DNA from: Nitrososphaerales archaeon
GTDB lineage: Archaea; Thermoproteota; Nitrososphaeria; Nitrososphaerales; UBA213
DNA: 64,000 nucleotides
Direction of reading: 5' to 3'
Assembly: GCA_965197925.1 (NCBI GenBank)
Contig: CBDAOC010000020.1
Span: 544,001 to 608,000, forward strand
The translations under genes were made by a program, and so were the position numbers. Position 1 is the first letter of the stretch. Each line of letters opens with the position of its first letter. Below are positions 1-64,000 of the stretch, piece after piece. Below the pieces are notes generated by a model, which worked only from the letters and a program-made list of their open reading frames with translations, searched no databases and had not been told where the DNA came from.

Positions 1-153
1 AGTTCGAACTCTTCCCATAGATCGTCTGGTATATGCCATATGGTCGGCATGCTCTTTTTCTTTGATTTTCTCACAAATTTAGCTAGAGAGAACAGATCTA
101 GATCTGTTTCGGTATAAACAATCAGGCCGTGATGTTAATTTTCGGATAAGCTC
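1..153 (-). mobile_element. IS5-family element, left end plus transposase N-terminus (runs off the window)
   Basis: Minus strand 74->1 reads VRKSKKKSMPTIWHIPDDLWEEFE, an IS5-type N-terminal motif not in the ORF track. Terminal sequence GAGCTTATCCGAAAATTA at 153->136 is flanked by TA. A near-identical end occurs at 4401 and a diverged one at 49547. Confidence 0.75.
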
Positions 154-515
154 TAAGTGATTAATAGACTTGTCGGTTATTTGAACTTCAGGAAAAAATA
201 AATCATGCCTAATCTGACTGGTACTAATATCCTGATTGGAAGGATACAGAGCATTATATGTTGCGATCATTATGAGCAAAATTCTTGGAATTACTTGAAC
301 TATTTAAGATAGTCATCCTAATGATTTTATTGTCTAAAAGTGATATTGTTGAATAAAGCAAAAGTCTAATTGATTGGTGCTCTAGATTGAGAGTGTATGA
401 TCCTAGGATAATTTTATTAGTATTTTTGTCAACATGTATTCAATTTGATATAATGGAGAAATGATTGTTAATTTGTAAATTCTTCAGTTTTATGATCATT
501 TCTGCTGAATCACAA

Positions 516-1494
516 CTATGAGAACAAGATACGGGCTTCCACCGGAGCGTGGTCAGAAGATTTGCTAAATGTCGCTAGAATATCATTTCGAATGACTCCT
601 GACTGTGGAATTAATGTAATCTGGCCAGACTGAAAGCTAGGAGAGAATAAAATGTGATCTATTACTAATCTTTCCGAAGGTCCTTCATTACCAAACTTCA
701 TAGTATAGTGCTTACCTAGTTCCTTTAGGTTCTCCAGAATCTCCTTCTCACATGCATTGAGAAAGAGTTTGTAAGGCTCGCGCATAGAACCTGTCACAAT
801 ACTAGCAAAATCTCCTCCGAGACGATATTCGAACGGATCCAAACCAATCCCATCATTCATGTCCCCACAAATTACTAAGTTTCGACCAATATCCATATCC
901 AATAGGTAATTGATCCAGTTACGAATGTTTATTGCCTGTGCTAATAGTTTACGCCGATTTTCTATCGCACCGCTAGAATTTGATGACTTTTTGGATTTGG
1001 CATGAAGTATGAAAAATTTGATCGGACCAATTCGTACTCCACCATCATCATAACTAAGGTCTACTTCCAAAGGTAGTCGGTGATGGAAAAAATCTCTTTT
1101 CCAATGTTTGGATCGATTATCTTATTCCAGTCCTGAAAGGGACCATTATATTCGGAATTTCGCACTTCAAAATGCGTAAGATTCCGATCATTTCGATATA
1201 ATACCCAAACCATCTGGGTATCTCCATAGGATCTCCCCGTCTCAGGATGTCTATCCCTCTTTGAGGCTCTGATACTATTATACATCCTTCCAAGATACTC
1301 ATCCACAAAGGAATTCATCTCCCCATATTCATTTGGACCTTCTTGGATCGCCAAAATGTCTGGATTCAATGTTGTAATTGCAGAACTGATCTGCTCCAAC
1401 CTCTCTTTAGAATTCGAATCTGTCTTAGTCTATTGTTGCTGAAAAGAGCATTCATCCACTCAATGTTCCAAGTTACGATTTTCAACTCAGTCAT
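516..1494 (-). pseudogene. Endonuclease/exonuclease/phosphatase (EEP) family protein, broken by two frameshifts
   Basis: EEP motifs are spread over three pieces: MTELKIVTWNIEW (from 1494), PDILAIQEG (1061..1399), and ICGDMNDG, IDHILFS, SSDHAPV (516..1070). Confidence 0.8.
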
Positions 1495-1631
1495 TATGCC
1501 AACACCTTATAATTCAGGGTACTATCAACATAGCTAGAACAAAGAATCTAACACATTCATATAAATTTTGAATTGCTGTATTTAATCTAATTATCCCTTA
1601 TCTATCGATATTGGTCTCCAAAAATCAATAT

Positions 1632-1667
1632 TTAAATTGTAACCTCAATTAAATTGTAACCTCAATT
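1632..1667. repeat. 17-bp tandem duplication (TTAAATTGTAACCTCAA x2)
   Basis: Exact adjacent copies read directly. Confidence 0.9.
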
Positions 1668-1799
1668 CTAATAGGTTCAATTTTACACATTACATTATTT
1701 CGATACTTTTGATTAATTCATAAACAATATACCCTCATTGGTAAGCAAGCAAAAAAAGTTAGAGGCGGTGTCTAGAATTAATCAAATAAACATTATCAA

Positions 1800-2474
1800 T
1801 CAATCTGAAGAGAAAGAACTTTGGGTTAATATTATTATAGGCTCCTCCTTTTTTCCCTTTATTAGAAGAGTGCCGAGTATCTGCTTCCATTTTTTGGAAT
1901 TTATCGTTTTTGGATAAAAGATATTTTTTTGCCTGACATTTTTAAAACCTGTTTGCTTGAGTAAATCTACCCATTCTTCCCTTGAATGCATTTCCATCTT
2001 TACATGAAACTTCGTTGGCCATGAATGACTTGACTTATTTTCCAGATAGTAGTCAATACCACATAGAAACATCCCTCCAGGTTTGAGGAGATTATATATT
2101 TTTTTTAGGGTGACATTAACTGGAACAATATAATACAACGATTCCATGGAGAATATTACGTCAAACCTTTTTCTTGTATTCCATTTTAGAAGGTTTGTAC
2201 GGACGAAATACTCCTTTTTTGTTGCCTGTAACTTAGCCCTCTTAATCATCTCATTGCTAACATCTAGACCCCAAGCAGATTTGCACAGTGGATTTTCAGA
2301 GACCTTACGTACAGTCCATCCATTACCGCATCCTATATCCAGGAAATCAAAAGAATGCCCAATCTTCAATTCCTTGAGCATAATTTTCACCCCGTAGCTA
2401 TGCTCTTTTTCCAATAATAGATCTAGACCTTGAAGTGACCATTGGTCAAATAGGGCTCTAACATTATCTTTCAT
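1800..2474 (-). CDS. Class I SAM-dependent methyltransferase
   Basis: FLDIGCGNG motif I, GLDVS, FDVIFSMESLYY, LKPGG. Confidence 0.9.
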   Translation of the reverse strand: MKDNVRALFDQWSLQGLDLLLEKEHSYGVKIMLKELKIGHSFDFLDIGCGNGWTVRKVSENPLCKSAWGLDVSNEMIKRAKLQATKKEYFVRTNLLKWNTRKRFDVIFSMESLYYIVPVNVTLKKIYNLLKPGGMFLCGIDYYLENKSSHSWPTKFHVKMEMHSREEWVDLLKQTGFKNVRQKNIFYPKTINSKKWKQILGTLLIKGKKEEPIIILTQSSFSSD

Positions 2475-2733
2475 GTATCAGTTCCTCTTTCGTAGACATC
2501 ATATCTATTTGAAGGTTAAACTGAAACAAGCACTTCCAACGTTGATTATTACACCCGTGAATATTAAACCCATGACTATTATCCCCAGAACAATGTACCC
2601 AATTTACATTATACATTAATAGGATTGCGCTCGAAGGTCCACTAGTAATTCCGGAGACTTTTTAATCTTGATATTTTATTCAACAATATTATTGTGTCTG
2701 AACATAACTCCTATTTTGTTCAATCTACAAAAT

Positions 2734-3087
2734 TCAGGGCTTAAGCAATTGCCAATCATCCATAGAGTATAAAAAGATCATATATGATCCAGTTGAAAAT
2801 CCATGATTAACATCATTTCTCCAGGGTTGAACTGACGCAAAAACTGGAATGCCTCCAATTGAATATGCATATTCTTTTAATTTTTTAATTTCTTCCGATT
2901 TTATATGTGGTGATTTGGTACTGGCTTTAATCTGAATACACCACTTGTTGTTATCCTTATTTACAATTAGATCAGCTGCACCCCTGCTGGATGGGCTAAA
3001 TACAATATCCCATCCGTTCAATCTTAAATAACTGGCAACAACAAATTCCGCTTCTCTACCAAATTCACGCCATGAATAAGTCTTCAT
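2734..3087 (-). CDS. Small PD-(D/E)XK nuclease (Hjc/Mrr-like)
   Basis: GREAE...GAADLIV...IQIKAS pattern of restriction-like and Holliday-junction-resolvase nucleases. Confidence 0.75.
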   Translation of the reverse strand: MKTYSWREFGREAEFVVASYLRLNGWDIVFSPSSRGAADLIVNKDNNKWCIQIKASTKSPHIKSEEIKKLKEYAYSIGGIPVFASVQPWRNDVNHGFSTGSYMIFLYSMDDWQLLKP

Positions 3088-3308
3088 AGACGAAGGTATG
3101 AGAGTATGAGTATAAAAATTCCTGACCTACAATTATCTCTTAGGCACTGATACGTTTTGTTGTGTCCTGACCTTTCTTAAAGCTAAATCATTGATCGCGT
3201 TATTAAGTAAAAATTTACCTCGGGTGAATATTGTTATAACGAATGACTAAACTCTACAATTCAAAATCATATTAAGGAGGGAATTTGCTAATAATTGCGT
3301 AGGATCTG

Positions 3309-4400
3309 ATGTATCACATGAGGAAAATAACATTAATCGTTTTGCTGCCCTTGTTTCTATTACCTACTTTGCCAATTCTTGATTTACCTTCAATAAAAGA
3401 TGAAGATCTTGTAGTTAAGGAATTTGTTACTGATCTTGCGTTACCAACCACTATGACGTTTGTAGACGGCGATATTCTGGTTCTTCAAAAAAATGATGGA
3501 AAGGTTAGACTCGTTAGGGATGGAATCCTGCAAGACAAACCAATTCTTGATCTAAAAGTTAGTAACAAAAGTGAAAGGGGTCTTCTTGGTATTACTTCTG
3601 TTGATTCAACAATCTACCTTTACTTAACCGAATCAGACAGAGATGGAGGAGATCCCTTTGGGAACAGAATTTATCAATATCACTGGAATGGTGGGTCATT
3701 AATTGATCCAATCTTGATAAAAGATTTACCTGCAACTCCAGGGCCTAACCATGACGGAGGGGCAATGGTGACAGGTCTGGATGGCGAAGTATTTGCAGTG
3801 ATAGGTGATCTAAACAGGAGGGAACCACTCCAAAATTTGTTTCAGGGGATGTGGATGACACTGGTGTCATTTTACAGATAGTACCTGAAGAGAAGTATTA
3901 TGCAATAGGCATTAGGAATAGTTTTGGTCTTGCAATAGACCCCTATACAGGCAATCTTTGGGACACAGAGAATGGGCCTGACAAATGGGATGAGATCAAC
4001 CTTGTTCCCCCAGGCTTTAATAGTGATTGGAGAACAATCATGGGCCCAGCCACAACATCCGCATTGGAAAAACTTCCTGGTTTTGCTGATTTTGTTTATA
4101 GTGATCCTGAATTTGGTTGGGGGAAGCCCGTCGCACCAAGGCTTTATCATTTATCAATTCAGAATCGTTTGAAAAATATCAAAATAACTTGTTTGTAGGT
4201 GCTTGTAATTAATAATGGTATACTATACAACTTTAAATTAAATCCAGAGCGCAATGGATTCGTACTTGAGGAACCACAATTAACAGACTTGGCAATAAAT
4301 GAAGGAGATTCCATAGAGGAGATCGTTTTAGGAAGACAATTTGGTTGTATTACCGATATCGAAGTTGGTCCAGATGGGTACTTGTATGTAGTTTCTCTAA
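3309..4400 (+). pseudogene. PQQ-dependent glucose/sorbosone dehydrogenase family, frameshifted and truncated by an IS end
   Basis: Signal peptide, ERGLLGI, HDGG, GIRNSFGLA, ENGPDKWDEIN and DIEVGPDGYLYV are split across ORFs 3309..3881, 3851..4198 and 4199..4432. Homology stops where the IS end begins at 4401. Confidence 0.85.
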
Positions 4401-4456
4401 GAGCTTATCCGAAAATTAACATCATAGCCTAATTGTTTATACCGAAACAGATCTAG
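4401..4456 (+). mobile_element. Isolated IS5 left-end remnant
   Basis: 4401..4453 is the reverse complement of 101..153 with 3 mismatches (50/53). Confidence 0.85.
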
Positions 4457-5074
4457 AAGGAATCTGCCCACATGCAGGAGTTTGTCCTGCTGTTCCTTTC
4501 ACAGATGTTCCACTCATAATTGAATCGGATGACGATTTTAAGATGGAGATCAAAACCACTGTGCTACCAAAGGGTAGTACTTCTACTTTGGTAAAGGCAA
4601 GAGTTGGTTACGAGGGAGGCACCACAGAGATCGCGGCTGTGGCGGAATATTTTGGACAAACGTTCACACAGCTGACATTACACGGACATTCTGGTATAGA
4701 AATGGAGGCAGAGCCTTTGATATCGAGAATAATGGCAAAATCTGATTTTCCATATGTAGTATATTTGGTGGACTCTGACGGTATGGCGGCAAATTCAATT
4801 GGCGACATGACTCTCTCAATATCAAAATCGGATGAACCGGAAGCGGAGATCGGCACTTCGAGGACAACAACGGAGATAGTTGAGATAGATGCGGGAATCA
4901 TACGGAAGGGAACTTCAATGTCGTTACTACAAGCAACATCAAAAGGGAAAGGAAGTTCGGTTGTAACGGTGGAAGGTTCAGTGAAGGATATTTCTTTATC
5001 TTCAGAAGAGACGATAACTATGAATGCTCAGGTGCCAGAACGACTTGAATTCTTTATTCCAAAAACAATACTAG
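4457..5074 (+). pseudogene. Internal fragment of a larger, probably extracellular beta-rich protein, cut by IS sequence on both sides
   Basis: The Ser/Thr/Val/Glu-rich ORF 4543..5136 starts just after the IS remnant, and its last codons run into the IS terminal repeat at 5075. Confidence 0.5.
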
Positions 5075-5948
5075 CAACTCATCTCAAAACCCTACAATAC
5101 ATCAAAAATGATGCGAGATTAACAAATGCCAGGTAGTTTTCTGCCGTTCTTTCATACCTGGTTCTTGTTCTGTGAAATCCATTCTTGAGCCATGCAAGGA
5201 ATCTCTCAACTACAAATCTTGTCTTGCTGTAATGTTTGCAATCATTATTTTGCAAGATGAACTTGGGATTTATTTTGTATGGGATGCAACATGCAATATT
5301 TCTATCCCACAAATACATTCTGATGTATTTTGCATCATTTTGTCTGCATAAACTGATTCTATCTGTTGTATTGAATCATCATCAAGATAGTCTGAAATTG
5401 ATCCTGTAACATCCATGCATTTTGTACTGTCATGTTCATTTGCTGGACTCAACAGTATGGATATTGGAAATCCGTTACTCTCTACTGCGGCATGTATTTT
5501 TGTACCTGTTATTCTCTTGAATCCATTATATCCAGTTACATTGCCCCTTTTTTATCAGGAATGGATGAAGAGTCAACTGATATTTTTTGTAGATTAATTT
5601 TGCCAGATTTATGTGCTGAGTGAATAGTACGTGATAGAATCTTTTTCCAGATTCCTTTTTGTTGCCATTTGTTTAACCTTCTGTTTGCAGTAGAATCATC
5701 ACCATATCTTTTTGGCATATCGTCCCATCGGCATCCAGTAGTTAGAACATGGATTATTCCGTTAATGATTTTTCTATCATAATCCCTAGGCCTGCCAGTT
5801 TTTGCATGTGGTGGTATGTGTGATTCCATCATACTCCACTGTTTGTCTGATAATTCTTGGAATTTCATAAAATAATTTTAGATGTCGCTATTCATGGATC
5901 TAAATGGTCGCTAAAAATTGTCTAAATGGTTAGTTTTGAGATGAGTTG
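5075..5948 (-). mobile_element. IS5-family (IS427-like) insertion sequence, transposase degraded
   Basis: Perfect 16-bp TIRs CAACTCATCTCAAAAC (5075..5090) and GTTTTGAGATGAGTTG (5933..5948). ORF A has TGRPR..GCRWDDMP..YG and an A6G4 slippery site. Downstream pieces include KIHAAV, SPANEHDS and RFVVERFLAWL. Confidence 0.92.
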
Positions 5949-6221
5949 TATATATCGATTGGTAGAAATCATTTAATGAACCATGGAATTGGGAGTGTTG
6001 TCGATATTAACTTGCTATAATTAACAAATAAGTTAGGCACTAGTAGTTACCGTAGAAACGCGATTTCCTTAATTGTGTTTTGAATTGTCATTTTTCCCTT
6101 GTACTCAATTCAATTCACCTTTACCTATAATATCAAAATATATAGTCTATAAAATAATAATAAATCCTTAATTTACTTCATCTTAAGAACTTCTTAATTT
6201 CAAATTCTAAAACCAATTTGA

Positions 6222-7790
6222 TCATTCCACCTTAACCCTGTTCTTCTGCCAATTTGGTGTTTCTTTCTCGATCCACAAGAATTTCCTCTGTAAGGTACTG
6301 GTGTAAATCTTCATCCAATCTAGACCAACATGATCAGCCCAGGATTTCATCACTCTTGGATCTATATAATTGCGTAATGATGTTCCAAGGTTGTAATCTC
6401 TAGTACTTTCTGTTAACTTCAACTGAAGTTTTGCCTTCTCCTTCCGGTCCTTAAGCATTTTAGCCTGTTTCTCTGTCTTAGGTTTCGTATTTTCTATTTT
6501 CTCAAGTCTTTCTTTTTTCTTTTGTAACATCTGTTCAAAGTTCTTTGCAACAGCTTTCTTGTGGTTACATTCTATTGCAGCCTGCAGGTTTGCCATCTTT
6601 GCATGATAGATTTTCACAAATTCAGACCTCCCATCAATCTTACTATCAACCGTTGACAAATAGTTTTTCACTATTTCTGAGCCCAGGTAGGTTCTGAACA
6701 CTTTAGCAGACAAACCTGGCACTATCTTACTAAAGAACTTATTTACATGCCTTGAAGTGATTCCTGAAAATATCAATTCATCGTGTTTCTTTCCTTTCAC
6801 AAACTCTTTCATATTTTCATAAACTATGAAATCTTTGTCATGAAGTTCTAGGACTTTCTTCCATCTAACACTATCCTTGCCCAAAAAATCAAATTCTATA
6901 TTTTCATCGTTTAATTTAATATGTTCAATCCTTAGCGTAGTAGCTCCTACAGTATCTGCTTCATCTGGATCTTTTTCGTCACCCACCCTCATCGCGAGTT
7001 TGTAAATAAGATAGCAAACGGTAGCCACTTTGCGTTCCTTCACATCCTTGGTCCCCATTGCTTTATAGATCTTATCCACAACTTTGTCTATCTGACGAGC
7101 AAGATCTATTGCCTTCTCATATTTGGCCTTGTCACGTTCCTGTCTTAAAGTTGCGGCGTCTGAAAGCCATACATACTTCTCCTTTCCCGTAAGTTTATCG
7201 ACCCATCTGGCGAGCCACATGGAATCTTGATCATGAACAATGCGACCCCAGTCTCCTTTAGGCGCTTTTGCATCACTACCAAGATTTAATGTTATGTCAG
7301 CTGGATTAACTCTTGGTTTCCACTTGCCACGTAACGGATGTCTACCCCTCCCCATAAATATACCAGGCGGCTCAACCATCCAGTTGGCAACATCAAACGA
7401 TTGACCATCAACTTTAGCAACACCGTACTTTGCCTTTAATTCATCCCTTATTTTCTTTCTTTCAGCGGAGCGTTTTTTCTTATCCTCCTTGTCCAACACA
7501 ATATTCTTCTGTTGATCTACCCATTCATAAATCACGTTAAAGTCAACCTCCTCAAAACTAGCATCATTCAATTCTTGCGGAAATAGTTTCAGGAAATCTT
7601 TGATGAAATTCTGTACAAACACTGGATCTTGTATGTATGGTGTATCTTTCTTCTTTGCCCAAGCAACAGCCATCTCTTCCTGACTTTTACTCAGAGCTAC
7701 AGTTTCACCCCTAATCTTTATTTTGAAACCTAAAGGCTGGAAATCGGGAAGAAATACAACTCCATGATGCTCTAATGATTTCCATTTCAT
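6222..7790 (-). CDS. topIB: DNA topoisomerase IB (eukaryote-like, thaumarchaeal type)
   Basis: KWKSLEHHGV, EPPGIFMGRGRHPLRG, MRVGDEKD..ADTVGATTLR, FDFLGKDS, AKVFRTY, CNHKK, and GTSLRNYIDPR with the catalytic Tyr. Start placed at MKWKSL. Confidence 0.96.
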   Translation of the reverse strand: MKWKSLEHHGVVFLPDFQPLGFKIKIRGETVALSKSQEEMAVAWAKKKDTPYIQDPVFVQNFIKDFLKLFPQELNDASFEEVDFNVIYEWVDQQKNIVLDKEDKKKRSAERKKIRDELKAKYGVAKVDGQSFDVANWMVEPPGIFMGRGRHPLRGKWKPRVNPADITLNLGSDAKAPKGDWGRIVHDQDSMWLARWVDKLTGKEKYVWLSDAATLRQERDKAKYEKAIDLARQIDKVVDKIYKAMGTKDVKERKVATVCYLIYKLAMRVGDEKDPDEADTVGATTLRIEHIKLNDENIEFDFLGKDSVRWKKVLELHDKDFIVYENMKEFVKGKKHDELIFSGITSRHVNKFFSKIVPGLSAKVFRTYLGSEIVKNYLSTVDSKIDGRSEFVKIYHAKMANLQAAIECNHKKAVAKNFEQMLQKKKERLEKIENTKPKTEKQAKMLKDRKEKAKLQLKLTESTRDYNLGTSLRNYIDPRVMKSWADHVGLDWMKIYTSTLQRKFLWIEKETPNWQKNRVKVE

Positions 7791-8344
7791 AATATACACT
7801 GCTCTTGCAACTTATTCAAAAGCCCTCGCAAATGGAGATAAATGTTTGAATATATTTCCAAACATAGTCTTTTCCAATCTTTATTTAACATTAAAGGTTT
7901 ATCGATCACTAACAGATGAATTAATGATGCTTCTAAATATCTTGTGTGATCGATGGAATAATATTTACATCCCCTACCAACAGAAAAAACCATCAAATAT
8001 ATCAAATTTATAAATATTGCACTCCGGGTATATCATTTATTGTTGTATAGTAATTATTTAAATACATTCATATTTAATTTTTTAAAAATATAGATGCATA
8101 GGACATGTATTTAGAACAAGAAAATAGGGTCTCACACGAGCCGTGTAACTCCAATAGACTTTGCAACATAATTACTACCCAAGGTACGAAATTAATGTGA
8201 ATTAGATGTAATTAAATCTTGTTCGATACATCTTGTTGGGACGAACCATCTAGCAATTCCAAAATTCATTCCAGAAGTATTTGTATTATTATATGTTTTC
8301 TATAAAAGAAAACATTCCATCGACTATTCAAATTTGTACTATTA

Positions 8345-8530
8345 TTAGTGCTTCTTGAACTCTTTCCTTAATGACTTCCAACCCTTTGCTATTATCTCTT
8401 CATAAACATTTGATAGTTTAGGAATACTATCCCCTTCTATTACTGCTTGCTTCACCCGTTGCCTATAATACTCCTCTATCTCTTTAGCTATCATGTTGTC
8501 TATAGTTATGGAAGCCCTGTATTTTGTCAC
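8345..8530 (-). CDS. Small hypothetical protein, possibly ribbon-helix-helix DNA-binding
   Basis: N-terminal alternating strand (KYRASITID) followed by two predicted helices. The fold is inferred. Confidence 0.55.
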   Translation of the reverse strand: MTKYRASITIDNMIAKEIEEYYRQRVKQAVIEGDSIPKLSNVYEEIIAKGWKSLRKEFKKH

Positions 8531-8631
8531 GGAGCTTAATATACTATATTAATATATTAATATATATGCGCTAAAATATTACATATATATCATAAATGAT
8601 ATAAAGTAGACTTTCTATTATATATTGTTTC

Positions 8632-8790
8632 ATGAGCAACAAGAGGATCGTAAAAATCAGATACGGCAAAAAAACCTTCTTGCTTGACGAAGATATTATT
8701 ATCTCCGATTTCTTAAAATCTCAACATCTCGATGTTCTGAAACTCATAGTTCTCAAGGAAGTGAATGATTCTCTCATGATTAACACATGA
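8632..8790 (+). CDS. Small hypothetical protein (52 aa), divergent from 8345..8530
   Basis: ORF MSNKRIVKIRYGKKTFLLDEDIIISDFLKSQHLDVLKLIVLKEVNDSLMINT, below the track cutoff, with AT-rich TATA-like sequence upstream. Confidence 0.4.
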   Translation: MSNKRIVKIRYGKKTFLLDEDIIISDFLKSQHLDVLKLIVLKEVNDSLMINT

Positions 8791-9105
8791 AAACAGTAAT
8801 TAACTTTCACATTGATTTACAATTAAATATCTATAACGAAGTTGAAAAATCCTTGAAAAGTATTAATTCCGTTTATTGTCCTCCATCTACGCTTATACAT
8901 CCAAGATTTTTATAGTTAATTCGTTACGTATTAAGTTGCCCCACTAATCTATCAAAAAACAATTTATGATCAACTGATCAAGAATTTAACATTCTAATTC
9001 TTGGACCCAAGATCGTATGATATTGTTATCGTTCCCCTTCCTCATGAAATTCTAAAATGCTTATATCGTGATTTAGTAAATTTTGGATAAGTGATGTACT
9101 AAGAT

Positions 9106-9213
9106 GCCGGGGTAGGATAGCATGGGAGTCCGTCAGCCTCGAGATCAAATAAGGTAACAGGAAAGCTGATGTCCCATCGGGACGCGTGGGTTCAAATCCC
9201 ACTCCCGGCGCCA
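9106..9213 (+). tRNA. tRNA-Ser(CGA) with ~20-nt canonical anticodon-loop intron (~9144..9163), CCA encoded
   Basis: Acceptor GCCGGGG/TCCCGGC, anticodon stem TCAGC/GCTGA with CGA at 9140..9142, long variable arm TGTCCC-ATC-GGGACG, T arm GTGGG-TTCAAAT-CCCAC, 3' GCCA. Confidence 0.93.
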
Positions 9214-9278
9214 TGCCAATTATTCAGATATCACTGGACTTGCTTGTAATAGCAAAGTATTATACTGTATCTCTAGAG

Positions 9279-11081
9279 ATGCGGATTGGGTTGAAGGAAA
9301 TTCTTGAAAGACAGGTTTCATATTATATGGAAAAAGATGTTATACTGCTCGATAGTAATAGCACGATCTCCCTTGCCAGTAGGATAATGAGGAAGAGAGA
9401 GGATGATAGCGTAGTTGTAATTAAGGAAGGCCAGCCTGTTGGTATAGTAACAGATCAAGATGTTCTCGACAATCTAACTACTAAGGGAATGAATCCTGAA
9501 GGCGCAAACTTAGAATCGATAATGTCTTCTCCACTTATCACAATCAACCCTGAAGCAAAACTAACAGATGCTTTGAAAAATATGCGAGAATTAAACGTCA
9601 AAAAATTGGTTGTTGTTGAAGATGGGGTAGTCAAGGGAATGATAAGACAATCAATGATAGCGAATGCAATTAGAAATGCAGTCATTGTTAAGCCTAGAGG
9701 TGTTAAACCTGGTCTACATTCAGTTCTAGGTAACTTGGGTTTCTTGTTGCAATTTGCAGGGATACTAATTATGATTCCAGCATTAGTTTCAATGTTTCTA
9801 AATGAGGCTTTGGTTGCAGCTAGTATCTTTTTAATGTGTGTCTCATTACTTGCAATAGGATTTTTCCTTAACTCGTATGGAGAAAAGGCACCTTTGAACC
9901 TAAGACAAGCATCTGTTCTAGTGATTTCAAGCTTTTTGTTACTGAGTCTATTCGGCATGATTCCATATGCGTATCTTAATCCTTATGACTCAGTTTCTAT
10001 ACCAGAATTGTTTGTAAATAGTTTCTTCTCTAGCACTGCAGGCTTTACGACGGGGGGAATTTCGCTGATCACAACTCCTGAGGATCTGCCGCAAAGCTTC
10101 AGATTCTACAGGGCATTCACGCAATGGGTGGGTGGCATGAGTTTCATATACCTCGTTATGACAGCATTCTATCCCCAGGGGAAACTAGCAGGTATGCGAG
10201 GATTCATAACTGGCAAAACTTTGCATCTGAAAGAGCTATTTCTAACAATTACTATTATTTTCAGTATCTATGTAAGTATTGTGAGCTTTTTATTCTACAT
10301 TTTCGGTGCAAAAAATATCGTTGACGATGTATCACTAGCATTAACCACTGTTGTAACGGGGGGTTTTCTTCCAAATTCTACCATTCTTCTAAATATGGAA
10401 TGGTACAAAATGGTCGTTTTAATCATTGGAATGATTCTTGGCGCACTTCCATTTACATATCACTATGCATTGATCAAGAGAAGATTTCTGACTCCTTCGT
10501 TAAATAAGGAGATAGCAGTTTTTCTCGCATTAATAGGATTTAGTATAGTAGTTTTTCCTTTTGTTGTTGGAATTGATTTTATAACGAGCATATTCTATGT
10601 CATTTCAGCGAGTACTACTGCAGGTCTGCAGGTAGGAAATATAACTGGATTTAATGACGCCGCTAAAATCTTCCTAATGTTGTTAATGTTTATTGGTGGC
10701 TGTGGATTTTCTACCGCAGGTGGTATCAAGATCTTCAGGTTCATCGATTTAGCCAAGTTGGCTAAAAGAATAAGGTACAAGGAGACATACAGGCAAATGA
10801 CCAAGAAAGATGCAAAGGAACTCGCTTCTATTTTGATCATAATGGCATTGTTTCCATTGATATCATATTTTACTGCTCTTCACATAATGGGTCAAGGCTT
10901 CACTTTCACTGATGCATATTTTGAATCCGTTGCTGCTATAACAACAGGAGGGCTATCTATGGGAGTCACAAGCCTTGAACTTGATTCGCTCTCAAAGATT
11001 TATTTAGCATTGATAATGATTCTGGGAAGATTTGAAATAATAGCCATAATATACATAATGGTTCCTAAGTTGAGGCATTAG
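9279..11081 (+). CDS. trkH: CBS-domain / TrkH potassium uptake permease fusion
   Basis: N-terminal CBS pair (PVGIVTDQD, IMSSPLITI), then four pore motifs (GFTTGG, VVTGGF, STTAG, AITTGG) and GGCGFSTAGGIKIFR. Start moved downstream of the tRNA. Confidence 0.9.
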   Translation: MRIGLKEILERQVSYYMEKDVILLDSNSTISLASRIMRKREDDSVVVIKEGQPVGIVTDQDVLDNLTTKGMNPEGANLESIMSSPLITINPEAKLTDALKNMRELNVKKLVVVEDGVVKGMIRQSMIANAIRNAVIVKPRGVKPGLHSVLGNLGFLLQFAGILIMIPALVSMFLNEALVAASIFLMCVSLLAIGFFLNSYGEKAPLNLRQASVLVISSFLLLSLFGMIPYAYLNPYDSVSIPELFVNSFFSSTAGFTTGGISLITTPEDLPQSFRFYRAFTQWVGGMSFIYLVMTAFYPQGKLAGMRGFITGKTLHLKELFLTITIIFSIYVSIVSFLFYIFGAKNIVDDVSLALTTVVTGGFLPNSTILLNMEWYKMVVLIIGMILGALPFTYHYALIKRRFLTPSLNKEIAVFLALIGFSIVVFPFVVGIDFITSIFYVISASTTAGLQVGNITGFNDAAKIFLMLLMFIGGCGFSTAGGIKIFRFIDLAKLAKRIRYKETYRQMTKKDAKELASILIIMALFPLISYFTALHIMGQGFTFTDAYFESVAAITTGGLSMGVTSLELDSLSKIYLALIMILGRFEIIAIIYIMVPKLRH

Positions 11082-11127
11082 AAATTACAAATATGTAACT
11101 TTTATAATACAATAGGACAATTATATA

Positions 11128-11508
11128 ATGATTAAAAAACTGGTGTTCAAGCGTGATGTTGTAAACAGCATAATTACATTCTGTAAGATGCATCACCCAA
11201 ACGAGACCATTCTTATATTAAGAGGAAACATTGGGAATGATTCAATTGTTGTAGATAGTCTCATAATTCCACCATTAGCTGAAGGTGGCCCTTTCTATTC
11301 TGGTTTCCCTTCAGATATGCTTCCTGGGGATATATCTATTTTGGGAACAGCGCATTCCCATCCAAGTGGAGGTTCCGAACCATCTTTAATTGATGTGAAT
11401 CACTTTACAGGAGTTGTAGGAGTAATCGCAAGATATCCGTATGAAGAAAACGATTTCTTCGCTTACAACTCCAAAGGTGAAAAATTAGATTTTTTTGTAC
11501 AAGATTAG
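11128..11508 (+). CDS. JAMM/MPN+ metalloprotease
   Basis: HPNE ... HSHPSGGSEPSLID matches E-x(n)-HSH-x7-S-x2-D. Confidence 0.9.
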   Translation: MIKKLVFKRDVVNSIITFCKMHHPNETILILRGNIGNDSIVVDSLIIPPLAEGGPFYSGFPSDMLPGDISILGTAHSHPSGGSEPSLIDVNHFTGVVGVIARYPYEENDFFAYNSKGEKLDFFVQD

Positions 11509-11558
11509 TTTTATAATTTCCAATTGCAAAAAAGATTTAAAAGGTTGCCCAAAGAAAT

Positions 11559-11870
11559 GTGAGTAGGAATTCGATGAACTACTATCGTAGGATGTTAACG
11601 TGGTTAGTATTTTCTTTGGTGGTCAGTATGGCATTGACATATTTGTTTGGATCCATTTTTCCTGGTATAGGAATATTTGTTGGTCTAGCTATGGCGGTGG
11701 GCATTTTTATCTTATTATCAATCTACATTAGAAAGAAAACGTTGCAGGGGACTATGAGTGGTGGGATGTTTGCAGGAGGAATAAATTACATTTGTATCGC
11801 ATGCGGGCACAGGTTCAAAGGTGGTTCTTGTCCTAGATGTGGTTCAAAGATGAGAAAGGCAGAATTTTAG
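11559..11870 (+). CDS. Two-TM membrane protein with C-terminal zinc ribbon
   Basis: Two hydrophobic stretches, then CIACG...CPRCGS. Confidence 0.75.
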   Translation: MSRNSMNYYRRMLTWLVFSLVVSMALTYLFGSIFPGIGIFVGLAMAVGIFILLSIYIRKKTLQGTMSGGMFAGGINYICIACGHRFKGGSCPRCGSKMRKAEF

Positions 11871-11906
11871 GTTAAGATTTTATGTAATAAGAATCTGTTT
11901 ATAGAC

Positions 11907-12224
11907 ATGACATTGGAAGAACTCCGAAGCAAGGCCTTGTTTCAAAATACTATTGATGTATGGATAATGCATTGCGAGGAAAGTAAACTTGAATGGTTTG
12001 ATACTGATGCTTACCGGGCATTTATAACTCATATGTTAGAAAACGATATTAAGATGCAGAAATTTCCACTTTGTATAAAAGAAAGTGGAGGTATGTTTGA
12101 AAGGGGTAGAGATAAGACCCAGTTTCTTGATAAGCTTTCCAAATTCGACAATCCTGATGCAATGGCGTATACTTTGAAGTTATCTGATAAGACCCTTTCT
12201 ATTATACGTGCTTTCAGGCGCTAA
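11907..12224 (+). CDS. Hypothetical protein
   Basis: Clean 105-aa ORF co-oriented with its neighbours. No motif recognised. Confidence 0.7.
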   Translation: MTLEELRSKALFQNTIDVWIMHCEESKLEWFDTDAYRAFITHMLENDIKMQKFPLCIKESGGMFERGRDKTQFLDKLSKFDNPDAMAYTLKLSDKTLSIIRAFRR

Positions 12225-13594
12225 TTCTTCTTCATCTTTGGATTTACAATAGAGTCAAGGGCCGTACCAATCAATACAAATGCCAAACCCGTTATTGCTA
12301 TCATAATCCCCGGTGGCAGTATCCACCACCAGAGCCCTCTTGCTGCAGCTCCAAATGTATTTGCATCATGTAAAATCTGACCCCATGTTGGCAGGGTTGG
12401 ATCACCAAGCCCAAGAAAACTCAATCCTGCTTCAGTGATTATTGCAGCTGGAACCGAAATTGCGATTACTGCAAATGCGTATGGCAACACTTGAGGGAAA
12501 ATATGTTTGAAAACTATCCTGATGCTTGACTGACCCATGAGCTGCGCAGCTTCTATGTATTGTAGATGTTTTATTTGTAGTGCCATACTTCTAGAAATCT
12601 TTGCAATTGCTACCCATCCAAATATTATTAGATATCCAACTATGAGAAATATACTTTTGCCAACCGTAATTGCAAGCAAAATGAGCACTGGTAGGGCAGG
12701 CAATGCGTAAACAACATCATTTGCTCTCATCATAACTTCATCTGTTCTTCTACCTCTGTAGCCAGAAATTATTCCATACATTAAACCTATTATTACGGAA
12801 ATTGAAGAAACTGAGATGCCTATAAAAAGTGCTATAGGAGTGCCCCATATTATTCCAACTGCAAGATCTCGTCTTAGCTCATCCGTGCCAAGCAACCCAT
12901 AAACTTTGCCTCCCAATAAAAGCTCACTGCTAATAACATTATCCGTGTCGTTGAAGAGAAAGAATGTGGTTGTCATAGTATAAGTTCCTTTCAATACCTT
13001 CGATTCATGTAGATCCGAAAACAAGGTAATCTCTGGTTGTGACTCATCAATCGGATAATTATAAGCATAAAGAAGGTTCCTAACATTATTCTTGACTGCA
13101 GAGTCAGTTGAGAATATTGTTCCCGTATATGTATATGATCCAACCTTCGGCGTTGGTAGTGAGGTTCGCAACAATTCAATTTGATTACCATCTGGTCTCT
13201 CTATAGAGAACTGTAATAATGGTGGTGTAGTGTGATACTGTACAATGTAATTGACCATAAAATCATTTAGGAACTTGTCATAGTTGTAATTGAAGATGAA
13301 TCTATGTGATACCGTTCGTAGACCATCTTGGTTTGTTTCAATCACATATGGTTCACTAATTATCTTATGTTCTGGCAATTTAGTTATCAAAAAATAATTA
13401 ACCCATATAGGCATTGCAGATTTTGGGTTGTTAATCCATTGTGCTGGATTCTGCCATTGTTGGAAAGTTTCTAGAGGGATTGTTACAACTGCCACTATGG
13501 ATATTACTACCAACGCTATAAGTATGATCAAACCTGCGATACCAGTTTTGTAACGCCTGAACTCTTTCCAAATGTCCGAAAAAGCCAGACTCAT
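12221..13594 (-). CDS. oppC: Oligopeptide/dipeptide ABC transporter permease (OppC/DppC-like)
   Basis: LLGTDELRRD, EAA-like loop YIEAAQLMG, EAGLSFLGLGDP..WG. Confidence 0.92.
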   Translation of the reverse strand: MSLAFSDIWKEFRRYKTGIAGLIILIALVVISIVAVVTIPLETFQQWQNPAQWINNPKSAMPIWVNYFLITKLPEHKIISEPYVIETNQDGLRTVSHRFIFNYNYDKFLNDFMVNYIVQYHTTPPLLQFSIERPDGNQIELLRTSLPTPKVGSYTYTGTIFSTDSAVKNNVRNLLYAYNYPIDESQPEITLFSDLHESKVLKGTYTMTTTFFLFNDTDNVISSELLLGGKVYGLLGTDELRRDLAVGIIWGTPIALFIGISVSSISVIIGLMYGIISGYRGRRTDEVMMRANDVVYALPALPVLILLAITVGKSIFLIVGYLIIFGWVAIAKISRSMALQIKHLQYIEAAQLMGQSSIRIVFKHIFPQVLPYAFAVIAISVPAAIITEAGLSFLGLGDPTLPTWGQILHDANTFGAAARGLWWWILPPGIMIAITGLAFVLIGTALDSIVNPKMKKN

Positions 13595-14643
13595 GATACC
13601 TTCACCCTAGGATCGAAAAGCCCATAGAGTAGATCAGCTATAAAGATGCCTGCAAGAAATACTAAAGTTGTGATATATGTTAGTCCAATTATCACCGGCA
13701 CATCAAAGATATTGATAGCATCAAAGTAAAGCTTACCCATTCCCGGCCAATCAAACACAGCTTCAGTAATTATGGCTCCTCCTATTGAAGCGGAAAGACC
13801 AAGGGAGACGGATGTAATTATAGGAGGGGCTGCATTCTTCAACGCATGTGAATATACCACTTTATGTTCAGGAATTCCTTCTGCTCTCTTTACCATTATG
13901 TAATCCTCGTTAAGTATACCGATTACAAAGTTTCGTACAATGTAGGCCCATGCACCAAATCCTATTAGGACCAGTGTAATTAAGGGCAATGTCATATGAT
14001 ACAGCAGCGACCATATGTAAGCAGGGTCAGTTACTGAGATCAACGGTGTAGCTCGCGCTGGAAATATTCTGTAAACAAATGCAAAAGCAAATATCATAAG
14101 CATACCAGTCCACCAAACAGGGAAGCTGCTACTTATTACCGCAAAACCTGAAGTGAGCCTGTCTACTATTGAACCTGCTTTACTTGCTGAGAATGCGCCC
14201 AGAAACAAACCTATCAGTGTTATTATCACCGTCGCCGTTGTGAAGAGTAGTATTGTTCTAGGAAGCTTCTCGAAAATTATGTCTCTAACATTATTTGAAC
14301 CGGTATCGCTTTGAAGGAAAAACGACCTGCCAAGATCAAAAAATAGTATCTTTAGCATCGTAGATCCTAACCTCTTTGGAGAATACCAAGGTTCATCCAA
14401 TCCTATTGCCTTGGAACGAGCTTCGATCAAGTTTTTCTTGTAACTTTCCAGTTCATTAGGATCCTTGAAACCGCTTATCAATGCCCTGTTGTTTGTTATT
14501 TCCTCCATAACACTCACCTCGATGGAACGCTTGAGGATATTATCCATTGTTGGTCCAACGAGAACAAGTGTAAGAAATATGACGAAGAAAAGCACAATCA
14601 CCATATTGACAGAACGTTTTAGCAGGAATCGACCGAAGCCCAT
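13591..14643 (-). CDS. oppB: Oligopeptide/dipeptide ABC transporter permease (OppB/DppB-like)
   Basis: DLGRSF, EDYIMVKRAEG, HALKNA, ITEAVFDWPGMG. Confidence 0.92.
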   Translation of the reverse strand: MGFGRFLLKRSVNMVIVLFFVIFLTLVLVGPTMDNILKRSIEVSVMEEITNNRALISGFKDPNELESYKKNLIEARSKAIGLDEPWYSPKRLGSTMLKILFFDLGRSFFLQSDTGSNNVRDIIFEKLPRTILLFTTATVIITLIGLFLGAFSASKAGSIVDRLTSGFAVISSSFPVWWTGMLMIFAFAFVYRIFPARATPLISVTDPAYIWSLLYHMTLPLITLVLIGFGAWAYIVRNFVIGILNEDYIMVKRAEGIPEHKVVYSHALKNAAPPIITSVSLGLSASIGGAIITEAVFDWPGMGKLYFDAINIFDVPVIIGLTYITTLVFLAGIFIADLLYGLFDPRVKVS

Positions 14644-14756
14644 CTCTATTCACTTATCAAGATCAAGTTTCTATTAAGCATGACATCATACCAGTTATTC
14701 AAGCCACCCCAAACCTATTGGATACATAATAGAAACTTCTAAGACAAGGTCTAGGA

Positions 14757-17744
14757 TCATTTCCTTCTTTCAATTGTGTATTTGTAGAATGTTCTTGTCG
14801 ATACTATCGAACTAATGATGAGAGTAGTTAGTACTAAAGCAGGTGTGGAAATCATTAGAAGGTGTTTATTGCTAGAAATAATTCCAAGCAATACAGAGCC
14901 TATTAAAATTCCCATTATTATCATTACAACTCGTAAAGAAAATTCATATTTTCTAATCTTCCTAATTGCGAACATTAACGGAAAGAAATACATTGTTCCT
15001 ATCAAAGAACTCGCGGTTAATCCTGCGATAATGGCACCACTTTCACCTCCAAATAGTCCAAATGCTTTCTCCGAAAGCACAAGTATTTGAATTAGTGGGT
15101 AGATAGATATTTTGACAAGTTGTTGCATCCAGATGTTGTCCCTCGCATAATCAGCTATATACGGGCTAAACGAATAATACCAAGCATTGAATATGTGCAT
15201 AAAGCTATAACCTGCCTCAGTTGTCAAAATCTTATTATCTCTGAAATTTCTCAAAAACTGCACTTCTGAACTCAATTCGGAACCAAATGTTGCAGTGGCT
15301 ATAAGGCAACCAGAGGGTTGTTGTTCGGGCTGAAGGGGCGGAGTCGGAGGAGTTGATACAGTAGGAGTTGAAAATGTTGATTCGGTTGCCAAACCTATAA
15401 CGCTTGTAGTATAGATATCGGGTTTGAGTGCTACATTACTAATGGCGAAGAGTTTCAACTGATTAGGACCAGTCGACAACTCGGCTGTGTCACTGTTTGA
15501 AAGGATTATCTCGAACTTTCCATCCGATGATGGTTTTATATTACCATTTACTACAGGACTGCCTTCCTTGTTCTTCAAGAAATAATATATCTTAACATCA
15601 CTGTATTTTGCTTTGGTCTCTATATCTCCTGATATGGTAACTGTTGAACCTAAGTTGATGGACAATGGTGAGCTAATGTTAATCAATTTTACAATCTTCG
15701 CTTCTTCGAATTCTTTCCACTTGCCCACTTCAAATGGATAGGAGTTATCTCTGAAAGCATTGAGAGTGATTGTCCTTGCTTCTGGGTTATAGTTTTGCAG
15801 AAAGAATGGACCGTTGCTTATTACCGCATGCCTCTTTTCTTCTATCCAATTTATGCTAGCATCATACCTGCCTACTGCATCAGCAGAACTTACAGATTCG
15901 CGAAGTGCAATTGGTACAAAATTATCATTTTTGAATTGTGTTAATGTATTCTTTATCTTATCGGCATTATCCGTTATTATTAAAGACAACCAGTCGACAT
16001 TCTTGGAATCGGCATCTGCTTTAGAAAAAGCGGCATTACCATCCATAACAATTTTCTCCATCGCTGCAGTGATCTCCCATGGCATGGAACTCCAAGCTCC
16101 CATATAGGCAGCTATCTCTCCTTCATCAAAATGCCAATAATCGATATATACCTCGATCTTATTTTCTGAAAGGATTCTAATGCCTTTGATTGTTTTTACG
16201 AGTGGCTCCATTTGTGATGTATATTCTGCATCGATTGTGCGATCATTCTCTCCTTCATTTGTGCCCCATTCAAAAGTAAAATACAGAGAATATAGAATAT
16301 CGCTCTCTGTCATTTCAATATCATGGTGCCATTTGCTATATGTAAGATCGTATACAACATTACTTGTTGCGTTTACATCAGAGCCAACTTTAACCCATTC
16401 TTCATTAACTGCATCCCATTTAACAGCATCAGATGGAACGATTAATTTTTCACTTGGTCCTGCTGTTGTCACTTGCCAAGAAGTCCTTATGGGTATTACA
16501 TCTCCAGTGTGGGGGTTTCTGAATGTGTCAGGATCAGTTATACCCATCCATATTCTATTTGCGTAAACGTCCCTAAATCCTCCTATAGGGTTCCAAGCTC
16601 CCTGGTAGATATGCTTGACGCCGATCTTAAGATTATCCTTGTCCTCAACAATTCCATTGATGAGTGTAAACCTACTAGTGATGCCAGCACTAAAATCATT
16701 TACAATTCTTTCCAGCTTGTTTGATGCGATATAAGGATCGATTAAACTCGCAACAAATATCCTAACTGACTCATCAATTCCTATTTTGACTGCATCCATG
16801 AGCAATCGGTCACGTTCATCTTTGCTCGTGAAATTGCCAATTAATATGCTTTGGGTTAATCTATCAAGTTCTTCGTTCTCGTAGTTCCAAGATCCCGCAA
16901 TCTGAAATCCAGGCATGTTAGCATACCATGGTGCATACATCTGCGATCCTATTATAGAGTCAAACCGAACAAAGCCTGCCCTACCTCCCCACCCCTCAGT
17001 ATAAATATGCCATCCTTGGTCCTTTGGATCTGTACCATATACTACAGTAAATGCCTTGTTTAGATCTCCAAAATCCTTTGATACAACAAACCCTATCTTT
17101 TCCAGTTCTGAAGAGATCAATTCACCCAAAGCATTTCTTCTTGGATCATCACTCCTTATCATGAACTTTACTTCTATAGGTTTATCATTATAGTACCACT
17201 TACCATCTGCCCCCTTCAAAGCTCCCTCTTCTATCATTGCATTGGTAATCATATCGTGGGCAAACTGTGGATTGTAGGTGAATCCAAAAGATTCCACTGT
17301 ATCTATTAAGATCAGGTAATCGGGGTCAAATTGGCTGAACGCAGAGAACATGGGAGAGCCGAAGCCCTTTAGAATTTCATTTACTATTAGCTGTCTATTT
17401 ATCAAGTAATTCATAGCATACCTTACTTCTTGATTTGAGAATGGGTTAAGCCCATTCGGGTCCGGAGCTGGATTCAGCAGTAAGCTAAGGGACCCACCTA
17501 CTGATTCGTATACTCTAACATTTGGATCGTTCTTATTAGCGGATACAAGTTCTAGAGGCATTCTGAAGAAGTATAGATCCAAGTTACCTGCTTTGACTTC
17601 TTGCACCGCAACACTTTCATCCAGATAATGTATGAACTGAATCTCTTCAACGTTAGGACCTCTTGGTGTTTGGCCGTAAGTATTTGGTTGAAGAGGAGCA
17701 AAAAGGATAAGCATCAACAACGCAGTAAGAACTATCCTAATCAT
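14757..17744 (-). CDS. oppA: Family 5 solute-binding protein (OppA/DppA) with CFI-box-CTERM-like membrane-anchored C-terminus
   Basis: Signal peptide, NPFSNQEVRYAMNYLINR, NGPFFL, a Pro/Thr linker, then GCLIATATFGSELSSEVQFLRNFRD and TM helices. Confidence 0.9.
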   Translation of the reverse strand: MIRIVLTALLMLILFAPLQPNTYGQTPRGPNVEEIQFIHYLDESVAVQEVKAGNLDLYFFRMPLELVSANKNDPNVRVYESVGGSLSLLLNPAPDPNGLNPFSNQEVRYAMNYLINRQLIVNEILKGFGSPMFSAFSQFDPDYLILIDTVESFGFTYNPQFAHDMITNAMIEEGALKGADGKWYYNDKPIEVKFMIRSDDPRRNALGELISSELEKIGFVVSKDFGDLNKAFTVVYGTDPKDQGWHIYTEGWGGRAGFVRFDSIIGSQMYAPWYANMPGFQIAGSWNYENEELDRLTQSILIGNFTSKDERDRLLMDAVKIGIDESVRIFVASLIDPYIASNKLERIVNDFSAGITSRFTLINGIVEDKDNLKIGVKHIYQGAWNPIGGFRDVYANRIWMGITDPDTFRNPHTGDVIPIRTSWQVTTAGPSEKLIVPSDAVKWDAVNEEWVKVGSDVNATSNVVYDLTYSKWHHDIEMTESDILYSLYFTFEWGTNEGENDRTIDAEYTSQMEPLVKTIKGIRILSENKIEVYIDYWHFDEGEIAAYMGAWSSMPWEITAAMEKIVMDGNAAFSKADADSKNVDWLSLIITDNADKIKNTLTQFKNDNFVPIALRESVSSADAVGRYDASINWIEEKRHAVISNGPFFLQNYNPEARTITLNAFRDNSYPFEVGKWKEFEEAKIVKLINISSPLSINLGSTVTISGDIETKAKYSDVKIYYFLKNKEGSPVVNGNIKPSSDGKFEIILSNSDTAELSTGPNQLKLFAISNVALKPDIYTTSVIGLATESTFSTPTVSTPPTPPLQPEQQPSGCLIATATFGSELSSEVQFLRNFRDNKILTTEAGYSFMHIFNAWYYSFSPYIADYARDNIWMQQLVKISIYPLIQILVLSEKAFGLFGGESGAIIAGLTASSLIGTMYFFPLMFAIRKIRKYEFSLRVVMIIMGILIGSVLLGIISSNKHLLMISTPALVLTTLIISSIVSTRTFYKYTIERRK

Positions 17745-17773
17745 GATAAGACTTTAGGAATGAAGAATTTAAT

Positions 17774-18433
17774 ATGTATTGTGATGTGTATGCTGATTAC
17801 ATGAATTCATCTCTAATATTGAAAGCTATACAAGTGATATGCAAGGGGAGTTATTCCATTGATGAATTCGCAGTTGCTGCTGGTTTGGGCAAGAACATAG
17901 CAGAAGATCTTCTTGGATTTCTTCGGAAATATGAAATTGGTATAGTAAGTTCAGAGAAAGTAGAATTTCGAGTATCAGATAAAGTGAATGCAAGCGTGTT
18001 GGCTATACAAATGGGTGCTGATCCGGAAGATATTTCAAATTTTTTGACTTGGAAGGATTTCGAACTGCTAGCTAGAATCATGCTAGATAAGAGCGGCTAT
18101 ATTGCGGAGCATGAATTTAGAATGAAGAGACCGAGATTCGAGATAGATGTTGTTGGAATCAAAGATTCAATAGCATTGCTGATTGATTGTAAACACTGGA
18201 AGAGATGTAGTCTATCTGCGTTGGAAAGGTTTGCGTATATGCAGGTTAAGAGGGCACAAGCATTTCTTGTTTTACAAAATGATCTAAAATATGTAGTTCC
18301 AATCATACTTACTTTACATTCTGAATCAATAGTAAATGTAAAAAGAGTACCTGTAGTTCCAATAATAAAATTTAGGTCTTTTCTAAACGAAATATCTGGT
18401 TATCTTGATGAATTTAGAGTTGTTCATGTCTGA
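17774..18433 (+). CDS. Restriction endonuclease-like (Mrr_cat/PD-(D/E)XK) protein with N-terminal HTH-like region
   Basis: LTWKDFE...EIDVVG...LLIDCKHW. The true start may be 17801. Confidence 0.75.
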   Translation: MYCDVYADYMNSSLILKAIQVICKGSYSIDEFAVAAGLGKNIAEDLLGFLRKYEIGIVSSEKVEFRVSDKVNASVLAIQMGADPEDISNFLTWKDFELLARIMLDKSGYIAEHEFRMKRPRFEIDVVGIKDSIALLIDCKHWKRCSLSALERFAYMQVKRAQAFLVLQNDLKYVVPIILTLHSESIVNVKRVPVVPIIKFRSFLNEISGYLDEFRVVHV

Positions 18434-18800
18434 CATATTCATTCTTCTTTGGAGATCCAGTCCGAAATTGTATACCATTTAAGATTTTTGTTCAACAAAT
18501 CGTAAAAATATTATTAGAGTAGTTAAAGATACAAACCTTATTCCTCCGACTTTTGGCAGATTGGATTTTGATAAAAGTAAATTTTATTGATAATAACTAT
18601 GACAATTCACAATACTGCTTAGAATTTTTAAAATTACACAATTAACGATAATTGAGGGTCTTGTTTCCTTTAGGATCTTACCTCTACCTCCGTCATCTTC
18701 AGGTCCAAGCAAGTATAGTAACCTTTGGTTAAGTTTTGATAATAAGAAAGGATAAATGTGGCTCAAAAATTATGTTGCTAGTGTTTGTAAAAAAACATGA

Positions 18801-20561
18801 TTATCCGATAACTAAGACTGTTATATATAACGCAACGGTAAGGACAAAAGAGGCTTTGGTGATATTCATGCCACGATCTAAGCCATTTGAATAAACACTA
18901 AACTGTTCACTACCCATCACCTTTACATTCGATAGTGTGTGGGACACTTCATAACTTGCATTTGTCATTCTCTCTATTGCTTTTGTTGCCATCTCAAGAT
19001 ACCACTTGCTAACATCAGCAAATGAACTCAAACTGCCAAACGTGAAGTATCCTTTAATATTTCGTGCTCTCCCCGATGTGAAATGTGTATCTGAGGTACA
19101 AACCTCAATCATCGATATATGATTTGAGGAAAGATAATGAATTATATTTTCCCGTAGGTTCTTAACCATGTTGTTGCCATCAGCCCATCCTATAGTAACC
19201 AATTTTTCATTCACTCTAATTGCCAATACGCTTAGTCCAGCCGGACCAACATCGTTAGAATTTACGCCAATTTCTGATGAATGGCAGAACCCATATTCAA
19301 AATTGAACTGTGGTTTCTTTTTGAGTTCATTCAAAGAAATTCTGCAAGCTTTTAGCATATCAGTTCTATCCTCTTCGTTAAGATGCATGCCGATAGAATT
19401 ATGTGCATCGATCACTATAGCCAGAGTGAAATCTTTTTCTTTTGCATACCTCTCTACTTCTTTTCTGATTAGAACTGGAACATCTTCCATACCATGAGGA
19501 GATAATGTCAAAAATAATAATGCCACTTTCCCATAAGCAATACTGGTAACATATGCCTTGTTGATCTGAATTTCTAGAGGCTCTGTGCAAGTTTTACCAT
19601 TCTCAAAAAGAGTTTTACTGCTAAGACTGTTGATGTAATATCCAACTTGTTCTTTTGATGGAAGATTTAGTGAGTGATCTGATATGCTGTGCATAACAAG
19701 TGCCTGTACCACATTTGGAGAGTATGCTTTATAGATTTCATATGGAAGATTACTCCCACCAACGGGGTAGAACGGGCCGGGATGCAAGTCAGGAACTACT
19801 ATCCCTGATTTACCAAACGTTGTTTTGAAGAATAATGTGTAAGTGTTTAACCTTGACTCATGTGCTCTACTTTCAATGATGTTCTCCAATGATTTTGGAT
19901 TAAGATCAGTCCAAGCCAGCAAATAAGCCTGAAGTACCCTGAATAAACTTTTGACACTAGGTCTTCCAGCTCTGTCAGTTATAACAGACCAGATCGAGGC
20001 TATTGTGATGAATGAAAGACCAAATCCTAGACTTACGTGGTCTACAAAATGAAACGGAATAGATTCTATAGGCATGAAGGCTACTAAGAAGAGTAATGGT
20101 AGTATGGTAGAAGCTAATATTGATCGAGGTAAACCTGCACCAAATACGGATGTGAATACGATTATTCTAAAACCGATTGTAAGGAAAAAGCCGATAACGA
20201 TATAATGAGAATCTATAATAGGCTTTGAGAAAACATAAGCCGCAGTCACTCCTAAAACTATAGTAATTAGCCAAATAATGTTTGCAAAGGCAGATGTATG
20301 GTAGATCTTTGTAAGTTTCGCAACGGGTAAGTTATTCAGCATTACGAAATCAATCATATTTGCGGCATAAAGAACTACTAGTGATAAAGGTAGTACTATA
20401 GTAAGCTCAGATAATGGGATCTGTAGATAGTAAACATAAGATAAGACAACTATTAGTGATGCACAGAGAAATGAAATTAGCAGTGATGTTATATGGGATT
20501 CTGGATTTATTAGTGTAAGATAGAATCTCTTGTGTATTCTGCCAACAGATTCTTCACTCAT
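18801..20561 (-). CDS. DUF2070 family membrane protein
   Basis: N-terminal TM bundle, HPGPFYPVGGSNLP, DAHNS, DGNNM, TSDTH. Typical archaeal position after Sec61beta. Confidence 0.85.
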   Translation of the reverse strand: MSEESVGRIHKRFYLTLINPESHITSLLISFLCASLIVVLSYVYYLQIPLSELTIVLPLSLVVLYAANMIDFVMLNNLPVAKLTKIYHTSAFANIIWLITIVLGVTAAYVFSKPIIDSHYIVIGFFLTIGFRIIVFTSVFGAGLPRSILASTILPLLFLVAFMPIESIPFHFVDHVSLGFGLSFITIASIWSVITDRAGRPSVKSLFRVLQAYLLAWTDLNPKSLENIIESRAHESRLNTYTLFFKTTFGKSGIVVPDLHPGPFYPVGGSNLPYEIYKAYSPNVVQALVMHSISDHSLNLPSKEQVGYYINSLSSKTLFENGKTCTEPLEIQINKAYVTSIAYGKVALLFLTLSPHGMEDVPVLIRKEVERYAKEKDFTLAIVIDAHNSIGMHLNEEDRTDMLKACRISLNELKKKPQFNFEYGFCHSSEIGVNSNDVGPAGLSVLAIRVNEKLVTIGWADGNNMVKNLRENIIHYLSSNHISMIEVCTSDTHFTSGRARNIKGYFTFGSLSSFADVSKWYLEMATKAIERMTNASYEVSHTLSNVKVMGSEQFSVYSNGLDRGMNITKASFVLTVALYITVLVIG

Positions 20562-20564
20562 GGG

Positions 20565-20738
20565 TCATGCAGGAAATAATATCCTTATAAGTATAGATAC
20601 CCCAGTGAGGGACCCAGCAATAGCAAAGACGATCTCCGGTCTTATCTTAAATCCTTTTGTCTCATCCTCAAAGAACCTTAGTAAGCCTGCGCTTGAAGCA
20701 GGCAAAGGAGCAGATTTTTTGCTTTTTCGTGAGCTCAT
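20565..20738 (-). CDS. secG: Preprotein translocase subunit Sec61beta (archaeal SecG)
   Basis: Not in the ORF track. Translates MSSRKSKKSAPLPASSAGLLRFFEDETKGFKIRPEIVFAIAGSLTGVSILIRILFPA, with the SAGLLRFF..E...KI.P signature and one TM helix. Confidence 0.93.
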   Translation of the reverse strand: MSSRKSKKSAPLPASSAGLLRFFEDETKGFKIRPEIVFAIAGSLTGVSILIRILFPA

Positions 20739-20778
20739 ATTCAGCTATTTAATCTCCTAAAATATAATAAATATCTTG

Positions 20779-21150
20779 CTATGAAGATTTGTATTCATTT
20801 GATATCTTCTCAAGTACTACTAAGTAATTCCTGATCAATTCTGTCAAATCTGCCTGCTTGTTATGATCTTTTTCAGATTTTAAAGCCGGGAGCAACTCAC
20901 TGATTTTTAGCAAAACTATTTTTCTAAGTTCTATTACAACTTCTCCAGTTTCTATTTGTCTATCACTAGTTTTTGCCTGCTTTTTACCATTTTCTGTAAA
21001 TTCAATATCTTCCTCGTTTCCACAATTCACACAAATGAGCTTACCAGAAAACTTTACCTGGACCCCAGCACATATAGAACAGGATTCACTAACAAGCGTA
21101 CCACCTTTTCTGATTAGCTCTGCCGCTGTATTCATGCGTTCCTTGCTCAA
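20779..21150 (-). CDS. Autoantigen p27 (SSSCA1)-like zinc-ribbon protein
   Basis: AAELIRKGGTLVSESCSICAG...ICVNCG. Confidence 0.85.
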   Translation of the reverse strand: MSKERMNTAAELIRKGGTLVSESCSICAGVQVKFSGKLICVNCGNEEDIEFTENGKKQAKTSDRQIETGEVVIELRKIVLLKISELLPALKSEKDHNKQADLTELIRNYLVVLEKISNEYKSS

Positions 21151-21271
21151 AACTATATTTAATTTGGCAAAGTATCATAAAAACAATACGTATCGTGGTT
21201 TCGAATAGTAATAAATACATCGACTAATCTAAATTAAGCCAAGGGAAGGAAGGCTTAATAATCGGATATGT

Positions 21272-21595
21272 ATGAATTTTTCATTGATAGTGATTATCTG
21301 CAAAAAATGCGGACTACCAGATGATTTATGTGCCTGTGGCGAACTAGAAAAGGAGGAGACTAGGATTGTTGTACGTCTCGAAAAGAGGCGATTTAATAAG
21401 CCTACTACGATGATAGAAGGTTTTAATCCTAAACTTGCTGACTTGGATAAGATTGTAAAAAAGCTGAAAAATCGTTTAGCATGTGGAGGAACAACAAAAG
21501 AAGGTTATATTATGTTGCAGGGTGATCATAGAGATGTTATAAAAAACCATTTGATTGATCTAGGATTTAAGGAATCTTCAATAGACGTTCATTAA
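21272..21595 (+). CDS. Translation initiation factor aIF-1 / SUI1
   Basis: CKKCGLPDDLCAC, LKNRLACGGT, LQGDHR. The true start is probably a few codons downstream. Confidence 0.93.
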   Translation: MNFSLIVIICKKCGLPDDLCACGELEKEETRIVVRLEKRRFNKPTTMIEGFNPKLADLDKIVKKLKNRLACGGTTKEGYIMLQGDHRDVIKNHLIDLGFKESSIDVH

Positions 21596-21596
21596 G

Positions 21597-22628
21597 GTGC
21601 AAGTAATGCACCTAAAGTCTGTTTTTTGGAATTTCCTCCAGCTTTTTTATTCTGCTATTATAGGAACAATATTCGTTCTAATGATCCTATCCTTTCCATT
21701 AGGAGCCTATGTCATTTTCAATACAGACCTGGGTTCAACTATAACTGACGAAATTCCTTTAGACAGTTTTTACATATTCCTGGGAGGTCTTGCGGTAGAT
21801 CTACCTGTAAAAAATGAATTAGGAGAGATATTTATTATAATATGGTGTTTTTACCTGTTCTTCTTTGCTATACTCATGCTTGGTCCCACGAAGAACATCT
21901 TGCAGTCACTCGTCAAAGGTCAAGGAGGAAACGAACATGCCCATAGAGATAATGCGCTGGTTATGGTTATTTTATCACTAGCTGTATTACTTGTAATATC
22001 AAAGGCATTAGAGATTGTACAACAGTCAGTAGGAATTAGCACAGGTGCCGTTGAATTTTCTAACCCATTGATCCAGTTCTTTAACATAACAGCTGCCCCA
22101 ATACGAGAAGAGCTGGGTTTCAGAGTTGTTTTAATAGGCATACCTGCATACATTATTCTGGCAAAAAGACATTCTCTTGCATATTTCTTCAAGACATTGT
22201 GGTATCCAAACAGGCATATTGTAAACCACCGAAACACGTGTAAGGATATGTACTTGTTGATAACTCTAAGCGCAATAATCTTCGGATTGGCACATCTTTT
22301 CTATGGTGGCGGATGGAGTTACGGCAAGATCACCCAAGCTATGATTGGGGGATGGATCATCGGGTGGCTTTATTATAGATACGGTCTGCATTCTGCGATA
22401 TTAATGCACTGGAGTACTAATTACTTCATATTTTCTTATGGTTACTTTGGGAATACGGTTTGGGGTTTTAGCGAGAATATCACGAGTGATAATCCATTAC
22501 TTGGGGTTATTGACTTCTTACTTACAATAGCGGGAATAATTACAGTTGGTATTTTTTTGCAAAAAAAGATAAAGGAGTACATTAACGTAAAGGAACAAAA
22601 TAGTTTTAAAGACAGTAATATTATGTAG
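21597..22628 (+). CDS. CPBP (CAAX/Abi) intramembrane glutamic metalloprotease
   Basis: APIREELGFR, FGLAH, AILMHWSTN, multiple TM helices. Confidence 0.9.
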   Translation: MQVMHLKSVFWNFLQLFYSAIIGTIFVLMILSFPLGAYVIFNTDLGSTITDEIPLDSFYIFLGGLAVDLPVKNELGEIFIIIWCFYLFFFAILMLGPTKNILQSLVKGQGGNEHAHRDNALVMVILSLAVLLVISKALEIVQQSVGISTGAVEFSNPLIQFFNITAAPIREELGFRVVLIGIPAYIILAKRHSLAYFFKTLWYPNRHIVNHRNTCKDMYLLITLSAIIFGLAHLFYGGGWSYGKITQAMIGGWIIGWLYYRYGLHSAILMHWSTNYFIFSYGYFGNTVWGFSENITSDNPLLGVIDFLLTIAGIITVGIFLQKKIKEYINVKEQNSFKDSNIM

Positions 22629-22632
22629 CGTT

Positions 22633-23154
22633 ATGACCATTACTGGCAAGAGTGAATTTGTTAAACTTGTAGAAAAATACCATTGTATATACCCTTTTAC
22701 ACATGTTCTTCTTGATGGTGATGGATACGTTCTTACAATGAAGGACGAAGTTACACTAAACTACTTGGAGCATAGGAATATGATATCTAATGAGGTGGTC
22801 TTTGCACCCCCAAATTATGTGGCACATCTAACTGCCAAGAGTAAGTACGGAAGGCTTGGTCTTTCATTCCTAAATGCCGCTAAGGTTCACAGCGGCTTCG
22901 TGGGGAGACTGGCCCTAGAACTAGTAAATTTAAGCAACGAACGCACGCCCATCACAATCAAGCATGGTAGTCCGCTCATACATGTAGAATTCATTAGTAG
23001 GAGTGGTGACCCATCCCCATACGAGGGAGAATTTCAGTTTCAATATATGGATGAACATGAAGTTGGTTTATACATGGATGTGATAAGTAGGGAATTCTCC
23101 GAAGCCTTTGATATAACTAGACTTCAAGATAAAGTAAAGAAAAGAGTTCTTTGA
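22633..23154 (+). CDS. dCTP deaminase / dUTPase superfamily protein
   Basis: AKSKYGRLGL, VHSGFVGRLALELVN, YEGEFQFQ. Confidence 0.85.
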   Translation: MTITGKSEFVKLVEKYHCIYPFTHVLLDGDGYVLTMKDEVTLNYLEHRNMISNEVVFAPPNYVAHLTAKSKYGRLGLSFLNAAKVHSGFVGRLALELVNLSNERTPITIKHGSPLIHVEFISRSGDPSPYEGEFQFQYMDEHEVGLYMDVISREFSEAFDITRLQDKVKKRVL

Positions 23155-23269
23155 TCAGATTCTTTAATAGATACCCTTCAAAAAATAGCTCCAACTATGA
23201 GGTAATAGTATTTTTAAAAAGTTAATTACTATAAACAAATTTAAGTAACTACGATTTTAGATTTGACCG

Positions 23270-23782
23270 ATGTCTAAGGGTGACGATACTAAGTACAAGA
23301 AAGGAGGAAAAAACATCTACAATGGTATCGTCAGATTGGTATCGTTCATACAGAGAGCACTGGAAACAGGAAAGTCAAACTACGGTGAAATGAATGAGAT
23401 TGATAAATATTTTACATATTGTATGAGGGCTCATGCTGATGATATTTCTTTGCACATGGACAATATACTGAATAAATATAAGAACGATATTCGATATAAA
23501 CAATTTAGGGATGATCTACTTGGGGTTTTTAGGAATATTGATAAAAATGGCATAAATGCGTATGAGAAACTCCTTACCACAAATGGGAGAATAAACAAAA
23601 ACCTTCTAGAACAATTGGTTCAGTTCGATACAGAAATAACTGCATCCATGAACATGATCAAAACCGCTTTTATGATTGCCAAGAACCATGGTGAGCTGAC
23701 CGAAGAGGAAATACATGAAATATCCTGTATGGTGAATGAACTAATGAAAACTATTTCCAAAAGAAAAAAAATAGTGAAGTGA
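23270..23782 (+). CDS. Hypothetical helical protein
   Basis: Clean 170-aa ORF with a TATA-like TTTAAG upstream. No motif recognised. Confidence 0.65.
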   Translation: MSKGDDTKYKKGGKNIYNGIVRLVSFIQRALETGKSNYGEMNEIDKYFTYCMRAHADDISLHMDNILNKYKNDIRYKQFRDDLLGVFRNIDKNGINAYEKLLTTNGRINKNLLEQLVQFDTEITASMNMIKTAFMIAKNHGELTEEEIHEISCMVNELMKTISKRKKIVK

Positions 23783-24040
23783 ATTTATCATTTAACATAT
23801 ACTGGAGTTTTATTCATTGGTGTAAGAGTAGGAGGCGATTAAAGGGTTCAGGAGAAAATTTCTAGCGCGTACGTGTTCTCACTTTCATCTCTAGCTTTTA
23901 CCTATTCTAATAGATTAATACTGTTAATATATTTCATTCATGATTAAAAATTTAGCCAAGTCTACTTTTTAATCGGAATTATATAAACAAAACTTCTTTC
24001 ACTAAACTATTATTGGTTATAGAAGATTCTGATAATTAGA

Positions 24041-25134
24041 TGAGGCATGGGCATTATTCCATATAACAAAAATAACTTGATGCCTCTGATTGATTAACTT
24101 CCCAACATGTGCTTCAATGCCCTTAATGGTCTTCCTGTCAAGTAGTTATAGTATACCATCAGCTGGTATAGCAATATAGAAATCAGAACGATGCTCCTAG
24201 CTTTATCAAATCCTCTAACTGGCAATGGATCTATGGTAAATACATCCTTCATATGCTCTATCAATGGTTCAACGCTTATGCTTCTTTGCGAATATACATG
24301 CTGCCCATATTCAGAGTTATAGAACTGCAGCAATGCCAGTCTATTATCTGTAGTATGCTTGTACCTTTCCAATGGGAATACTGGATGCCCTCTATACCTG
24401 CTGAAATCACATAACTTGTGATCATCATATCCTTCATCTCCTACAACATACCTTACCATTCCTGTAGGCAATGAAGATGTTATGCTTTCATACATCTTGT
24501 TATCAGTAATGTTAGCTGTTGTGAAATCAGCTGACAATGGAACTATCAACGAACCTGTGCTAGATGCTAGATGCATCTTGTATCCGAATATCCATCCCTT
24601 GGTTCTGCTGTAGCCCCATCGAGCATCTGTATCTATACCGGAGCGTGGCACTTCATTCTTCTTCATGCTAGATTTGTGCCATACATGTCCCTTTGCTTTC
24701 AACAAGGAACTATCAACGGATACTATGGCTGGGTCTACCAACCCATCTTTTATGAAGAGCATACCCATAGCACCTATCCTTGATCTTATGTCAATTGATA
24801 TGGCCTTGAACCTTCTATCAAACGTCCTTCTGTCTGGTAATCTATCAAGACCACATGCCTTCATTACCTTCCTGTTGTATGGCATGTCTATCGAATAGTA
24901 TTCATGCAAAGCATTGTTGCCTGGTATTCTTACCCATACTCTAACGATGAAGCATCTACCATAACTGTAGGAGAATAGTAGAATGGTCTACCCCTTTTCC
25001 TATTAGGTTTTGACCAAGGAATCACGTCAATCAAAAATAATATACGAAGGAGTATCGAGTCTGAGCTAAACATATCAACAATAAAAACTAGAACCTGATC
25101 TTATCGTTTCGAACTAAATTACGCCCAAGCCTCA
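24041..25134 (-). mobile_element. Insertion sequence with DDE_Tnp_1-type transposase (frameshifted near N-terminus) and 6-bp target duplication
   Basis: TIRs TGAGGCATGGGCATTATT and TGAGGCTTGGGCGTAATT (15/18), with ATTAGA on both flanks (24035..24040, 25135..25140). DDE motifs VDSS, FGYKMH, GDEGYD, RSISVE. The N-terminus from 25073 (MFSSDSILLR..RGRP) is out of frame. Confidence 0.9.
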
Positions 25135-26403
25135 ATTAGATAAGAAGTTCTAAAATGCCAGCTACTGACCCGGTTTCATCTAGTATGAGATAGGATCGAT
25201 GTACCAATGTATGTTGCCATCTAGCCTTTTCTTACCATTAAAACAAGATCTTTCACCCCCACATCCATTCTTATCAATGAAGCCGTTCTATTCTTGCACA
25301 CTCCAATCAGTATACAGGTATCCGAAACAAGCAGGTCTTCATCTATAAAGTATTTTACAGAAATTGTTAGACTAAATTCTATCACTTCTATTGAGGTCAC
25401 CATCTCTTGAAGCAAATATTCTTTTTCAAAATATCCAAGGGACATTCTTACTCGAATGATATCTAAGATTTTAGGATCAATATCCTCACCGTGAGCTACA
25501 GTAAAAACACTAACTGAATTTCCTTTAGTTCAATCTTATTTATCAAATATAATACTAACGATCGTCAGGCATATCATAACGGAATTTGACACCTCAAACC
25601 CCTGTTCAATCAATTCTCCTATTGTAATAATGTCCCAATTGAAACCATTAAATCTCCATTATTTTTCCTATTGTTTGAAAGAGAGCCAGATTCTGCCGAA
25701 CAAGACTTGCCGATTCTTATAGTTGTTTCTTTCATTGGTGGATAGTATGTCTGACCGCCTGCAATTCTTGCTACTGCCTCTATGATCACTCGATAGTTTC
25801 AGTTTATCAACTTTGTTTCTATCAGTGTTTAACAATTGTGTTATTAATTTATCCTTGATTTGTTCGAGGTAAATATTCTTTCATGTCAAATATAACTGTG
25901 ATTGTTTTCAATCCCTGGAACAACCTTCTTAATTCATATTGTAGAACATTCCCCATTAGGCGTATTATCAAAGTAAAACATCTTAATTTATGAACCTCTA
26001 TCAAGCAGCATATTGTTTTACTCTTCAGGGTAAACTCAAATATACCACGCTAATCCAGGTATTTTACATAAAGGGTTGTAACCACCGATATCTGTTTGTG
26101 CGACTAACTATGCAAGCGGAATATTTCCTAACTTGTCGGTGCTCATGAATATTACATCATCACGATCCAATGCATGGCCCTGGAATCCATATTAGAATTC
26201 GGTCCTGCCAATTATACAGTAAGATTATTTCCCAATTTTATTTTATCTTCATCCTTTTTTAGATGAACGTTATAGTCAATTACAAAATAACATAGCAATT
26301 AGGATAAAGATATCAGTGCAACACCTAGGACGTACCCAAAGAGTTTCTCAGTAATATGATTAGTTTGTAATAATTGATGTTTTATGAAACGCTAAACAAA
26401 AAG

Positions 26404-27315
26404 TTAAAGTTTAAGGGCCAACTTAAGACCCTTGTATCTGTTCCTTATAGTTACTTCTGTAACACCAGCCGCTTCTGCCACATCCTTTTGCGTCTTGTTT
26501 TCACTATTCATGACGCATGCAACATAAAGTGCTGCTGCTGCTAGACCCATTGGATCTTTCCCTGCAGAAATCTTTTCTTCTTCAGCTTTCTTTAATATGT
26601 CAAGTGCTTTTCTCTTAGTCTTTTCCGTCAAACCAGCCTTTCCTGCTATCCTAGCGACACATCTAACTGGATCAACAACTGGCATCTTCAAATCAAGTTC
26701 TCTTATCAACAATCTGTAGCACCTTGCCACATCTTTTTTCTTTATATTGCTGGATCCGGCAATATCTTTTAAGGTTCTTGGGGTTTCGGTATCTCTGCAT
26801 GCAGCATACAGTGCTGCAGCAACTAGTGCAGAGATCGATCTACCTCTTACAAGCCCTTTTTCAAGGGCTTTCCTATAGATATAGGCAGCTTTTTCTATTA
26901 CAGCATCACCTACTGCCAACTTATCCTTCAATCTGTCGAGCTCGCTGAACGCTTGCCTAAAATTTCTGTCAACGGGCTCATGAACTTGGCTTCTGCTGTC
27001 CCATGTTCGTAAACGTTCTATCGTGCTCTTCATTGAGGCTGATAATGGTTTACCTGAAGCATCTTTGTCTATTGGTCCTATTATAGTTGCTAGACCCATA
27101 TCATGCATTGCAAGTGATGTTGGAATACCGGCCCTACTCCTATCTTCATGTTCCTCTTTCGAAAACGCTCTCCACTCTGGACCAAGTTCTGCAATTCTTT
27201 CTGTTAAAACGAAGCCACAACCTCCGCAGAACATTTCACCAGTAGCATTATCTGTTACCATAGGTCCCTTACCACACCTTGGACATCTTTCACTAGTAGA
27301 AACATCTTTCTCCAT
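26404..27315 (-). CDS. tfb: Transcription initiation factor IIB (TFB)
   Basis: Zn ribbon CPRC..CGGCG, GPEWRAF, two cyclin repeats (GRS..AAALY, GKDP..AAAALY), VTEVTIRNRY. Confidence 0.97.
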   Translation of the reverse strand: MEKDVSTSERCPRCGKGPMVTDNATGEMFCGGCGFVLTERIAELGPEWRAFSKEEHEDRSRAGIPTSLAMHDMGLATIIGPIDKDASGKPLSASMKSTIERLRTWDSRSQVHEPVDRNFRQAFSELDRLKDKLAVGDAVIEKAAYIYRKALEKGLVRGRSISALVAAALYAACRDTETPRTLKDIAGSSNIKKKDVARCYRLLIRELDLKMPVVDPVRCVARIAGKAGLTEKTKRKALDILKKAEEEKISAGKDPMGLAAAALYVACVMNSENKTQKDVAEAAGVTEVTIRNRYKGLKLALKL

Positions 27316-27460
27316 TTCCTATCACTAAAAATTCTGAAAGCTAAGGTATTTATATTATGTATATAAATCTTGTGTCTATTGAAGGCATCTCGAAACTCTC
27401 TAAGGTTAGTGAAACTTCGCTCACTCAATTTGTGAGCACTTTAATATTATTTGAAATTTA

Positions 27461-28407
27461 GGCTCTGTAGAAACCATACCATCAATACACTCAATATATG
27501 CTTTTTGTAGATATTACTCTTAACATCAATTCCCTATTTTGCATCTTCACCAGTCTTGATGCTATATGCCCACCAAATGCGTTTTATCACAGTCAACATC
27601 GTCTCATCCTTGTTCCTCTGGCAGTATAGATATGTATAAGAATATCCTCTTCTTTTGCTCCCTGCATTTTCCATGGTTTTCCATACTGGAACATCTACAT
27701 ACCTGTCGGATATGATACTAACAGCAAAGTTCTTCCCGTACAAATTAATGAATTATTTCACTTTCATAGCCCTTGGCTGCTGCAATGTTAGTGGCGTTAT
27801 CCTAAACGCTCTTTCCATAATGGGCACTAAATCTAGTATCAGGTTTTGGAGTCCTTCTTATCTTCGATGAGCATGCTACCTGCACTCTTTATTCTGCACC
27901 TATTGATAGGTTGATGTACTCCCTTATTCCTATTCTATCTGAATAGTATGATGATGCGTTACTGGATCTGAATCCAGAAGCATCTCTTCCTACGAACAAT
28001 TTCCTAATCTTGGTTGAGTATGAATGAAGAAATTATTCTGTACAGCGATGAACCATTGATTCTTGAAGTAAATTTCTGAAGGGGTGTATAGTATTACACC
28101 TTGTCTAACTGCAGAAACATTCTAAGATAGCATGCTTCATGCAGTCATTCTACAAACCTTCTGTAGCTCTTTCCTTCATACTGTCTGAATGCTAGAAGGA
28201 TAAGGTATTGCCATACTGTATAGATGTTATTGCTCTTCCTGTGGATGTAGAGAGGCATTCTGGACTTCATTAACACATTGAGTATAGTTTTGGCAAGTTT
28301 GACGTATCTAGACTCTTTCATGTATAGACATGAAAGGTATCTAAAATATTGCTCTCGCGGTGTAAATCCAAATACAACGAGCTAAAATTTTTGGTTTCTA
28401 CATAGCC
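27461..28407 (-). mobile_element. Archaeal IS5-family element, transposase pseudogene
   Basis: TIRs GGCTCTGTAGAAACC and GGCTATGTAGAAACC (14/15). Minus-strand frame MKESRYVKLAK...YTVWQYLILLAFRQYEGKSYRRFVE* has in-frame stops. The C-terminal part has YCQRNKDETMLTVIKR. Confidence 0.85.
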
Positions 28408-28499
28408 TGGATGTGCAAGCTTTACTTAGATACCCTTTAATCTCCAAACTACTGAATATTAATTATGCTACAAAATCCAAATAAGCTGTGTAAATAAAA

Positions 28500-31373
28500 A
28501 TGACTAGCAACAATATCTTTTCTACATTTGCAAGACCGTTACAAAGAGCCATACAGGAAAGGGGATTTCTCAACCCTACAGATCCCCAATTAAGAGCTAT
28601 TCCATTACTACTGGAAGGAAGAAACTTGCTTTTGGTTTCCCCTACGGGAACCGGAAAAACGGAAGCGGCGTTTCTCCCGATTCTCAATATATTATATTCG
28701 GAGCAGGAAAAAATTCATGGTATAAAGGCAATATTCATCACTCCACTTAGGGCCCTGAACAGAGATCTACTTGAAAGATTGCAGTGGTGGTGCAAGTATC
28801 TGGATATAAAAATTGCTCTAAGGCATGGTGATACAGATGTGAAGGATAGGGGAAGGCAAGCTTTGGTACCACCAGAAATCTTGATAACAACTCCGGAAAC
28901 CTTACAAGCGATACTTCCAGGTTTTCTGATGCAGAGACATTTGATGAAGGTTAGGTTTGTAATTATCGATGAAGTTCATGAGCTGGCCGATGATAAACGA
29001 GGAAGTCAACTTGCATTAGCATTGGAGAGGCTTAGAGAACTTGTGCATGAAGATTTTCATGTCATAGGTTTATCAGCTACTATAGGTACACCGGAAAAGG
29101 TAGCGAACTTTCTAGTGGGTAATGATAAACCCTGTGAAGTTGTTAAGGTCCCGGTGGCTAGATGTATGCAGTTGGAGGTTGTTTATCCTGAAGCAGCCCC
29201 AGTCGATCATAAGCTTGCAACAAAACTTTTGACATTCCCTGAAGCTGCTGCAAGGCTTAGAATAATTAGGGAACTTGTACAGAAGCACCGCTCAGTCCTA
29301 ATCTTCACGAATACCAGGAGTGAAGCAGAAATTCTAGCTAATAGATTCAGGATCTGGAACATAGACTGTCCTATAGGTCTTCACCATGGATCACTATCTA
29401 AGCCCACGAGGGTAAATACGGAGATTCAACTCAAGGAAGGAAAGCTTCATGGTGTAATATGTACAAGCTCGCTTGAAATGGGTATTGATATAGGTTCGCT
29501 TGAAATGGTTATTCAATATAACTCCCCACGCCAAGTCACACGGCTTATGCAAAGAGTTGGAAGGAGCGGTCATACGGCAGCCCGGACAGCCAAGGGTGTC
29601 ATAATTACTCAGGATTCCGAAGATACACTTGAATCCATGGTAGTTGCAAGAAGGGCATATGAAGAGTTGTTAGAGCCAGTATCCATTCCTGATATGCCCT
29701 TGGATGTACTTGCACATCAAATTGCGGGTCTCCTTCTACACAGCAAAGAGTGGGTTCTTGACGACGTTCTTCAGCTGGTAAGGAGAGCTTATCCATATGC
29801 TGCCTTGAAGATGGATGATCTGATAAAAGTTTCAGAATACATGAATTCACGCTTTCCTAGGACTGCATGGCTATCCAGTGATAACAAGTATATCAAGAGG
29901 CCCATAAATCCTAAACAACTGTACAAGTATTATTTTGAAAATCTTTCTATGATACCGGAAGAAAAGCATTACCTTGTTTTGAAGGAAGATGAGACTCCAA
30001 TCGGTGTTCTGGATGAAGCGTTCGTTGCAGAGCATGGGGAGATAGGTACAAAGTTTGTGGAAGGTGGTTCCGTTTGGAAAATAATTCAAGTTTATAATGA
30101 CAGAATTTACGTTACTCCCGAGGATGATCCAACAGGAGCAATACCTAGCTGGGTTGGAGAGGAAATTCCTATTCCATTTGAAATTGCTCAGGAAGTAGGG
30201 ATGATTAGAGGTAAGGTCGAGAATGACCTTTTGGAACAAATAACCATGAGTCAGATAACACAAGAGATCTGTGACAAATACCCCGCCAAAAGGAAAACTG
30301 TTGAAAGAGCATTATCTGAAATCAAGGAACAAGTGGAGAGAAGATTGTCTATACCCACGGACAAGAGTATCACCATTGAGAATTGGGATTATTATTTGAT
30401 AATGAATTGTTGCTTTGGTCATTTGGTGAATAGAACCCTTAGTAAATTACTCGCCCATAGGCTTTCGGAAAAAGTAGGTAGTGCTGTTGAAGTGCAACAA
30501 GATGCCTTCAGAATCGTCATCAAGGGCGCATCAATTGATATCGATGAACTTGAAACATTATTACGTGAGCTTGTAAAGGAAGATATCAAAGAGCTATTCA
30601 TTGGCGCGTTAACCCGGACTGGAACTTTCAAGCGAAGAATTTTACATGTAGCGAAGAAGTTCGGAGCAATTGCAAAAACGGCTGACTTATCAAGTATCAG
30701 CCTGGGTAACATAATAGAAGGTTTTAGGGACACGGCAATATTTGAGGAAGCTGTAAGAACGGTCTTAAGGCTGGATTCTGACCTTGAGGGTACAGCAAAA
30801 GTATTGGAATTGATAGATAGTGGAGAAATTAAAATCGTTATTCTGGATAATAAAGACCAACTATCACCGCTATCCAGGATTGGTATGGAGGAAATGGGAA
30901 GACATTCTGATCTTATCCCTCCTCAGAGATTGCAAAAAATACTGTTAGAGTCCACAAAGGCCAGATTACTTTCTGAAGCAAGAACCTTGGTTTGTACTCA
31001 ATGCTGGGATCATGTTCGTACCAATTCAATTAAGGAATTAGCTAAGGATCTCAAATGCCATATCTGTACATCTACCAGTGTAGGCCTAACTGAAGAAACA
31101 GAACAGAGATGCATTTTACTCTGTGAGAAGATGCATTCCAATCCTTCGATTCTCCCAAAGAACTATGGGAGGCTACATAAAACTCTCATAAGATCAGCCG
31201 GACTTGCTACTAGGCATGGTTTTCTAAGTGCCATTGTCCTTGCAGGAAAAAATATTCCAGTGTCTGATGGAGAAAAGATCTTGGAAAATGTAAAACACTT
31301 TAATGATACGATGGTAGAATTGATCATGAAGGCTGAACGTCGTGCCTTAAAGAGACGATATTTTGGATCCTAG
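28500..31373 (+). CDS. lhr: Lhr-family SF2 (DEAH) helicase with C-terminal Cys cluster
   Basis: PTGTGKT, PLRALNRD, TTPETL, DEVHE, GLSAT, HHGSLS, QRVGRSGH, PLDVLAHQI, SMIPEE, PSWVGE, and CTQC..CHIC near the C-terminus. Confidence 0.95.
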   Translation: MTSNNIFSTFARPLQRAIQERGFLNPTDPQLRAIPLLLEGRNLLLVSPTGTGKTEAAFLPILNILYSEQEKIHGIKAIFITPLRALNRDLLERLQWWCKYLDIKIALRHGDTDVKDRGRQALVPPEILITTPETLQAILPGFLMQRHLMKVRFVIIDEVHELADDKRGSQLALALERLRELVHEDFHVIGLSATIGTPEKVANFLVGNDKPCEVVKVPVARCMQLEVVYPEAAPVDHKLATKLLTFPEAAARLRIIRELVQKHRSVLIFTNTRSEAEILANRFRIWNIDCPIGLHHGSLSKPTRVNTEIQLKEGKLHGVICTSSLEMGIDIGSLEMVIQYNSPRQVTRLMQRVGRSGHTAARTAKGVIITQDSEDTLESMVVARRAYEELLEPVSIPDMPLDVLAHQIAGLLLHSKEWVLDDVLQLVRRAYPYAALKMDDLIKVSEYMNSRFPRTAWLSSDNKYIKRPINPKQLYKYYFENLSMIPEEKHYLVLKEDETPIGVLDEAFVAEHGEIGTKFVEGGSVWKIIQVYNDRIYVTPEDDPTGAIPSWVGEEIPIPFEIAQEVGMIRGKVENDLLEQITMSQITQEICDKYPAKRKTVERALSEIKEQVERRLSIPTDKSITIENWDYYLIMNCCFGHLVNRTLSKLLAHRLSEKVGSAVEVQQDAFRIVIKGASIDIDELETLLRELVKEDIKELFIGALTRTGTFKRRILHVAKKFGAIAKTADLSSISLGNIIEGFRDTAIFEEAVRTVLRLDSDLEGTAKVLELIDSGEIKIVILDNKDQLSPLSRIGMEEMGRHSDLIPPQRLQKILLESTKARLLSEARTLVCTQCWDHVRTNSIKELAKDLKCHICTSTSVGLTEETEQRCILLCEKMHSNPSILPKNYGRLHKTLIRSAGLATRHGFLSAIVLAGKNIPVSDGEKILENVKHFNDTMVELIMKAERRALKRRYFGS

Positions 31374-31942
31374 TCAACTGATTCTTCAATCGGAGTTTTT
31401 TCTGAAAGAATTAGGCTCAGCAGTGTTTTCTGATCTATTTCGGCCTTTGCTCGCCAACCGATAATTATTATATCCTTTTCTTCGACAAAATATCCTCTTC
31501 TTATGAACCTATCAAGGTTAAGCTGAACTTTCCACTTCGGGAATTTTTCACGCAAGACTTGTTCCAGATCCTTCCGCCTGACCTTACCTTGTCTGGGAAT
31601 CAAGTAAGCTATACCCGCAGCCAGTACCGCTATGTCATCTATCCTTAACCCTAGTGTACCCGTCTCAATTCTAGATAATGGTTCTTTGATTACAATGAAG
31701 AATCTTGCCGAATCCAGTACCTCAGATTCTGATTGATTTTCCTTTTCCTCTACAGAGACCGTCTTAACAGATAGTCCTAACGTCGCGATTTGAGTATTTA
31801 ATATGTCAACATATTTCTGATAATCTTTGCCCAGTACCTTCCGCAGCTCCCAACCCTTTACTCCAGGATACCTGTGTTTCTGAAGAACCAACATCTGAAA
31901 AGCCCTTCCAACTTTTCCACTAACTTGAGCTTCCTCAGACAT
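31370..31942 (-). CDS. Putative KITE subunit (ScpB/Nse1/Nse3-like tandem winged helix)
   Basis: 190 aa with two wHTH-like halves (WELRKVLG..ILNTQIATLGLSV; RKDLEQVL..LDRFIRRGYF..IGWRAKAEI). Last gene of an overlapping operon with the kleisin-like and SMC genes. The fold is inferred. Confidence 0.65.
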   Translation of the reverse strand: MSEEAQVSGKVGRAFQMLVLQKHRYPGVKGWELRKVLGKDYQKYVDILNTQIATLGLSVKTVSVEEKENQSESEVLDSARFFIVIKEPLSRIETGTLGLRIDDIAVLAAGIAYLIPRQGKVRRKDLEQVLREKFPKWKVQLNLDRFIRRGYFVEEKDIIIIGWRAKAEIDQKTLLSLILSEKTPIEESVD

Positions 31943-32753
31943 TTACTCTACTCTCCATGGTCCTTTGCCACGATTCATTATCAAATGTAACAGCTATGGA
32001 TCTTGGCAACATATCTTCAGGTGGTGACCTCCTTTGCTCATTTGGAATTATGTAGATCAATTCCTTTAGCGGATCTACCTCCATGCCCGCATATCCCTCA
32101 GAGACTAGAAAACTTGTGAGATAGGCTCTCCGTACAGAATCTTCATATGATTTGGATCCGATAAATTCCCAGTAAGGAATCTTATTCTCAATAAACTCGG
32201 TCCGTTTTTGCAATAGCTCATCCCAAAGGATTTGTAAACCAGCATCAAATTCCTCCAAACTCAAGACTTCCATTTTTATCAATTCTTCAACTGTGAGGTA
32301 TTCTGTTTCGATTAAAGTGTCCCCATTAAGTTTCCCAATTCTGTCCTTAATCAGTGGTAGCCTATTCCAATAATCAAGTGCTTGTATAATCTTGTCGGGT
32401 GATATTTGATTAAGGCTTACAATCGGATGAATGCTCTGCATTAGTATAGATGCCAATGTTTCTTCTGATATCATCTTTAGCTTCAATTCCACAAGAAACG
32501 GATCAACGTGAAGTGTTGAAGCCTTGTGTTTTATCCATTCTGCTTGTAACCTAATAAGTCCGGTTATTCCCCTAAGGGCTTCAATATCAAGCAACAACTC
32601 GTCAAGCTTCTTCCACTGGGGTAGGTAATTCTTCAGGGTTCTGAGAGAGGAATTCACATCAATATTAAACGGATCAAATCCTTCCTTCTCTACTGCCTTA
32701 CAGAGTTCTATTATCCTTATGATTTCTTCATAATTTAACTTCTTGTCGTCCAT
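31935..32753 (-). CDS. Putative kleisin (ScpA/Nse4-like)
   Basis: N-terminal DPFNIDV...LIRLQAEWI and C-terminal VRRAYLTSFLVSEGYAGMEVDPLKELIYI resemble the conserved ends of archaeal ScpA. Confidence 0.75.
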   Translation of the reverse strand: MDDKKLNYEEIIRIIELCKAVEKEGFDPFNIDVNSSLRTLKNYLPQWKKLDELLLDIEALRGITGLIRLQAEWIKHKASTLHVDPFLVELKLKMISEETLASILMQSIHPIVSLNQISPDKIIQALDYWNRLPLIKDRIGKLNGDTLIETEYLTVEELIKMEVLSLEEFDAGLQILWDELLQKRTEFIENKIPYWEFIGSKSYEDSVRRAYLTSFLVSEGYAGMEVDPLKELIYIIPNEQRRSPPEDMLPRSIAVTFDNESWQRTMESRVNV

Positions 32754-32754
32754 T

Positions 32755-34770
32755 CTAACTCACCATCTTTATTGAAGATTTACTGTAAACATTTTGAACA
32801 AATATCAAATGAACATCACTCTCCATTACTGTCAGTTGTGAAGGAGTTATCACCAAGTATTGACTTTCCGGCTTGGATCTGATATGTGAAAAGATCATCT
32901 TCAGTAAGGCCTCTCTATTTTTAGGATCCAGATGAACATCAAATTCATCAACCGCTCTAAATGGTGATAGTACACGTTGCTGCAATGAAAGCAAAAATGC
33001 CATTACTGCTACTCCCCTCTCACCTCCGCTTTGTGTATAAGCATCAAGGACCACCATTGGCGAGCCTCTAAAACCCACGAGCAGTTCAAGTCCAGCCTTT
33101 TCTATATCACCCATTTCGACGAGCCTAACTATACCTGTTCCACTTGTCCTTGAAAGTAATTCTTGATAGACAGGGCTAATCTGTTCTATAAGGTTCTCTA
33201 ATGTTTGCTTCCACACCTTCTTCCTTTCTTCAAGGTTGCTCATGGTTTTATTCTTGTTCTCTACGAGTACTCTGAGCTTATCTTCAAACTCTACATAAGA
33301 AGCAGAGAATTTGCTGTAAATTGTCTCTGTATCTTCGGCGATTTCGCCCAAACTCTTGATATGAGCATCGATAATCTTAATCTCTTCTGATACTTCTGTG
33401 GGAGAACGATCCGTTTGTATTCTTGGAATTGTGTTTTCGGCTTGTGGAATCACTAAATTCAGCTGCTCTTGATTTTCCTTTATGGACCTCTCCATGTCGG
33501 TGATTTCATGTTCAATATTCTTGCGTTTGACACTCAGCAAAGCCTCATCCACCTTAAGTGAAACAAACTTACTAATAGTAGATTGTGTGTGTTCTTCTCC
33601 CTTTGTTATGTCATCATGAATTGACTTTATTTCATCATCATAGTACTTTATCTTAGCACTAAGTTCGTTATTTTTTGAAGATAAGGAATCAATTGTGTAT
33701 CTTATTTCATCAATCTTTGCACTTAACACCCTTGTACCATCCTCATCACTGAATGCAAGTGCCTCTTCTGGAATGCTAATTGCAGAGTTCAAAAATCCTT
33801 TGGTTTCTTTGAATGTCTCAATTCTCGCCAAAATATTAGATCTCTCCCTCTCTTGTCTGATCATCGCAAAGTATAATTTTCTCTGCTCAATTTGAGCGGC
33901 CTCGAGACTCGTATTTGTGTTCATTGCAAGCTCTTGAGTCCTCTGTATTTTTTCCATAACATCGTTAAGGGTATTTCTTCTTTTTTCTATTCTTTCCCTA
34001 AGTGAGTGCAAGACATCCTCAAGCTTTATTACTTGAACCCATCCAAGCTCTCCACCAAGAAAATCCTTTCGTTGCAACAATTCTTTTCTCTTAAGAAACC
34101 TTTCATGCATTTCTTTCCAGTATTCAAGTGTTTGACCAGCATTTTCAAGAATCTTTGATAATCCTGTCTCTTCTGTAATCAATGACGATAGTTTTTGTTG
34201 AGATTCGAATATTCCTTCCCTATACTCCTCAAATCCAACTGCTTCCTCAACCATCTTGAGTTTTTCCTCCGTTGAGGTTATGCTGAATTCTTCTACCATT
34301 CCTTGATGCATAATTATCAAAAGATTATCAGGATTTATTCCGAACTGCCTGAATAATCTTGAAACCTCGCTTCTGCTCATATCTCTGTAATCTGCTTCAT
34401 ACCAGTAGGTGCCGTTCGACTTTAGATACCTGGAAAGCATGAATGTATCAGATTTGCTAAATGGAATTGGTCGTTTCCCGTTTTGTATTTTGTTATTGAA
34501 TAATAAACTAATCCTTGCAATATCCTTTCCTCTTCTTATCAAATCACTCAGCTTTCTGGATCTTTCAGTGTAAGCCTGACCTAATGCTACCGATATTCCC
34601 ATCAATATTGTAGATTTTCCAGCACCATTTGGTCCTGTTATAACATTAATACCTTGTTTAAGTGGTATTCTACCATATTCATAACTCATAAAGTTTTCAA
34701 GAATGATCTCTGATATGATGGGTAGTGTCTGCGAATATCGTTGAGAGATTACACGTTTCTCAGCTTCCAA
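32755..34770 (-). CDS. Short SMC-family ATPase with Smc5/6-type head motifs, no recognisable hinge
   Basis: LENFMSY, Walker A GPNGAGKST, Q-loop MHQG, coiled coil, signature QSGGER, Walker B/D-loop PFRAVDEFDVHLD, QYLVITP. Only 671 aa. Confidence 0.92.
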   Translation of the reverse strand: MEAEKRVISQRYSQTLPIISEIILENFMSYEYGRIPLKQGINVITGPNGAGKSTILMGISVALGQAYTERSRKLSDLIRRGKDIARISLLFNNKIQNGKRPIPFSKSDTFMLSRYLKSNGTYWYEADYRDMSRSEVSRLFRQFGINPDNLLIIMHQGMVEEFSITSTEEKLKMVEEAVGFEEYREGIFESQQKLSSLITEETGLSKILENAGQTLEYWKEMHERFLKRKELLQRKDFLGGELGWVQVIKLEDVLHSLRERIEKRRNTLNDVMEKIQRTQELAMNTNTSLEAAQIEQRKLYFAMIRQERERSNILARIETFKETKGFLNSAISIPEEALAFSDEDGTRVLSAKIDEIRYTIDSLSSKNNELSAKIKYYDDEIKSIHDDITKGEEHTQSTISKFVSLKVDEALLSVKRKNIEHEITDMERSIKENQEQLNLVIPQAENTIPRIQTDRSPTEVSEEIKIIDAHIKSLGEIAEDTETIYSKFSASYVEFEDKLRVLVENKNKTMSNLEERKKVWKQTLENLIEQISPVYQELLSRTSGTGIVRLVEMGDIEKAGLELLVGFRGSPMVVLDAYTQSGGERGVAVMAFLLSLQQRVLSPFRAVDEFDVHLDPKNREALLKMIFSHIRSKPESQYLVITPSQLTVMESDVHLIFVQNVYSKSSIKMVS

Positions 34771-34827
34771 GACAAATGTCTCTACTTCTCACTCTTTAAT
34801 AAATTCAAGGCAACTCGCATACGAACA

Positions 34828-34859
34828 TAGCACTGGAAAGAACTAGCACTGGAAAGAAC
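34828..34859. repeat. 16-bp tandem duplication (TAGCACTGGAAAGAAC x2) in the divergent promoter region
   Basis: Exact adjacent copies between the SMC start and the 34887 gene. Confidence 0.9.
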
Positions 34860-34886
34860 TTAAACCTGTGAACAAATAGACTTGAC

Positions 34887-35576
34887 GTGGTCTTAGCAGC
34901 AAAGATCTTTCTCATCAAGAATAGAACCGATTTGGAAGACATCCTAATCAAAGTAAGAGATCATAAGAGTAAAGAAATATTTGAACGTGGTGATAAAACT
35001 ATCGAGCTTCTAACCGAAGTAAGGGATCTGAACATGGCAGAAGATTCTTTTAACGGAGTCTTCGCACAGGATCAGATAATTTACATAGGACATCATGGTG
35101 AAATGATCCCTACTCCCAGAACCATGGTGGCTCCATTTACCTTTAACAAGGTAAATGACATCATACTATTGACAGTTCTGGAAAAAAAGAGAAGGGCAAA
35201 CTTGGTAGCCAATAGTCTAAGTAAAGTGGTATACCTTACTACTGGGCAAATAGTTGAAGCGAAGATATCACCTGAAACTTTGCAAAAGTTCCATCAAGAA
35301 AATTTTGACGACACAAAAATAATATTCTTTGATGATGTTGATATACCAAATATAAACAAACTCTCTCTTTACGGTTCTGCACTTGGTAATACATCTCTTT
35401 ATACGGATTACCTCAGCCATGGCAAATTATGGTACACGGTTATAAGTTCTAAGAAATATGGTCACATTGCAGGGATAACGAGGAATTGTGGAGTTACAGT
35501 TTTTAGCAAGGTAGAACAGTCGGAGTTCATTAATTATATCAAGAGTGAGATCTTTCCCCTGATAAGTGTTTCATAA
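34887..35576 (+). CDS. Uncharacterised alpha/beta protein, head-to-head with the SMC operon
   Basis: Clean 229-aa ORF with TTTAAA-like CTTAAA about 25 nt upstream. No family recognised. Confidence 0.8.
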   Translation: MVLAAKIFLIKNRTDLEDILIKVRDHKSKEIFERGDKTIELLTEVRDLNMAEDSFNGVFAQDQIIYIGHHGEMIPTPRTMVAPFTFNKVNDIILLTVLEKKRRANLVANSLSKVVYLTTGQIVEAKISPETLQKFHQENFDDTKIIFFDDVDIPNINKLSLYGSALGNTSLYTDYLSHGKLWYTVISSKKYGHIAGITRNCGVTVFSKVEQSEFINYIKSEIFPLISVS

Positions 35577-36088
35577 ACTAGATAAAATATTCATGCAACC
35601 ATTCTACAAATATTTTATAGGTCCCTCATTCATACTACCCTTGCAGGATTAGGTTCTGCATGCTGTATAGAGATTGTTGCTTTTCTTATACATGGAATGT
35701 AATATTTGTCCCCTTAACGAATAAAGTATATCTTTGGCAAATTTATCATACCTATCTTATTTCATAAGTAGACATTAACATGTATAGCATGATCTCTTGG
35801 TGTTATTCTTAATACAATGGGCTAAAATCTAGGTAAGTTGTATTGCTGACTTGATTACAAGCATTGTTCTATTTGCCCAAGGATAATCATCCTAAGCATA
35901 AGGTTATCCAATTGACCTATTAATGATCTAACTGATAAGACAATCGTGGTCCAATCAATGATGCAGATTTCAGTAAATCTTGGATTCGTAATAACTTTTT
36001 AGTACGAAAATCATCGCATAATGTAGAATGCAAGTCAAAAGTGCTATATGCTAGTTTACATAATTATCCTCGATCAGAAGAGACGTAT

Positions 36089-36958
36089 ATGATCAAGATA
36101 ATTCCGAATGAACCAGCGTTGTTACTTAAGACAGGAAGAGAAAAAACCCTCATCATCCCAGATCTCCATCTCGGTTTTGAAAAGGAGCTTGCTGAAAGAG
36201 GAATTGCCTATCCCTCGCAGACAGGGAAAATATTCAAAAGGTTAAAGGATTTACTGGATGAACTAAAACCAGATCGCATGATCTTCTTGGGAGATATCAA
36301 GCACGGAACATCAATGATTCTGCAAAATGAGTGGAGGGAAATTCCAGGATTCTTTGAAAAATTGCTTAGATACGTGGATAAAATACAGGTGATTCCAGGT
36401 AATCATGATGGCCATCTGGAAAAACTGATTCCGAAGAAGATAGATCTTGCGCCTGTAAGAGGATTAACCTTGCAAGATGGCAGAAAAAAGATATCGCTTG
36501 TTCATGGGCATGCCTGGCCTATGCAAGAATCATTCAATTGTGACGAGTTGATAATGGCACATCATCATTTTACGATAATGTTGAGGGACTCATCCGGCCT
36601 AAGATCTTTTGAACCCATTTGGGTAATAGCTAGATGGAATAAGGCCAAAATGGCTACATCTTACCTTAAAGCAAGGGGGGTGAGAACCCGTACCGATCCT
36701 CTTAAACTCTTCAAAAAGACCTTTGGCATAAATATCAAAAGTCCCAGGATAGTAGTCATGCCCACTTTTAACAAAATGCTGGGAGGGATTGCCATAAATC
36801 AAAAAGAGCCTGATAAGAAGTATCTGGGCCCGATATTCAAGTCGGGTTCCATAGATATGAGTAATTCAGAGCTCTATCTCTTAGATGGCACCTATCTTGG
36901 AATTTTATCCAGGAACAAAGATTTCGGGGGTAAAGTTACTTCAATAGGCGTTCTATAG
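36089..36958 (+). CDS. Calcineurin-like metallophosphoesterase (archaeal SbcD-related, Lhr-associated type)
   Basis: DLHLG, GDIKH, GNHDG, HGH, AHHH, VMPTFN, YLLDGTYLG. Start placed at MIKIIPNEP. Confidence 0.9.
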   Translation: MIKIIPNEPALLLKTGREKTLIIPDLHLGFEKELAERGIAYPSQTGKIFKRLKDLLDELKPDRMIFLGDIKHGTSMILQNEWREIPGFFEKLLRYVDKIQVIPGNHDGHLEKLIPKKIDLAPVRGLTLQDGRKKISLVHGHAWPMQESFNCDELIMAHHHFTIMLRDSSGLRSFEPIWVIARWNKAKMATSYLKARGVRTRTDPLKLFKKTFGINIKSPRIVVMPTFNKMLGGIAINQKEPDKKYLGPIFKSGSIDMSNSELYLLDGTYLGILSRNKDFGGKVTSIGVL

Positions 36959-37029
36959 TTTTGGCCGTTTTACGACGATAAACAAGAGCATTGTTTCATA
37001 TGAATAAATAATTCCTATGTAGAATCAAG

Positions 37030-37069
37030 GCCCGACAGACTACCTTGAACAAGGTAATTTCTGTCGGGC
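37030..37069. repeat. GC-rich inverted repeat / hairpin at the left edge of the island
   Basis: GCCCGACAGA-c-TACCTTG-aa-CAAGGTA-att-TCTGTCGGGC, with 10-bp and 7-bp perfect stems. Confidence 0.8.
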
Positions 37070-37276
37070 TGCATGGGCCGTGGCCGTACCGGGCATTTGG
37101 TTGTGATGAGACGAAACAAAACCAAGCATATCAGGTTGAAAATATTATGGTATTAGGTTTATTTATGCTAACATATGATGCCAGGCCAAGTAATTTTTCA
37201 ATTTTTTTATATTCTAAATCCTTTTGTTATATAATAATTATACCAATTGGATGCTTGCGGGCCAAGGGTTTTAAGA

Positions 37277-37483
37277 CCATATCCATTACACATCATAATG
37301 GACATGGAAAACAATATTTCATCACAGATGGGTATGGCCGTAAACCAAATGCAGAAGGCAAAGCAGAAATTCGACAAAGACCCTGCCGATGAAAGTGTGG
37401 ATGACGATCTTATCAGTGCCCTGGACTTTATGGTGATGGCAATCAGACTGTACAAAAATTATAGAAAAACCGATGTTGTATAA
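37277..37483 (+). CDS. Small hypothetical helical protein
   Basis: MDMENNISSQ...DLISALDFMVMAIRLYKNY, with TTTTAAG upstream of this ATG. Confidence 0.5.
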   Translation, partial: PYPLHIIMDMENNISSQMGMAVNQMQKAKQKFDKDPADESVDDDLISALDFMVMAIRLYKNYRKTDVV

Positions 37484-37510
37484 ACATAAGAAATTACACC
37501 CCAAAAACTT

Positions 37511-37574
37511 TTCTTTATACAACTATATCATAATGCGAGTTCTTTATACAACTATATCATAATGCGAGTTCTTT
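37511..37574. repeat. 29-bp tandem duplication (TTCTTTATACAACTATATCATAATGCGAG x2)
   Basis: Exact adjacent copies plus a partial third (TTCTTT). Confidence 0.92.
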
Positions 37575-37791
37575 CATGATAAACGGCATCGGTGGAAATA
37601 TCATTAGACTTGCAACCAGAAAAATGCAGCAGAGTTCTACACAACCAAACTAGGATTTGATCTTAGGGTGGATATGCAATTACCTGGGAAAGATTGGATC
37701 GAGGCGGCTCCCAAGTTTGAAATAATGTAAAGATCCTTACACTGGAAAGTAGTTAATAACAAGTAACCACCGAAAGAACCAAAGAATCCAA

Positions 37792-40700
37792 ATGCCTGCA
37801 AAACCAACAAACACCGATGACACGACGGATGTTCCCGAGAAGATCGTGGGCATACTCTCGCTAATCGGTGCAACCCCGGAATACAAAACGATCCAGGAAA
37901 AATGGTGGGTAGCGTACAAGAATCGTGGTTGGAGGGGTTACAGTTTTCGCCGGGGGAATGACAAGGACTCCCTGGTGCCGATATTTCTCTTTGAGCATGA
38001 CGTAAAGACGGCAAGGGAGACAAGGGATGTTACATCAGAGATTTCCAACTGTATCGCAATCTTTCATCTAAAGTCCGAATACAGCATCTTCTTCAAATCC
38101 GGCGGCGAGAGCACCCTCTTCAAGCTTGACAGCGATGACGCGTACGAACACATCCTTGCGGCCCTGAATTTGGCCGATTATGCCTCTGCATCCACCAGAA
38201 TGGAGATGAGGATCCGCATCAAAAGGACGATAAATAATATTCCGACCACGACCCAGAACTTTAACAACAAGGGCGTATTCTCCACCCATTATCTAAAGAA
38301 CCGGCTCTTTACGGACATGGATATCAACGTCGATGATTTTAGGGACGTGTGGGAGGGAAACGCAAAAAAATCTCTTGCCTGTCTTGGGTGGACCAGTTTG
38401 GAAGGTGAAAACGGCGTGTACCGCTCAAGCACGACCAGGGCAGTATCAATCGTTGTTGCAGACCATGGGCAGGACTTTGGCGTACGGAGAAATGCAGGTG
38501 ATGTCGCTCCAAGTTACCGCGCCGTTGCAGAGCTGAGGAACACGCCGTGGGTGATGCTGACAAACGGTACCGTATGGCGGCTTTACACCACCAGGGTGTC
38601 GGCATCAACCACCAATTATTTTGAGATAAACCTAGCAGTGCAGAAGGAGATAATTCTGCGCTATCTTGCCGTAATGTTTGGCGCTGCATCATACCTGGTC
38701 CAAAAAGGCAAGACCGGCATTGACACGATATTTGATGAGGGGAAAAACTACGTTCAGGAGCTGGAGGATAATCTTGCAGACAGGATACTGAGACCGGACG
38801 GCGTTTTTGTTGATATGGTGAAAGGCGTCCTTGGTCACGACATGAGAAAACAGTTCGGAGCGGGAGAACTGGCCACTGCAAAGGAGATCGCGCTGAAGAT
38901 CATGTATCGCGTGTGGTTCTTGCTGTATGCAGAATCGCGTGACCTGCTGCCCGTCAGGGACGAGAAATACAAACCGCTATCCCTGATGTCACTGCGGAAC
39001 AGACTCGACCATATGGATGACAACCCCGACGGGACAAAATGCTGGGATGATGTCCTAGGACTGTTTGATGGAGTAAGGAACGGCAGTCCAGAACACAACC
39101 TGCCGCAGTACAACGGCGAACTCTTCAAGCACCTGCCGGAGATTGACGGCATCCGCATGAAAAACAGGTTTTTTGTACGCGCACTGCGAGGGCTGATTGA
39201 AAAGGACGGCGAACCGATGGACTATGCCAGTCTGGGCGTAAGACATCTCGGATACATCTACGAAACCCTGATGGAGTTTGCAGTGAGGCAGGCAGAAAAA
39301 GACATCATGCTGCTTGAAGACAAGGACGGGGTCAGGGAGGTGGAATCAAAGGCCGAATCCACATACTCATACAAGAAGAACGACCTGTACATCATTTCCA
39401 AGAAGGGATCCATGTCAAGAAAATCTTCCGGAACCTACTACACCCCGGAAAAGATAGTAGAGTTTCTTGTGATGCGCGGGCTGGAGCCAATCTTCAAGGA
39501 GCGCGAGGAGCTGATTGCGGACGATCTAAAGAAGTACAAGCGGGACCGGTCCCCGGAGAATTATCGCGGATGCATGGACAGGCTGCTTGACATCCAGGTG
39601 CTTGACCCCTCCATGGGAAGCGGTCACTTTCTTGTCGAGGCGCTAAACAGGATTACGCAGTGGGCAACAGGAATACTGGAGAGGCATCCGGAACATCCCC
39701 TTCTCCGCGAAATTGAGGATGACAGACGGTTGATCATCTCAACACAAAAGGAAGGGGGAGTCGTGATAAACCCCGGCCTGCTCACGCATGACGTTCTCCT
39801 GAAGCGCAGAATAATGAAGCGGTGCATCTTCGGGGTTGACGTCAACCCGCTTGCGGTAGAGCTTGCAAGGGTGTCTTTGTGGCTTGACTCGTTTGCGATA
39901 GGCGTGCCGTTGACGTACGTGAACCATCACATCAAGGTTGGTGATTCGACCATTGGCGCGTGGCGCAGGGATGTTGAAGATGCACGAAACCGGTCACTTG
40001 ACGACTGGGTGGAGACCACCAATAGGGCCGGGGAGATCATTGCACGCGTAAGCAATAGTGCGGATGTAACCATTGACCAGGTTCGCTCCAGCGAGGACGC
40101 GCACAATGAATATGAGAAGGTAATGAACTCATACAAAACCGGACTTGACGTATATTCTGCAACACAAATCGACGGCACGGTAATTCCAAAAAAAGCGAGC
40201 AAGAATCCTGCAGGCTACATTCGCAGATTTGTAGGGCAGAAGGCGAATGACGGGGACATGCGGCAGACGCTCACAAGAACACAAGAACTTCGAAAAAAGT
40301 ACAGATTTTTTCACTGGGAGCTTGAGATGATGGACGCATTCACGGATTCCAGGCACGGTTTTGATCTGGTGGTGGGAAATCCGCCATGGGACAAGGTAAA
40401 GCCGTATGTTGATGAGTTTTTCTCGCAGTATTATCCGGCATTCAAATCACTGAACACAAAGACGAAAAAGACTGCCAAAATGAATAAGCTTCTAAGGGAT
40501 CCTAAAATCAAAACAGGTTATGAAGAGTATCTCCTATCCTTCAAGGAAAAGTCCGCATTCTACAGGACGTATGATCTACAGGGCAAAGGAGACAGGGATC
40601 TGTGGCAGCTGGTATTCGAGCGAATGCTAGGTCTTGTAGGCAAGGGTGGCATGATATCAGTGCTAATCCCGTCACAGATTCTTGCAAATGACGGTTCGAC

Positions 40701-41112
40701 AGAAATGCGAAAACGGATTCTTGACCTGGATATCCAGCAGTTGTATGTCTTTGAGAACAGGAAAAAGATATTTCCAATAGACAGCAGATATAGATTCCTG
40801 CTTTTGAGCGTACGCAACATACCAGGCCCGGATACGTTTCAGGCCGGATTCTACCTCCACCATCTGTCGTCACTTGAAACAGATAAAACAGAGGGAAAAT
40901 TTTATGCCATGTCCAAGCAGACGATACGCAAAACATCCCCGGACACACTACAGATTCCGGAGGTTGGAGACAGTGAACTCGACATATTGAACAGCCTATC
41001 CGGTAATGAGAGTCTGACCTCCGAATCCGATGATGGTTGGGAGGCTGCATTCTCAAGTGGATTTCATAAAGGAAACGATGCACATCTTCTAAAAGAATGT
41101 GGTGGGGGCTAA
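37792..41112 (+). CDS. Eco57I/Type IIG-like N6-adenine DNA methyltransferase, N-terminal and catalytic part
   Basis: LTNGTVWRLY, YNGELF, LGYIYETL, RKSSGTYYTP, motif I VLDPSMGSGHFL, FGVDVNPLAVELA, FFHWELE, motif IV VVGNPPW. Confidence 0.9.
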   Translation: MPAKPTNTDDTTDVPEKIVGILSLIGATPEYKTIQEKWWVAYKNRGWRGYSFRRGNDKDSLVPIFLFEHDVKTARETRDVTSEISNCIAIFHLKSEYSIFFKSGGESTLFKLDSDDAYEHILAALNLADYASASTRMEMRIRIKRTINNIPTTTQNFNNKGVFSTHYLKNRLFTDMDINVDDFRDVWEGNAKKSLACLGWTSLEGENGVYRSSTTRAVSIVVADHGQDFGVRRNAGDVAPSYRAVAELRNTPWVMLTNGTVWRLYTTRVSASTTNYFEINLAVQKEIILRYLAVMFGAASYLVQKGKTGIDTIFDEGKNYVQELEDNLADRILRPDGVFVDMVKGVLGHDMRKQFGAGELATAKEIALKIMYRVWFLLYAESRDLLPVRDEKYKPLSLMSLRNRLDHMDDNPDGTKCWDDVLGLFDGVRNGSPEHNLPQYNGELFKHLPEIDGIRMKNRFFVRALRGLIEKDGEPMDYASLGVRHLGYIYETLMEFAVRQAEKDIMLLEDKDGVREVESKAESTYSYKKNDLYIISKKGSMSRKSSGTYYTPEKIVEFLVMRGLEPIFKEREELIADDLKKYKRDRSPENYRGCMDRLLDIQVLDPSMGSGHFLVEALNRITQWATGILERHPEHPLLREIEDDRRLIISTQKEGGVVINPGLLTHDVLLKRRIMKRCIFGVDVNPLAVELARVSLWLDSFAIGVPLTYVNHHIKVGDSTIGAWRRDVEDARNRSLDDWVETTNRAGEIIARVSNSADVTIDQVRSSEDAHNEYEKVMNSYKTGLDVYSATQIDGTVIPKKASKNPAGYIRRFVGQKANDGDMRQTLTRTQELRKKYRFFHWELEMMDAFTDSRHGFDLVVGNPPWDKVKPYVDEFFSQYYPAFKSLNTKTKKTAKMNKLLRDPKIKTGYEEYLLSFKEKSAFYRTYDLQGKGDRDLWQLVFERMLGLVGKGGMISVLIPSQILANDGSTEMRKRILDLDIQQLYVFENRKKIFPIDSRYRFLLLSVRNIPGPDTFQAGFYLHHLSSLETDKTEGKFYAMSKQTIRKTSPDTLQIPEVGDSELDILNSLSGNESLTSESDDGWEAAFSSGFHKGNDAHLLKECGGG

Positions 41113-41869
41113 TTGGCCTGTACTGGAAGGCGGGAATATTCACCAGTTTAATCATGATTTTGCAAAACCCATGTTTACTGCTGATAGCTCCGCCGGACTG
41201 CGAAGGGAGGAGAACAGACGGGTGTACAAAAACAGTTGCGGGAATTTTTATCATTCATTCAGACTTGCATTTCGTGACATATCTGGCCCGACCAACATGC
41301 GGTCAATCATCGCATCCATAATTCCGCCACAGAGATTCTTCACAGATTCACTACGTGTTATTGTATTAACCCGGAATGGAAACTTTGAGCACGGCAACGA
41401 ATACAACAAAAAGACGGCATATCTATGTGGAATCCTAAACTCCATGACGTTTGATTTTGTAGCACGCTCCAAACTGCAAATGCATACAATGGTAATTATC
41501 AAAGCCCTTCCAATTCCGGACCGTACCCGCCATGATGACATTGCAACTCTTGCAGCAAAACTCTCCGTGGGCTCTGACGAGTTTGAGGGGTTTGCAGAGT
41601 CAATGAGGGTGGAGAACATGCCGCTGACACCGTATGAGCGAATCCACGCTACCGCCAGGCTTGACGCACTGGTGGCGCACGCATATCACCTGTCCGGGGA
41701 AGAGTACCGGACAATACTGGAATCGTTCAAGTTTGAAGAGAACCCCGCATTGCTTGAGGCAGATACCGCCGACTTTAACGACAACAGGACGTTGCGGGCA
41801 TTCTACGGGGAGGTGCGCAAACTTGCACCCGGTTATTATGATAGCTTAAAGGAGAATGAGCCCAAATGA
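41099..41869 (+). CDS. C-terminal target-recognition part of the same methyltransferase (+1 frame)
   Basis: PVLEGGNIHQF, RLAFRDISGPTNMRSII, GILNSMTFDF, RLDALVAHAYHL. Deleting one G of G5 at 41104..41108 fuses it to the upstream ORF. Confidence 0.85.
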   Translation: MVGANWPVLEGGNIHQFNHDFAKPMFTADSSAGLRREENRRVYKNSCGNFYHSFRLAFRDISGPTNMRSIIASIIPPQRFFTDSLRVIVLTRNGNFEHGNEYNKKTAYLCGILNSMTFDFVARSKLQMHTMVIIKALPIPDRTRHDDIATLAAKLSVGSDEFEGFAESMRVENMPLTPYERIHATARLDALVAHAYHLSGEEYRTILESFKFEENPALLEADTADFNDNRTLRAFYGEVRKLAPGYYDSLKENEPK

Positions 41870-44800
41870 GCAGCTTTGACAAGAGAAAGGCAGAACCCGA
41901 CGTAATCGACAACAGGGAGGCCAGCATGGCCGATGTGCTCAACGTCAACCTGCAGAGAATCGACTCCCTTGACATATCGTCTGGATATTTTGAGGTGGGC
42001 GGGTATGGCCTTGTGCGGAAGGCACTGGAAGAGGCTGTAAAAGACAGCTCCTTTGCATTCAGGCTTTTGGTGGGCAAGGACGCAATAAGGCCTCCCAGGT
42101 TTGATACGTTTGAGCAATACCGCGAATATGCGGAGACGGAGAGGACGGGGCAGACTGAATCGATAAAGTCCGGCCTTGACGGAAACGAGCTCAACAAGAA
42201 CAACATGGACGACGTCACAAGCCTCATCAGGCTCCTAGGACGGGAGAACGTGCAGGTCAGGCACAACGACCTCCGGTTCAACCATGCAAAATGCTACATA
42301 CTTGGCCAGGAGGGAGCGGTGGTCGGATCCAGCAACTTTACGCGCTCCGGGCTGCTGGGAAACGACGAACTAAACACCGGGGTATACAGCACCACCACGT
42401 GGGAGAAGGTAAAGGCGTGGTACGAGCGGATGTGGAACAAGGCAGAGGACGCCAAGGACGACATACTGCAGGCACTGGAACAGTCAAAGTTTGGGGCACC
42501 GCCGGAACCATACGACCTCTACCTGAAGATCCTCTTTGAAAAGTACAAGCGGATTCTGACTGCAATGGCAGAAAAGGACACCACTGCCGCCAAGACACTG
42601 GCAAAATTCCAGACAGATGCGGTCTCAACCCTGCTCCAGATAATAGACGAGTACGGGGGGGCAGTACTTGCAGACTCTACAGGGCTTGGCAAGACGCACG
42701 TAGGACTGGAGGTGATCCGGCAGAAGATGCTTGGGGAGCGCAAAAAGGTGCTGCTCATTGCACCGGCGCAGGTGAGGGACACCGTATGGGCTGGCAAGCT
42801 GGAGACGGCAGGAATCACGGTAGGGAAGATCGGCATGGAGGAGCTCGGCCGGGAGGATTTTGACGTGTACAGGTACAAAAAGTACGACTTTGTGGTAATC
42901 GACGAGAGCCAGAACTTTCGCTCAAAGACCGCGAATCGCAGGCTGAACCTCATGAAGATCATGAGTCTGGGCAGAAGAAAGCAGGCGTTGCTGCTCTCCG
43001 CCACGCCAATCAACAACTCCATAATGGACCTGTACTACCAGATCTCGATAATAACCGGCGGGAGGGACGACTACTTTACGGAGATCGGGATCCCCGACCT
43101 GTACCAGTACATGAGAAAGGCCGCAAACCACGCCATCATGAACACCGGACTTGAAAAGATCCAGCAGCTTCTGGACGCCGTGATGGTCAGGCGAACCAGG
43201 ACATTCATCAGGGAGGTGTATCCCGACGGCAGGATCAACGACAGGCCGATAACGTTTCCAAAGAGGGAGTACGCCCCAATCAGGTACGGGATAACCGAGC
43301 TTTTTGGAAACGTCTACGAGGATCTGTTTGACACGATAAAGTCGCTGCACATGGTGCCGTACGGCATTGAGAAATACAACACGACGCTTACATCGGAGGA
43401 GAGGCAAAAAGCACGGGTACTGGCGCACCTTCAGGTAATCCTGTTATTGAAGCGGTTTGAGAGCAGCGTAAAGGCCGTCGGCATCAGCATAGACAAGAAG
43501 ATAGCGCTGTTTGAGTACTTTGAAAAAATTCTCGTTGAAAACAAGATAGTATCGCCCAAACAGCTCAACAAAATAATGCTGAGATGGAACGCCAGGGACA
43601 TGGACGGCGACGACATTGACGGGGAGGAGAGCCGGGACAGGTTCTTTATGGAAGCCATTAAGAGGCTGAATGTCCAGGATGCCGGAGGCTATGACGTTGA
43701 ATCGATGAGAAAAGACACGGCATTCGACCTGGCACATCTCAGAAGATACAGGGATGCCGTGGCCAGGATACTCCCGTTTGACAAGAAGATAGACGCCGTC
43801 TCCGAGATGATACGCCGTGACGGGGCACTGGAGAGGGAAAGCAAAAAGGTGCTCATATTCACCGAATATACGGACACGGCCGCATACATCAAGGAAATGC
43901 TCCATAAAAAATTCCCTGACAAGAAAATACTCCTGATAACAGGCAGCGTCAAAAAAGAGACCCGCCAGCAGATCATGCGGGAGTTTTCACCCAAGGCAAA
44001 CACCGAAGAGGACGAGGACGTGCCGGAAAACGAGGCCGACATACTGGTGTCCACCGAGGTGCTCGCAGAGGGACAGAACCTTCAGGACTGCAACTATGTA
44101 ATCAATTATGATCTGCCGTGGAATCCGATGAGGATAGTCCAGAGGATAGGGAGGGTGGACAGGCTCACAAGCACGTATGAGACCGTCCGTTCCAGGGAAT
44201 GTTTTCCGGACACAAAGCTGGACGAACTGCTCACGCTGGTTGGCGGCCTGATGGACAAGATAGAGGACATAAACAACACCGTCGGACTGGACACGGACCT
44301 GCTAGGCCAGGAGGCATCACCAAAGCAGTTCAACGAAGTAACGCACAGGAGAATACTGGCATTCGCGAGGGGAGACGGTGTAGATGCGGTAGCCGGTGAC
44401 ATTGAGCGTGAATCCGACCTAATGCCTGCAAAATCCCCGATAAACGAGATCAGCCGGCACATCAGGAATACCGGAATCGCAACAATGGAGGAATTTACAA
44501 TGGGCAGGAGAAGCGGAAAACATGGAGAGGGGCAAAAGGTTGCGCTGGCATACGTGCGGGAAAAGCCCCAAAGAAGGTTTTACTCCGTCATGTACGACTA
44601 TGCCAAGCGAGAGGCAACGGTCGTAAACGACATGGAGGTAATCGAGCTTGCAATGTGCAGGGAGGGCACGCCAAGACACCTTCCCATGGACGGTATCGGG
44701 AACCGCGAATCGTTTGAAGAACTGATTGAGATAGACGCGGTTGCGCGGGAGGCAGTTGCAACGCAGGACAACCGTGATCACAGTATTGCCCGCGAGATCA

Positions 44801-45174
44801 AGTCCAACTCCAGCAAGCAGTACAATGAAATTGTGGAGCGCCTGCGCGACATCATTGACAATGCCGTGGATGGCGGCAGGCTCCCGGGGACCGAGGGCGA
44901 GAGCGTCGACAAGATTCTGGACTTGGCCGACCTGCGGGCATGGCTGGGTGACGTGGAATCACTCCTTGACGAGTATGACGTCGGAAAGGACGTGCAGGTA
45001 CTTGCAGAAGGGCTGAAGCGGATTGGGAACAACATAGGCGTAGAGGACCCTGAAGGCGGTGATGACGCCACGGAGGGAGAGCCTGGCGAGCTTGTACTTG
45101 TTGGTGCCATGTTCATTACCGGAGACATGTTTGATGCAAAGCTTGGCCTGTCCGGAATTGAACAGTTCACATGA
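41866..45174 (+). CDS. PLD-nuclease / SNF2-like helicase fusion
   Basis: PLD motif HAKCYI..VGSSNFT..N.ELN, then ADSTGLGKT, DESQN, LSATPINN, KVLIFTEY, EGQNLQ, YDLPWNP, QRIGRVDR. ATGA overlap with the upstream ORF. Confidence 0.92.
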   Translation: MSSFDKRKAEPDVIDNREASMADVLNVNLQRIDSLDISSGYFEVGGYGLVRKALEEAVKDSSFAFRLLVGKDAIRPPRFDTFEQYREYAETERTGQTESIKSGLDGNELNKNNMDDVTSLIRLLGRENVQVRHNDLRFNHAKCYILGQEGAVVGSSNFTRSGLLGNDELNTGVYSTTTWEKVKAWYERMWNKAEDAKDDILQALEQSKFGAPPEPYDLYLKILFEKYKRILTAMAEKDTTAAKTLAKFQTDAVSTLLQIIDEYGGAVLADSTGLGKTHVGLEVIRQKMLGERKKVLLIAPAQVRDTVWAGKLETAGITVGKIGMEELGREDFDVYRYKKYDFVVIDESQNFRSKTANRRLNLMKIMSLGRRKQALLLSATPINNSIMDLYYQISIITGGRDDYFTEIGIPDLYQYMRKAANHAIMNTGLEKIQQLLDAVMVRRTRTFIREVYPDGRINDRPITFPKREYAPIRYGITELFGNVYEDLFDTIKSLHMVPYGIEKYNTTLTSEERQKARVLAHLQVILLLKRFESSVKAVGISIDKKIALFEYFEKILVENKIVSPKQLNKIMLRWNARDMDGDDIDGEESRDRFFMEAIKRLNVQDAGGYDVESMRKDTAFDLAHLRRYRDAVARILPFDKKIDAVSEMIRRDGALERESKKVLIFTEYTDTAAYIKEMLHKKFPDKKILLITGSVKKETRQQIMREFSPKANTEEDEDVPENEADILVSTEVLAEGQNLQDCNYVINYDLPWNPMRIVQRIGRVDRLTSTYETVRSRECFPDTKLDELLTLVGGLMDKIEDINNTVGLDTDLLGQEASPKQFNEVTHRRILAFARGDGVDAVAGDIERESDLMPAKSPINEISRHIRNTGIATMEEFTMGRRSGKHGEGQKVALAYVREKPQRRFYSVMYDYAKREATVVNDMEVIELAMCREGTPRHLPMDGIGNRESFEELIEIDAVAREAVATQDNRDHSIAREIKSNSSKQYNEIVERLRDIIDNAVDGGRLPGTEGESVDKILDLADLRAWLGDVESLLDEYDVGKDVQVLAEGLKRIGNNIGVEDPEGGDDATEGEPGELVLVGAMFITGDMFDAKLGLSGIEQFT

Positions 45175-45776
45175 CATTGCACCGTCACTTTTGATTTTTA
45201 CTGGTTTTCAATTCGCTGGAAACATTAGCCATGGTACCAGTGGGCTCTTAGGTTAACGTGTTATAATTCTCCGTGTTGTGTCGAATGATAGGCACTTGAT
45301 TTCTGAACTGAACTTTTCTTGTTTTTTAGATACTGTTTAATGGTCGGTATATTATTTCCTTTGACTTGCATTCCAGTCATCTGGATCAATACGGGCATCA
45401 ATAAGTCGTCTCCATACTTGCCATTGCTCTTTTTGGTCTTTTGGCAGATGTACTAGTCTTCATATCCAATATCAATTAGATTAGATGGTGTACGTAGATT
45501 AGGAGAGGTGTCATAGTTAGTGGGTTCTGTCAAGATATGGGACGTTAGTAAAGATCTTCCAAGTGTAAAATGTCGAGACATGAGACTTTTAGATCGCTAA
45601 TACGTTAGAATATTGAGGAAAAAAGAAGAGGTGTTAGGATTTAGTTCCTAAGAGGAATTGATTCTAACATTCATAGACAAAAGTTACTTTTCTAGGAGTT
45701 GTGGAAGCTGACTGTTGAAACTGTGCCTGTTACCTTTCTATGTATTAACTTATGTAAATATGACCCATAAAATAGT

Positions 45777-46889
45777 ATGGAAGAAACAAGTAGAGAAGAA
45801 CGTGCAAGAAAACTACTTGATAATCCAAACACACACATCATTAGAATAAACGACAGACATTTTCAAATGAAATCCCTTGCAACAAACAGAATCTATGACA
45901 TAAAATTCCAACATCATAAATGATCTTGCACTTGTGCTGATCACAAGTATAGGTTTGTAGAATGCAAGCACATCAAGGCAATCAAGATCAGCCTAGATTT
46001 GAGAGAACAGGCAAGACGTAGAAACAAGGTCACAATCAGTCCACCTTCTACTACAGAACGCCGTTTTTGTTATGGATCTAATATCCGAAAATATGGTATC
46101 CTCAGAAACAAGTACGGAAACGTTCAGAGAGACATCTGCTATGATTGCTCCAAGACATTTACATTCAATCAGGGATTTGAGAGGATGAGGTCTAGTCCTC
46201 AGACAATTACCTCTGCTTTACAATTGTACTTTACAGGCGAGTCTTTGAGAAATATCCAGAAATTCTTGAGATTGCAAGGCAAGGAGATATCGCACAAGAC
46301 AATCCATGTATGGATAAAAAATACACAAAGCTGATGCAGGAGTATTTGAAACAAATAACGCCTTAGGTTGGTGACACTTGGAGGGCAGACGAAGTGTTTG
46401 TCAAAGTCAAGGGAGACACAAAATACCTCTTTGCTCTCATAGATGATGAGACAAGGTTCTGGATTGCTCAGGAAGTTGCAGACTCCAAGTTCAAGCATGA
46501 TGCTAGAAATCTTCTAAGAAAAGGCAAGGAATCAATGCAAGCAAAGCCTAAGGTTTTCGTAACTGATGGATTGCCATCATACCACGATGCCTTGAAGGAA
46601 TATGATGAAAGAAGAAAAGGTTCACCAATTCACATTAGACATATTGCACTTCATGGTGACCACAATAATAACAAAATGGAAAGGCTAAACGGAGAGTTCC
46701 GAGACAGGGAAAAAGTGATGAGAGGAATCAAGAAAAAAGACTCGGTAATCTTTAACGGCTAACAACTATATCACAACTATTTCAGACCTCACATGAGTCA
46801 AGGGAAATACTCCCGCCGAAGCCTGTGAGATTGAAATCAAGGGGGACAACAAATGGATAACGGTAATTCAGAACGCAAAGAAAATCTAA
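45777..46889 (+). mobile_element. IS6-family (DDE_Tnp_IS240-like) transposase with N-terminal SWIM finger, pseudogene
   Basis: CTCADH...CKHIKA (SWIM), GESLRN..ISHKTIHVWI, WRADEVFVKVKG, VTDGLPSY, NNKMERLNGEFRDR. Contains internal stops and frameshifts. Confidence 0.88.
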
Positions 46890-46904
46890 ATTGATTTTCT
46901 CAAA

Positions 46905-48215
46905 TTAATTAATTCCATCACTTTTGGGAATTAAAAATCCAGATTCAAAACCACCTTCAGGAAGATTAAATGAAAAAACAGCAATAGGGATTTTGTCATT
47001 AGTTTGCTGTCTTAATCTTTTAATCTCTTTTACAATTTTTTTCTGTTGGTATTCTTTAATTGCATTACGAGTAACCATGAAGGTTATCCACAAAGAATCT
47101 GTTGTAAAAGTAGATTCCGCATCTCTTTGGAGGGTTGTTGCCTTTTTGATAGTTACTCTAATTATTATATCTAGTTTATCGGCTTCTTCTTTTGACAAAT
47201 CTGCAATCTTGCCTGCAATGCGCCTTGTACTCCATCTATTAAACTGGTTTTCTGCATTGGTTAACTGCGGATTGTCAATAGCAGGTCTAATAATCTCCTC
47301 TACTAAAGCAATTACCAATTCTGGCATATTCTCCATCTTCTTTTTTCTTCGTAAGTCATTTTCTTCTATCATAGACCTAAGCGTATTTGATTCAAGAAAT
47401 TTCTCAGGATCTTTTCTTATTACTCCTATCAGTCTTCTTTCAGCAACTTCAGGAGTTGGACCTGATGAACTATTAAGAGCAAGCGAAGCTCTATCCTTAA
47501 GGAAGCATCCAAATCCTCCATCATTGACTGACTGTCCACAGGTAATTTTTCCATTCTCTTTTATGATAGTTCCATTCCATCCCTCTAAAGTTGTAGGATG
47601 TATTGATGTAACAAAAATCATCCAAGGAAGTTTTACATAAACAAATACTCTTTTATCATCTGTAACTATTGTGCAATCAACAGAACGAAGAGTGTACCAA
47701 TTAAACTTGGGATGCATCTCTACACTTTTATTATCGTCGACATAGTCTAGGAAAACAAGATGGTTTTCATATTGACTAACAGATTGTATGCTTCCATTTA
47801 GAAATTCTCTCCAATGAAGTTCTGCTTCATCCACCAATGAATTTAAATGAGAACGAGGATTTTCTTCCTTGAAATCTTGTGCCATTATCTTTAGTATTCT
47901 CCAACTTAATGAGATGACGAATGATTCTAAATTTCCATTATAATCAAATGTTCTAATTTTGTCATTGTGAAAAGGAAAAAATATTTTATCGGCAAAATAT
48001 TTCTCTAATTTTGAAAATTTTTCTTCACAATTGTCACAAAGCAAATGAAGTTTGGTAATGTCTTGAACTCGCTTTGAGCCATCTTTGGCATTAACCAAGT
48101 AACCAGTTCCTGTTTCTTTGAGCCATTTACCCACAAATTTGGGAATTATGTGACTTTCTCGAAGAGCCCTTTCTTGCAAACATAAGGAACATACATTATT
48201 TTTACTCACGCTCAT
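46905..48215 (-). CDS. HNH-like (Zn-binding) nuclease-domain protein with uncharacterised C-terminus
   Basis: CSLC...ESHIIPK...LLCDNCEEKFS pattern at the N-terminus. Confidence 0.7.
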   Translation of the reverse strand: MSVSKNNVCSLCLQERALRESHIIPKFVGKWLKETGTGYLVNAKDGSKRVQDITKLHLLCDNCEEKFSKLEKYFADKIFFPFHNDKIRTFDYNGNLESFVISLSWRILKIMAQDFKEENPRSHLNSLVDEAELHWREFLNGSIQSVSQYENHLVFLDYVDDNKSVEMHPKFNWYTLRSVDCTIVTDDKRVFVYVKLPWMIFVTSIHPTTLEGWNGTIIKENGKITCGQSVNDGGFGCFLKDRASLALNSSSGPTPEVAERRLIGVIRKDPEKFLESNTLRSMIEENDLRRKKKMENMPELVIALVEEIIRPAIDNPQLTNAENQFNRWSTRRIAGKIADLSKEEADKLDIIIRVTIKKATTLQRDAESTFTTDSLWITFMVTRNAIKEYQQKKIVKEIKRLRQQTNDKIPIAVFSFNLPEGGFESGFLIPKSDGIN

Positions 48216-49142
48216 TTAGTTCCTCTTTCTACTTCTTTAACTTGACTTAATATTACTGAAGTATTGAAATTGTGCGTAATTCTACAACACCGAACAATAC
48301 AATATTAAACACAAACTCATCTTGATGATACAATTGATTGATTATTTTTCATTGTTTTTTGTAAATCTAACACAATACTCAAACAAAGAATGTTCTGCAA
48401 GAGTGGTGTTTTTCATTTCACTGAAAGTAATGAGTACAATGTCTGGACTAAATATGTGCGGTGTAAGAAAGACATTTGGAATAAAGATCATGGTACTTGG
48501 GTAGGTAGAGGAGGATGAAAACGAAATCTCTTAGATGTCTTTTAGGATTGCATGATTACGATGACTGGTCAGTATGCAGACGTTGTAAAAAAAGAGCAAA
48601 TTTCTTTACTGCATTTGGACTAGGGGATCATTGATGAAAAACAAGCTCATTCTATTGATGATTGTATCGGCTTCATTGACAATAATCCCGTTTTGGCTAG
48701 CTCCTGTTCAAGTAGCATCTGCTGAACTTTGGCTTATTCATGTCCTGATGGAGGACATGGAGACAAACACAGTTTTTTTACCAATTCCTTCAAAAAGGCT
48801 ACTGTATAGATCCTGACTGCATTAAGCTTGTACCTGAGGAATAATAATGCCTAAACCAAAAAGCACCATACACAGAAGGGTGACAGGCGTGACTACCAAC
48901 AGTCAAGGTTCCAGCACCTCAAGACGAATAAGCTCTGCAACAAGGCCAGATGTAATAACTACAAACTAAGCTTTAAACTTTTCTAAGAAATGACAACGCC
49001 TGTAGTGGGAATTACTCCCATTTGATACTTCACTGCCATGGGCTGAAGCGAGTAGATTATTTCTCTGAACTCCAACTTTTATGTCAGTTTCAAGTCTGCG
49101 GTTTTGCCTTGAATGTAATTCCAATTAGATTTAAGGGAAATG

Positions 49143-49343
49143 TTACTGATTTTGCTGGAAAACTCTTTTTTCTACCAGTCTCTTTCGCCGTAGGGATTGC
49201 AACGCATGGTAAACTTTGGAATGCGGAACGTCTTTTTTATCTGCTATGCCGGGTGCTTTGCTTTCCCCGGGCAACAGCAGATTAACGTATGTTTTTGATT
49301 CGTATTCGCATAGACCGCACTGCCTCAGAATTTCTACATTCCA
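49143..49343 (-). pseudogene. TrmB-family HTH regulator remnant
   Basis: Translates ILRQCGLCEYESKTYVNLL..G...A..IA...DVPHSKVYHALQSLRRKRLVE. The start is replaced by an IS fragment. Confidence 0.7.
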
Positions 49344-49547
49344 TTATGGTACAATAGGTCTTCCAACCGTACCTGCTGGCTTCTCTGGCGGGAGTATCTT
49401 TGTCGATTCATTCCATAAATCATCCGGTATAAACCAAATTGCTGGCATTCTTTTCTCATTTTTCTTCATGGATTGAGATGTGATGAGGTGATCTGGATCT
49501 GTTTTGGTGGAAGAATCGGGTATAATGGATAATTTTGGGACGGGCGC
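49344..49547 (-). mobile_element. IS5 left end plus transposase N-terminal fragment, related to the element at 1..153
   Basis: 49469->49344 reads MKKNEKRMPAIWFIPDDLWNESTKILPPEKPAGTVGRPIVP*. 49496..49547 resembles 101..153 in both sequence and spacing. Confidence 0.75.
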
Positions 49548-49600
49548 TAAAACGACTCCTTTAAAGAGGTGTTTTCCTTCTTCTAATCGTTGGTAGACTC

Positions 49601-50689
49601 GTGAAAGAAGATAATAAAAAAATCAAGGCCACAATTCGGCAGCGCGATGCCGCTTATAAAGCCTGGAGAACAATCAGGCAAAACAGACGAATAGCTGCCG
49701 GTAGCGGTTCAAAAACTATACCAGAATTCGTAAAACCAGCAACAGTAACATCGGTAAGACACCCCGAAATAACTACCCCAAAAGGAAAAGAAGAATTGTC
49801 TTCATTCGGGAAAGGAATCATATCGTTGTTTCAGAAGACTCCAGAAGATATTGCTTGTGGCAGGTTCTGGGAACTCCGTTGGGCATTCGGATGCCCGCTT
49901 GACTGTAATTATTGTTATCTTCGTGGCACAATGAGGGGAAGAATGAAACCAAGTCCCATCAAGCCACATTATATTCTGGCGGCCCTAGATGAAGCCTTTG
50001 AAAAAATAAAGGAGCCATCAATATTCAACAGCGGCGAACTTTCGGATTCTCTAATGCTCCCGTCCCTTATGGAGAAAATAGTAGACAAGTTTGAAGAACA
50101 AAAAAAACACAAACTGGCTATGCTTAGTAAATTCGGTCCCAGAAACATCAACTTCCTCGTAAAAAAGGCTAGAAGGCAGGTAATATGTGCTTGGAGTATT
50201 AATGCAATCGAGGTGGCAAAAAGATGGGAAAGGGCTGCGCCATCACCCTACGAAAGAATCGAAGCCGCTAAAAAGGTGAATGAGGTAGGCTATGATACAA
50301 GGATTAGAGTAGACCCAATTTTTCCCATCGAAAACTGGAAACAACATTACGAGGATTTGTTATACAGGCTGCTATCGGAATTCGAACCTCGGAGAATCAT
50401 TTTAGGAACGCCTCGCGGCTTATGGAAGACAATAAAGTACGCATCTATGGCAGGCATAGATATGTCGTGGACTAAATACTTCAAGGAGGATTCAGGATGG
50501 GGAAAGAAACTGGACTTCAATCAAAGAAAGGAGATTTACCAATTCTTTTATGACAAGTTAAAATCAATCGGATATCCCTCATCGAGAATATCAATGTGTA
50601 AGGAAACGGTCAACATGTGGGGATCTATGAGTTTAAAATATACGCCTTTAACTTGCAATTGCTATGGGGAAAATGCGATCAATCCGTGA
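49601..50689 (+). CDS. Spore photoproduct lyase-like radical SAM protein
   Basis: GCPLDCNYCYL (CX3CX2C), FNSGELSDSL, WSINA...E..APSPYERIEAA, RIRVDPIFP, terminal MCKE...CNC. Confidence 0.88.
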   Translation: MKEDNKKIKATIRQRDAAYKAWRTIRQNRRIAAGSGSKTIPEFVKPATVTSVRHPEITTPKGKEELSSFGKGIISLFQKTPEDIACGRFWELRWAFGCPLDCNYCYLRGTMRGRMKPSPIKPHYILAALDEAFEKIKEPSIFNSGELSDSLMLPSLMEKIVDKFEEQKKHKLAMLSKFGPRNINFLVKKARRQVICAWSINAIEVAKRWERAAPSPYERIEAAKKVNEVGYDTRIRVDPIFPIENWKQHYEDLLYRLLSEFEPRRIILGTPRGLWKTIKYASMAGIDMSWTKYFKEDSGWGKKLDFNQRKEIYQFFYDKLKSIGYPSSRISMCKETVNMWGSMSLKYTPLTCNCYGENAINP

Positions 50690-50691
50690 TT

Positions 50692-51783
50692 CTATTTGGA
50701 AAATGTGATTTCACACCCATCTGGGTGTGTCGATGGTCTTATTCTACCATCGACTTGGACTATTCTAGGTGGCTTAGAAGATTCCAAATGCTGCAAAATC
50801 TTCTTTCTAAATACGTAAGGAGTATCGACTATGACAAATTCATGTATTTCCTCTACTGAAACGCGTTGACCTCTGAATTCTGTATAAACAAGTTTTGAGG
50901 CTTCGGAAACCCAATTTTCTTCATTTCCATAATCAAGAATGAATGTCTGCTTAGGATCTGTCCTGTCGGAAAACCTGTATGTGCCTCTTCTGTCAACTTT
51001 AAACATGGCTTCTTTCATAACTTCCAGCCCTCGCAAATGTTTAGTTGCAAAAACAAGATGATAAATAAGTTGATCATTTTTTCCGATCATTTCAAACGTT
51101 TTTACAAATTTGGCATTTGCAGCTTGAATAAGCTGGCTTTGATATAATTGCAAGATGGAGTTTCTTCTTCCGTCCGGGTCATCTATTTTATTAATCTCAC
51201 TCCATTCGTGAGTCCCAAAAAGATCATCCATCACGTTCTGACGAAGCTCAGTAAATCTATTGACAAATCCTGCCATGAACGTAATTAGCACTTCACATTT
51301 ATCATATCTTAAAAGCCGTGATATCAGACTCATTGGAAAACCAGAAAATCCAAACGGATCGATGAAAGCAAAAGTTGGAGCGGGTTTAGCTCCTTCTTTC
51401 AAGGCATCAAGGTTTTTTTCAAGTTCTGTTGCAAACTCTGATTTTACAACCTCATATCGGAACTTCATAGGAAGGTCTGGAAATCTTTCTTTAAGAACCT
51501 CTGAGAGTTTGTTAGCTCTTTTTTCATCTTTTTCAATAAACCAGAAAATTATCTCTCCTAATTTGTCTTTAAGAAAATGGTTCCGGGCAATTCTAATTGA
51601 AATTATTGGTGAACCCTCTTCTCCCTTTGAATATACTCCTGGTCCCGCAAAACCGTCCAGATACATTATGCGACCAGACCATTTCGACATGATAGGAAAC
51701 CATGCCTTCAAATATTCCTCCAAAATCTGATGTTTAGCGTGAGTATGCGGTTCTATATCCCAGATGGTGGGCAGTTTAGACAT
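50692..51783 (-). CDS. tcmP: Three-Cys-motif partner protein TcmP (Rossmann methyltransferase-like) with C-terminal wHTH-like extension
   Basis: HTHAKHQILEEYLKAW, YLDGFAGPG..GSP, FIEKD, FIDPFG, EVLITF, YHLVFATKH..G..VMKEAM. Confidence 0.9.
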   Translation of the reverse strand: MSKLPTIWDIEPHTHAKHQILEEYLKAWFPIMSKWSGRIMYLDGFAGPGVYSKGEEGSPIISIRIARNHFLKDKLGEIIFWFIEKDEKRANKLSEVLKERFPDLPMKFRYEVVKSEFATELEKNLDALKEGAKPAPTFAFIDPFGFSGFPMSLISRLLRYDKCEVLITFMAGFVNRFTELRQNVMDDLFGTHEWSEINKIDDPDGRRNSILQLYQSQLIQAANAKFVKTFEMIGKNDQLIYHLVFATKHLRGLEVMKEAMFKVDRRGTYRFSDRTDPKQTFILDYGNEENWVSEASKLVYTEFRGQRVSVEEIHEFVIVDTPYVFRKKILQHLESSKPPRIVQVDGRIRPSTHPDGCEITFSK

Positions 51784-51954
51784 ACAATCTCATATCTTAT
51801 TTTTGCTTTTAATCTTTAATCCTTTTTCAGGCGTAAATGAGTCAATTTTCTATCCTTTTTGGTCAACGGGAGCAAAAACAGCGACTTCATCTGCCTTGTT
51901 GCATAACTATGAAATCCATTACTGAATAACGAAACTATTCTGTTGTTGCGGTGC

Positions 51955-52019
51955 GAATTTCTGAATTGCATTTTCAATTATCTAGCCATAAGACAAAAAA
52001 TTGCAGAATTTCTGAATTG
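51955..52019. promoter_or_regulatory. Two 14-bp direct repeats (GAATTTCTGAATTG) in the tcmP / DUF5131 divergent intergenic region
   Basis: Exact copies at 51955..51968 and 52006..52019. The regulatory role is inferred from position only. Confidence 0.45.
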
Positions 52020-52081
52020 TGCAACAAAACAACTTCGTCAATTAAATAAAGGAAATAAAGGACGTCAATTATGTATAATAT

Positions 52082-52834
52082 ATGGCAAATGGCTCTAGAA
52101 TAGAATGGACCGAAACCACATGGAACCCAACGACTGGTTGTACGAAGGTTTCTTCAGGTTGCAAGAATTGTTACGCTGCCACTTTATCCAAGCGCCTTAA
52201 GGCCATGGGTTTGAAAAAATACCGGAATGAATTTCAGTTTATCGAGCATCCTGGCGAATTAGAACTTCCGTTGCACTGGAAAAAACCGAGGAAGATTTTC
52301 GTAAACAGCATGTCCGATCTTTTCCATGAGAAAGCAACCATGGAATTTATCACCAGGTGCTTTCATACCATGATGCAGGCAAACTGGCACACGTACCAGG
52401 TTCTTACTAAACGCCCGAAGGCGATGGCTGAATTTTCAAATTCCTTCTACAGGCATTTCAAGCAGGAAATCCCCGCTCATGTCTGGATGGGAACCAGTGT
52501 TGAAAACGAGGATAATGTGAAGAGGGTGGACGAGCTTAGAAAGGTAAAGTGCGATATCCGATTCATAAGCTTTGAGCCGCTTCTCGGTTCTGTAGGTGAA
52601 GTAAATCTGGATGGTATTGATTGGGCGATAATAGGAGGTGAAAGTGGTTTTGGATTCAGGCCAGTCAAGAAAGAATGGATAGTGGAAATAAAACGACAAT
52701 GTAGAAAGCAAAAAGTCAAAGTATTTTTCAAGCAGTGGGGCGGCATCAGGCCGAAATCTGGTGGCAGAATGATAAACGGCAGGACTTATGAGGAATATCC
52801 TGCAATAAAAAAGTCGACACCGTTATATGCGTGA
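52082..52834 (+). CDS. DUF5131 / phage Gp37-Gp68 family radical-SAM-like protein
   Basis: IEWTETTWNPTTGCTKVSSGCKNCYA (CX6CX2C), FVNSMSDLFHE, QVLTKRP, SFEPLLG, GGESG, FFKQWGG. Confidence 0.95.
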   Translation: MANGSRIEWTETTWNPTTGCTKVSSGCKNCYAATLSKRLKAMGLKKYRNEFQFIEHPGELELPLHWKKPRKIFVNSMSDLFHEKATMEFITRCFHTMMQANWHTYQVLTKRPKAMAEFSNSFYRHFKQEIPAHVWMGTSVENEDNVKRVDELRKVKCDIRFISFEPLLGSVGEVNLDGIDWAIIGGESGFGFRPVKKEWIVEIKRQCRKQKVKVFFKQWGGIRPKSGGRMINGRTYEEYPAIKKSTPLYA

Positions 52835-53781
52835 AATCAGGTCTTTTGATGAAGAAACCATTTGTTCCTTACGATTGGTCTAAAAATCGTATCAAGATCT
52901 TAGTTGACAAGGTTCAGACTCTAAAAAACGATGGTCTGCGTTTATCTCCCGGTGATCTTTGGTCAATAAAGAAACTCCTTCTTCTGGATTATTACGTGAA
53001 ACCATTTGTTACAATTATTAAAAAAAATAAATTTACAAATTGGTATTATGTCGATACCCATTGCGGTCCTGGTCTCATCGGATTTCAGGGAAAGGATTTA
53101 GAAAATGAGCGTTTCCCCGGCTCTCCTTTAATAGCCGCACTACGAGGAAAGGAATATCACTTTCATGAATACATTTTTTCAGACATCAAAGAGGAAGAAG
53201 TTAGTGTATTGAAAGAACGTCTCAGTAGATTAAAACCCTTAACTGGAGATTTGAAATATTCATTTAATCCTACAGGTTTTGAAAAAACCGTGGCATTAAT
53301 TGAGACCAAAAAAGCGCGAGGGAATGCGTTTTTAATTTTTATTGATCCCACAGGATTCACAGAGATAACTTGGAAGCTGATGGAAAGACTGTTGAGTATT
53401 GAAACTGCTGATATCATTTTTACTTTTATGACTTATGCCATAGCATTTAACAAATCTAAGGCATGTGGCGATATAAAAACTACACAATCAATTGATGCAT
53501 TTTTTGGAAATAGTGATTGGAATGGCTGCGAAAATGGCGAAGCGTTAGCAGAATCATACAGACAGCAAATGTTGAAGTATAAAAGATATGCTTGCATCAT
53601 TCCCGTTTATAAGACGGGTGAAAGCAAACTCTATCATATGATAATTGCTACTAACAGCAAGGGCGGCAGCAATGTCTTTGATGACGCAAGAAAAATTATG
53701 GATGTAGCCACGACAGAAGTATTTAGAGATGCATTGAAAGTTATATCCGGAAAAACAAAAGACTTGACAGAGTATTTCTAA
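52831..53781 (+). CDS. tcmP: Second, divergent TcmP-family protein
   Basis: WSIKKLLLLDYY, YVDTHCGPG..GSPLIA, FIDPTG, LYHMIIATNSKGG. GTGA overlap with DUF5131. Confidence 0.85.
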   Translation: MKSGLLMKKPFVPYDWSKNRIKILVDKVQTLKNDGLRLSPGDLWSIKKLLLLDYYVKPFVTIIKKNKFTNWYYVDTHCGPGLIGFQGKDLENERFPGSPLIAALRGKEYHFHEYIFSDIKEEEVSVLKERLSRLKPLTGDLKYSFNPTGFEKTVALIETKKARGNAFLIFIDPTGFTEITWKLMERLLSIETADIIFTFMTYAIAFNKSKACGDIKTTQSIDAFFGNSDWNGCENGEALAESYRQQMLKYKRYACIIPVYKTGESKLYHMIIATNSKGGSNVFDDARKIMDVATTEVFRDALKVISGKTKDLTEYF

Positions 53782-53846
53782 CTTTTATCATTGTTATATC
53801 CGGAAAAACAAAAGACTTGACAGAGTATTTCTAACTTTTATCATTG
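53740..53846. repeat. 53-bp tandem duplication covering the tcmP 3' end and stop codon
   Basis: GTTATATCCGGAAAAACAAAAGACTTGACAGAGTATTTCTAACTTTTATCATT x2 (53740..53792, 53793..53845). Confidence 0.93.
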
Positions 53847-54197
53847 GATAGCGAAGGTTTCATCGGTCTCTTTCTGAAGACGTTCTTTTTTCATGGCATT
53901 CACTGTGTCCCCACACTCTCTCTTTACAGGTTGCAGCCGGGTTTAGCTCATTTTGGAACGGCAGGTTTGATGCTCGGAAAGGCCAGCTCACTTTGGACGA
54001 TGTGCATGGGGCATCGGCAGAAACTCGGGAGAAGATCCACGTTGCACACTTGAACAGCAACCAGATCAGATCACTAGAATTGACAGGAGCCACAAATAAA
54101 GGAGTGAACACCACCGCCTGAGAAACAGGAATGGGTAGGGGTGAAGCTGATATTCGAAGACAAGGATGGAAAGTTTCAACCCTATTGAATTCAAGAT

Positions 54198-55553
54198 CTA
54201 GCTGTTGCAGGTTTCCCTAACTTTTTTTGTTATACCCTCGATTATCCTCGCCGATGCAGCAAGATGATTTTTTGGATTAAATAATGACTTCAATTCTTGG
54301 TCTTTCAAGATAGCTGAAACTTTCTTATCCTTCCTTAACGCAACAAGAAAATGCGTCCCTTTCTTTGTTGAAGCGAAGGCTATTCTCTGTACAGTTCTAT
54401 ATGCATCAAATCGTGGCATCCCCCCTTTTATGAGTGCGTAGAGAACAAATTCAGCGTATAGCTGTCCCTTTGTAAGTTCTAGGTTATGCAATATACTCTT
54501 CTCATTAACCATCAATTCTGCGACAACCTTTGTCATGCTATTCAACATTTCATCCAACAGTATCACACTCATAGGTATTGTGAAACGTTCGTTAGCTGAA
54601 TTGGAAAGATCGCGTTCATGCCATAAACTTATGTTATCCAGTGATACGTTTACCATTGATTTAACCAATCTTGCAAGTGAGGATGTTCTCTCACTCTTTA
54701 TTGGATTCTTTTTTACGGGAACTGCACTACTACCCATTTGTCCTTCTCGGAAGGGTTCAGCTACTTCACCAATTTCCGTTCTCTGCAAATTACGTATTTC
54801 AACGGAGATCTTCTCTAGCGTTGATGCCAATAGTGCGACCGCAAACATGAACTCCGCATGCCTTTCTCTGGAAACAACCTGTGTTGCTGCACTTATGGGA
54901 TATAGTTTCAATTTTTTAGCAACTAGTCTTTGTACATCAAGCGCCTTTCTGTCCATCAACGAACCTGTGCCAACCACACCAAGTGTCTTACACATTAGAA
55001 CACGTTTTTCTAATTCCCCAAATCTTTCAATGTGAATGATTATGTCAGAAGCCCAGACCGCAAATTTCAAACCAAAGGCAATTATGCTTGCATGCTGACC
55101 ATGTGTTCTGCCAACAGCGGGTAATTCTTTGTATTTTGATGCCCTTCCAGATAATAGTTTGGTTATTCTTAATAACTTGGGTTTTATAATCTTCATAGAA
55201 TCACGCATCTGTAGTGAGATGACAGTATCAACAACATCATAACTGGTTAGACCATAATGGATCCACCGTTTTGTTTCATTGCTGCAAAGCTCACTTATTG
55301 ATTCAACTACAGCAGCGGTATCATGTTCGCTAACGGCTTCAAGCTCTTTCACTCTCTTTATTGTTATCTTGCTAGACCTTGCTTTAGTTGCAATCTCTTT
55401 CGCTGCTTTGAGAGGTATTAGTTTCATCTCCCCCTGAGCTTCAGCAACACTGGCCTCAAACTCAAGCTCATAATCCAAGCGATTCTGTTCTTCAAAAATG
55501 CTCTTGATCTCATCACTACCGTATCTGCCGGTATCAATAGGAAGAATTGGCAT
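54198..55553 (-). CDS. purB: Adenylosuccinate lyase
   Basis: HYGLTSYD, GRTHGQHA, GSSAVPVKKNP, WHERDLSNSANER. Confidence 0.96.
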   Translation of the reverse strand: MPILPIDTGRYGSDEIKSIFEEQNRLDYELEFEASVAEAQGEMKLIPLKAAKEIATKARSSKITIKRVKELEAVSEHDTAAVVESISELCSNETKRWIHYGLTSYDVVDTVISLQMRDSMKIIKPKLLRITKLLSGRASKYKELPAVGRTHGQHASIIAFGLKFAVWASDIIIHIERFGELEKRVLMCKTLGVVGTGSLMDRKALDVQRLVAKKLKLYPISAATQVVSRERHAEFMFAVALLASTLEKISVEIRNLQRTEIGEVAEPFREGQMGSSAVPVKKNPIKSERTSSLARLVKSMVNVSLDNISLWHERDLSNSANERFTIPMSVILLDEMLNSMTKVVAELMVNEKSILHNLELTKGQLYAEFVLYALIKGGMPRFDAYRTVQRIAFASTKKGTHFLVALRKDKKVSAILKDQELKSLFNPKNHLAASARIIEGITKKVRETCNS

Positions 55554-55858
55554 ATGTTGTTTCCATGAATCTGGGAAAATAAACCTTTGTTACTAATGTT
55601 ATTGAGGTTATGAAATATTATTTTTTACTACAGAACCCCAACAAACAATGTCTAGTCTAATCATAGTTGTAGAAAGAATTGAGGGTCATCAAATGGTGCA
55701 TAAGGAATATTCATCGGATCAAAATATTCATCCAAATTATTTTTCAAAGCCTTTTTTAAAAGTAATATACAATACAAATTCATCGACATCACAAGAATTT
55801 CTATGATGAGTGTAAAATGTAAACCAAAGGAAAAATTGGGGATAACTAGTTATCTAAT

Positions 55859-55884
55859 ACGAGATGGATTAACGAGATGGATTA
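55859..55884. repeat. 13-bp tandem duplication (ACGAGATGGATTA x2)
   Basis: Exact adjacent copies. Confidence 0.85.
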
Positions 55885-56759
55885 GATAATCGAGACCGTA
55901 ACCCCACAAACAAGAATACAGTTCAAATTATCTAGAATAGGAAAAGGGAGTAGAAAAACAAATACAATAACAATGACGAAAATTAACCATAGGACCGATA
56001 TGTTGGTGCAATCAACAGACAAAATTGATAATCTCTTTTGGAATGTTCTCAATAACGGGTATTCTATTGACCAGCCGAATGACCTTTGACCTTATTTTGC
56101 CAAAACACCTTCAAAGTATTTCAAATGTAAGAGATTGGGAGATTGAATTCCCAACTTTAAACCTGAAATGTTAGCATATCACAATATGTTACCAAAGACA
56201 GGTAACGTCCTATCAGAATAGTTTAAAATATTATTTTGCCAGCCCTAGGGAATGCCACACCCATTACAACCAAAAGAACCCATTTCCTTTTTTGATTCCC
56301 AAACAATCGGTAAAGTCATCATAACGTTCAATACACTTGATATTTTCTGTTTCAATCAGTAGCAACCGACGAACTAAAGTTAAATGATTAGGGATAAATC
56401 TAGAAATAATACAGTTACACGCCTCTTTTGAAATTTAAATATACATAATAACATTCTATGGGTTAGGCTAAGACCAGCATCAGGAAAAACGATTCTCATA
56501 GTGGTAATCTATCTTAGGGATATAGTTGCATTCTCCTGAGACTCTGCTTACCTTTTCCCATCCTGATTTCGGGAGAATTGTATTGAATGTATTGACAGTA
56601 AACTGGTAAAGCAAATATGGAAAGAAAGGAGTGATAACTGTATCAATAACCATATTGTCGACACAAGAATATTCTTAATAATGTACTATCATATCTGAAA
56701 GAACTCAATTCTAATAGTTTAAATTGGTCAAAGATGGGGTAAACTCTGGCTGATAGTTT

Positions 56760-58214
56760 TTGGTTTCCCGGGATATGATTAAGAAAGTGGGTGATGCCGA
56801 GTACAAGATTGATTCCATGCCAAATGGAAAAATGAATGTGCCTGTCACTATTTATGCTGACGATTCTCTTCTTAACAAAATGGTAACTGATAGAACTCTT
56901 GGTCAAGCAATGAACGTTGCTACATTGCCTGGAGTACAGAAGCATGTTGTTGTTCTGCCTGATGGTCATGAAGGTTACGGCTTTCCTGTTGGGGGTGTTG
57001 CAGCTACGGACTTTAATGAAGGTGTGATAAGCCCTGGTGGAGTTGGCTATGACATAAACTGTGGGGTAAGACTCATCAGAACCAACCTGAATGAAGCTGA
57101 TATAAGACAGAAATTAAAGGAATTGGTGAACGAACTTTTTCATGCAATACCATCGGGTGTTGGTAGCCAGGGTGCCTTTAAATTAAGCAGTTCAGATCTT
57201 GATAACGTCCTAACTGAAGGGGTAAATTGGGCCATAAAAAACAATTATGGTTTCAAAGAAGATGCTGATACGTGTGAGGAAAATGGAAGAATCCCAGATG
57301 CAGATCCAAACAAGATCTCTGCCATGGCTAGAAAAAGAGGAGCGCCCCAACTTGGAAGTTTAGGTTCGGGTAATCACTTTCTGGAAGTGCAAAAGGTCGA
57401 TAAAATATTCGATAAAGAAGCTGCAGAGAGATATGGCATTGAGCGTGAGGGACAAGCCACTGTAATGATACACTGTGGCTCGAGGGGCTACGGACACCAA
57501 GTTTGTACAGATTATTTACGTGTGTCTGAAAGCGCACTCCGAAAGTACAACATTCAACTACCAGACAGGGAACTTGCATGTGTTCCAAACAATTCTCAGG
57601 AGGGGGAATCATACAGGAAGGCGATGTATACTGCACTTAACTTTGCCTGGAGCAATAGGCAGATGATTACACACTGGACTAGAAAGACTTTTGAAGAGGT
57701 TTTCAATATGAGCGAAGGCGACCTTGACATGCGTCTTGTGTATGATGTTGCACACAACATTGCCAAGGTGGAAAATCACAAAGTGGATGGTTCTAGCAAG
57801 GACGTTGTCGTACATAGAAAAGGTGCTACCAGGGCATTTCCCGCAGGTAGAAAGGAGGTACCATCAAAGTACAGAGATTTTGGACAGCCTGTTATCATAC
57901 CTGGTTCCATGGGTACTGCAAGCTGGATTTTGCGTGGTGGTCACAATTCATTGGATCTTACTTTTGGTTCCACTGCACATGGAGCAGGAAGAACAATGTC
58001 AAGATCGGCTGCAAGGAGAAGCTACACTCCACAGGGAGTGCAGAATAAACTACAGTCTAGTGGAATATATGTAAAGGCCCTGACCAAGCAAGGTGTAGTG
58101 GAAGAGGCGCCGGAAGCTTACAAGGATGTAGATTCTGTGGTAGAAGTTTCACACAAGATTGGTATTGCAACAAAGGTGGCAAGGCTGGTTCCTTTAGGAG
58201 TGATAAAGGGATGA
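56760..58214 (+). CDS. rtcB: tRNA-splicing ligase RtcB
   Basis: PDGHEGYGFPVG, GYDINCG, LGSGNHFLE, HCGSRG, DVAHN, HRKGAT, PGSMG, HGAGR, EEAPEAYK. Confidence 0.97.
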   Translation: MVSRDMIKKVGDAEYKIDSMPNGKMNVPVTIYADDSLLNKMVTDRTLGQAMNVATLPGVQKHVVVLPDGHEGYGFPVGGVAATDFNEGVISPGGVGYDINCGVRLIRTNLNEADIRQKLKELVNELFHAIPSGVGSQGAFKLSSSDLDNVLTEGVNWAIKNNYGFKEDADTCEENGRIPDADPNKISAMARKRGAPQLGSLGSGNHFLEVQKVDKIFDKEAAERYGIEREGQATVMIHCGSRGYGHQVCTDYLRVSESALRKYNIQLPDRELACVPNNSQEGESYRKAMYTALNFAWSNRQMITHWTRKTFEEVFNMSEGDLDMRLVYDVAHNIAKVENHKVDGSSKDVVVHRKGATRAFPAGRKEVPSKYRDFGQPVIIPGSMGTASWILRGGHNSLDLTFGSTAHGAGRTMSRSAARRSYTPQGVQNKLQSSGIYVKALTKQGVVEEAPEAYKDVDSVVEVSHKIGIATKVARLVPLGVIKG

Positions 58215-58576
58215 GTGACTACGATCCTGATCTTGACATAATACGCGCCAGAAAATTGCGAGAGCTGAAAAGGAAGCTAAAGTCAGAAAAGCCAAAGGTG
58301 AAGACCGAGAGAGATATACTTGTAGAATATCTGGTTGATAGGGGAATAGAAGTTCTTGCAGCGGCGGAATACCAATACCCAGAGGAAACTGCTTTAGTTG
58401 TCACTAAAATCGTGGAGGTTATCAAAAAAGGTGAACTAAAGGAGAACATTTCTGGTGGTACTTTGCTTTCACTGTTTAGATCTTTAGGCTTACGGGTTAG
58501 AATGGACACAAAAATTAGTGTAGAAGAGCATGGTAGGTTTGTTTCACTTACAGATAAACTAAAACACGAGGAATAA
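58211..58576 (+). CDS. PDCD5-related double-stranded DNA-binding protein
   Basis: DLDIIRARKLRELK...L.DRG.EVL..A..QYPE...G.RVR..TKI pattern. Confidence 0.75.
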   Translation: MSDYDPDLDIIRARKLRELKRKLKSEKPKVKTERDILVEYLVDRGIEVLAAAEYQYPEETALVVTKIVEVIKKGELKENISGGTLLSLFRSLGLRVRMDTKISVEEHGRFVSLTDKLKHEE

Positions 58577-58578
58577 AT

Positions 58579-58989
58579 CTAAACTCTTCTTCCTCTTCTG
58601 CCACCGGGCTTTCTGGTAGTATCATGTGGAAGTGGTGTAACATCATCAATTCTTCCTATCTTGAATCCGGCCCTTGCAAGAGCTCTTATTGATGCCTGTG
58701 CTCCTGGTCCAGGAATCCTTGCCCCCATACCACCAACCGCTCTAACTCTAATATGCAAAGCAGTTATTCCTTTAGTTTTAGCTGTATCGGCTACAGTAAC
58801 TGCAGCCTTCATTGCTGCATATGGAGAAGATTCATACCTATCAGCAGAAACGTGTCTTCCACCAGAACTTATCCCTATAGTCTCTGCTCCACTAAGATCG
58901 GTTAAATGCACTATGGTATTGTTGTAACTACTGAATATGTGCGCTATACCCCATTTCTCCTTCTTGATATCCTCTTCTATTGACAACAA
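58579..58989 (-). CDS. rps11: 30S ribosomal protein S11 (uS11)
   Basis: [50 protein letters not shown]. Confidence 0.98.
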
Positions 58990-59256
58990 AAAAACACTCT
59001 TTCAACGGTATAAAAAATGTTGTGGTGACAATTTTAATGGCTCTTATCAAGGGGGAATATAACCGCTGTTCAACATGAATGAGTCCATATTATTAGCATG
59101 TAGAGATGAAGTGGTATGGATATGTAACACAGTTTGCTTTACCAGAAAAGGGAATTCGCATCCCTTTGTGTAGGTTTTCAGATTACAGATTCCATAATAC
59201 TTTATCAACAAAATTCACTTGTCCATTGTACTAATTGTTCCTTAATTTTAGCAAGA

Positions 59257-59290
59257 ATTGAAGTATACACAATATTGAAGTATGCACAAT
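59257..59290. repeat. 17-bp tandem duplication (ATTGAAGTAT[A/G]CACAAT x2)
   Basis: Adjacent copies with one mismatch. Confidence 0.85.
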
Positions 59291-59300
59291 CATGAATTTT

Positions 59301-60260
59301 TCATCTCAAATGCTCCCAACCAACCTTTTCAATTCTTTTTTGGCCTTTGTTCCCGTTCATAAACACACCCTTACCAGCCTCTACTCGACCGATTACAGAG
59401 AGTCTGCACTTCTTCTCTCTAGCCAATTTCAGTACTTTGTTGAGATTTCGTCTTGGAACCGTAGCTACAATTTCATATTCCTCTCCCCCCTGGAATACCA
59501 GTTTACATATATCAAACCCATTTGCTTTTACAAATTTCCTGACCTCGTTGGTAGTTGGCAAGGATTCTATGATAAACTTCTTCTTGCTTTGTTCACTCAT
59601 TTCATGGAGTGTAATTGCTAGTCCGTCACTAGAGTCCATGGTAGATGAAGCATAATTTACCAGACCAAGTCCAAATCCCAACTTTGCTTTCGGCATCAAT
59701 ATGGCTCTTTTTGCTTTATTGCTAAAATATGATTCCGCTCTAGCTCTCCCTTGCAGAATCCTCAATGCTGCAGATGAATACCCAAATGGGCCTGATGTTA
59801 TTATAAGATCTCCCAAATTTGCACCGGAACGATTTATCAGCACACTAGAAATTCCAATTATACAACAGTCTATGACCAGATCGTTACTTTCGTTGGTATC
59901 ACCTCCAATTATGTTGACATTAAATTCTCTTTCCGCTTTTGCAAAACCTTTTGCAAGTTCTGTGATATCCTTTGCTCCGAAATTTCTTGGTATTCCTAAA
60001 GATATCAAAGAGGCCAATGGTTTAACACCCTTGCAAGCAAAATCGCTAACACAAGAAACTATGCTCTTTCTTGCCATTTGCTCCAATGACATTTGTTTGG
60101 GGGCATCGGTCACTCTGACGAACATATCGCATTTGAACACCAAGTTCTGCCCTCCAAATTTAACAGCATTAACATCATCGTTCCATAACATAGCTCTCCT
60201 CCTAATGGAAAGCGTTTTTGATATTAGATCAATTACCTGTTTTTCGCTTAACCTTTTCAT
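59301..60260 (-). CDS. thiL: Thiamine-monophosphate kinase
   Basis: NDDV, KCDMF, VSDFACKG, IIGGDTN, RSGA, MDSSDGL, GGEEYE. Start placed at MKRLSE. Confidence 0.93.
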   Translation of the reverse strand: MKRLSEKQVIDLISKTLSIRRRAMLWNDDVNAVKFGGQNLVFKCDMFVRVTDAPKQMSLEQMARKSIVSCVSDFACKGVKPLASLISLGIPRNFGAKDITELAKGFAKAEREFNVNIIGGDTNESNDLVIDCCIIGISSVLINRSGANLGDLIITSGPFGYSSAALRILQGRARAESYFSNKAKRAILMPKAKLGFGLGLVNYASSTMDSSDGLAITLHEMSEQSKKKFIIESLPTTNEVRKFVKANGFDICKLVFQGGEEYEIVATVPRRNLNKVLKLAREKKCRLSVIGRVEAGKGVFMNGNKGQKRIEKVGWEHLR

Positions 60261-61548
60261 TCTCTTCCCTAATCTTCTCCCCATACTTGTTATACAAATT
60301 CTTGCTTTTCTCTTCGCGCTTTGATTCTACTGAAAGCCTGATAGAATGTTCGGTGTTTGATCCCCTAATTAAAACCCATGAATCATCATCAACCATCGCA
60401 AATACACCATCAACACAATCCAAAGTAGAGGATTCCTTTCCCAGCAGTTTTTTGACATTCTCCAATACCTCATTATGGAGAGTAGAGTTAGCCTGTACCT
60501 TTCCTCTAATTGAATGGTATTTAGATGCAAACTCCAAAATTTCATTATATTTTTTGCTCCCTACCAAACTAGTTATAAAGGCAGACGCCAGGATCCCATC
60601 CCTGCACATGTTAAAGTCCTTAAGAATGAATCCTCCGCTGCTCCCCTCTCCACCAGCTGGTACATTATGCTCTAGCATCTCCTTGACAACATTTGCCTCG
60701 CCCACTTTCGCGCGATGAATCCTGCAATTATTTTCTTTAGCATAATCTTCTATGGCTTTACTGGTATCGCGACTCACCACAATGTCCTTGATATTCATAT
60801 CAATTGCCTTTGCTATACAAAGCAACAATGTAAGATCTGGGTTTAATTTTACGCCGTTCTCATCTACCACAGTAAGCCTGTCTCCATCCAAGTCAAAGGC
60901 AAATCCTACTTGACAATTGGAATTTACAACTATATTACGAAGTTCATTAAGTTCGTCAGTGGTCGGGTCTGGAGTTCTTGAAGAGACCCCAAATCTGTTA
61001 TTGATGCTTATTACCATACATCCTATTTTTGATAGTATTGCGTTAGCATAACCACTCGCCGCTCCACCAGTTGTGTCTACAGCAATTTTAGGTTCTTCTT
61101 GTATGTTATCCATTAACTTGATAATCTCTTCTTGGTAAGTAGAATTTATTACAAATTCCTTTCCTATGTAATTGATTTCACTAGCCGGTTCATTTTTGAC
61201 CTTCTCTAGCTCATTCTCAAATATTCCTCTTCCGTCTATTACAAATTTCAAACCATTCCATTCTAATGGATTATGAGAGGCAGTAACTATCAAAGCCGCA
61301 TCGTGCTTCCTTGATTCCCTGAATGCGAATGGCGTGGGTGCTATACCAAGATTATAAACGTCAATGCCTTGCTCCATAAAGGCAGAAGCTACAGTCTTAT
61401 AGATAATTTCACTGGTCTCTCTCGTGTCCCTTGCAAGAACGCATTCTCTGTCTATAAGCTTAGAAAAGCCTCTGGATAATCTTAGTACATCCTGAAGCAC
61501 AAGGTCTTGACCGAATATTCCACGGACGCCAGAGATTGAAATCTTCAC
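60229..61548 (-). CDS. Phosphohexomutase (phosphomannomutase/phosphoglucosamine mutase family)
   Basis: SISGVRG, TASHNP, FDLDGDR, KVGEAN, GGEGS, RDG, RGSNTE. Confidence 0.93.
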   Translation of the reverse strand: MKISISGVRGIFGQDLVLQDVLRLSRGFSKLIDRECVLARDTRETSEIIYKTVASAFMEQGIDVYNLGIAPTPFAFRESRKHDAALIVTASHNPLEWNGLKFVIDGRGIFENELEKVKNEPASEINYIGKEFVINSTYQEEIIKLMDNIQEEPKIAVDTTGGAASGYANAILSKIGCMVISINNRFGVSSRTPDPTTDELNELRNIVVNSNCQVGFAFDLDGDRLTVVDENGVKLNPDLTLLLCIAKAIDMNIKDIVVSRDTSKAIEDYAKENNCRIHRAKVGEANVVKEMLEHNVPAGGEGSSGGFILKDFNMCRDGILASAFITSLVGSKKYNEILEFASKYHSIRGKVQANSTLHNEVLENVKKLLGKESSTLDCVDGVFAMVDDDSWVLIRGSNTEHSIRLSVESKREEKSKNLYNKYGEKIREENEKVKRKTGN

Positions 61549-61599
61549 GAATCGATCTGCAAAGGCTTATTATTATAAACTCTACAAAACTTGTTTCAT

Positions 61600-61692
61600 G
61601 CCTCGGTGGCTCAGCCTGGTAGTGGTTATGAAACTGCCAAGAGCGAGCGCCTCGTAAGCGCTAAGTCGCGGGATCGAAGCCCGCCCGAGGCT
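61600..61692 (+). tRNA. tRNA-Thr(CGT) with ~19-nt non-canonical intron in the D-loop
   Basis: Acceptor GCCTCGG/CCGAGGC, D stem GCTC/GAGC around an oversized 28-nt loop, anticodon stem AGCGC/GCGCT with CGT at 61653..61655, T arm GCGGG-ATCGAAG-CCCGC. Confidence 0.9.
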
Positions 61693-62550
61693 TTTCCAGT
61701 ATAAAAATGGAGTCTGATTAAACACAATGTTAGAATTTAGTGGAAAATAATATTTTGAAAGCAGATAACCTAGATTTTCTGTATGTAAGAAATTCATATC
61801 TCTTTAAGTCTATATTGACGGATAAACTAAGGTGAGATTTTACACTGGCTCATGAAAAAGCTTGGCATTACATGCAATTTACATTTCTTTATATCTCTTC
61901 CGTATATCCTCACCGAAAATCTGACAAGGAAAATAGAAACATCCTATTTAATGCCTTTAGATTGATCCAATTCTGTTTATTTGATGATTGTTGACTTTAA
62001 ATGGACAGATCTAGGTGATAAGAGTGCAAAAAACAAAAATAAGAAAAATCTAGAAAAATAAGTGCAGTAATTTATTGGATTTAGCGATCAAGTAGGAACT
62101 AGTAAAAATAATACAGTATACTTGATAATATGGAGAATGATAGAGGCCTATTGGTTTTAGAGGACAAAGATGTTGCTCAAATTGATGCTACGGTAATGGT
62201 TGGCGTATTAATTTTTCTTGGTAATAATAAGTTACACACCAAATTAATAGAATTTCCTTTATGTATGACGTCGTATGTGAAGCAGAAAAATAATCAGTAG
62301 GATAGATGAGCACAGGTGGGGGCTCGAATTCCTGTTTGAAGATATATTAGAACTATGCCAGTCTGATTTGTAAAGATGATAAATATTCAAAATACAAAGG
62401 TATGTGTTAGAAAGAAATAATTGGAATTCCAGACGATGACATTATTTATGGATTAGGAGGCAACGACACAATACAAAGACTTGGTGATGATGACATAATA
62501 TTTGGTTTCCTTAAAATGTTCGAAAAGAATGTTTAATAGGAATCGGCTAT

Positions 62551-63301
62551 ATGATAGAATCACACATACCACCACATGCAAAAACTGGCAGGCCTAGGGA
62601 TGATGATAGAAAAATCATTAACGGAATAATCCATGTTCTAACTACTGGATGCCGATGGGACGATATGCCAAAAAGATATGGTGATGATTCTACTGCAAAC
62701 AGAAGGTTAAACAAATGGCAACAAAAAGGAATCTGGAAAAAGATTCTATCACGTACTATTCACTCAGCACATAAATCTGGCAAAATTAATCTACATCAGT
62801 TGACTCTTCATCCATTCCTGATAAAAAAGGGGCAATGTAACTGGATATAATGGATTCAAGAGAATAACAGGTACAAAAATACATGCCGCAGTAGAGGGTA
62901 ACGGATTTCCAATATCCATACTGTTGAGTCCAGCAAATGAACATGACAGTACAAAATGCATGGATGTTACAGGATCAATTTCAGACTATCTTGATGATGA
63001 TTCAATACAACAGATAGAATCAGTTTATGCAGACAAAATGATGCAAAATACATCAGAATGTATTTGTGGGATAGAAATATTGCATGTTGCATCCCATACA
63101 AAATAAATTCCAAGTTCATCTTGCAAAATAATGATTACAAACATTACAGCAAGACAAGATTTGTAGTTGAGAGATTCCTTGCATGGCTCAAGAATGGATT
63201 TCACAGAACAAGAACCAGGTATGAAAGAACGGCAGAAAACTACCTGGCATTTGTTAATCCTGCATCATTTTTGATGTATTGTAGGGTTTTGAGATGAGTT
63301 G
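62551..63301 (+). mobile_element. 5'-truncated copy of the IS5 element at 5075..5948
   Basis: Near-identical ORF fragments and right TIR GTTTTGAGATGAGTTG ending at 63301. The left TIR and first codons are missing, and there is an extra 8-bp deletion near 62795. Confidence 0.92.
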
Positions 63302-63309
63302 TCTATTAC

Positions 63310-63690
63310 CAAATTCACAGATGCAGGAATCTCTCTCAGCACCACCAACCTCATTTGCTAAAACATATGGAGCCTCTGATGATGAATTTGCAAGCGTAGC
63401 TCAGCAAGCATAAGATAGTAGTTATATGCTTGCAGGATCTACAAAATCAATAGTATTCGGTGCAATTAATCATGATTTCTGGCTTGTCAAGATCGAGCCG
63501 AATGGTGATATAGAGTGGGAGAAACGCTATAAACGGGCCCCGGAGGAGAATCAGTAATCTCAGCCGAACAAACCTCTGACGGAGGATATATAGCCACTGG
63601 AACAACGTCCGCTCCAGGTGAGGGTTTTGCAGACTTTTGGGTTCTGAAGTTGATGTATTAGGTAATGTGGAGTGGGAGAAAAGGGTTAAT
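63310..63690 (+). pseudogene. Remnant of a secreted beta-propeller repeat protein
   Basis: Broken frames give KTYGASDDEFASV, DFWLVKIEPNGDIEWEKRY, QTSDGGYIATG, DFWVLKL..GNVEWEK. Confidence 0.6.
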
Positions 63691-63755
63691 TTACGAAGTA
63701 CTGTAATAGTACGGTATAATACCTTAAATACTACCAGTTTGATCCATTATATGCA

Positions 63756-64000
63756 TTGTCCTCTCGCATTGAATTATCAAGACAATTTCCCATAGAATAT
63801 CAGCGCGCTTCAGAATTACTCGGATTAAGTTCGGGAATCACAGAGCTCGATAGACTGCTGGGTTTTATAGAGAAAGGGGAAATCATATTTGTCAAAGGAG
63901 GATCACGCAAATATTTTCTAGAATTATTCTGTCTGCGAGCAATTCTGCAGTACCGCAATTATTGCTTGTTCATAGATGGCTACAACAGTTTCGATCCGTA
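63756..64000 (+). CDS. RecA/RadA-fold protein with degenerate Walker A (partial, runs off the window)
   Basis: Frame reads LSSGITELDRLLGFIEKGEIIFVKGGSRKYFLE...LFIDGYNSFDP. There is no GKT/S. Confidence 0.7.
   Translation, partial: MSSRIELSRQFPIEYQRASELLGLSSGITELDRLLGFIEKGEIIFVKGGSRKYFLELFCLRAILQYRNYCLFIDGYNSFDP

Follow-up and report, generated by a model that had tools for sequence, protein, structure and literature searches.

A three-gene SMC5/6-related operon of a Nitrososphaerales archaeon encoding a predicted hinge-less SMC

The window, i.e. the whole stretch of 64,000 nucleotides of Nitrososphaerales DNA that was analysed, carries a minus-strand operon for an SMC ATPase with heads of the Smc5/6 type, an Nse4-type kleisin and a predicted kite subunit of the Nse1/Nse3 fold. 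The trio is already published. An "SMC5/6-related archaeal SMC" was described and listed by Yoshinaga & Inagaki 2021 (PMC8665677), and operons of an SMC, an Nse4-related kleisin and an Nse1/3-like kite appear in the text of the preprint by van Hooff, Raas, Tromer & Eme (bioRxiv 10.1101/2024.01.07.573240). The window holds an ordinary member of this set, with nothing different in kind. As far as the published texts go, it shares with them the family, the three subunits in one operon and the coexistence with a canonical SMC. The taxa also are those of the published set, namely Thaumarchaeota, Bathyarchaeota, Verstraetearchaeota, Crenarchaeota and a few euryarchaea. What is gained here concerns architecture and genomic context, the system itself being in print. 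As a member of the published complex, the trio likely works as an ATP-driven DNA clamp in DNA repair, a reading to which we assign a probability of about 0.6.

Among SMC complexes, eukaryotic Smc5/6 is the one understood least, and the hinge is the textbook element of SMC dimerisation and DNA gating. The closest prokaryotic relatives of Smc5/6 are a natural place to seek its ancestral activity, and their common archaeal form is predicted to be hinge-less, yet keeps an Nse4-type kleisin and an Nse1/3-type kite. Small, presumably homodimeric and made of three proteins, the archaeal complex should be simple to produce and assay. Such assays could show for which of the activities of Smc5/6 (DNA clamping, entrapment, loop extrusion) a hinge is required.

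The operon and its conservation

The genes of the region, with the evidence on which each description rests, are the following.

28500..31373, plus strand: Lhr-type helicase, 957 aa (Pfam DEAD, DEAD_assoc, WH_Lhr)
31370..31942, minus strand: kite subunit, 190 aa, predicted tandem winged-helix (AlphaFold2 model and Foldseek)
31935..32753, minus strand: Nse4-like kleisin, 272 aa (Pfam Nse4_C; family profile against PDB)
32755..34770, minus strand: SMC5/6-related ATPase, 671 aa, TTG start (open reading frame; Pfam SMC_N 1.7e-33)
34771..34886, no strand: divergent intergenic region (read from sequence)
34887..35576, plus strand: conserved 229-aa protein with no family match (divergent from the SMC gene)
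36041..36958, plus strand: calcineurin-like phosphoesterase, SbcD-related/PdeM-like, 305 aa (Pfam Metallophos 5e-10)

The three minus-strand open reading frames of 671, 272 and 190 aa lie exactly where a preliminary description of this DNA had placed them, and they abut or overlap as it had said: a single nucleotide separates the SMC stop from the kleisin start, and 8 nt are shared by the kleisin and kite genes. No gene beyond these three is found in the operon in the list of open reading frames. Within the divergent intergenic region, a TATA-like stretch rich in AT lies 25-33 nt ahead of the SMC start and is a putative promoter; positions 34829-34860 form a perfect tandem duplication of 16 nt.

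The genes are real and conserved, and so is the operon that they form. Synteny in other archaea, a check that the preliminary description had named, is kept. Of the related loci, 63 extend 1500 nt or more past the SMC gene on its downstream side. Both partners are present in 60 of these, and SMC, kleisin and kite genes are contiguous and in the same order in 55. In L071, L072 and L078, three euryarchaeal loci, the SMC gene has neither a kleisin nor a kite gene next to it. Overall, the trio occurs in 202 of the 401 genomes of the phylum that were sampled. Two RNA libraries of a single study contain contigs that agree, with 0 differences, with parts of the SMC gene (33355-34579) and of the kleisin gene (32414-32658). 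They hint at expression and cannot show transcription, because DNA can occur in such libraries. The absence of RNA-library contigs over the Lhr, kite, 229-aa and phosphoesterase genes is uninformative on expression.

The same genome encodes a separate canonical Smc (1197 aa) and a ScpB whose gene adjoins a weakly ScpA-like open reading frame, which answers the question, raised in the preliminary description, of whether a canonical smc-scpAB set exists alongside the trio. It also has a NurA-HerA-Mre11-Rad50 operon and an SbcCD-like pair. A scan of the genome with SMC_N detected one SMC5/6-type gene, the others followed up being canonical Smc, Rad50 and SbcC-like; this count excludes five weaker matches in short open frames (239-604 aa).

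Kinship of the three subunits with Smc5/6

Judged by sequence, the SMC has heads of the Smc5/6 type. In a single-sequence search of the PDB, yeast Smc5 (5.2e-32) precedes Pyrococcus Smc (4e-23) and Rad50 (~1e-7). With the family profile, the 10 highest-scoring distinct PDB sequences (154-136 bits) are Smc5 or Smc6 without exception. Foldseek likewise places Smc5/6 chains on top for the predicted SMC structure, Rad50 also being present.

A tree of the heads (79 rows, 369 columns) was rooted on canonical SMC because head profiles found no C-terminal head half in the Rad50/SbcC-like proteins of the genome. The tree separates canonical SMC from the Smc5/6 side with 100/100 support. On the latter side, a clade supported at 100/98 unites the archaeal family (100/91), with the window's SMC inside, and a group holding all 27 eukaryotic rows (98/80). 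The eukaryotic rows are in turn divided into an Smc6 clade of named rows and an Smc5 clade anchored by P0308. Both the tree and the profile search thus bear out the view of the preliminary description that the head is nearer to Smc5 and Smc6 than to canonical Smc or Rad50. TLX99447.1 (P0061), which is 49% identical to the window's SMC (E 3.8e-193), is among the 80 SMC5/6-related homologues in the supplement of Yoshinaga & Inagaki 2021 (PMC8665677).

Other assignments of the SMC were tried and rejected: canonical Smc (TIGR02169, 164.7 bits for a cut-off of 729.4), Rad50 (best model 67.3 bits for a cut-off of 1000; 0 cysteines), ASRP/ClsN (NF045487, 50.3 bits for a cut-off of 300; no CxxC) and Arcadin-4 (NF053563, 38.5 bits for a cut-off of 860).

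By its profile matches, the 272-aa protein is an Nse4-type kleisin with an Nse4-type C-terminal winged helix. Pfam Nse4_C (PF08743) matches residues 192-267 with an E-value of 7.4e-6, at 26.6 bits just above the cut-off of 26, and also matches 15 of 22 relatives. The single sequence gave chance-level matches in the PDB and a family profile was needed. This profile has four PDB matches, all of them Nse4/EID3, including human EID3 (4.9e-6) and yeast Nse4. The earlier identification of this protein as a kleisin was hence right, while its description as ScpA-like was not, the C-terminal domain being Nse4_C and not ScpA.

The 190-aa protein is predicted to be a kite of the Nse1/Nse3 fold. The five best Foldseek matches of its AlphaFold2 model (pLDDT 82.5) are Nse1 and Nse3/MAGE-G1 chains (7dg2_C at 1.3e-5; 5hvq chains; 7dg2_A with TMq 0.64), above ScpB, MukE and JetB; the weaker matches include ScpB 6juv_B at 9.5e-4 and JetB 8dk1_E at 2.5e-3. 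This agrees with the preliminary description, which took the tandem winged-helix protein to be a KITE subunit. Pfam MAGE weakly matches 4 of 24 relatives. The kite family profile gave nothing meaningful against PDB sequences (best E 0.26), so that the kinship is visible by predicted fold alone.

The trio resembles the eukaryotic Smc5/6 holocomplex (Smc5, Smc6 and Nse1-6; e.g. PDB 7qcd, 7tve, 8i4x, 9lwi) in the head motifs QSGGER, PFRxVDE and ITP, in the Nse4-type kleisin and the Nse1/Nse3-type kite fold, and in having its best sequence and fold similarity there. It differs in that one SMC gene stands in place of the Smc5/Smc6 pair and one kite gene in place of Nse1 plus Nse3. Moreover, the window's kite is devoid of cysteine and therefore has no RING. 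With prokaryotic Smc-ScpAB it would share the plan of a paired SMC, one kleisin and a paired kite, all encoded together; ScpB is also among the fold matches of the kite. However, the trio has no match to the hinge model PF06470 or to the ScpA and ScpB models PF02616 and PF04079.

Predicted arm architecture and the tip

The predicted parts of the SMC protein map as follows.

34237..34719, minus strand: N-terminal head half, residues 18-178, with Walker A GPNGAGKST and Q-loop Q156 (model; invariant columns)
33751..34230, minus strand: outgoing arm helix, residues 181-340, a single unbroken helix (AlphaFold2 model)
33736..33750, minus strand: apex turn, residues 341-345 (SDEDG), at the position of a hinge or hook (AlphaFold2 model)
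33151..33735, minus strand: returning arm, residues 346-540 (AlphaFold2 model)
32800..33141, minus strand: C-terminal head half, residues 544-657, with signature QSGGER, Walker B FRAVDE, and ITP (alignment to yeast Smc5)

The head motifs are intact, as previously noticed: QSGGER, SPFRAVDEFDVHLD and QYLVITP are present in the translation and align with yeast Smc5. The ITP stands at what we take to be the H-loop position of canonical SMC. Invariant columns of the family alignment include G46-S53 and Q156 in the N-terminal head, and 579-585 and 602-620 in the C-terminal head.

The AlphaFold2 model (mean pLDDT 78.3, 61-66 at the tip; pTM 0.47) consists of two head halves and a helical hairpin of ~140 residues per strand. 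At an estimated 0.15 nm per residue, the arm would measure roughly 20 nm. Confidence along the outgoing helix is mostly ~85-91, dropping to 66-79 at residues 321-340. The short break in the coiled coil that was noted earlier is seen in the model as the five-residue turn 341-345, flanked by helices 181-340 and 346-447, with no other break at the apex. The returning arm is broken at 448-456 and 475-480. The first of these breaks holds conserved residues, R450 being invariant and T453 and R455 nearly so in the family alignment. Residues 321-380, i.e. the tip, are the least conserved part of this alignment.

It is predicted that the window's SMC has no hinge and no zinc hook. The protein contains 0 cysteines and therefore no CxxC hook, in keeping with the preliminary description. 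As to the hinge, 275 residues separate the two heads, compared with 639-676 in Smc5/6; the corresponding length is 146-303 residues across the short family and 784-805 in canonical SMC. None of the 120 best relatives matches Pfam SMC_hinge. Eukaryotic Smc5 (P0308) and Smc6 (P0300) are also without a PF06470 match, even at E up to 10. Because the Pfam null is weak alone, the claim that there is no hinge rests on length and on the model, which is of moderate confidence.

This hinge-less short form is predicted to be family-wide and the common archaeal form. The 120 best relatives measure 598-686 aa, and 47 full-length short representatives sampled for the tree measure 548-685 aa. Among the 150 matches listed from 401 genomes, no open frame exceeds 762 aa. 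Nested among the short forms is a Bathyarchaeota subclade of long relatives (982-1047 aa) that carry a tip insert of ~375 residues centred on a conserved CxxC; this insert maps to the apex turn of the window's SMC. At the one long-form locus examined, the kleisin, kite and nuclease genes are not adjacent. No long close relative came up among proteins of more than 1175 aa, where the matches were canonical hinge-bearing SMCs at 87 bits or less, with PF06470 in 44 of 45. The missing hinge, the short arms and the CxxC apex go unmentioned in the main texts of Yoshinaga & Inagaki 2021 and van Hooff et al.

We tentatively suggest, as an idea that falls short of probable, that the tip is an exchangeable module in the archaeal Smc5/6 lineage. 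Most members, the window's among them, would be hinge-less with arms of ~20 nm, one subclade would bear long arms with the CxxC insert and rare members would keep a hinge. The complex would act as a head-proximal clamp within a conserved repair module together with Lhr, the PdeM-like phosphoesterase and the 229-aa protein. If this is true, this SMC class can do its core job without a hinge, and the archaeal complex is a minimal natural system in which to test what SMC hinges are for.

Conserved neighbours and probable role

The Lhr-type helicase (NCBIfam PRK13767, ATP-dependent helicase of the Lhr type, 5.6e-157) is encoded by a gene that converges on the kite gene, the two ends overlapping by 4 nt. 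It lies in this convergent position behind the kite gene in 35 of the 46 loci with room for it; the other 11, where it is absent, include all 3 Bathyarchaeia and 1 Hecatellales. In 49 of the 57 loci where there is room for it, the 229-aa gene lies upstream in divergent orientation. It also adjoins the SMC gene in the Methanosarcinales locus L072, which is devoid of kleisin and kite, and in L073, a locus too short for its partners to be judged. Its product has no match in Pfam, NCBIfam, PADLOC or the PDB-profile search. A protein atlas assigns it to unnamed clusters of its own and gives a weak lead to RdgC (0.78, below the evidence level of the tool). The phosphoesterase, which scores on TIGR00024 (6e-26) and TIGR04123 (PdeM; 1.2e-16) under the cut-off of each, is upstream in 41 of 51 loci with room, and here lies 1.3 kb upstream of the SMC gene on the other strand. 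A Type IIG restriction-methylase gene, in an island of higher GC content, starts at 37792.

Lhr and the other neighbours are not mentioned in the main texts of the two publications on the family cited above. The company of an Lhr helicase, a PdeM/SbcD-like phosphoesterase and the 229-aa protein suggests a function on DNA that is damaged or branched, and DNA repair is the most likely role of the trio. Of the two roles put forward in the preliminary description, repair and the restriction of mobile DNA, the neighbours favour the former. Common descent within a single phylum may account in part for the conservation of the neighbourhood. The three neighbouring proteins are concrete candidates for functional partners.

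A mechanism can be proposed by analogy with the solved structures of Smc5/6 and Smc-ScpAB. Two copies of the single SMC would pair via their ATP-engaged heads. A single kleisin would connect them, binding one head at its neck and the other at its cap, and a kite dimer would sit on the kleisin, helping to grip DNA atop the heads. Because the arm tips appear to lack a joining hinge, this would be a head-proximal DNA clamp rather than a large hinge-closed ring.

Bacterial and archaeal chromosomes are organised by complexes of an SMC, a kleisin and a kite, and the trio might be a second chromosome-organising complex, compact and condensin- or coalescin-like, that shapes or segregates the chromosome instead of repairing it. 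The family is indeed widespread in the phylum, and many archaea have been proposed to carry two complete SMC complexes, according to the text of van Hooff et al. (bioRxiv 10.1101/2024.01.07.573240). We nevertheless consider this role unlikely. The genome already has a canonical Smc, a ScpB and the weakly ScpA-like frame for that task, hinge-less arms of ~20 nm seem ill-suited to the formation of large loops, the helicase and the phosphoesterase conserved beside the trio belong to repair types, and the ASRP/ClsN model fails by the wide gap given above.

A little less likely still is defence against extrachromosomal DNA, i.e. restriction of plasmids or viruses in the manner of bacterial Wadjet or of eukaryotic Smc5/6 in its silencing of viral episomes. 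Smc5/6 is reported to restrict viruses (PMC9458440), the architecture is the same SMC-kleisin-kite arrangement as in Wadjet JetABCD, and the kite shows some fold similarity to JetB (8dk1_E). The Type IIG gene is 3 kb away. The Lhr neighbour scores on the BREX helicase model BrxHI (2.1e-94), which is uninformative for defence since BrxHI is an Lhr-like helicase. Against this, the SMC reaches only 38.3 bits on JetC, compared with 114-154 on Smc5; kleisin and kite have 0 PADLOC matches, JetA and JetB included, and the cluster contains no JetD-like nuclease gene. With its conserved chromosomal context and its presence in 202 of 401 genomes, the trio looks like a core system and not a patchy defence island.

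It is improbable that the trio is a Rad50-like tether of DNA ends, in which the arm tips of separate complexes meet and the upstream phosphoesterase is the nuclease partner. Rad50 is not known to use a kleisin or a kite. The window's SMC is of similar size to the hinge-less coiled-coil ABC ATPases of the Rad50/SbcC group and of the archaea-specific SMC-related proteins (ASRP: ClsN, Sph1/2; Yoshinaga et al. 2022, PMC9389158), and its long relatives share with Rad50 and ASRP the conserved apex CxxC, reminiscent of the Rad50 zinc hook. Furthermore, the SbcD-related phosphoesterase is a conserved neighbour, and Rad50 is among the fold matches of the SMC (7zr1_C, 4.8e-20). Unlike these proteins, however, the window's SMC has no cysteine and a variable tip, groups with Smc5/6 by its heads, and is accompanied in its operon by kleisin and kite, with no Mre11/SbcD gene inside. 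The genome has its own Mre11-Rad50 operon, and the long-form locus has no adjacent kleisin, kite or nuclease gene.

Half-length SMC genes can come from assembly errors, and for that reason alone an artefact was considered, namely a gene truncated, fused or mis-assembled so that this one assembly lacks the hinge. Nothing was found in its favour, and it is refuted, its probability being practically nil, by the similar lengths of the 120 best relatives and the 47 short representatives, by the absence of any frame above 762 aa among the 150 matches listed, and by a contig of 8147 bases from a DNA run that spans the whole region with 0 differences.

The operon and the affinities of its products

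The ORF listing of the window contains three tightly packed minus-strand genes, at exactly the positions reported in the preliminary description:

32755..34770, minus: SMC5/6-related ATPase (ORF, 671 aa, TTG start)
31935..32753, minus: Nse4-like kleisin (ORF, 272 aa)
31370..31942, minus: kite (ORF, 190 aa)

A single nucleotide separates the SMC stop from the kleisin start, and the kleisin and kite genes overlap by 8 nt. Contigs identical (0 differences) to the SMC and kleisin genes are present in two RNA libraries from one study, which is only a hint that these two genes are expressed.

Pfam SMC_N spans both ends of the 671-aa protein (1.7e-33). The head motifs quoted in the preliminary description are indeed present and match those of yeast Smc5 position by position (QSGGER, PFRAVDE and QYLVITP in the window; QSGGER, PFRVVDE and QYFLITP in yeast). 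The protein does not pass the NCBIfam equivalogs for canonical SMC (164.7 bits, cut-off 729.4), Rad50 (67.3, cut-off 1000), ASRP (50.3, cut-off 300) or arcadin-4 (38.5, cut-off 860). In a search of PDB sequences, yeast Smc5 ranks first (5.2e-32), followed by Pyrococcus Smc (4e-23) and Smc6 (1.4e-22), with Rad50 at about 1e-7. A profile built from 20 family members finds only Smc5 or Smc6 among its 10 best distinct PDB sequences (154-136 bits), with Smc2 (128.7 bits) and Pyrococcus Smc (107.6 bits) behind them. Among 1.84 billion cluster representatives, 115 proteins match at E <= 1e-30, and these are essentially the archaeal family. Next below is a set of proteins of 1000-1140 aa scoring about 120 bits; their sources name three of them Smc6, and another, P0308, is an Smc5 by its 590-bit PDB match to human Smc5.

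Both head halves were excised with family profiles and used to build a tree (79 rows, 369 columns). Besides the window protein it takes in 16 canonical SMCs and 27 eukaryotic rows; the remainder are 24 of the 47 short representatives (every second one) and 11 archaeal proteins of long or intermediate size. The careful version of this tree has canonical SMC as its outgroup and a bootstrap that is not fully settled (correlation 0.974); in it, the Smc5/6 side separates from canonical SMC at 100/100. A 100/98 clade unites the archaeal family with a 98/80 group that contains all 27 eukaryotic rows and two long-branched archaeal ones. The eukaryotic rows form one Smc6 clade and one Smc5 clade, each at 100/100, and the window protein lies within the archaeal family clade (29 rows, 100/91), the inner branches of which are not resolved. 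A quick tree is consistent with this topology. The head is thus of the proposed Smc5/6 type, grouping with Smc5 and Smc6 and apart from canonical SMC.

The 272-aa protein had been described as a kleisin with ScpA-like ends. The kleisin assignment holds and the ScpA likeness does not: a Pfam search gave no ScpA match, and residues 192-267 match Nse4_C with 26.6 bits (cut-off 26; E 7.4e-6), a model also matched by 15 of 22 relatives. Searched against the PDB at E <= 10, the family profile returns four matches only, all Nse4, among them human EID3 (4.9e-6) and yeast Nse4 (1.6e-4).

Sequence searches with the 190-aa protein (Pfam, PDB sequences, family profile against the PDB) gave nothing useful; a weak MAGE match is found in 4 of its 24 relatives. 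The AlphaFold2 model (24 sequences, pLDDT 82.5) is a tandem winged helix. Foldseek places Nse1 and Nse3/MAGE-G1 chains in the first five ranks for this model (1.3e-5 to 1.7e-4; TMq 0.64 for 7dg2_A), above ScpB, MukE and JetB, in keeping with the kite first proposed. The protein has no cysteine and therefore no RING.

A predicted short arm and its variable tip

The AlphaFold2 model of the 671-aa SMC (pLDDT 78.3) is laid out as follows:

residues 18-178: N-terminal head half
residues 181-340: outgoing arm, one helix
residues 341-345: apex turn
residues 346-540: returning arm, with breaks at 448-456 and 475-480
residues 544-657: second head half

No globular domain is present at the apex of this model, and conservation across the family alignment is lowest at the tip (residues 321-380). 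Pfam SMC_hinge is found in none of the best 120 relatives (598-686 aa), which is a weak argument alone since true eukaryotic Smc5 and Smc6 likewise give no match to that model. The decisive figure for a putative absence of the hinge is how many residues separate the heads: 146-303 in the short family (275 in the window protein), 639-676 in eukaryotic Smc5/6 and 784-805 in canonical SMC. The window SMC is modelled with a 341-345 turn in place of a hinge-sized domain, and its cysteine count of zero leaves no CxxC, both as the preliminary description had it. A short, hinge-less arm is thus predicted.

Some relatives are built differently at this point. Three Bathyarchaeota proteins of 1016-1047 aa (P0198, P0208 and P0210) have 654-665 residues separating their head halves. 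They group as a single clade (100/100) that branches from within the short forms, near the window protein. Pairwise alignment of a long relative with the window protein (window 1-370 with 1-348; window 357-671 with 723-1034) maps the approximately 375 extra residues exactly to the hairpin tip. At the centre of the insert is a conserved C-[DE]-[KR]-C-G-S, carried by 6 of the 14 examined proteins of long or intermediate size (the same three plus P0248, P0255 and P0359) and by 0 of 51 short representatives and none of the best 120 matches. To judge from its sequence, this CxxC motif looks like a Rad50-type zinc hook. At one long-form locus (L106:3968-7144) the gene lies amid metabolic genes, and kleisin and kite are not adjacent. 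Two other relatives retain a hinge-like middle: P0244 (982 aa), which falls within the short forms in the tree, gives a weak, full-length match to SMC_hinge (E 0.045), and P0279 (835 aa), a more distant Asgard protein outside the main clade, a clear one (4.6e-11). The long CxxC inserts and these hinge matches indicate that the tip is variable in this lineage.

Distribution and published relatives

A scan for relatives in one genome per species found 618, and 79 loci were retained, from Nitrososphaerota, Bathyarchaeia, Hecatellales, Methanomethylicia, Thermoprotei and a few Methanophagales and Methanosarcinales. Where at least 1500 nt are available downstream of the SMC gene, both kleisin and kite are present in 60 of 63 loci and are contiguous in the same order in 55. 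The three exceptions, all euryarchaeal (L071, L072 and L078, from Methanophagales and Methanosarcinales), have a short SMC without an adjacent kleisin or kite. Synteny in other archaea therefore agrees with the heads and the partners, and the overall reading of the trio as an Smc5/6-like SMC, kleisin and kite was right. Across 401 genomes sampled from the phylum, the SMC query has a match in 202 (151 of 334 in the high-quality subset). It finds no match in 56 genomes (mostly complete, about 1.6 Mb) from a family within the same order as the window; the window's genome does have a match.

Yoshinaga and Inagaki (2021; PMC8665677) described 80 "SMC5/6-related" archaeal SMC homologues, of which the TACK group accounts for 66. 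TLX99447.1, listed in their supplement, is our P0061 (49% identity to the window SMC over 97% of its length), and the published list also contains RLI38935.1, of the P0198 cluster. The preprint by van Hooff et al. (10.1101/2024.01.07.573240) reports that an Nse4-related kleisin and an Nse1/3-like kite share an operon with this SMC, and that the same archaea also carry a second, canonical complex. Given the listed 49% relative and the operon of the preprint, the trio belongs to a described family; as a typical member it is itself not new. The main texts of these two papers and of PMC9389158 make no mention of an absent hinge or short arms here, nor of a hook in archaeal SMC5/6-related proteins, the preprint's supplements lying outside this search. 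It must be noted that Yoshinaga and Inagaki dropped coiled-coil columns prior to analysis (PMC8665677). Under-reported are the predicted hinge-less short arm, the long subclade with its CxxC, and the conservation of the repair-type gene neighbourhood.

Neighbouring genes and possible role

Three further genes flank the operon:

28500..31373, plus: Lhr-type helicase, convergent with the kite gene
34887..35576, plus: 229-aa protein, no family match in the libraries searched
36041..36958, plus: SbcD-related / PdeM-like phosphoesterase

At their 3' ends the kite and Lhr genes share 4 nt (31370-31373), so that the two transcription units end within each other. Of the 46 loci with room for it, 35 have a convergent Lhr homologue no more than 1.5 kb beyond the kite gene; the other 11 include all three Bathyarchaeia loci. 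A second Lhr paralogue is found upstream in 26 loci. The 229-aa gene is divergent and upstream in 49 of 57 loci, and its product is better conserved than kleisin or kite, with 46-78% identity to the window copy in 18 of 19 aligned relatives (Thermoproteota and Methanosarcinales) and 32% in the remaining one, from Thermoprotei. Indeed, in the Methanosarcinales locus L072 it adjoins the SMC gene though kleisin and kite are absent there. An upstream phosphoesterase gene is present in 41 of 51 loci.

Elsewhere, the same genome encodes NurA-HerA-Mre11-Rad50, an SbcCD-like pair and a canonical Smc, and a ScpB gene adjoins a weakly ScpA-like ORF; the separate canonical smc-scpAB whose presence had been raised earlier is thus found in this form. 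PADLOC returns no match for kleisin or kite, and generic ATPase matches only for the SMC. Together, the conserved neighbours, the separate canonical and repair systems and the PADLOC result would favour a role for the trio in repair or junction processing, ahead of defence or chromosome folding.

The divergent intergenic region between the SMC and 229-aa genes measures 116 nt. Within it a 16-nt unit is perfectly repeated in tandem (34829-34860); this duplication may be a regulator-binding site. A TATA-like AT-rich stretch lies 25-33 nt 5' of the SMC start.

Farther along the plus strand, 37792-41112 encodes a 1106-aa Type IIG restriction-methyltransferase (PADLOC 1.5e-75). This gene opens a stretch of raised G+C (about 38000-46000; 0.47-0.53 against about 0.37-0.40 around it) that is probably an acquired island.
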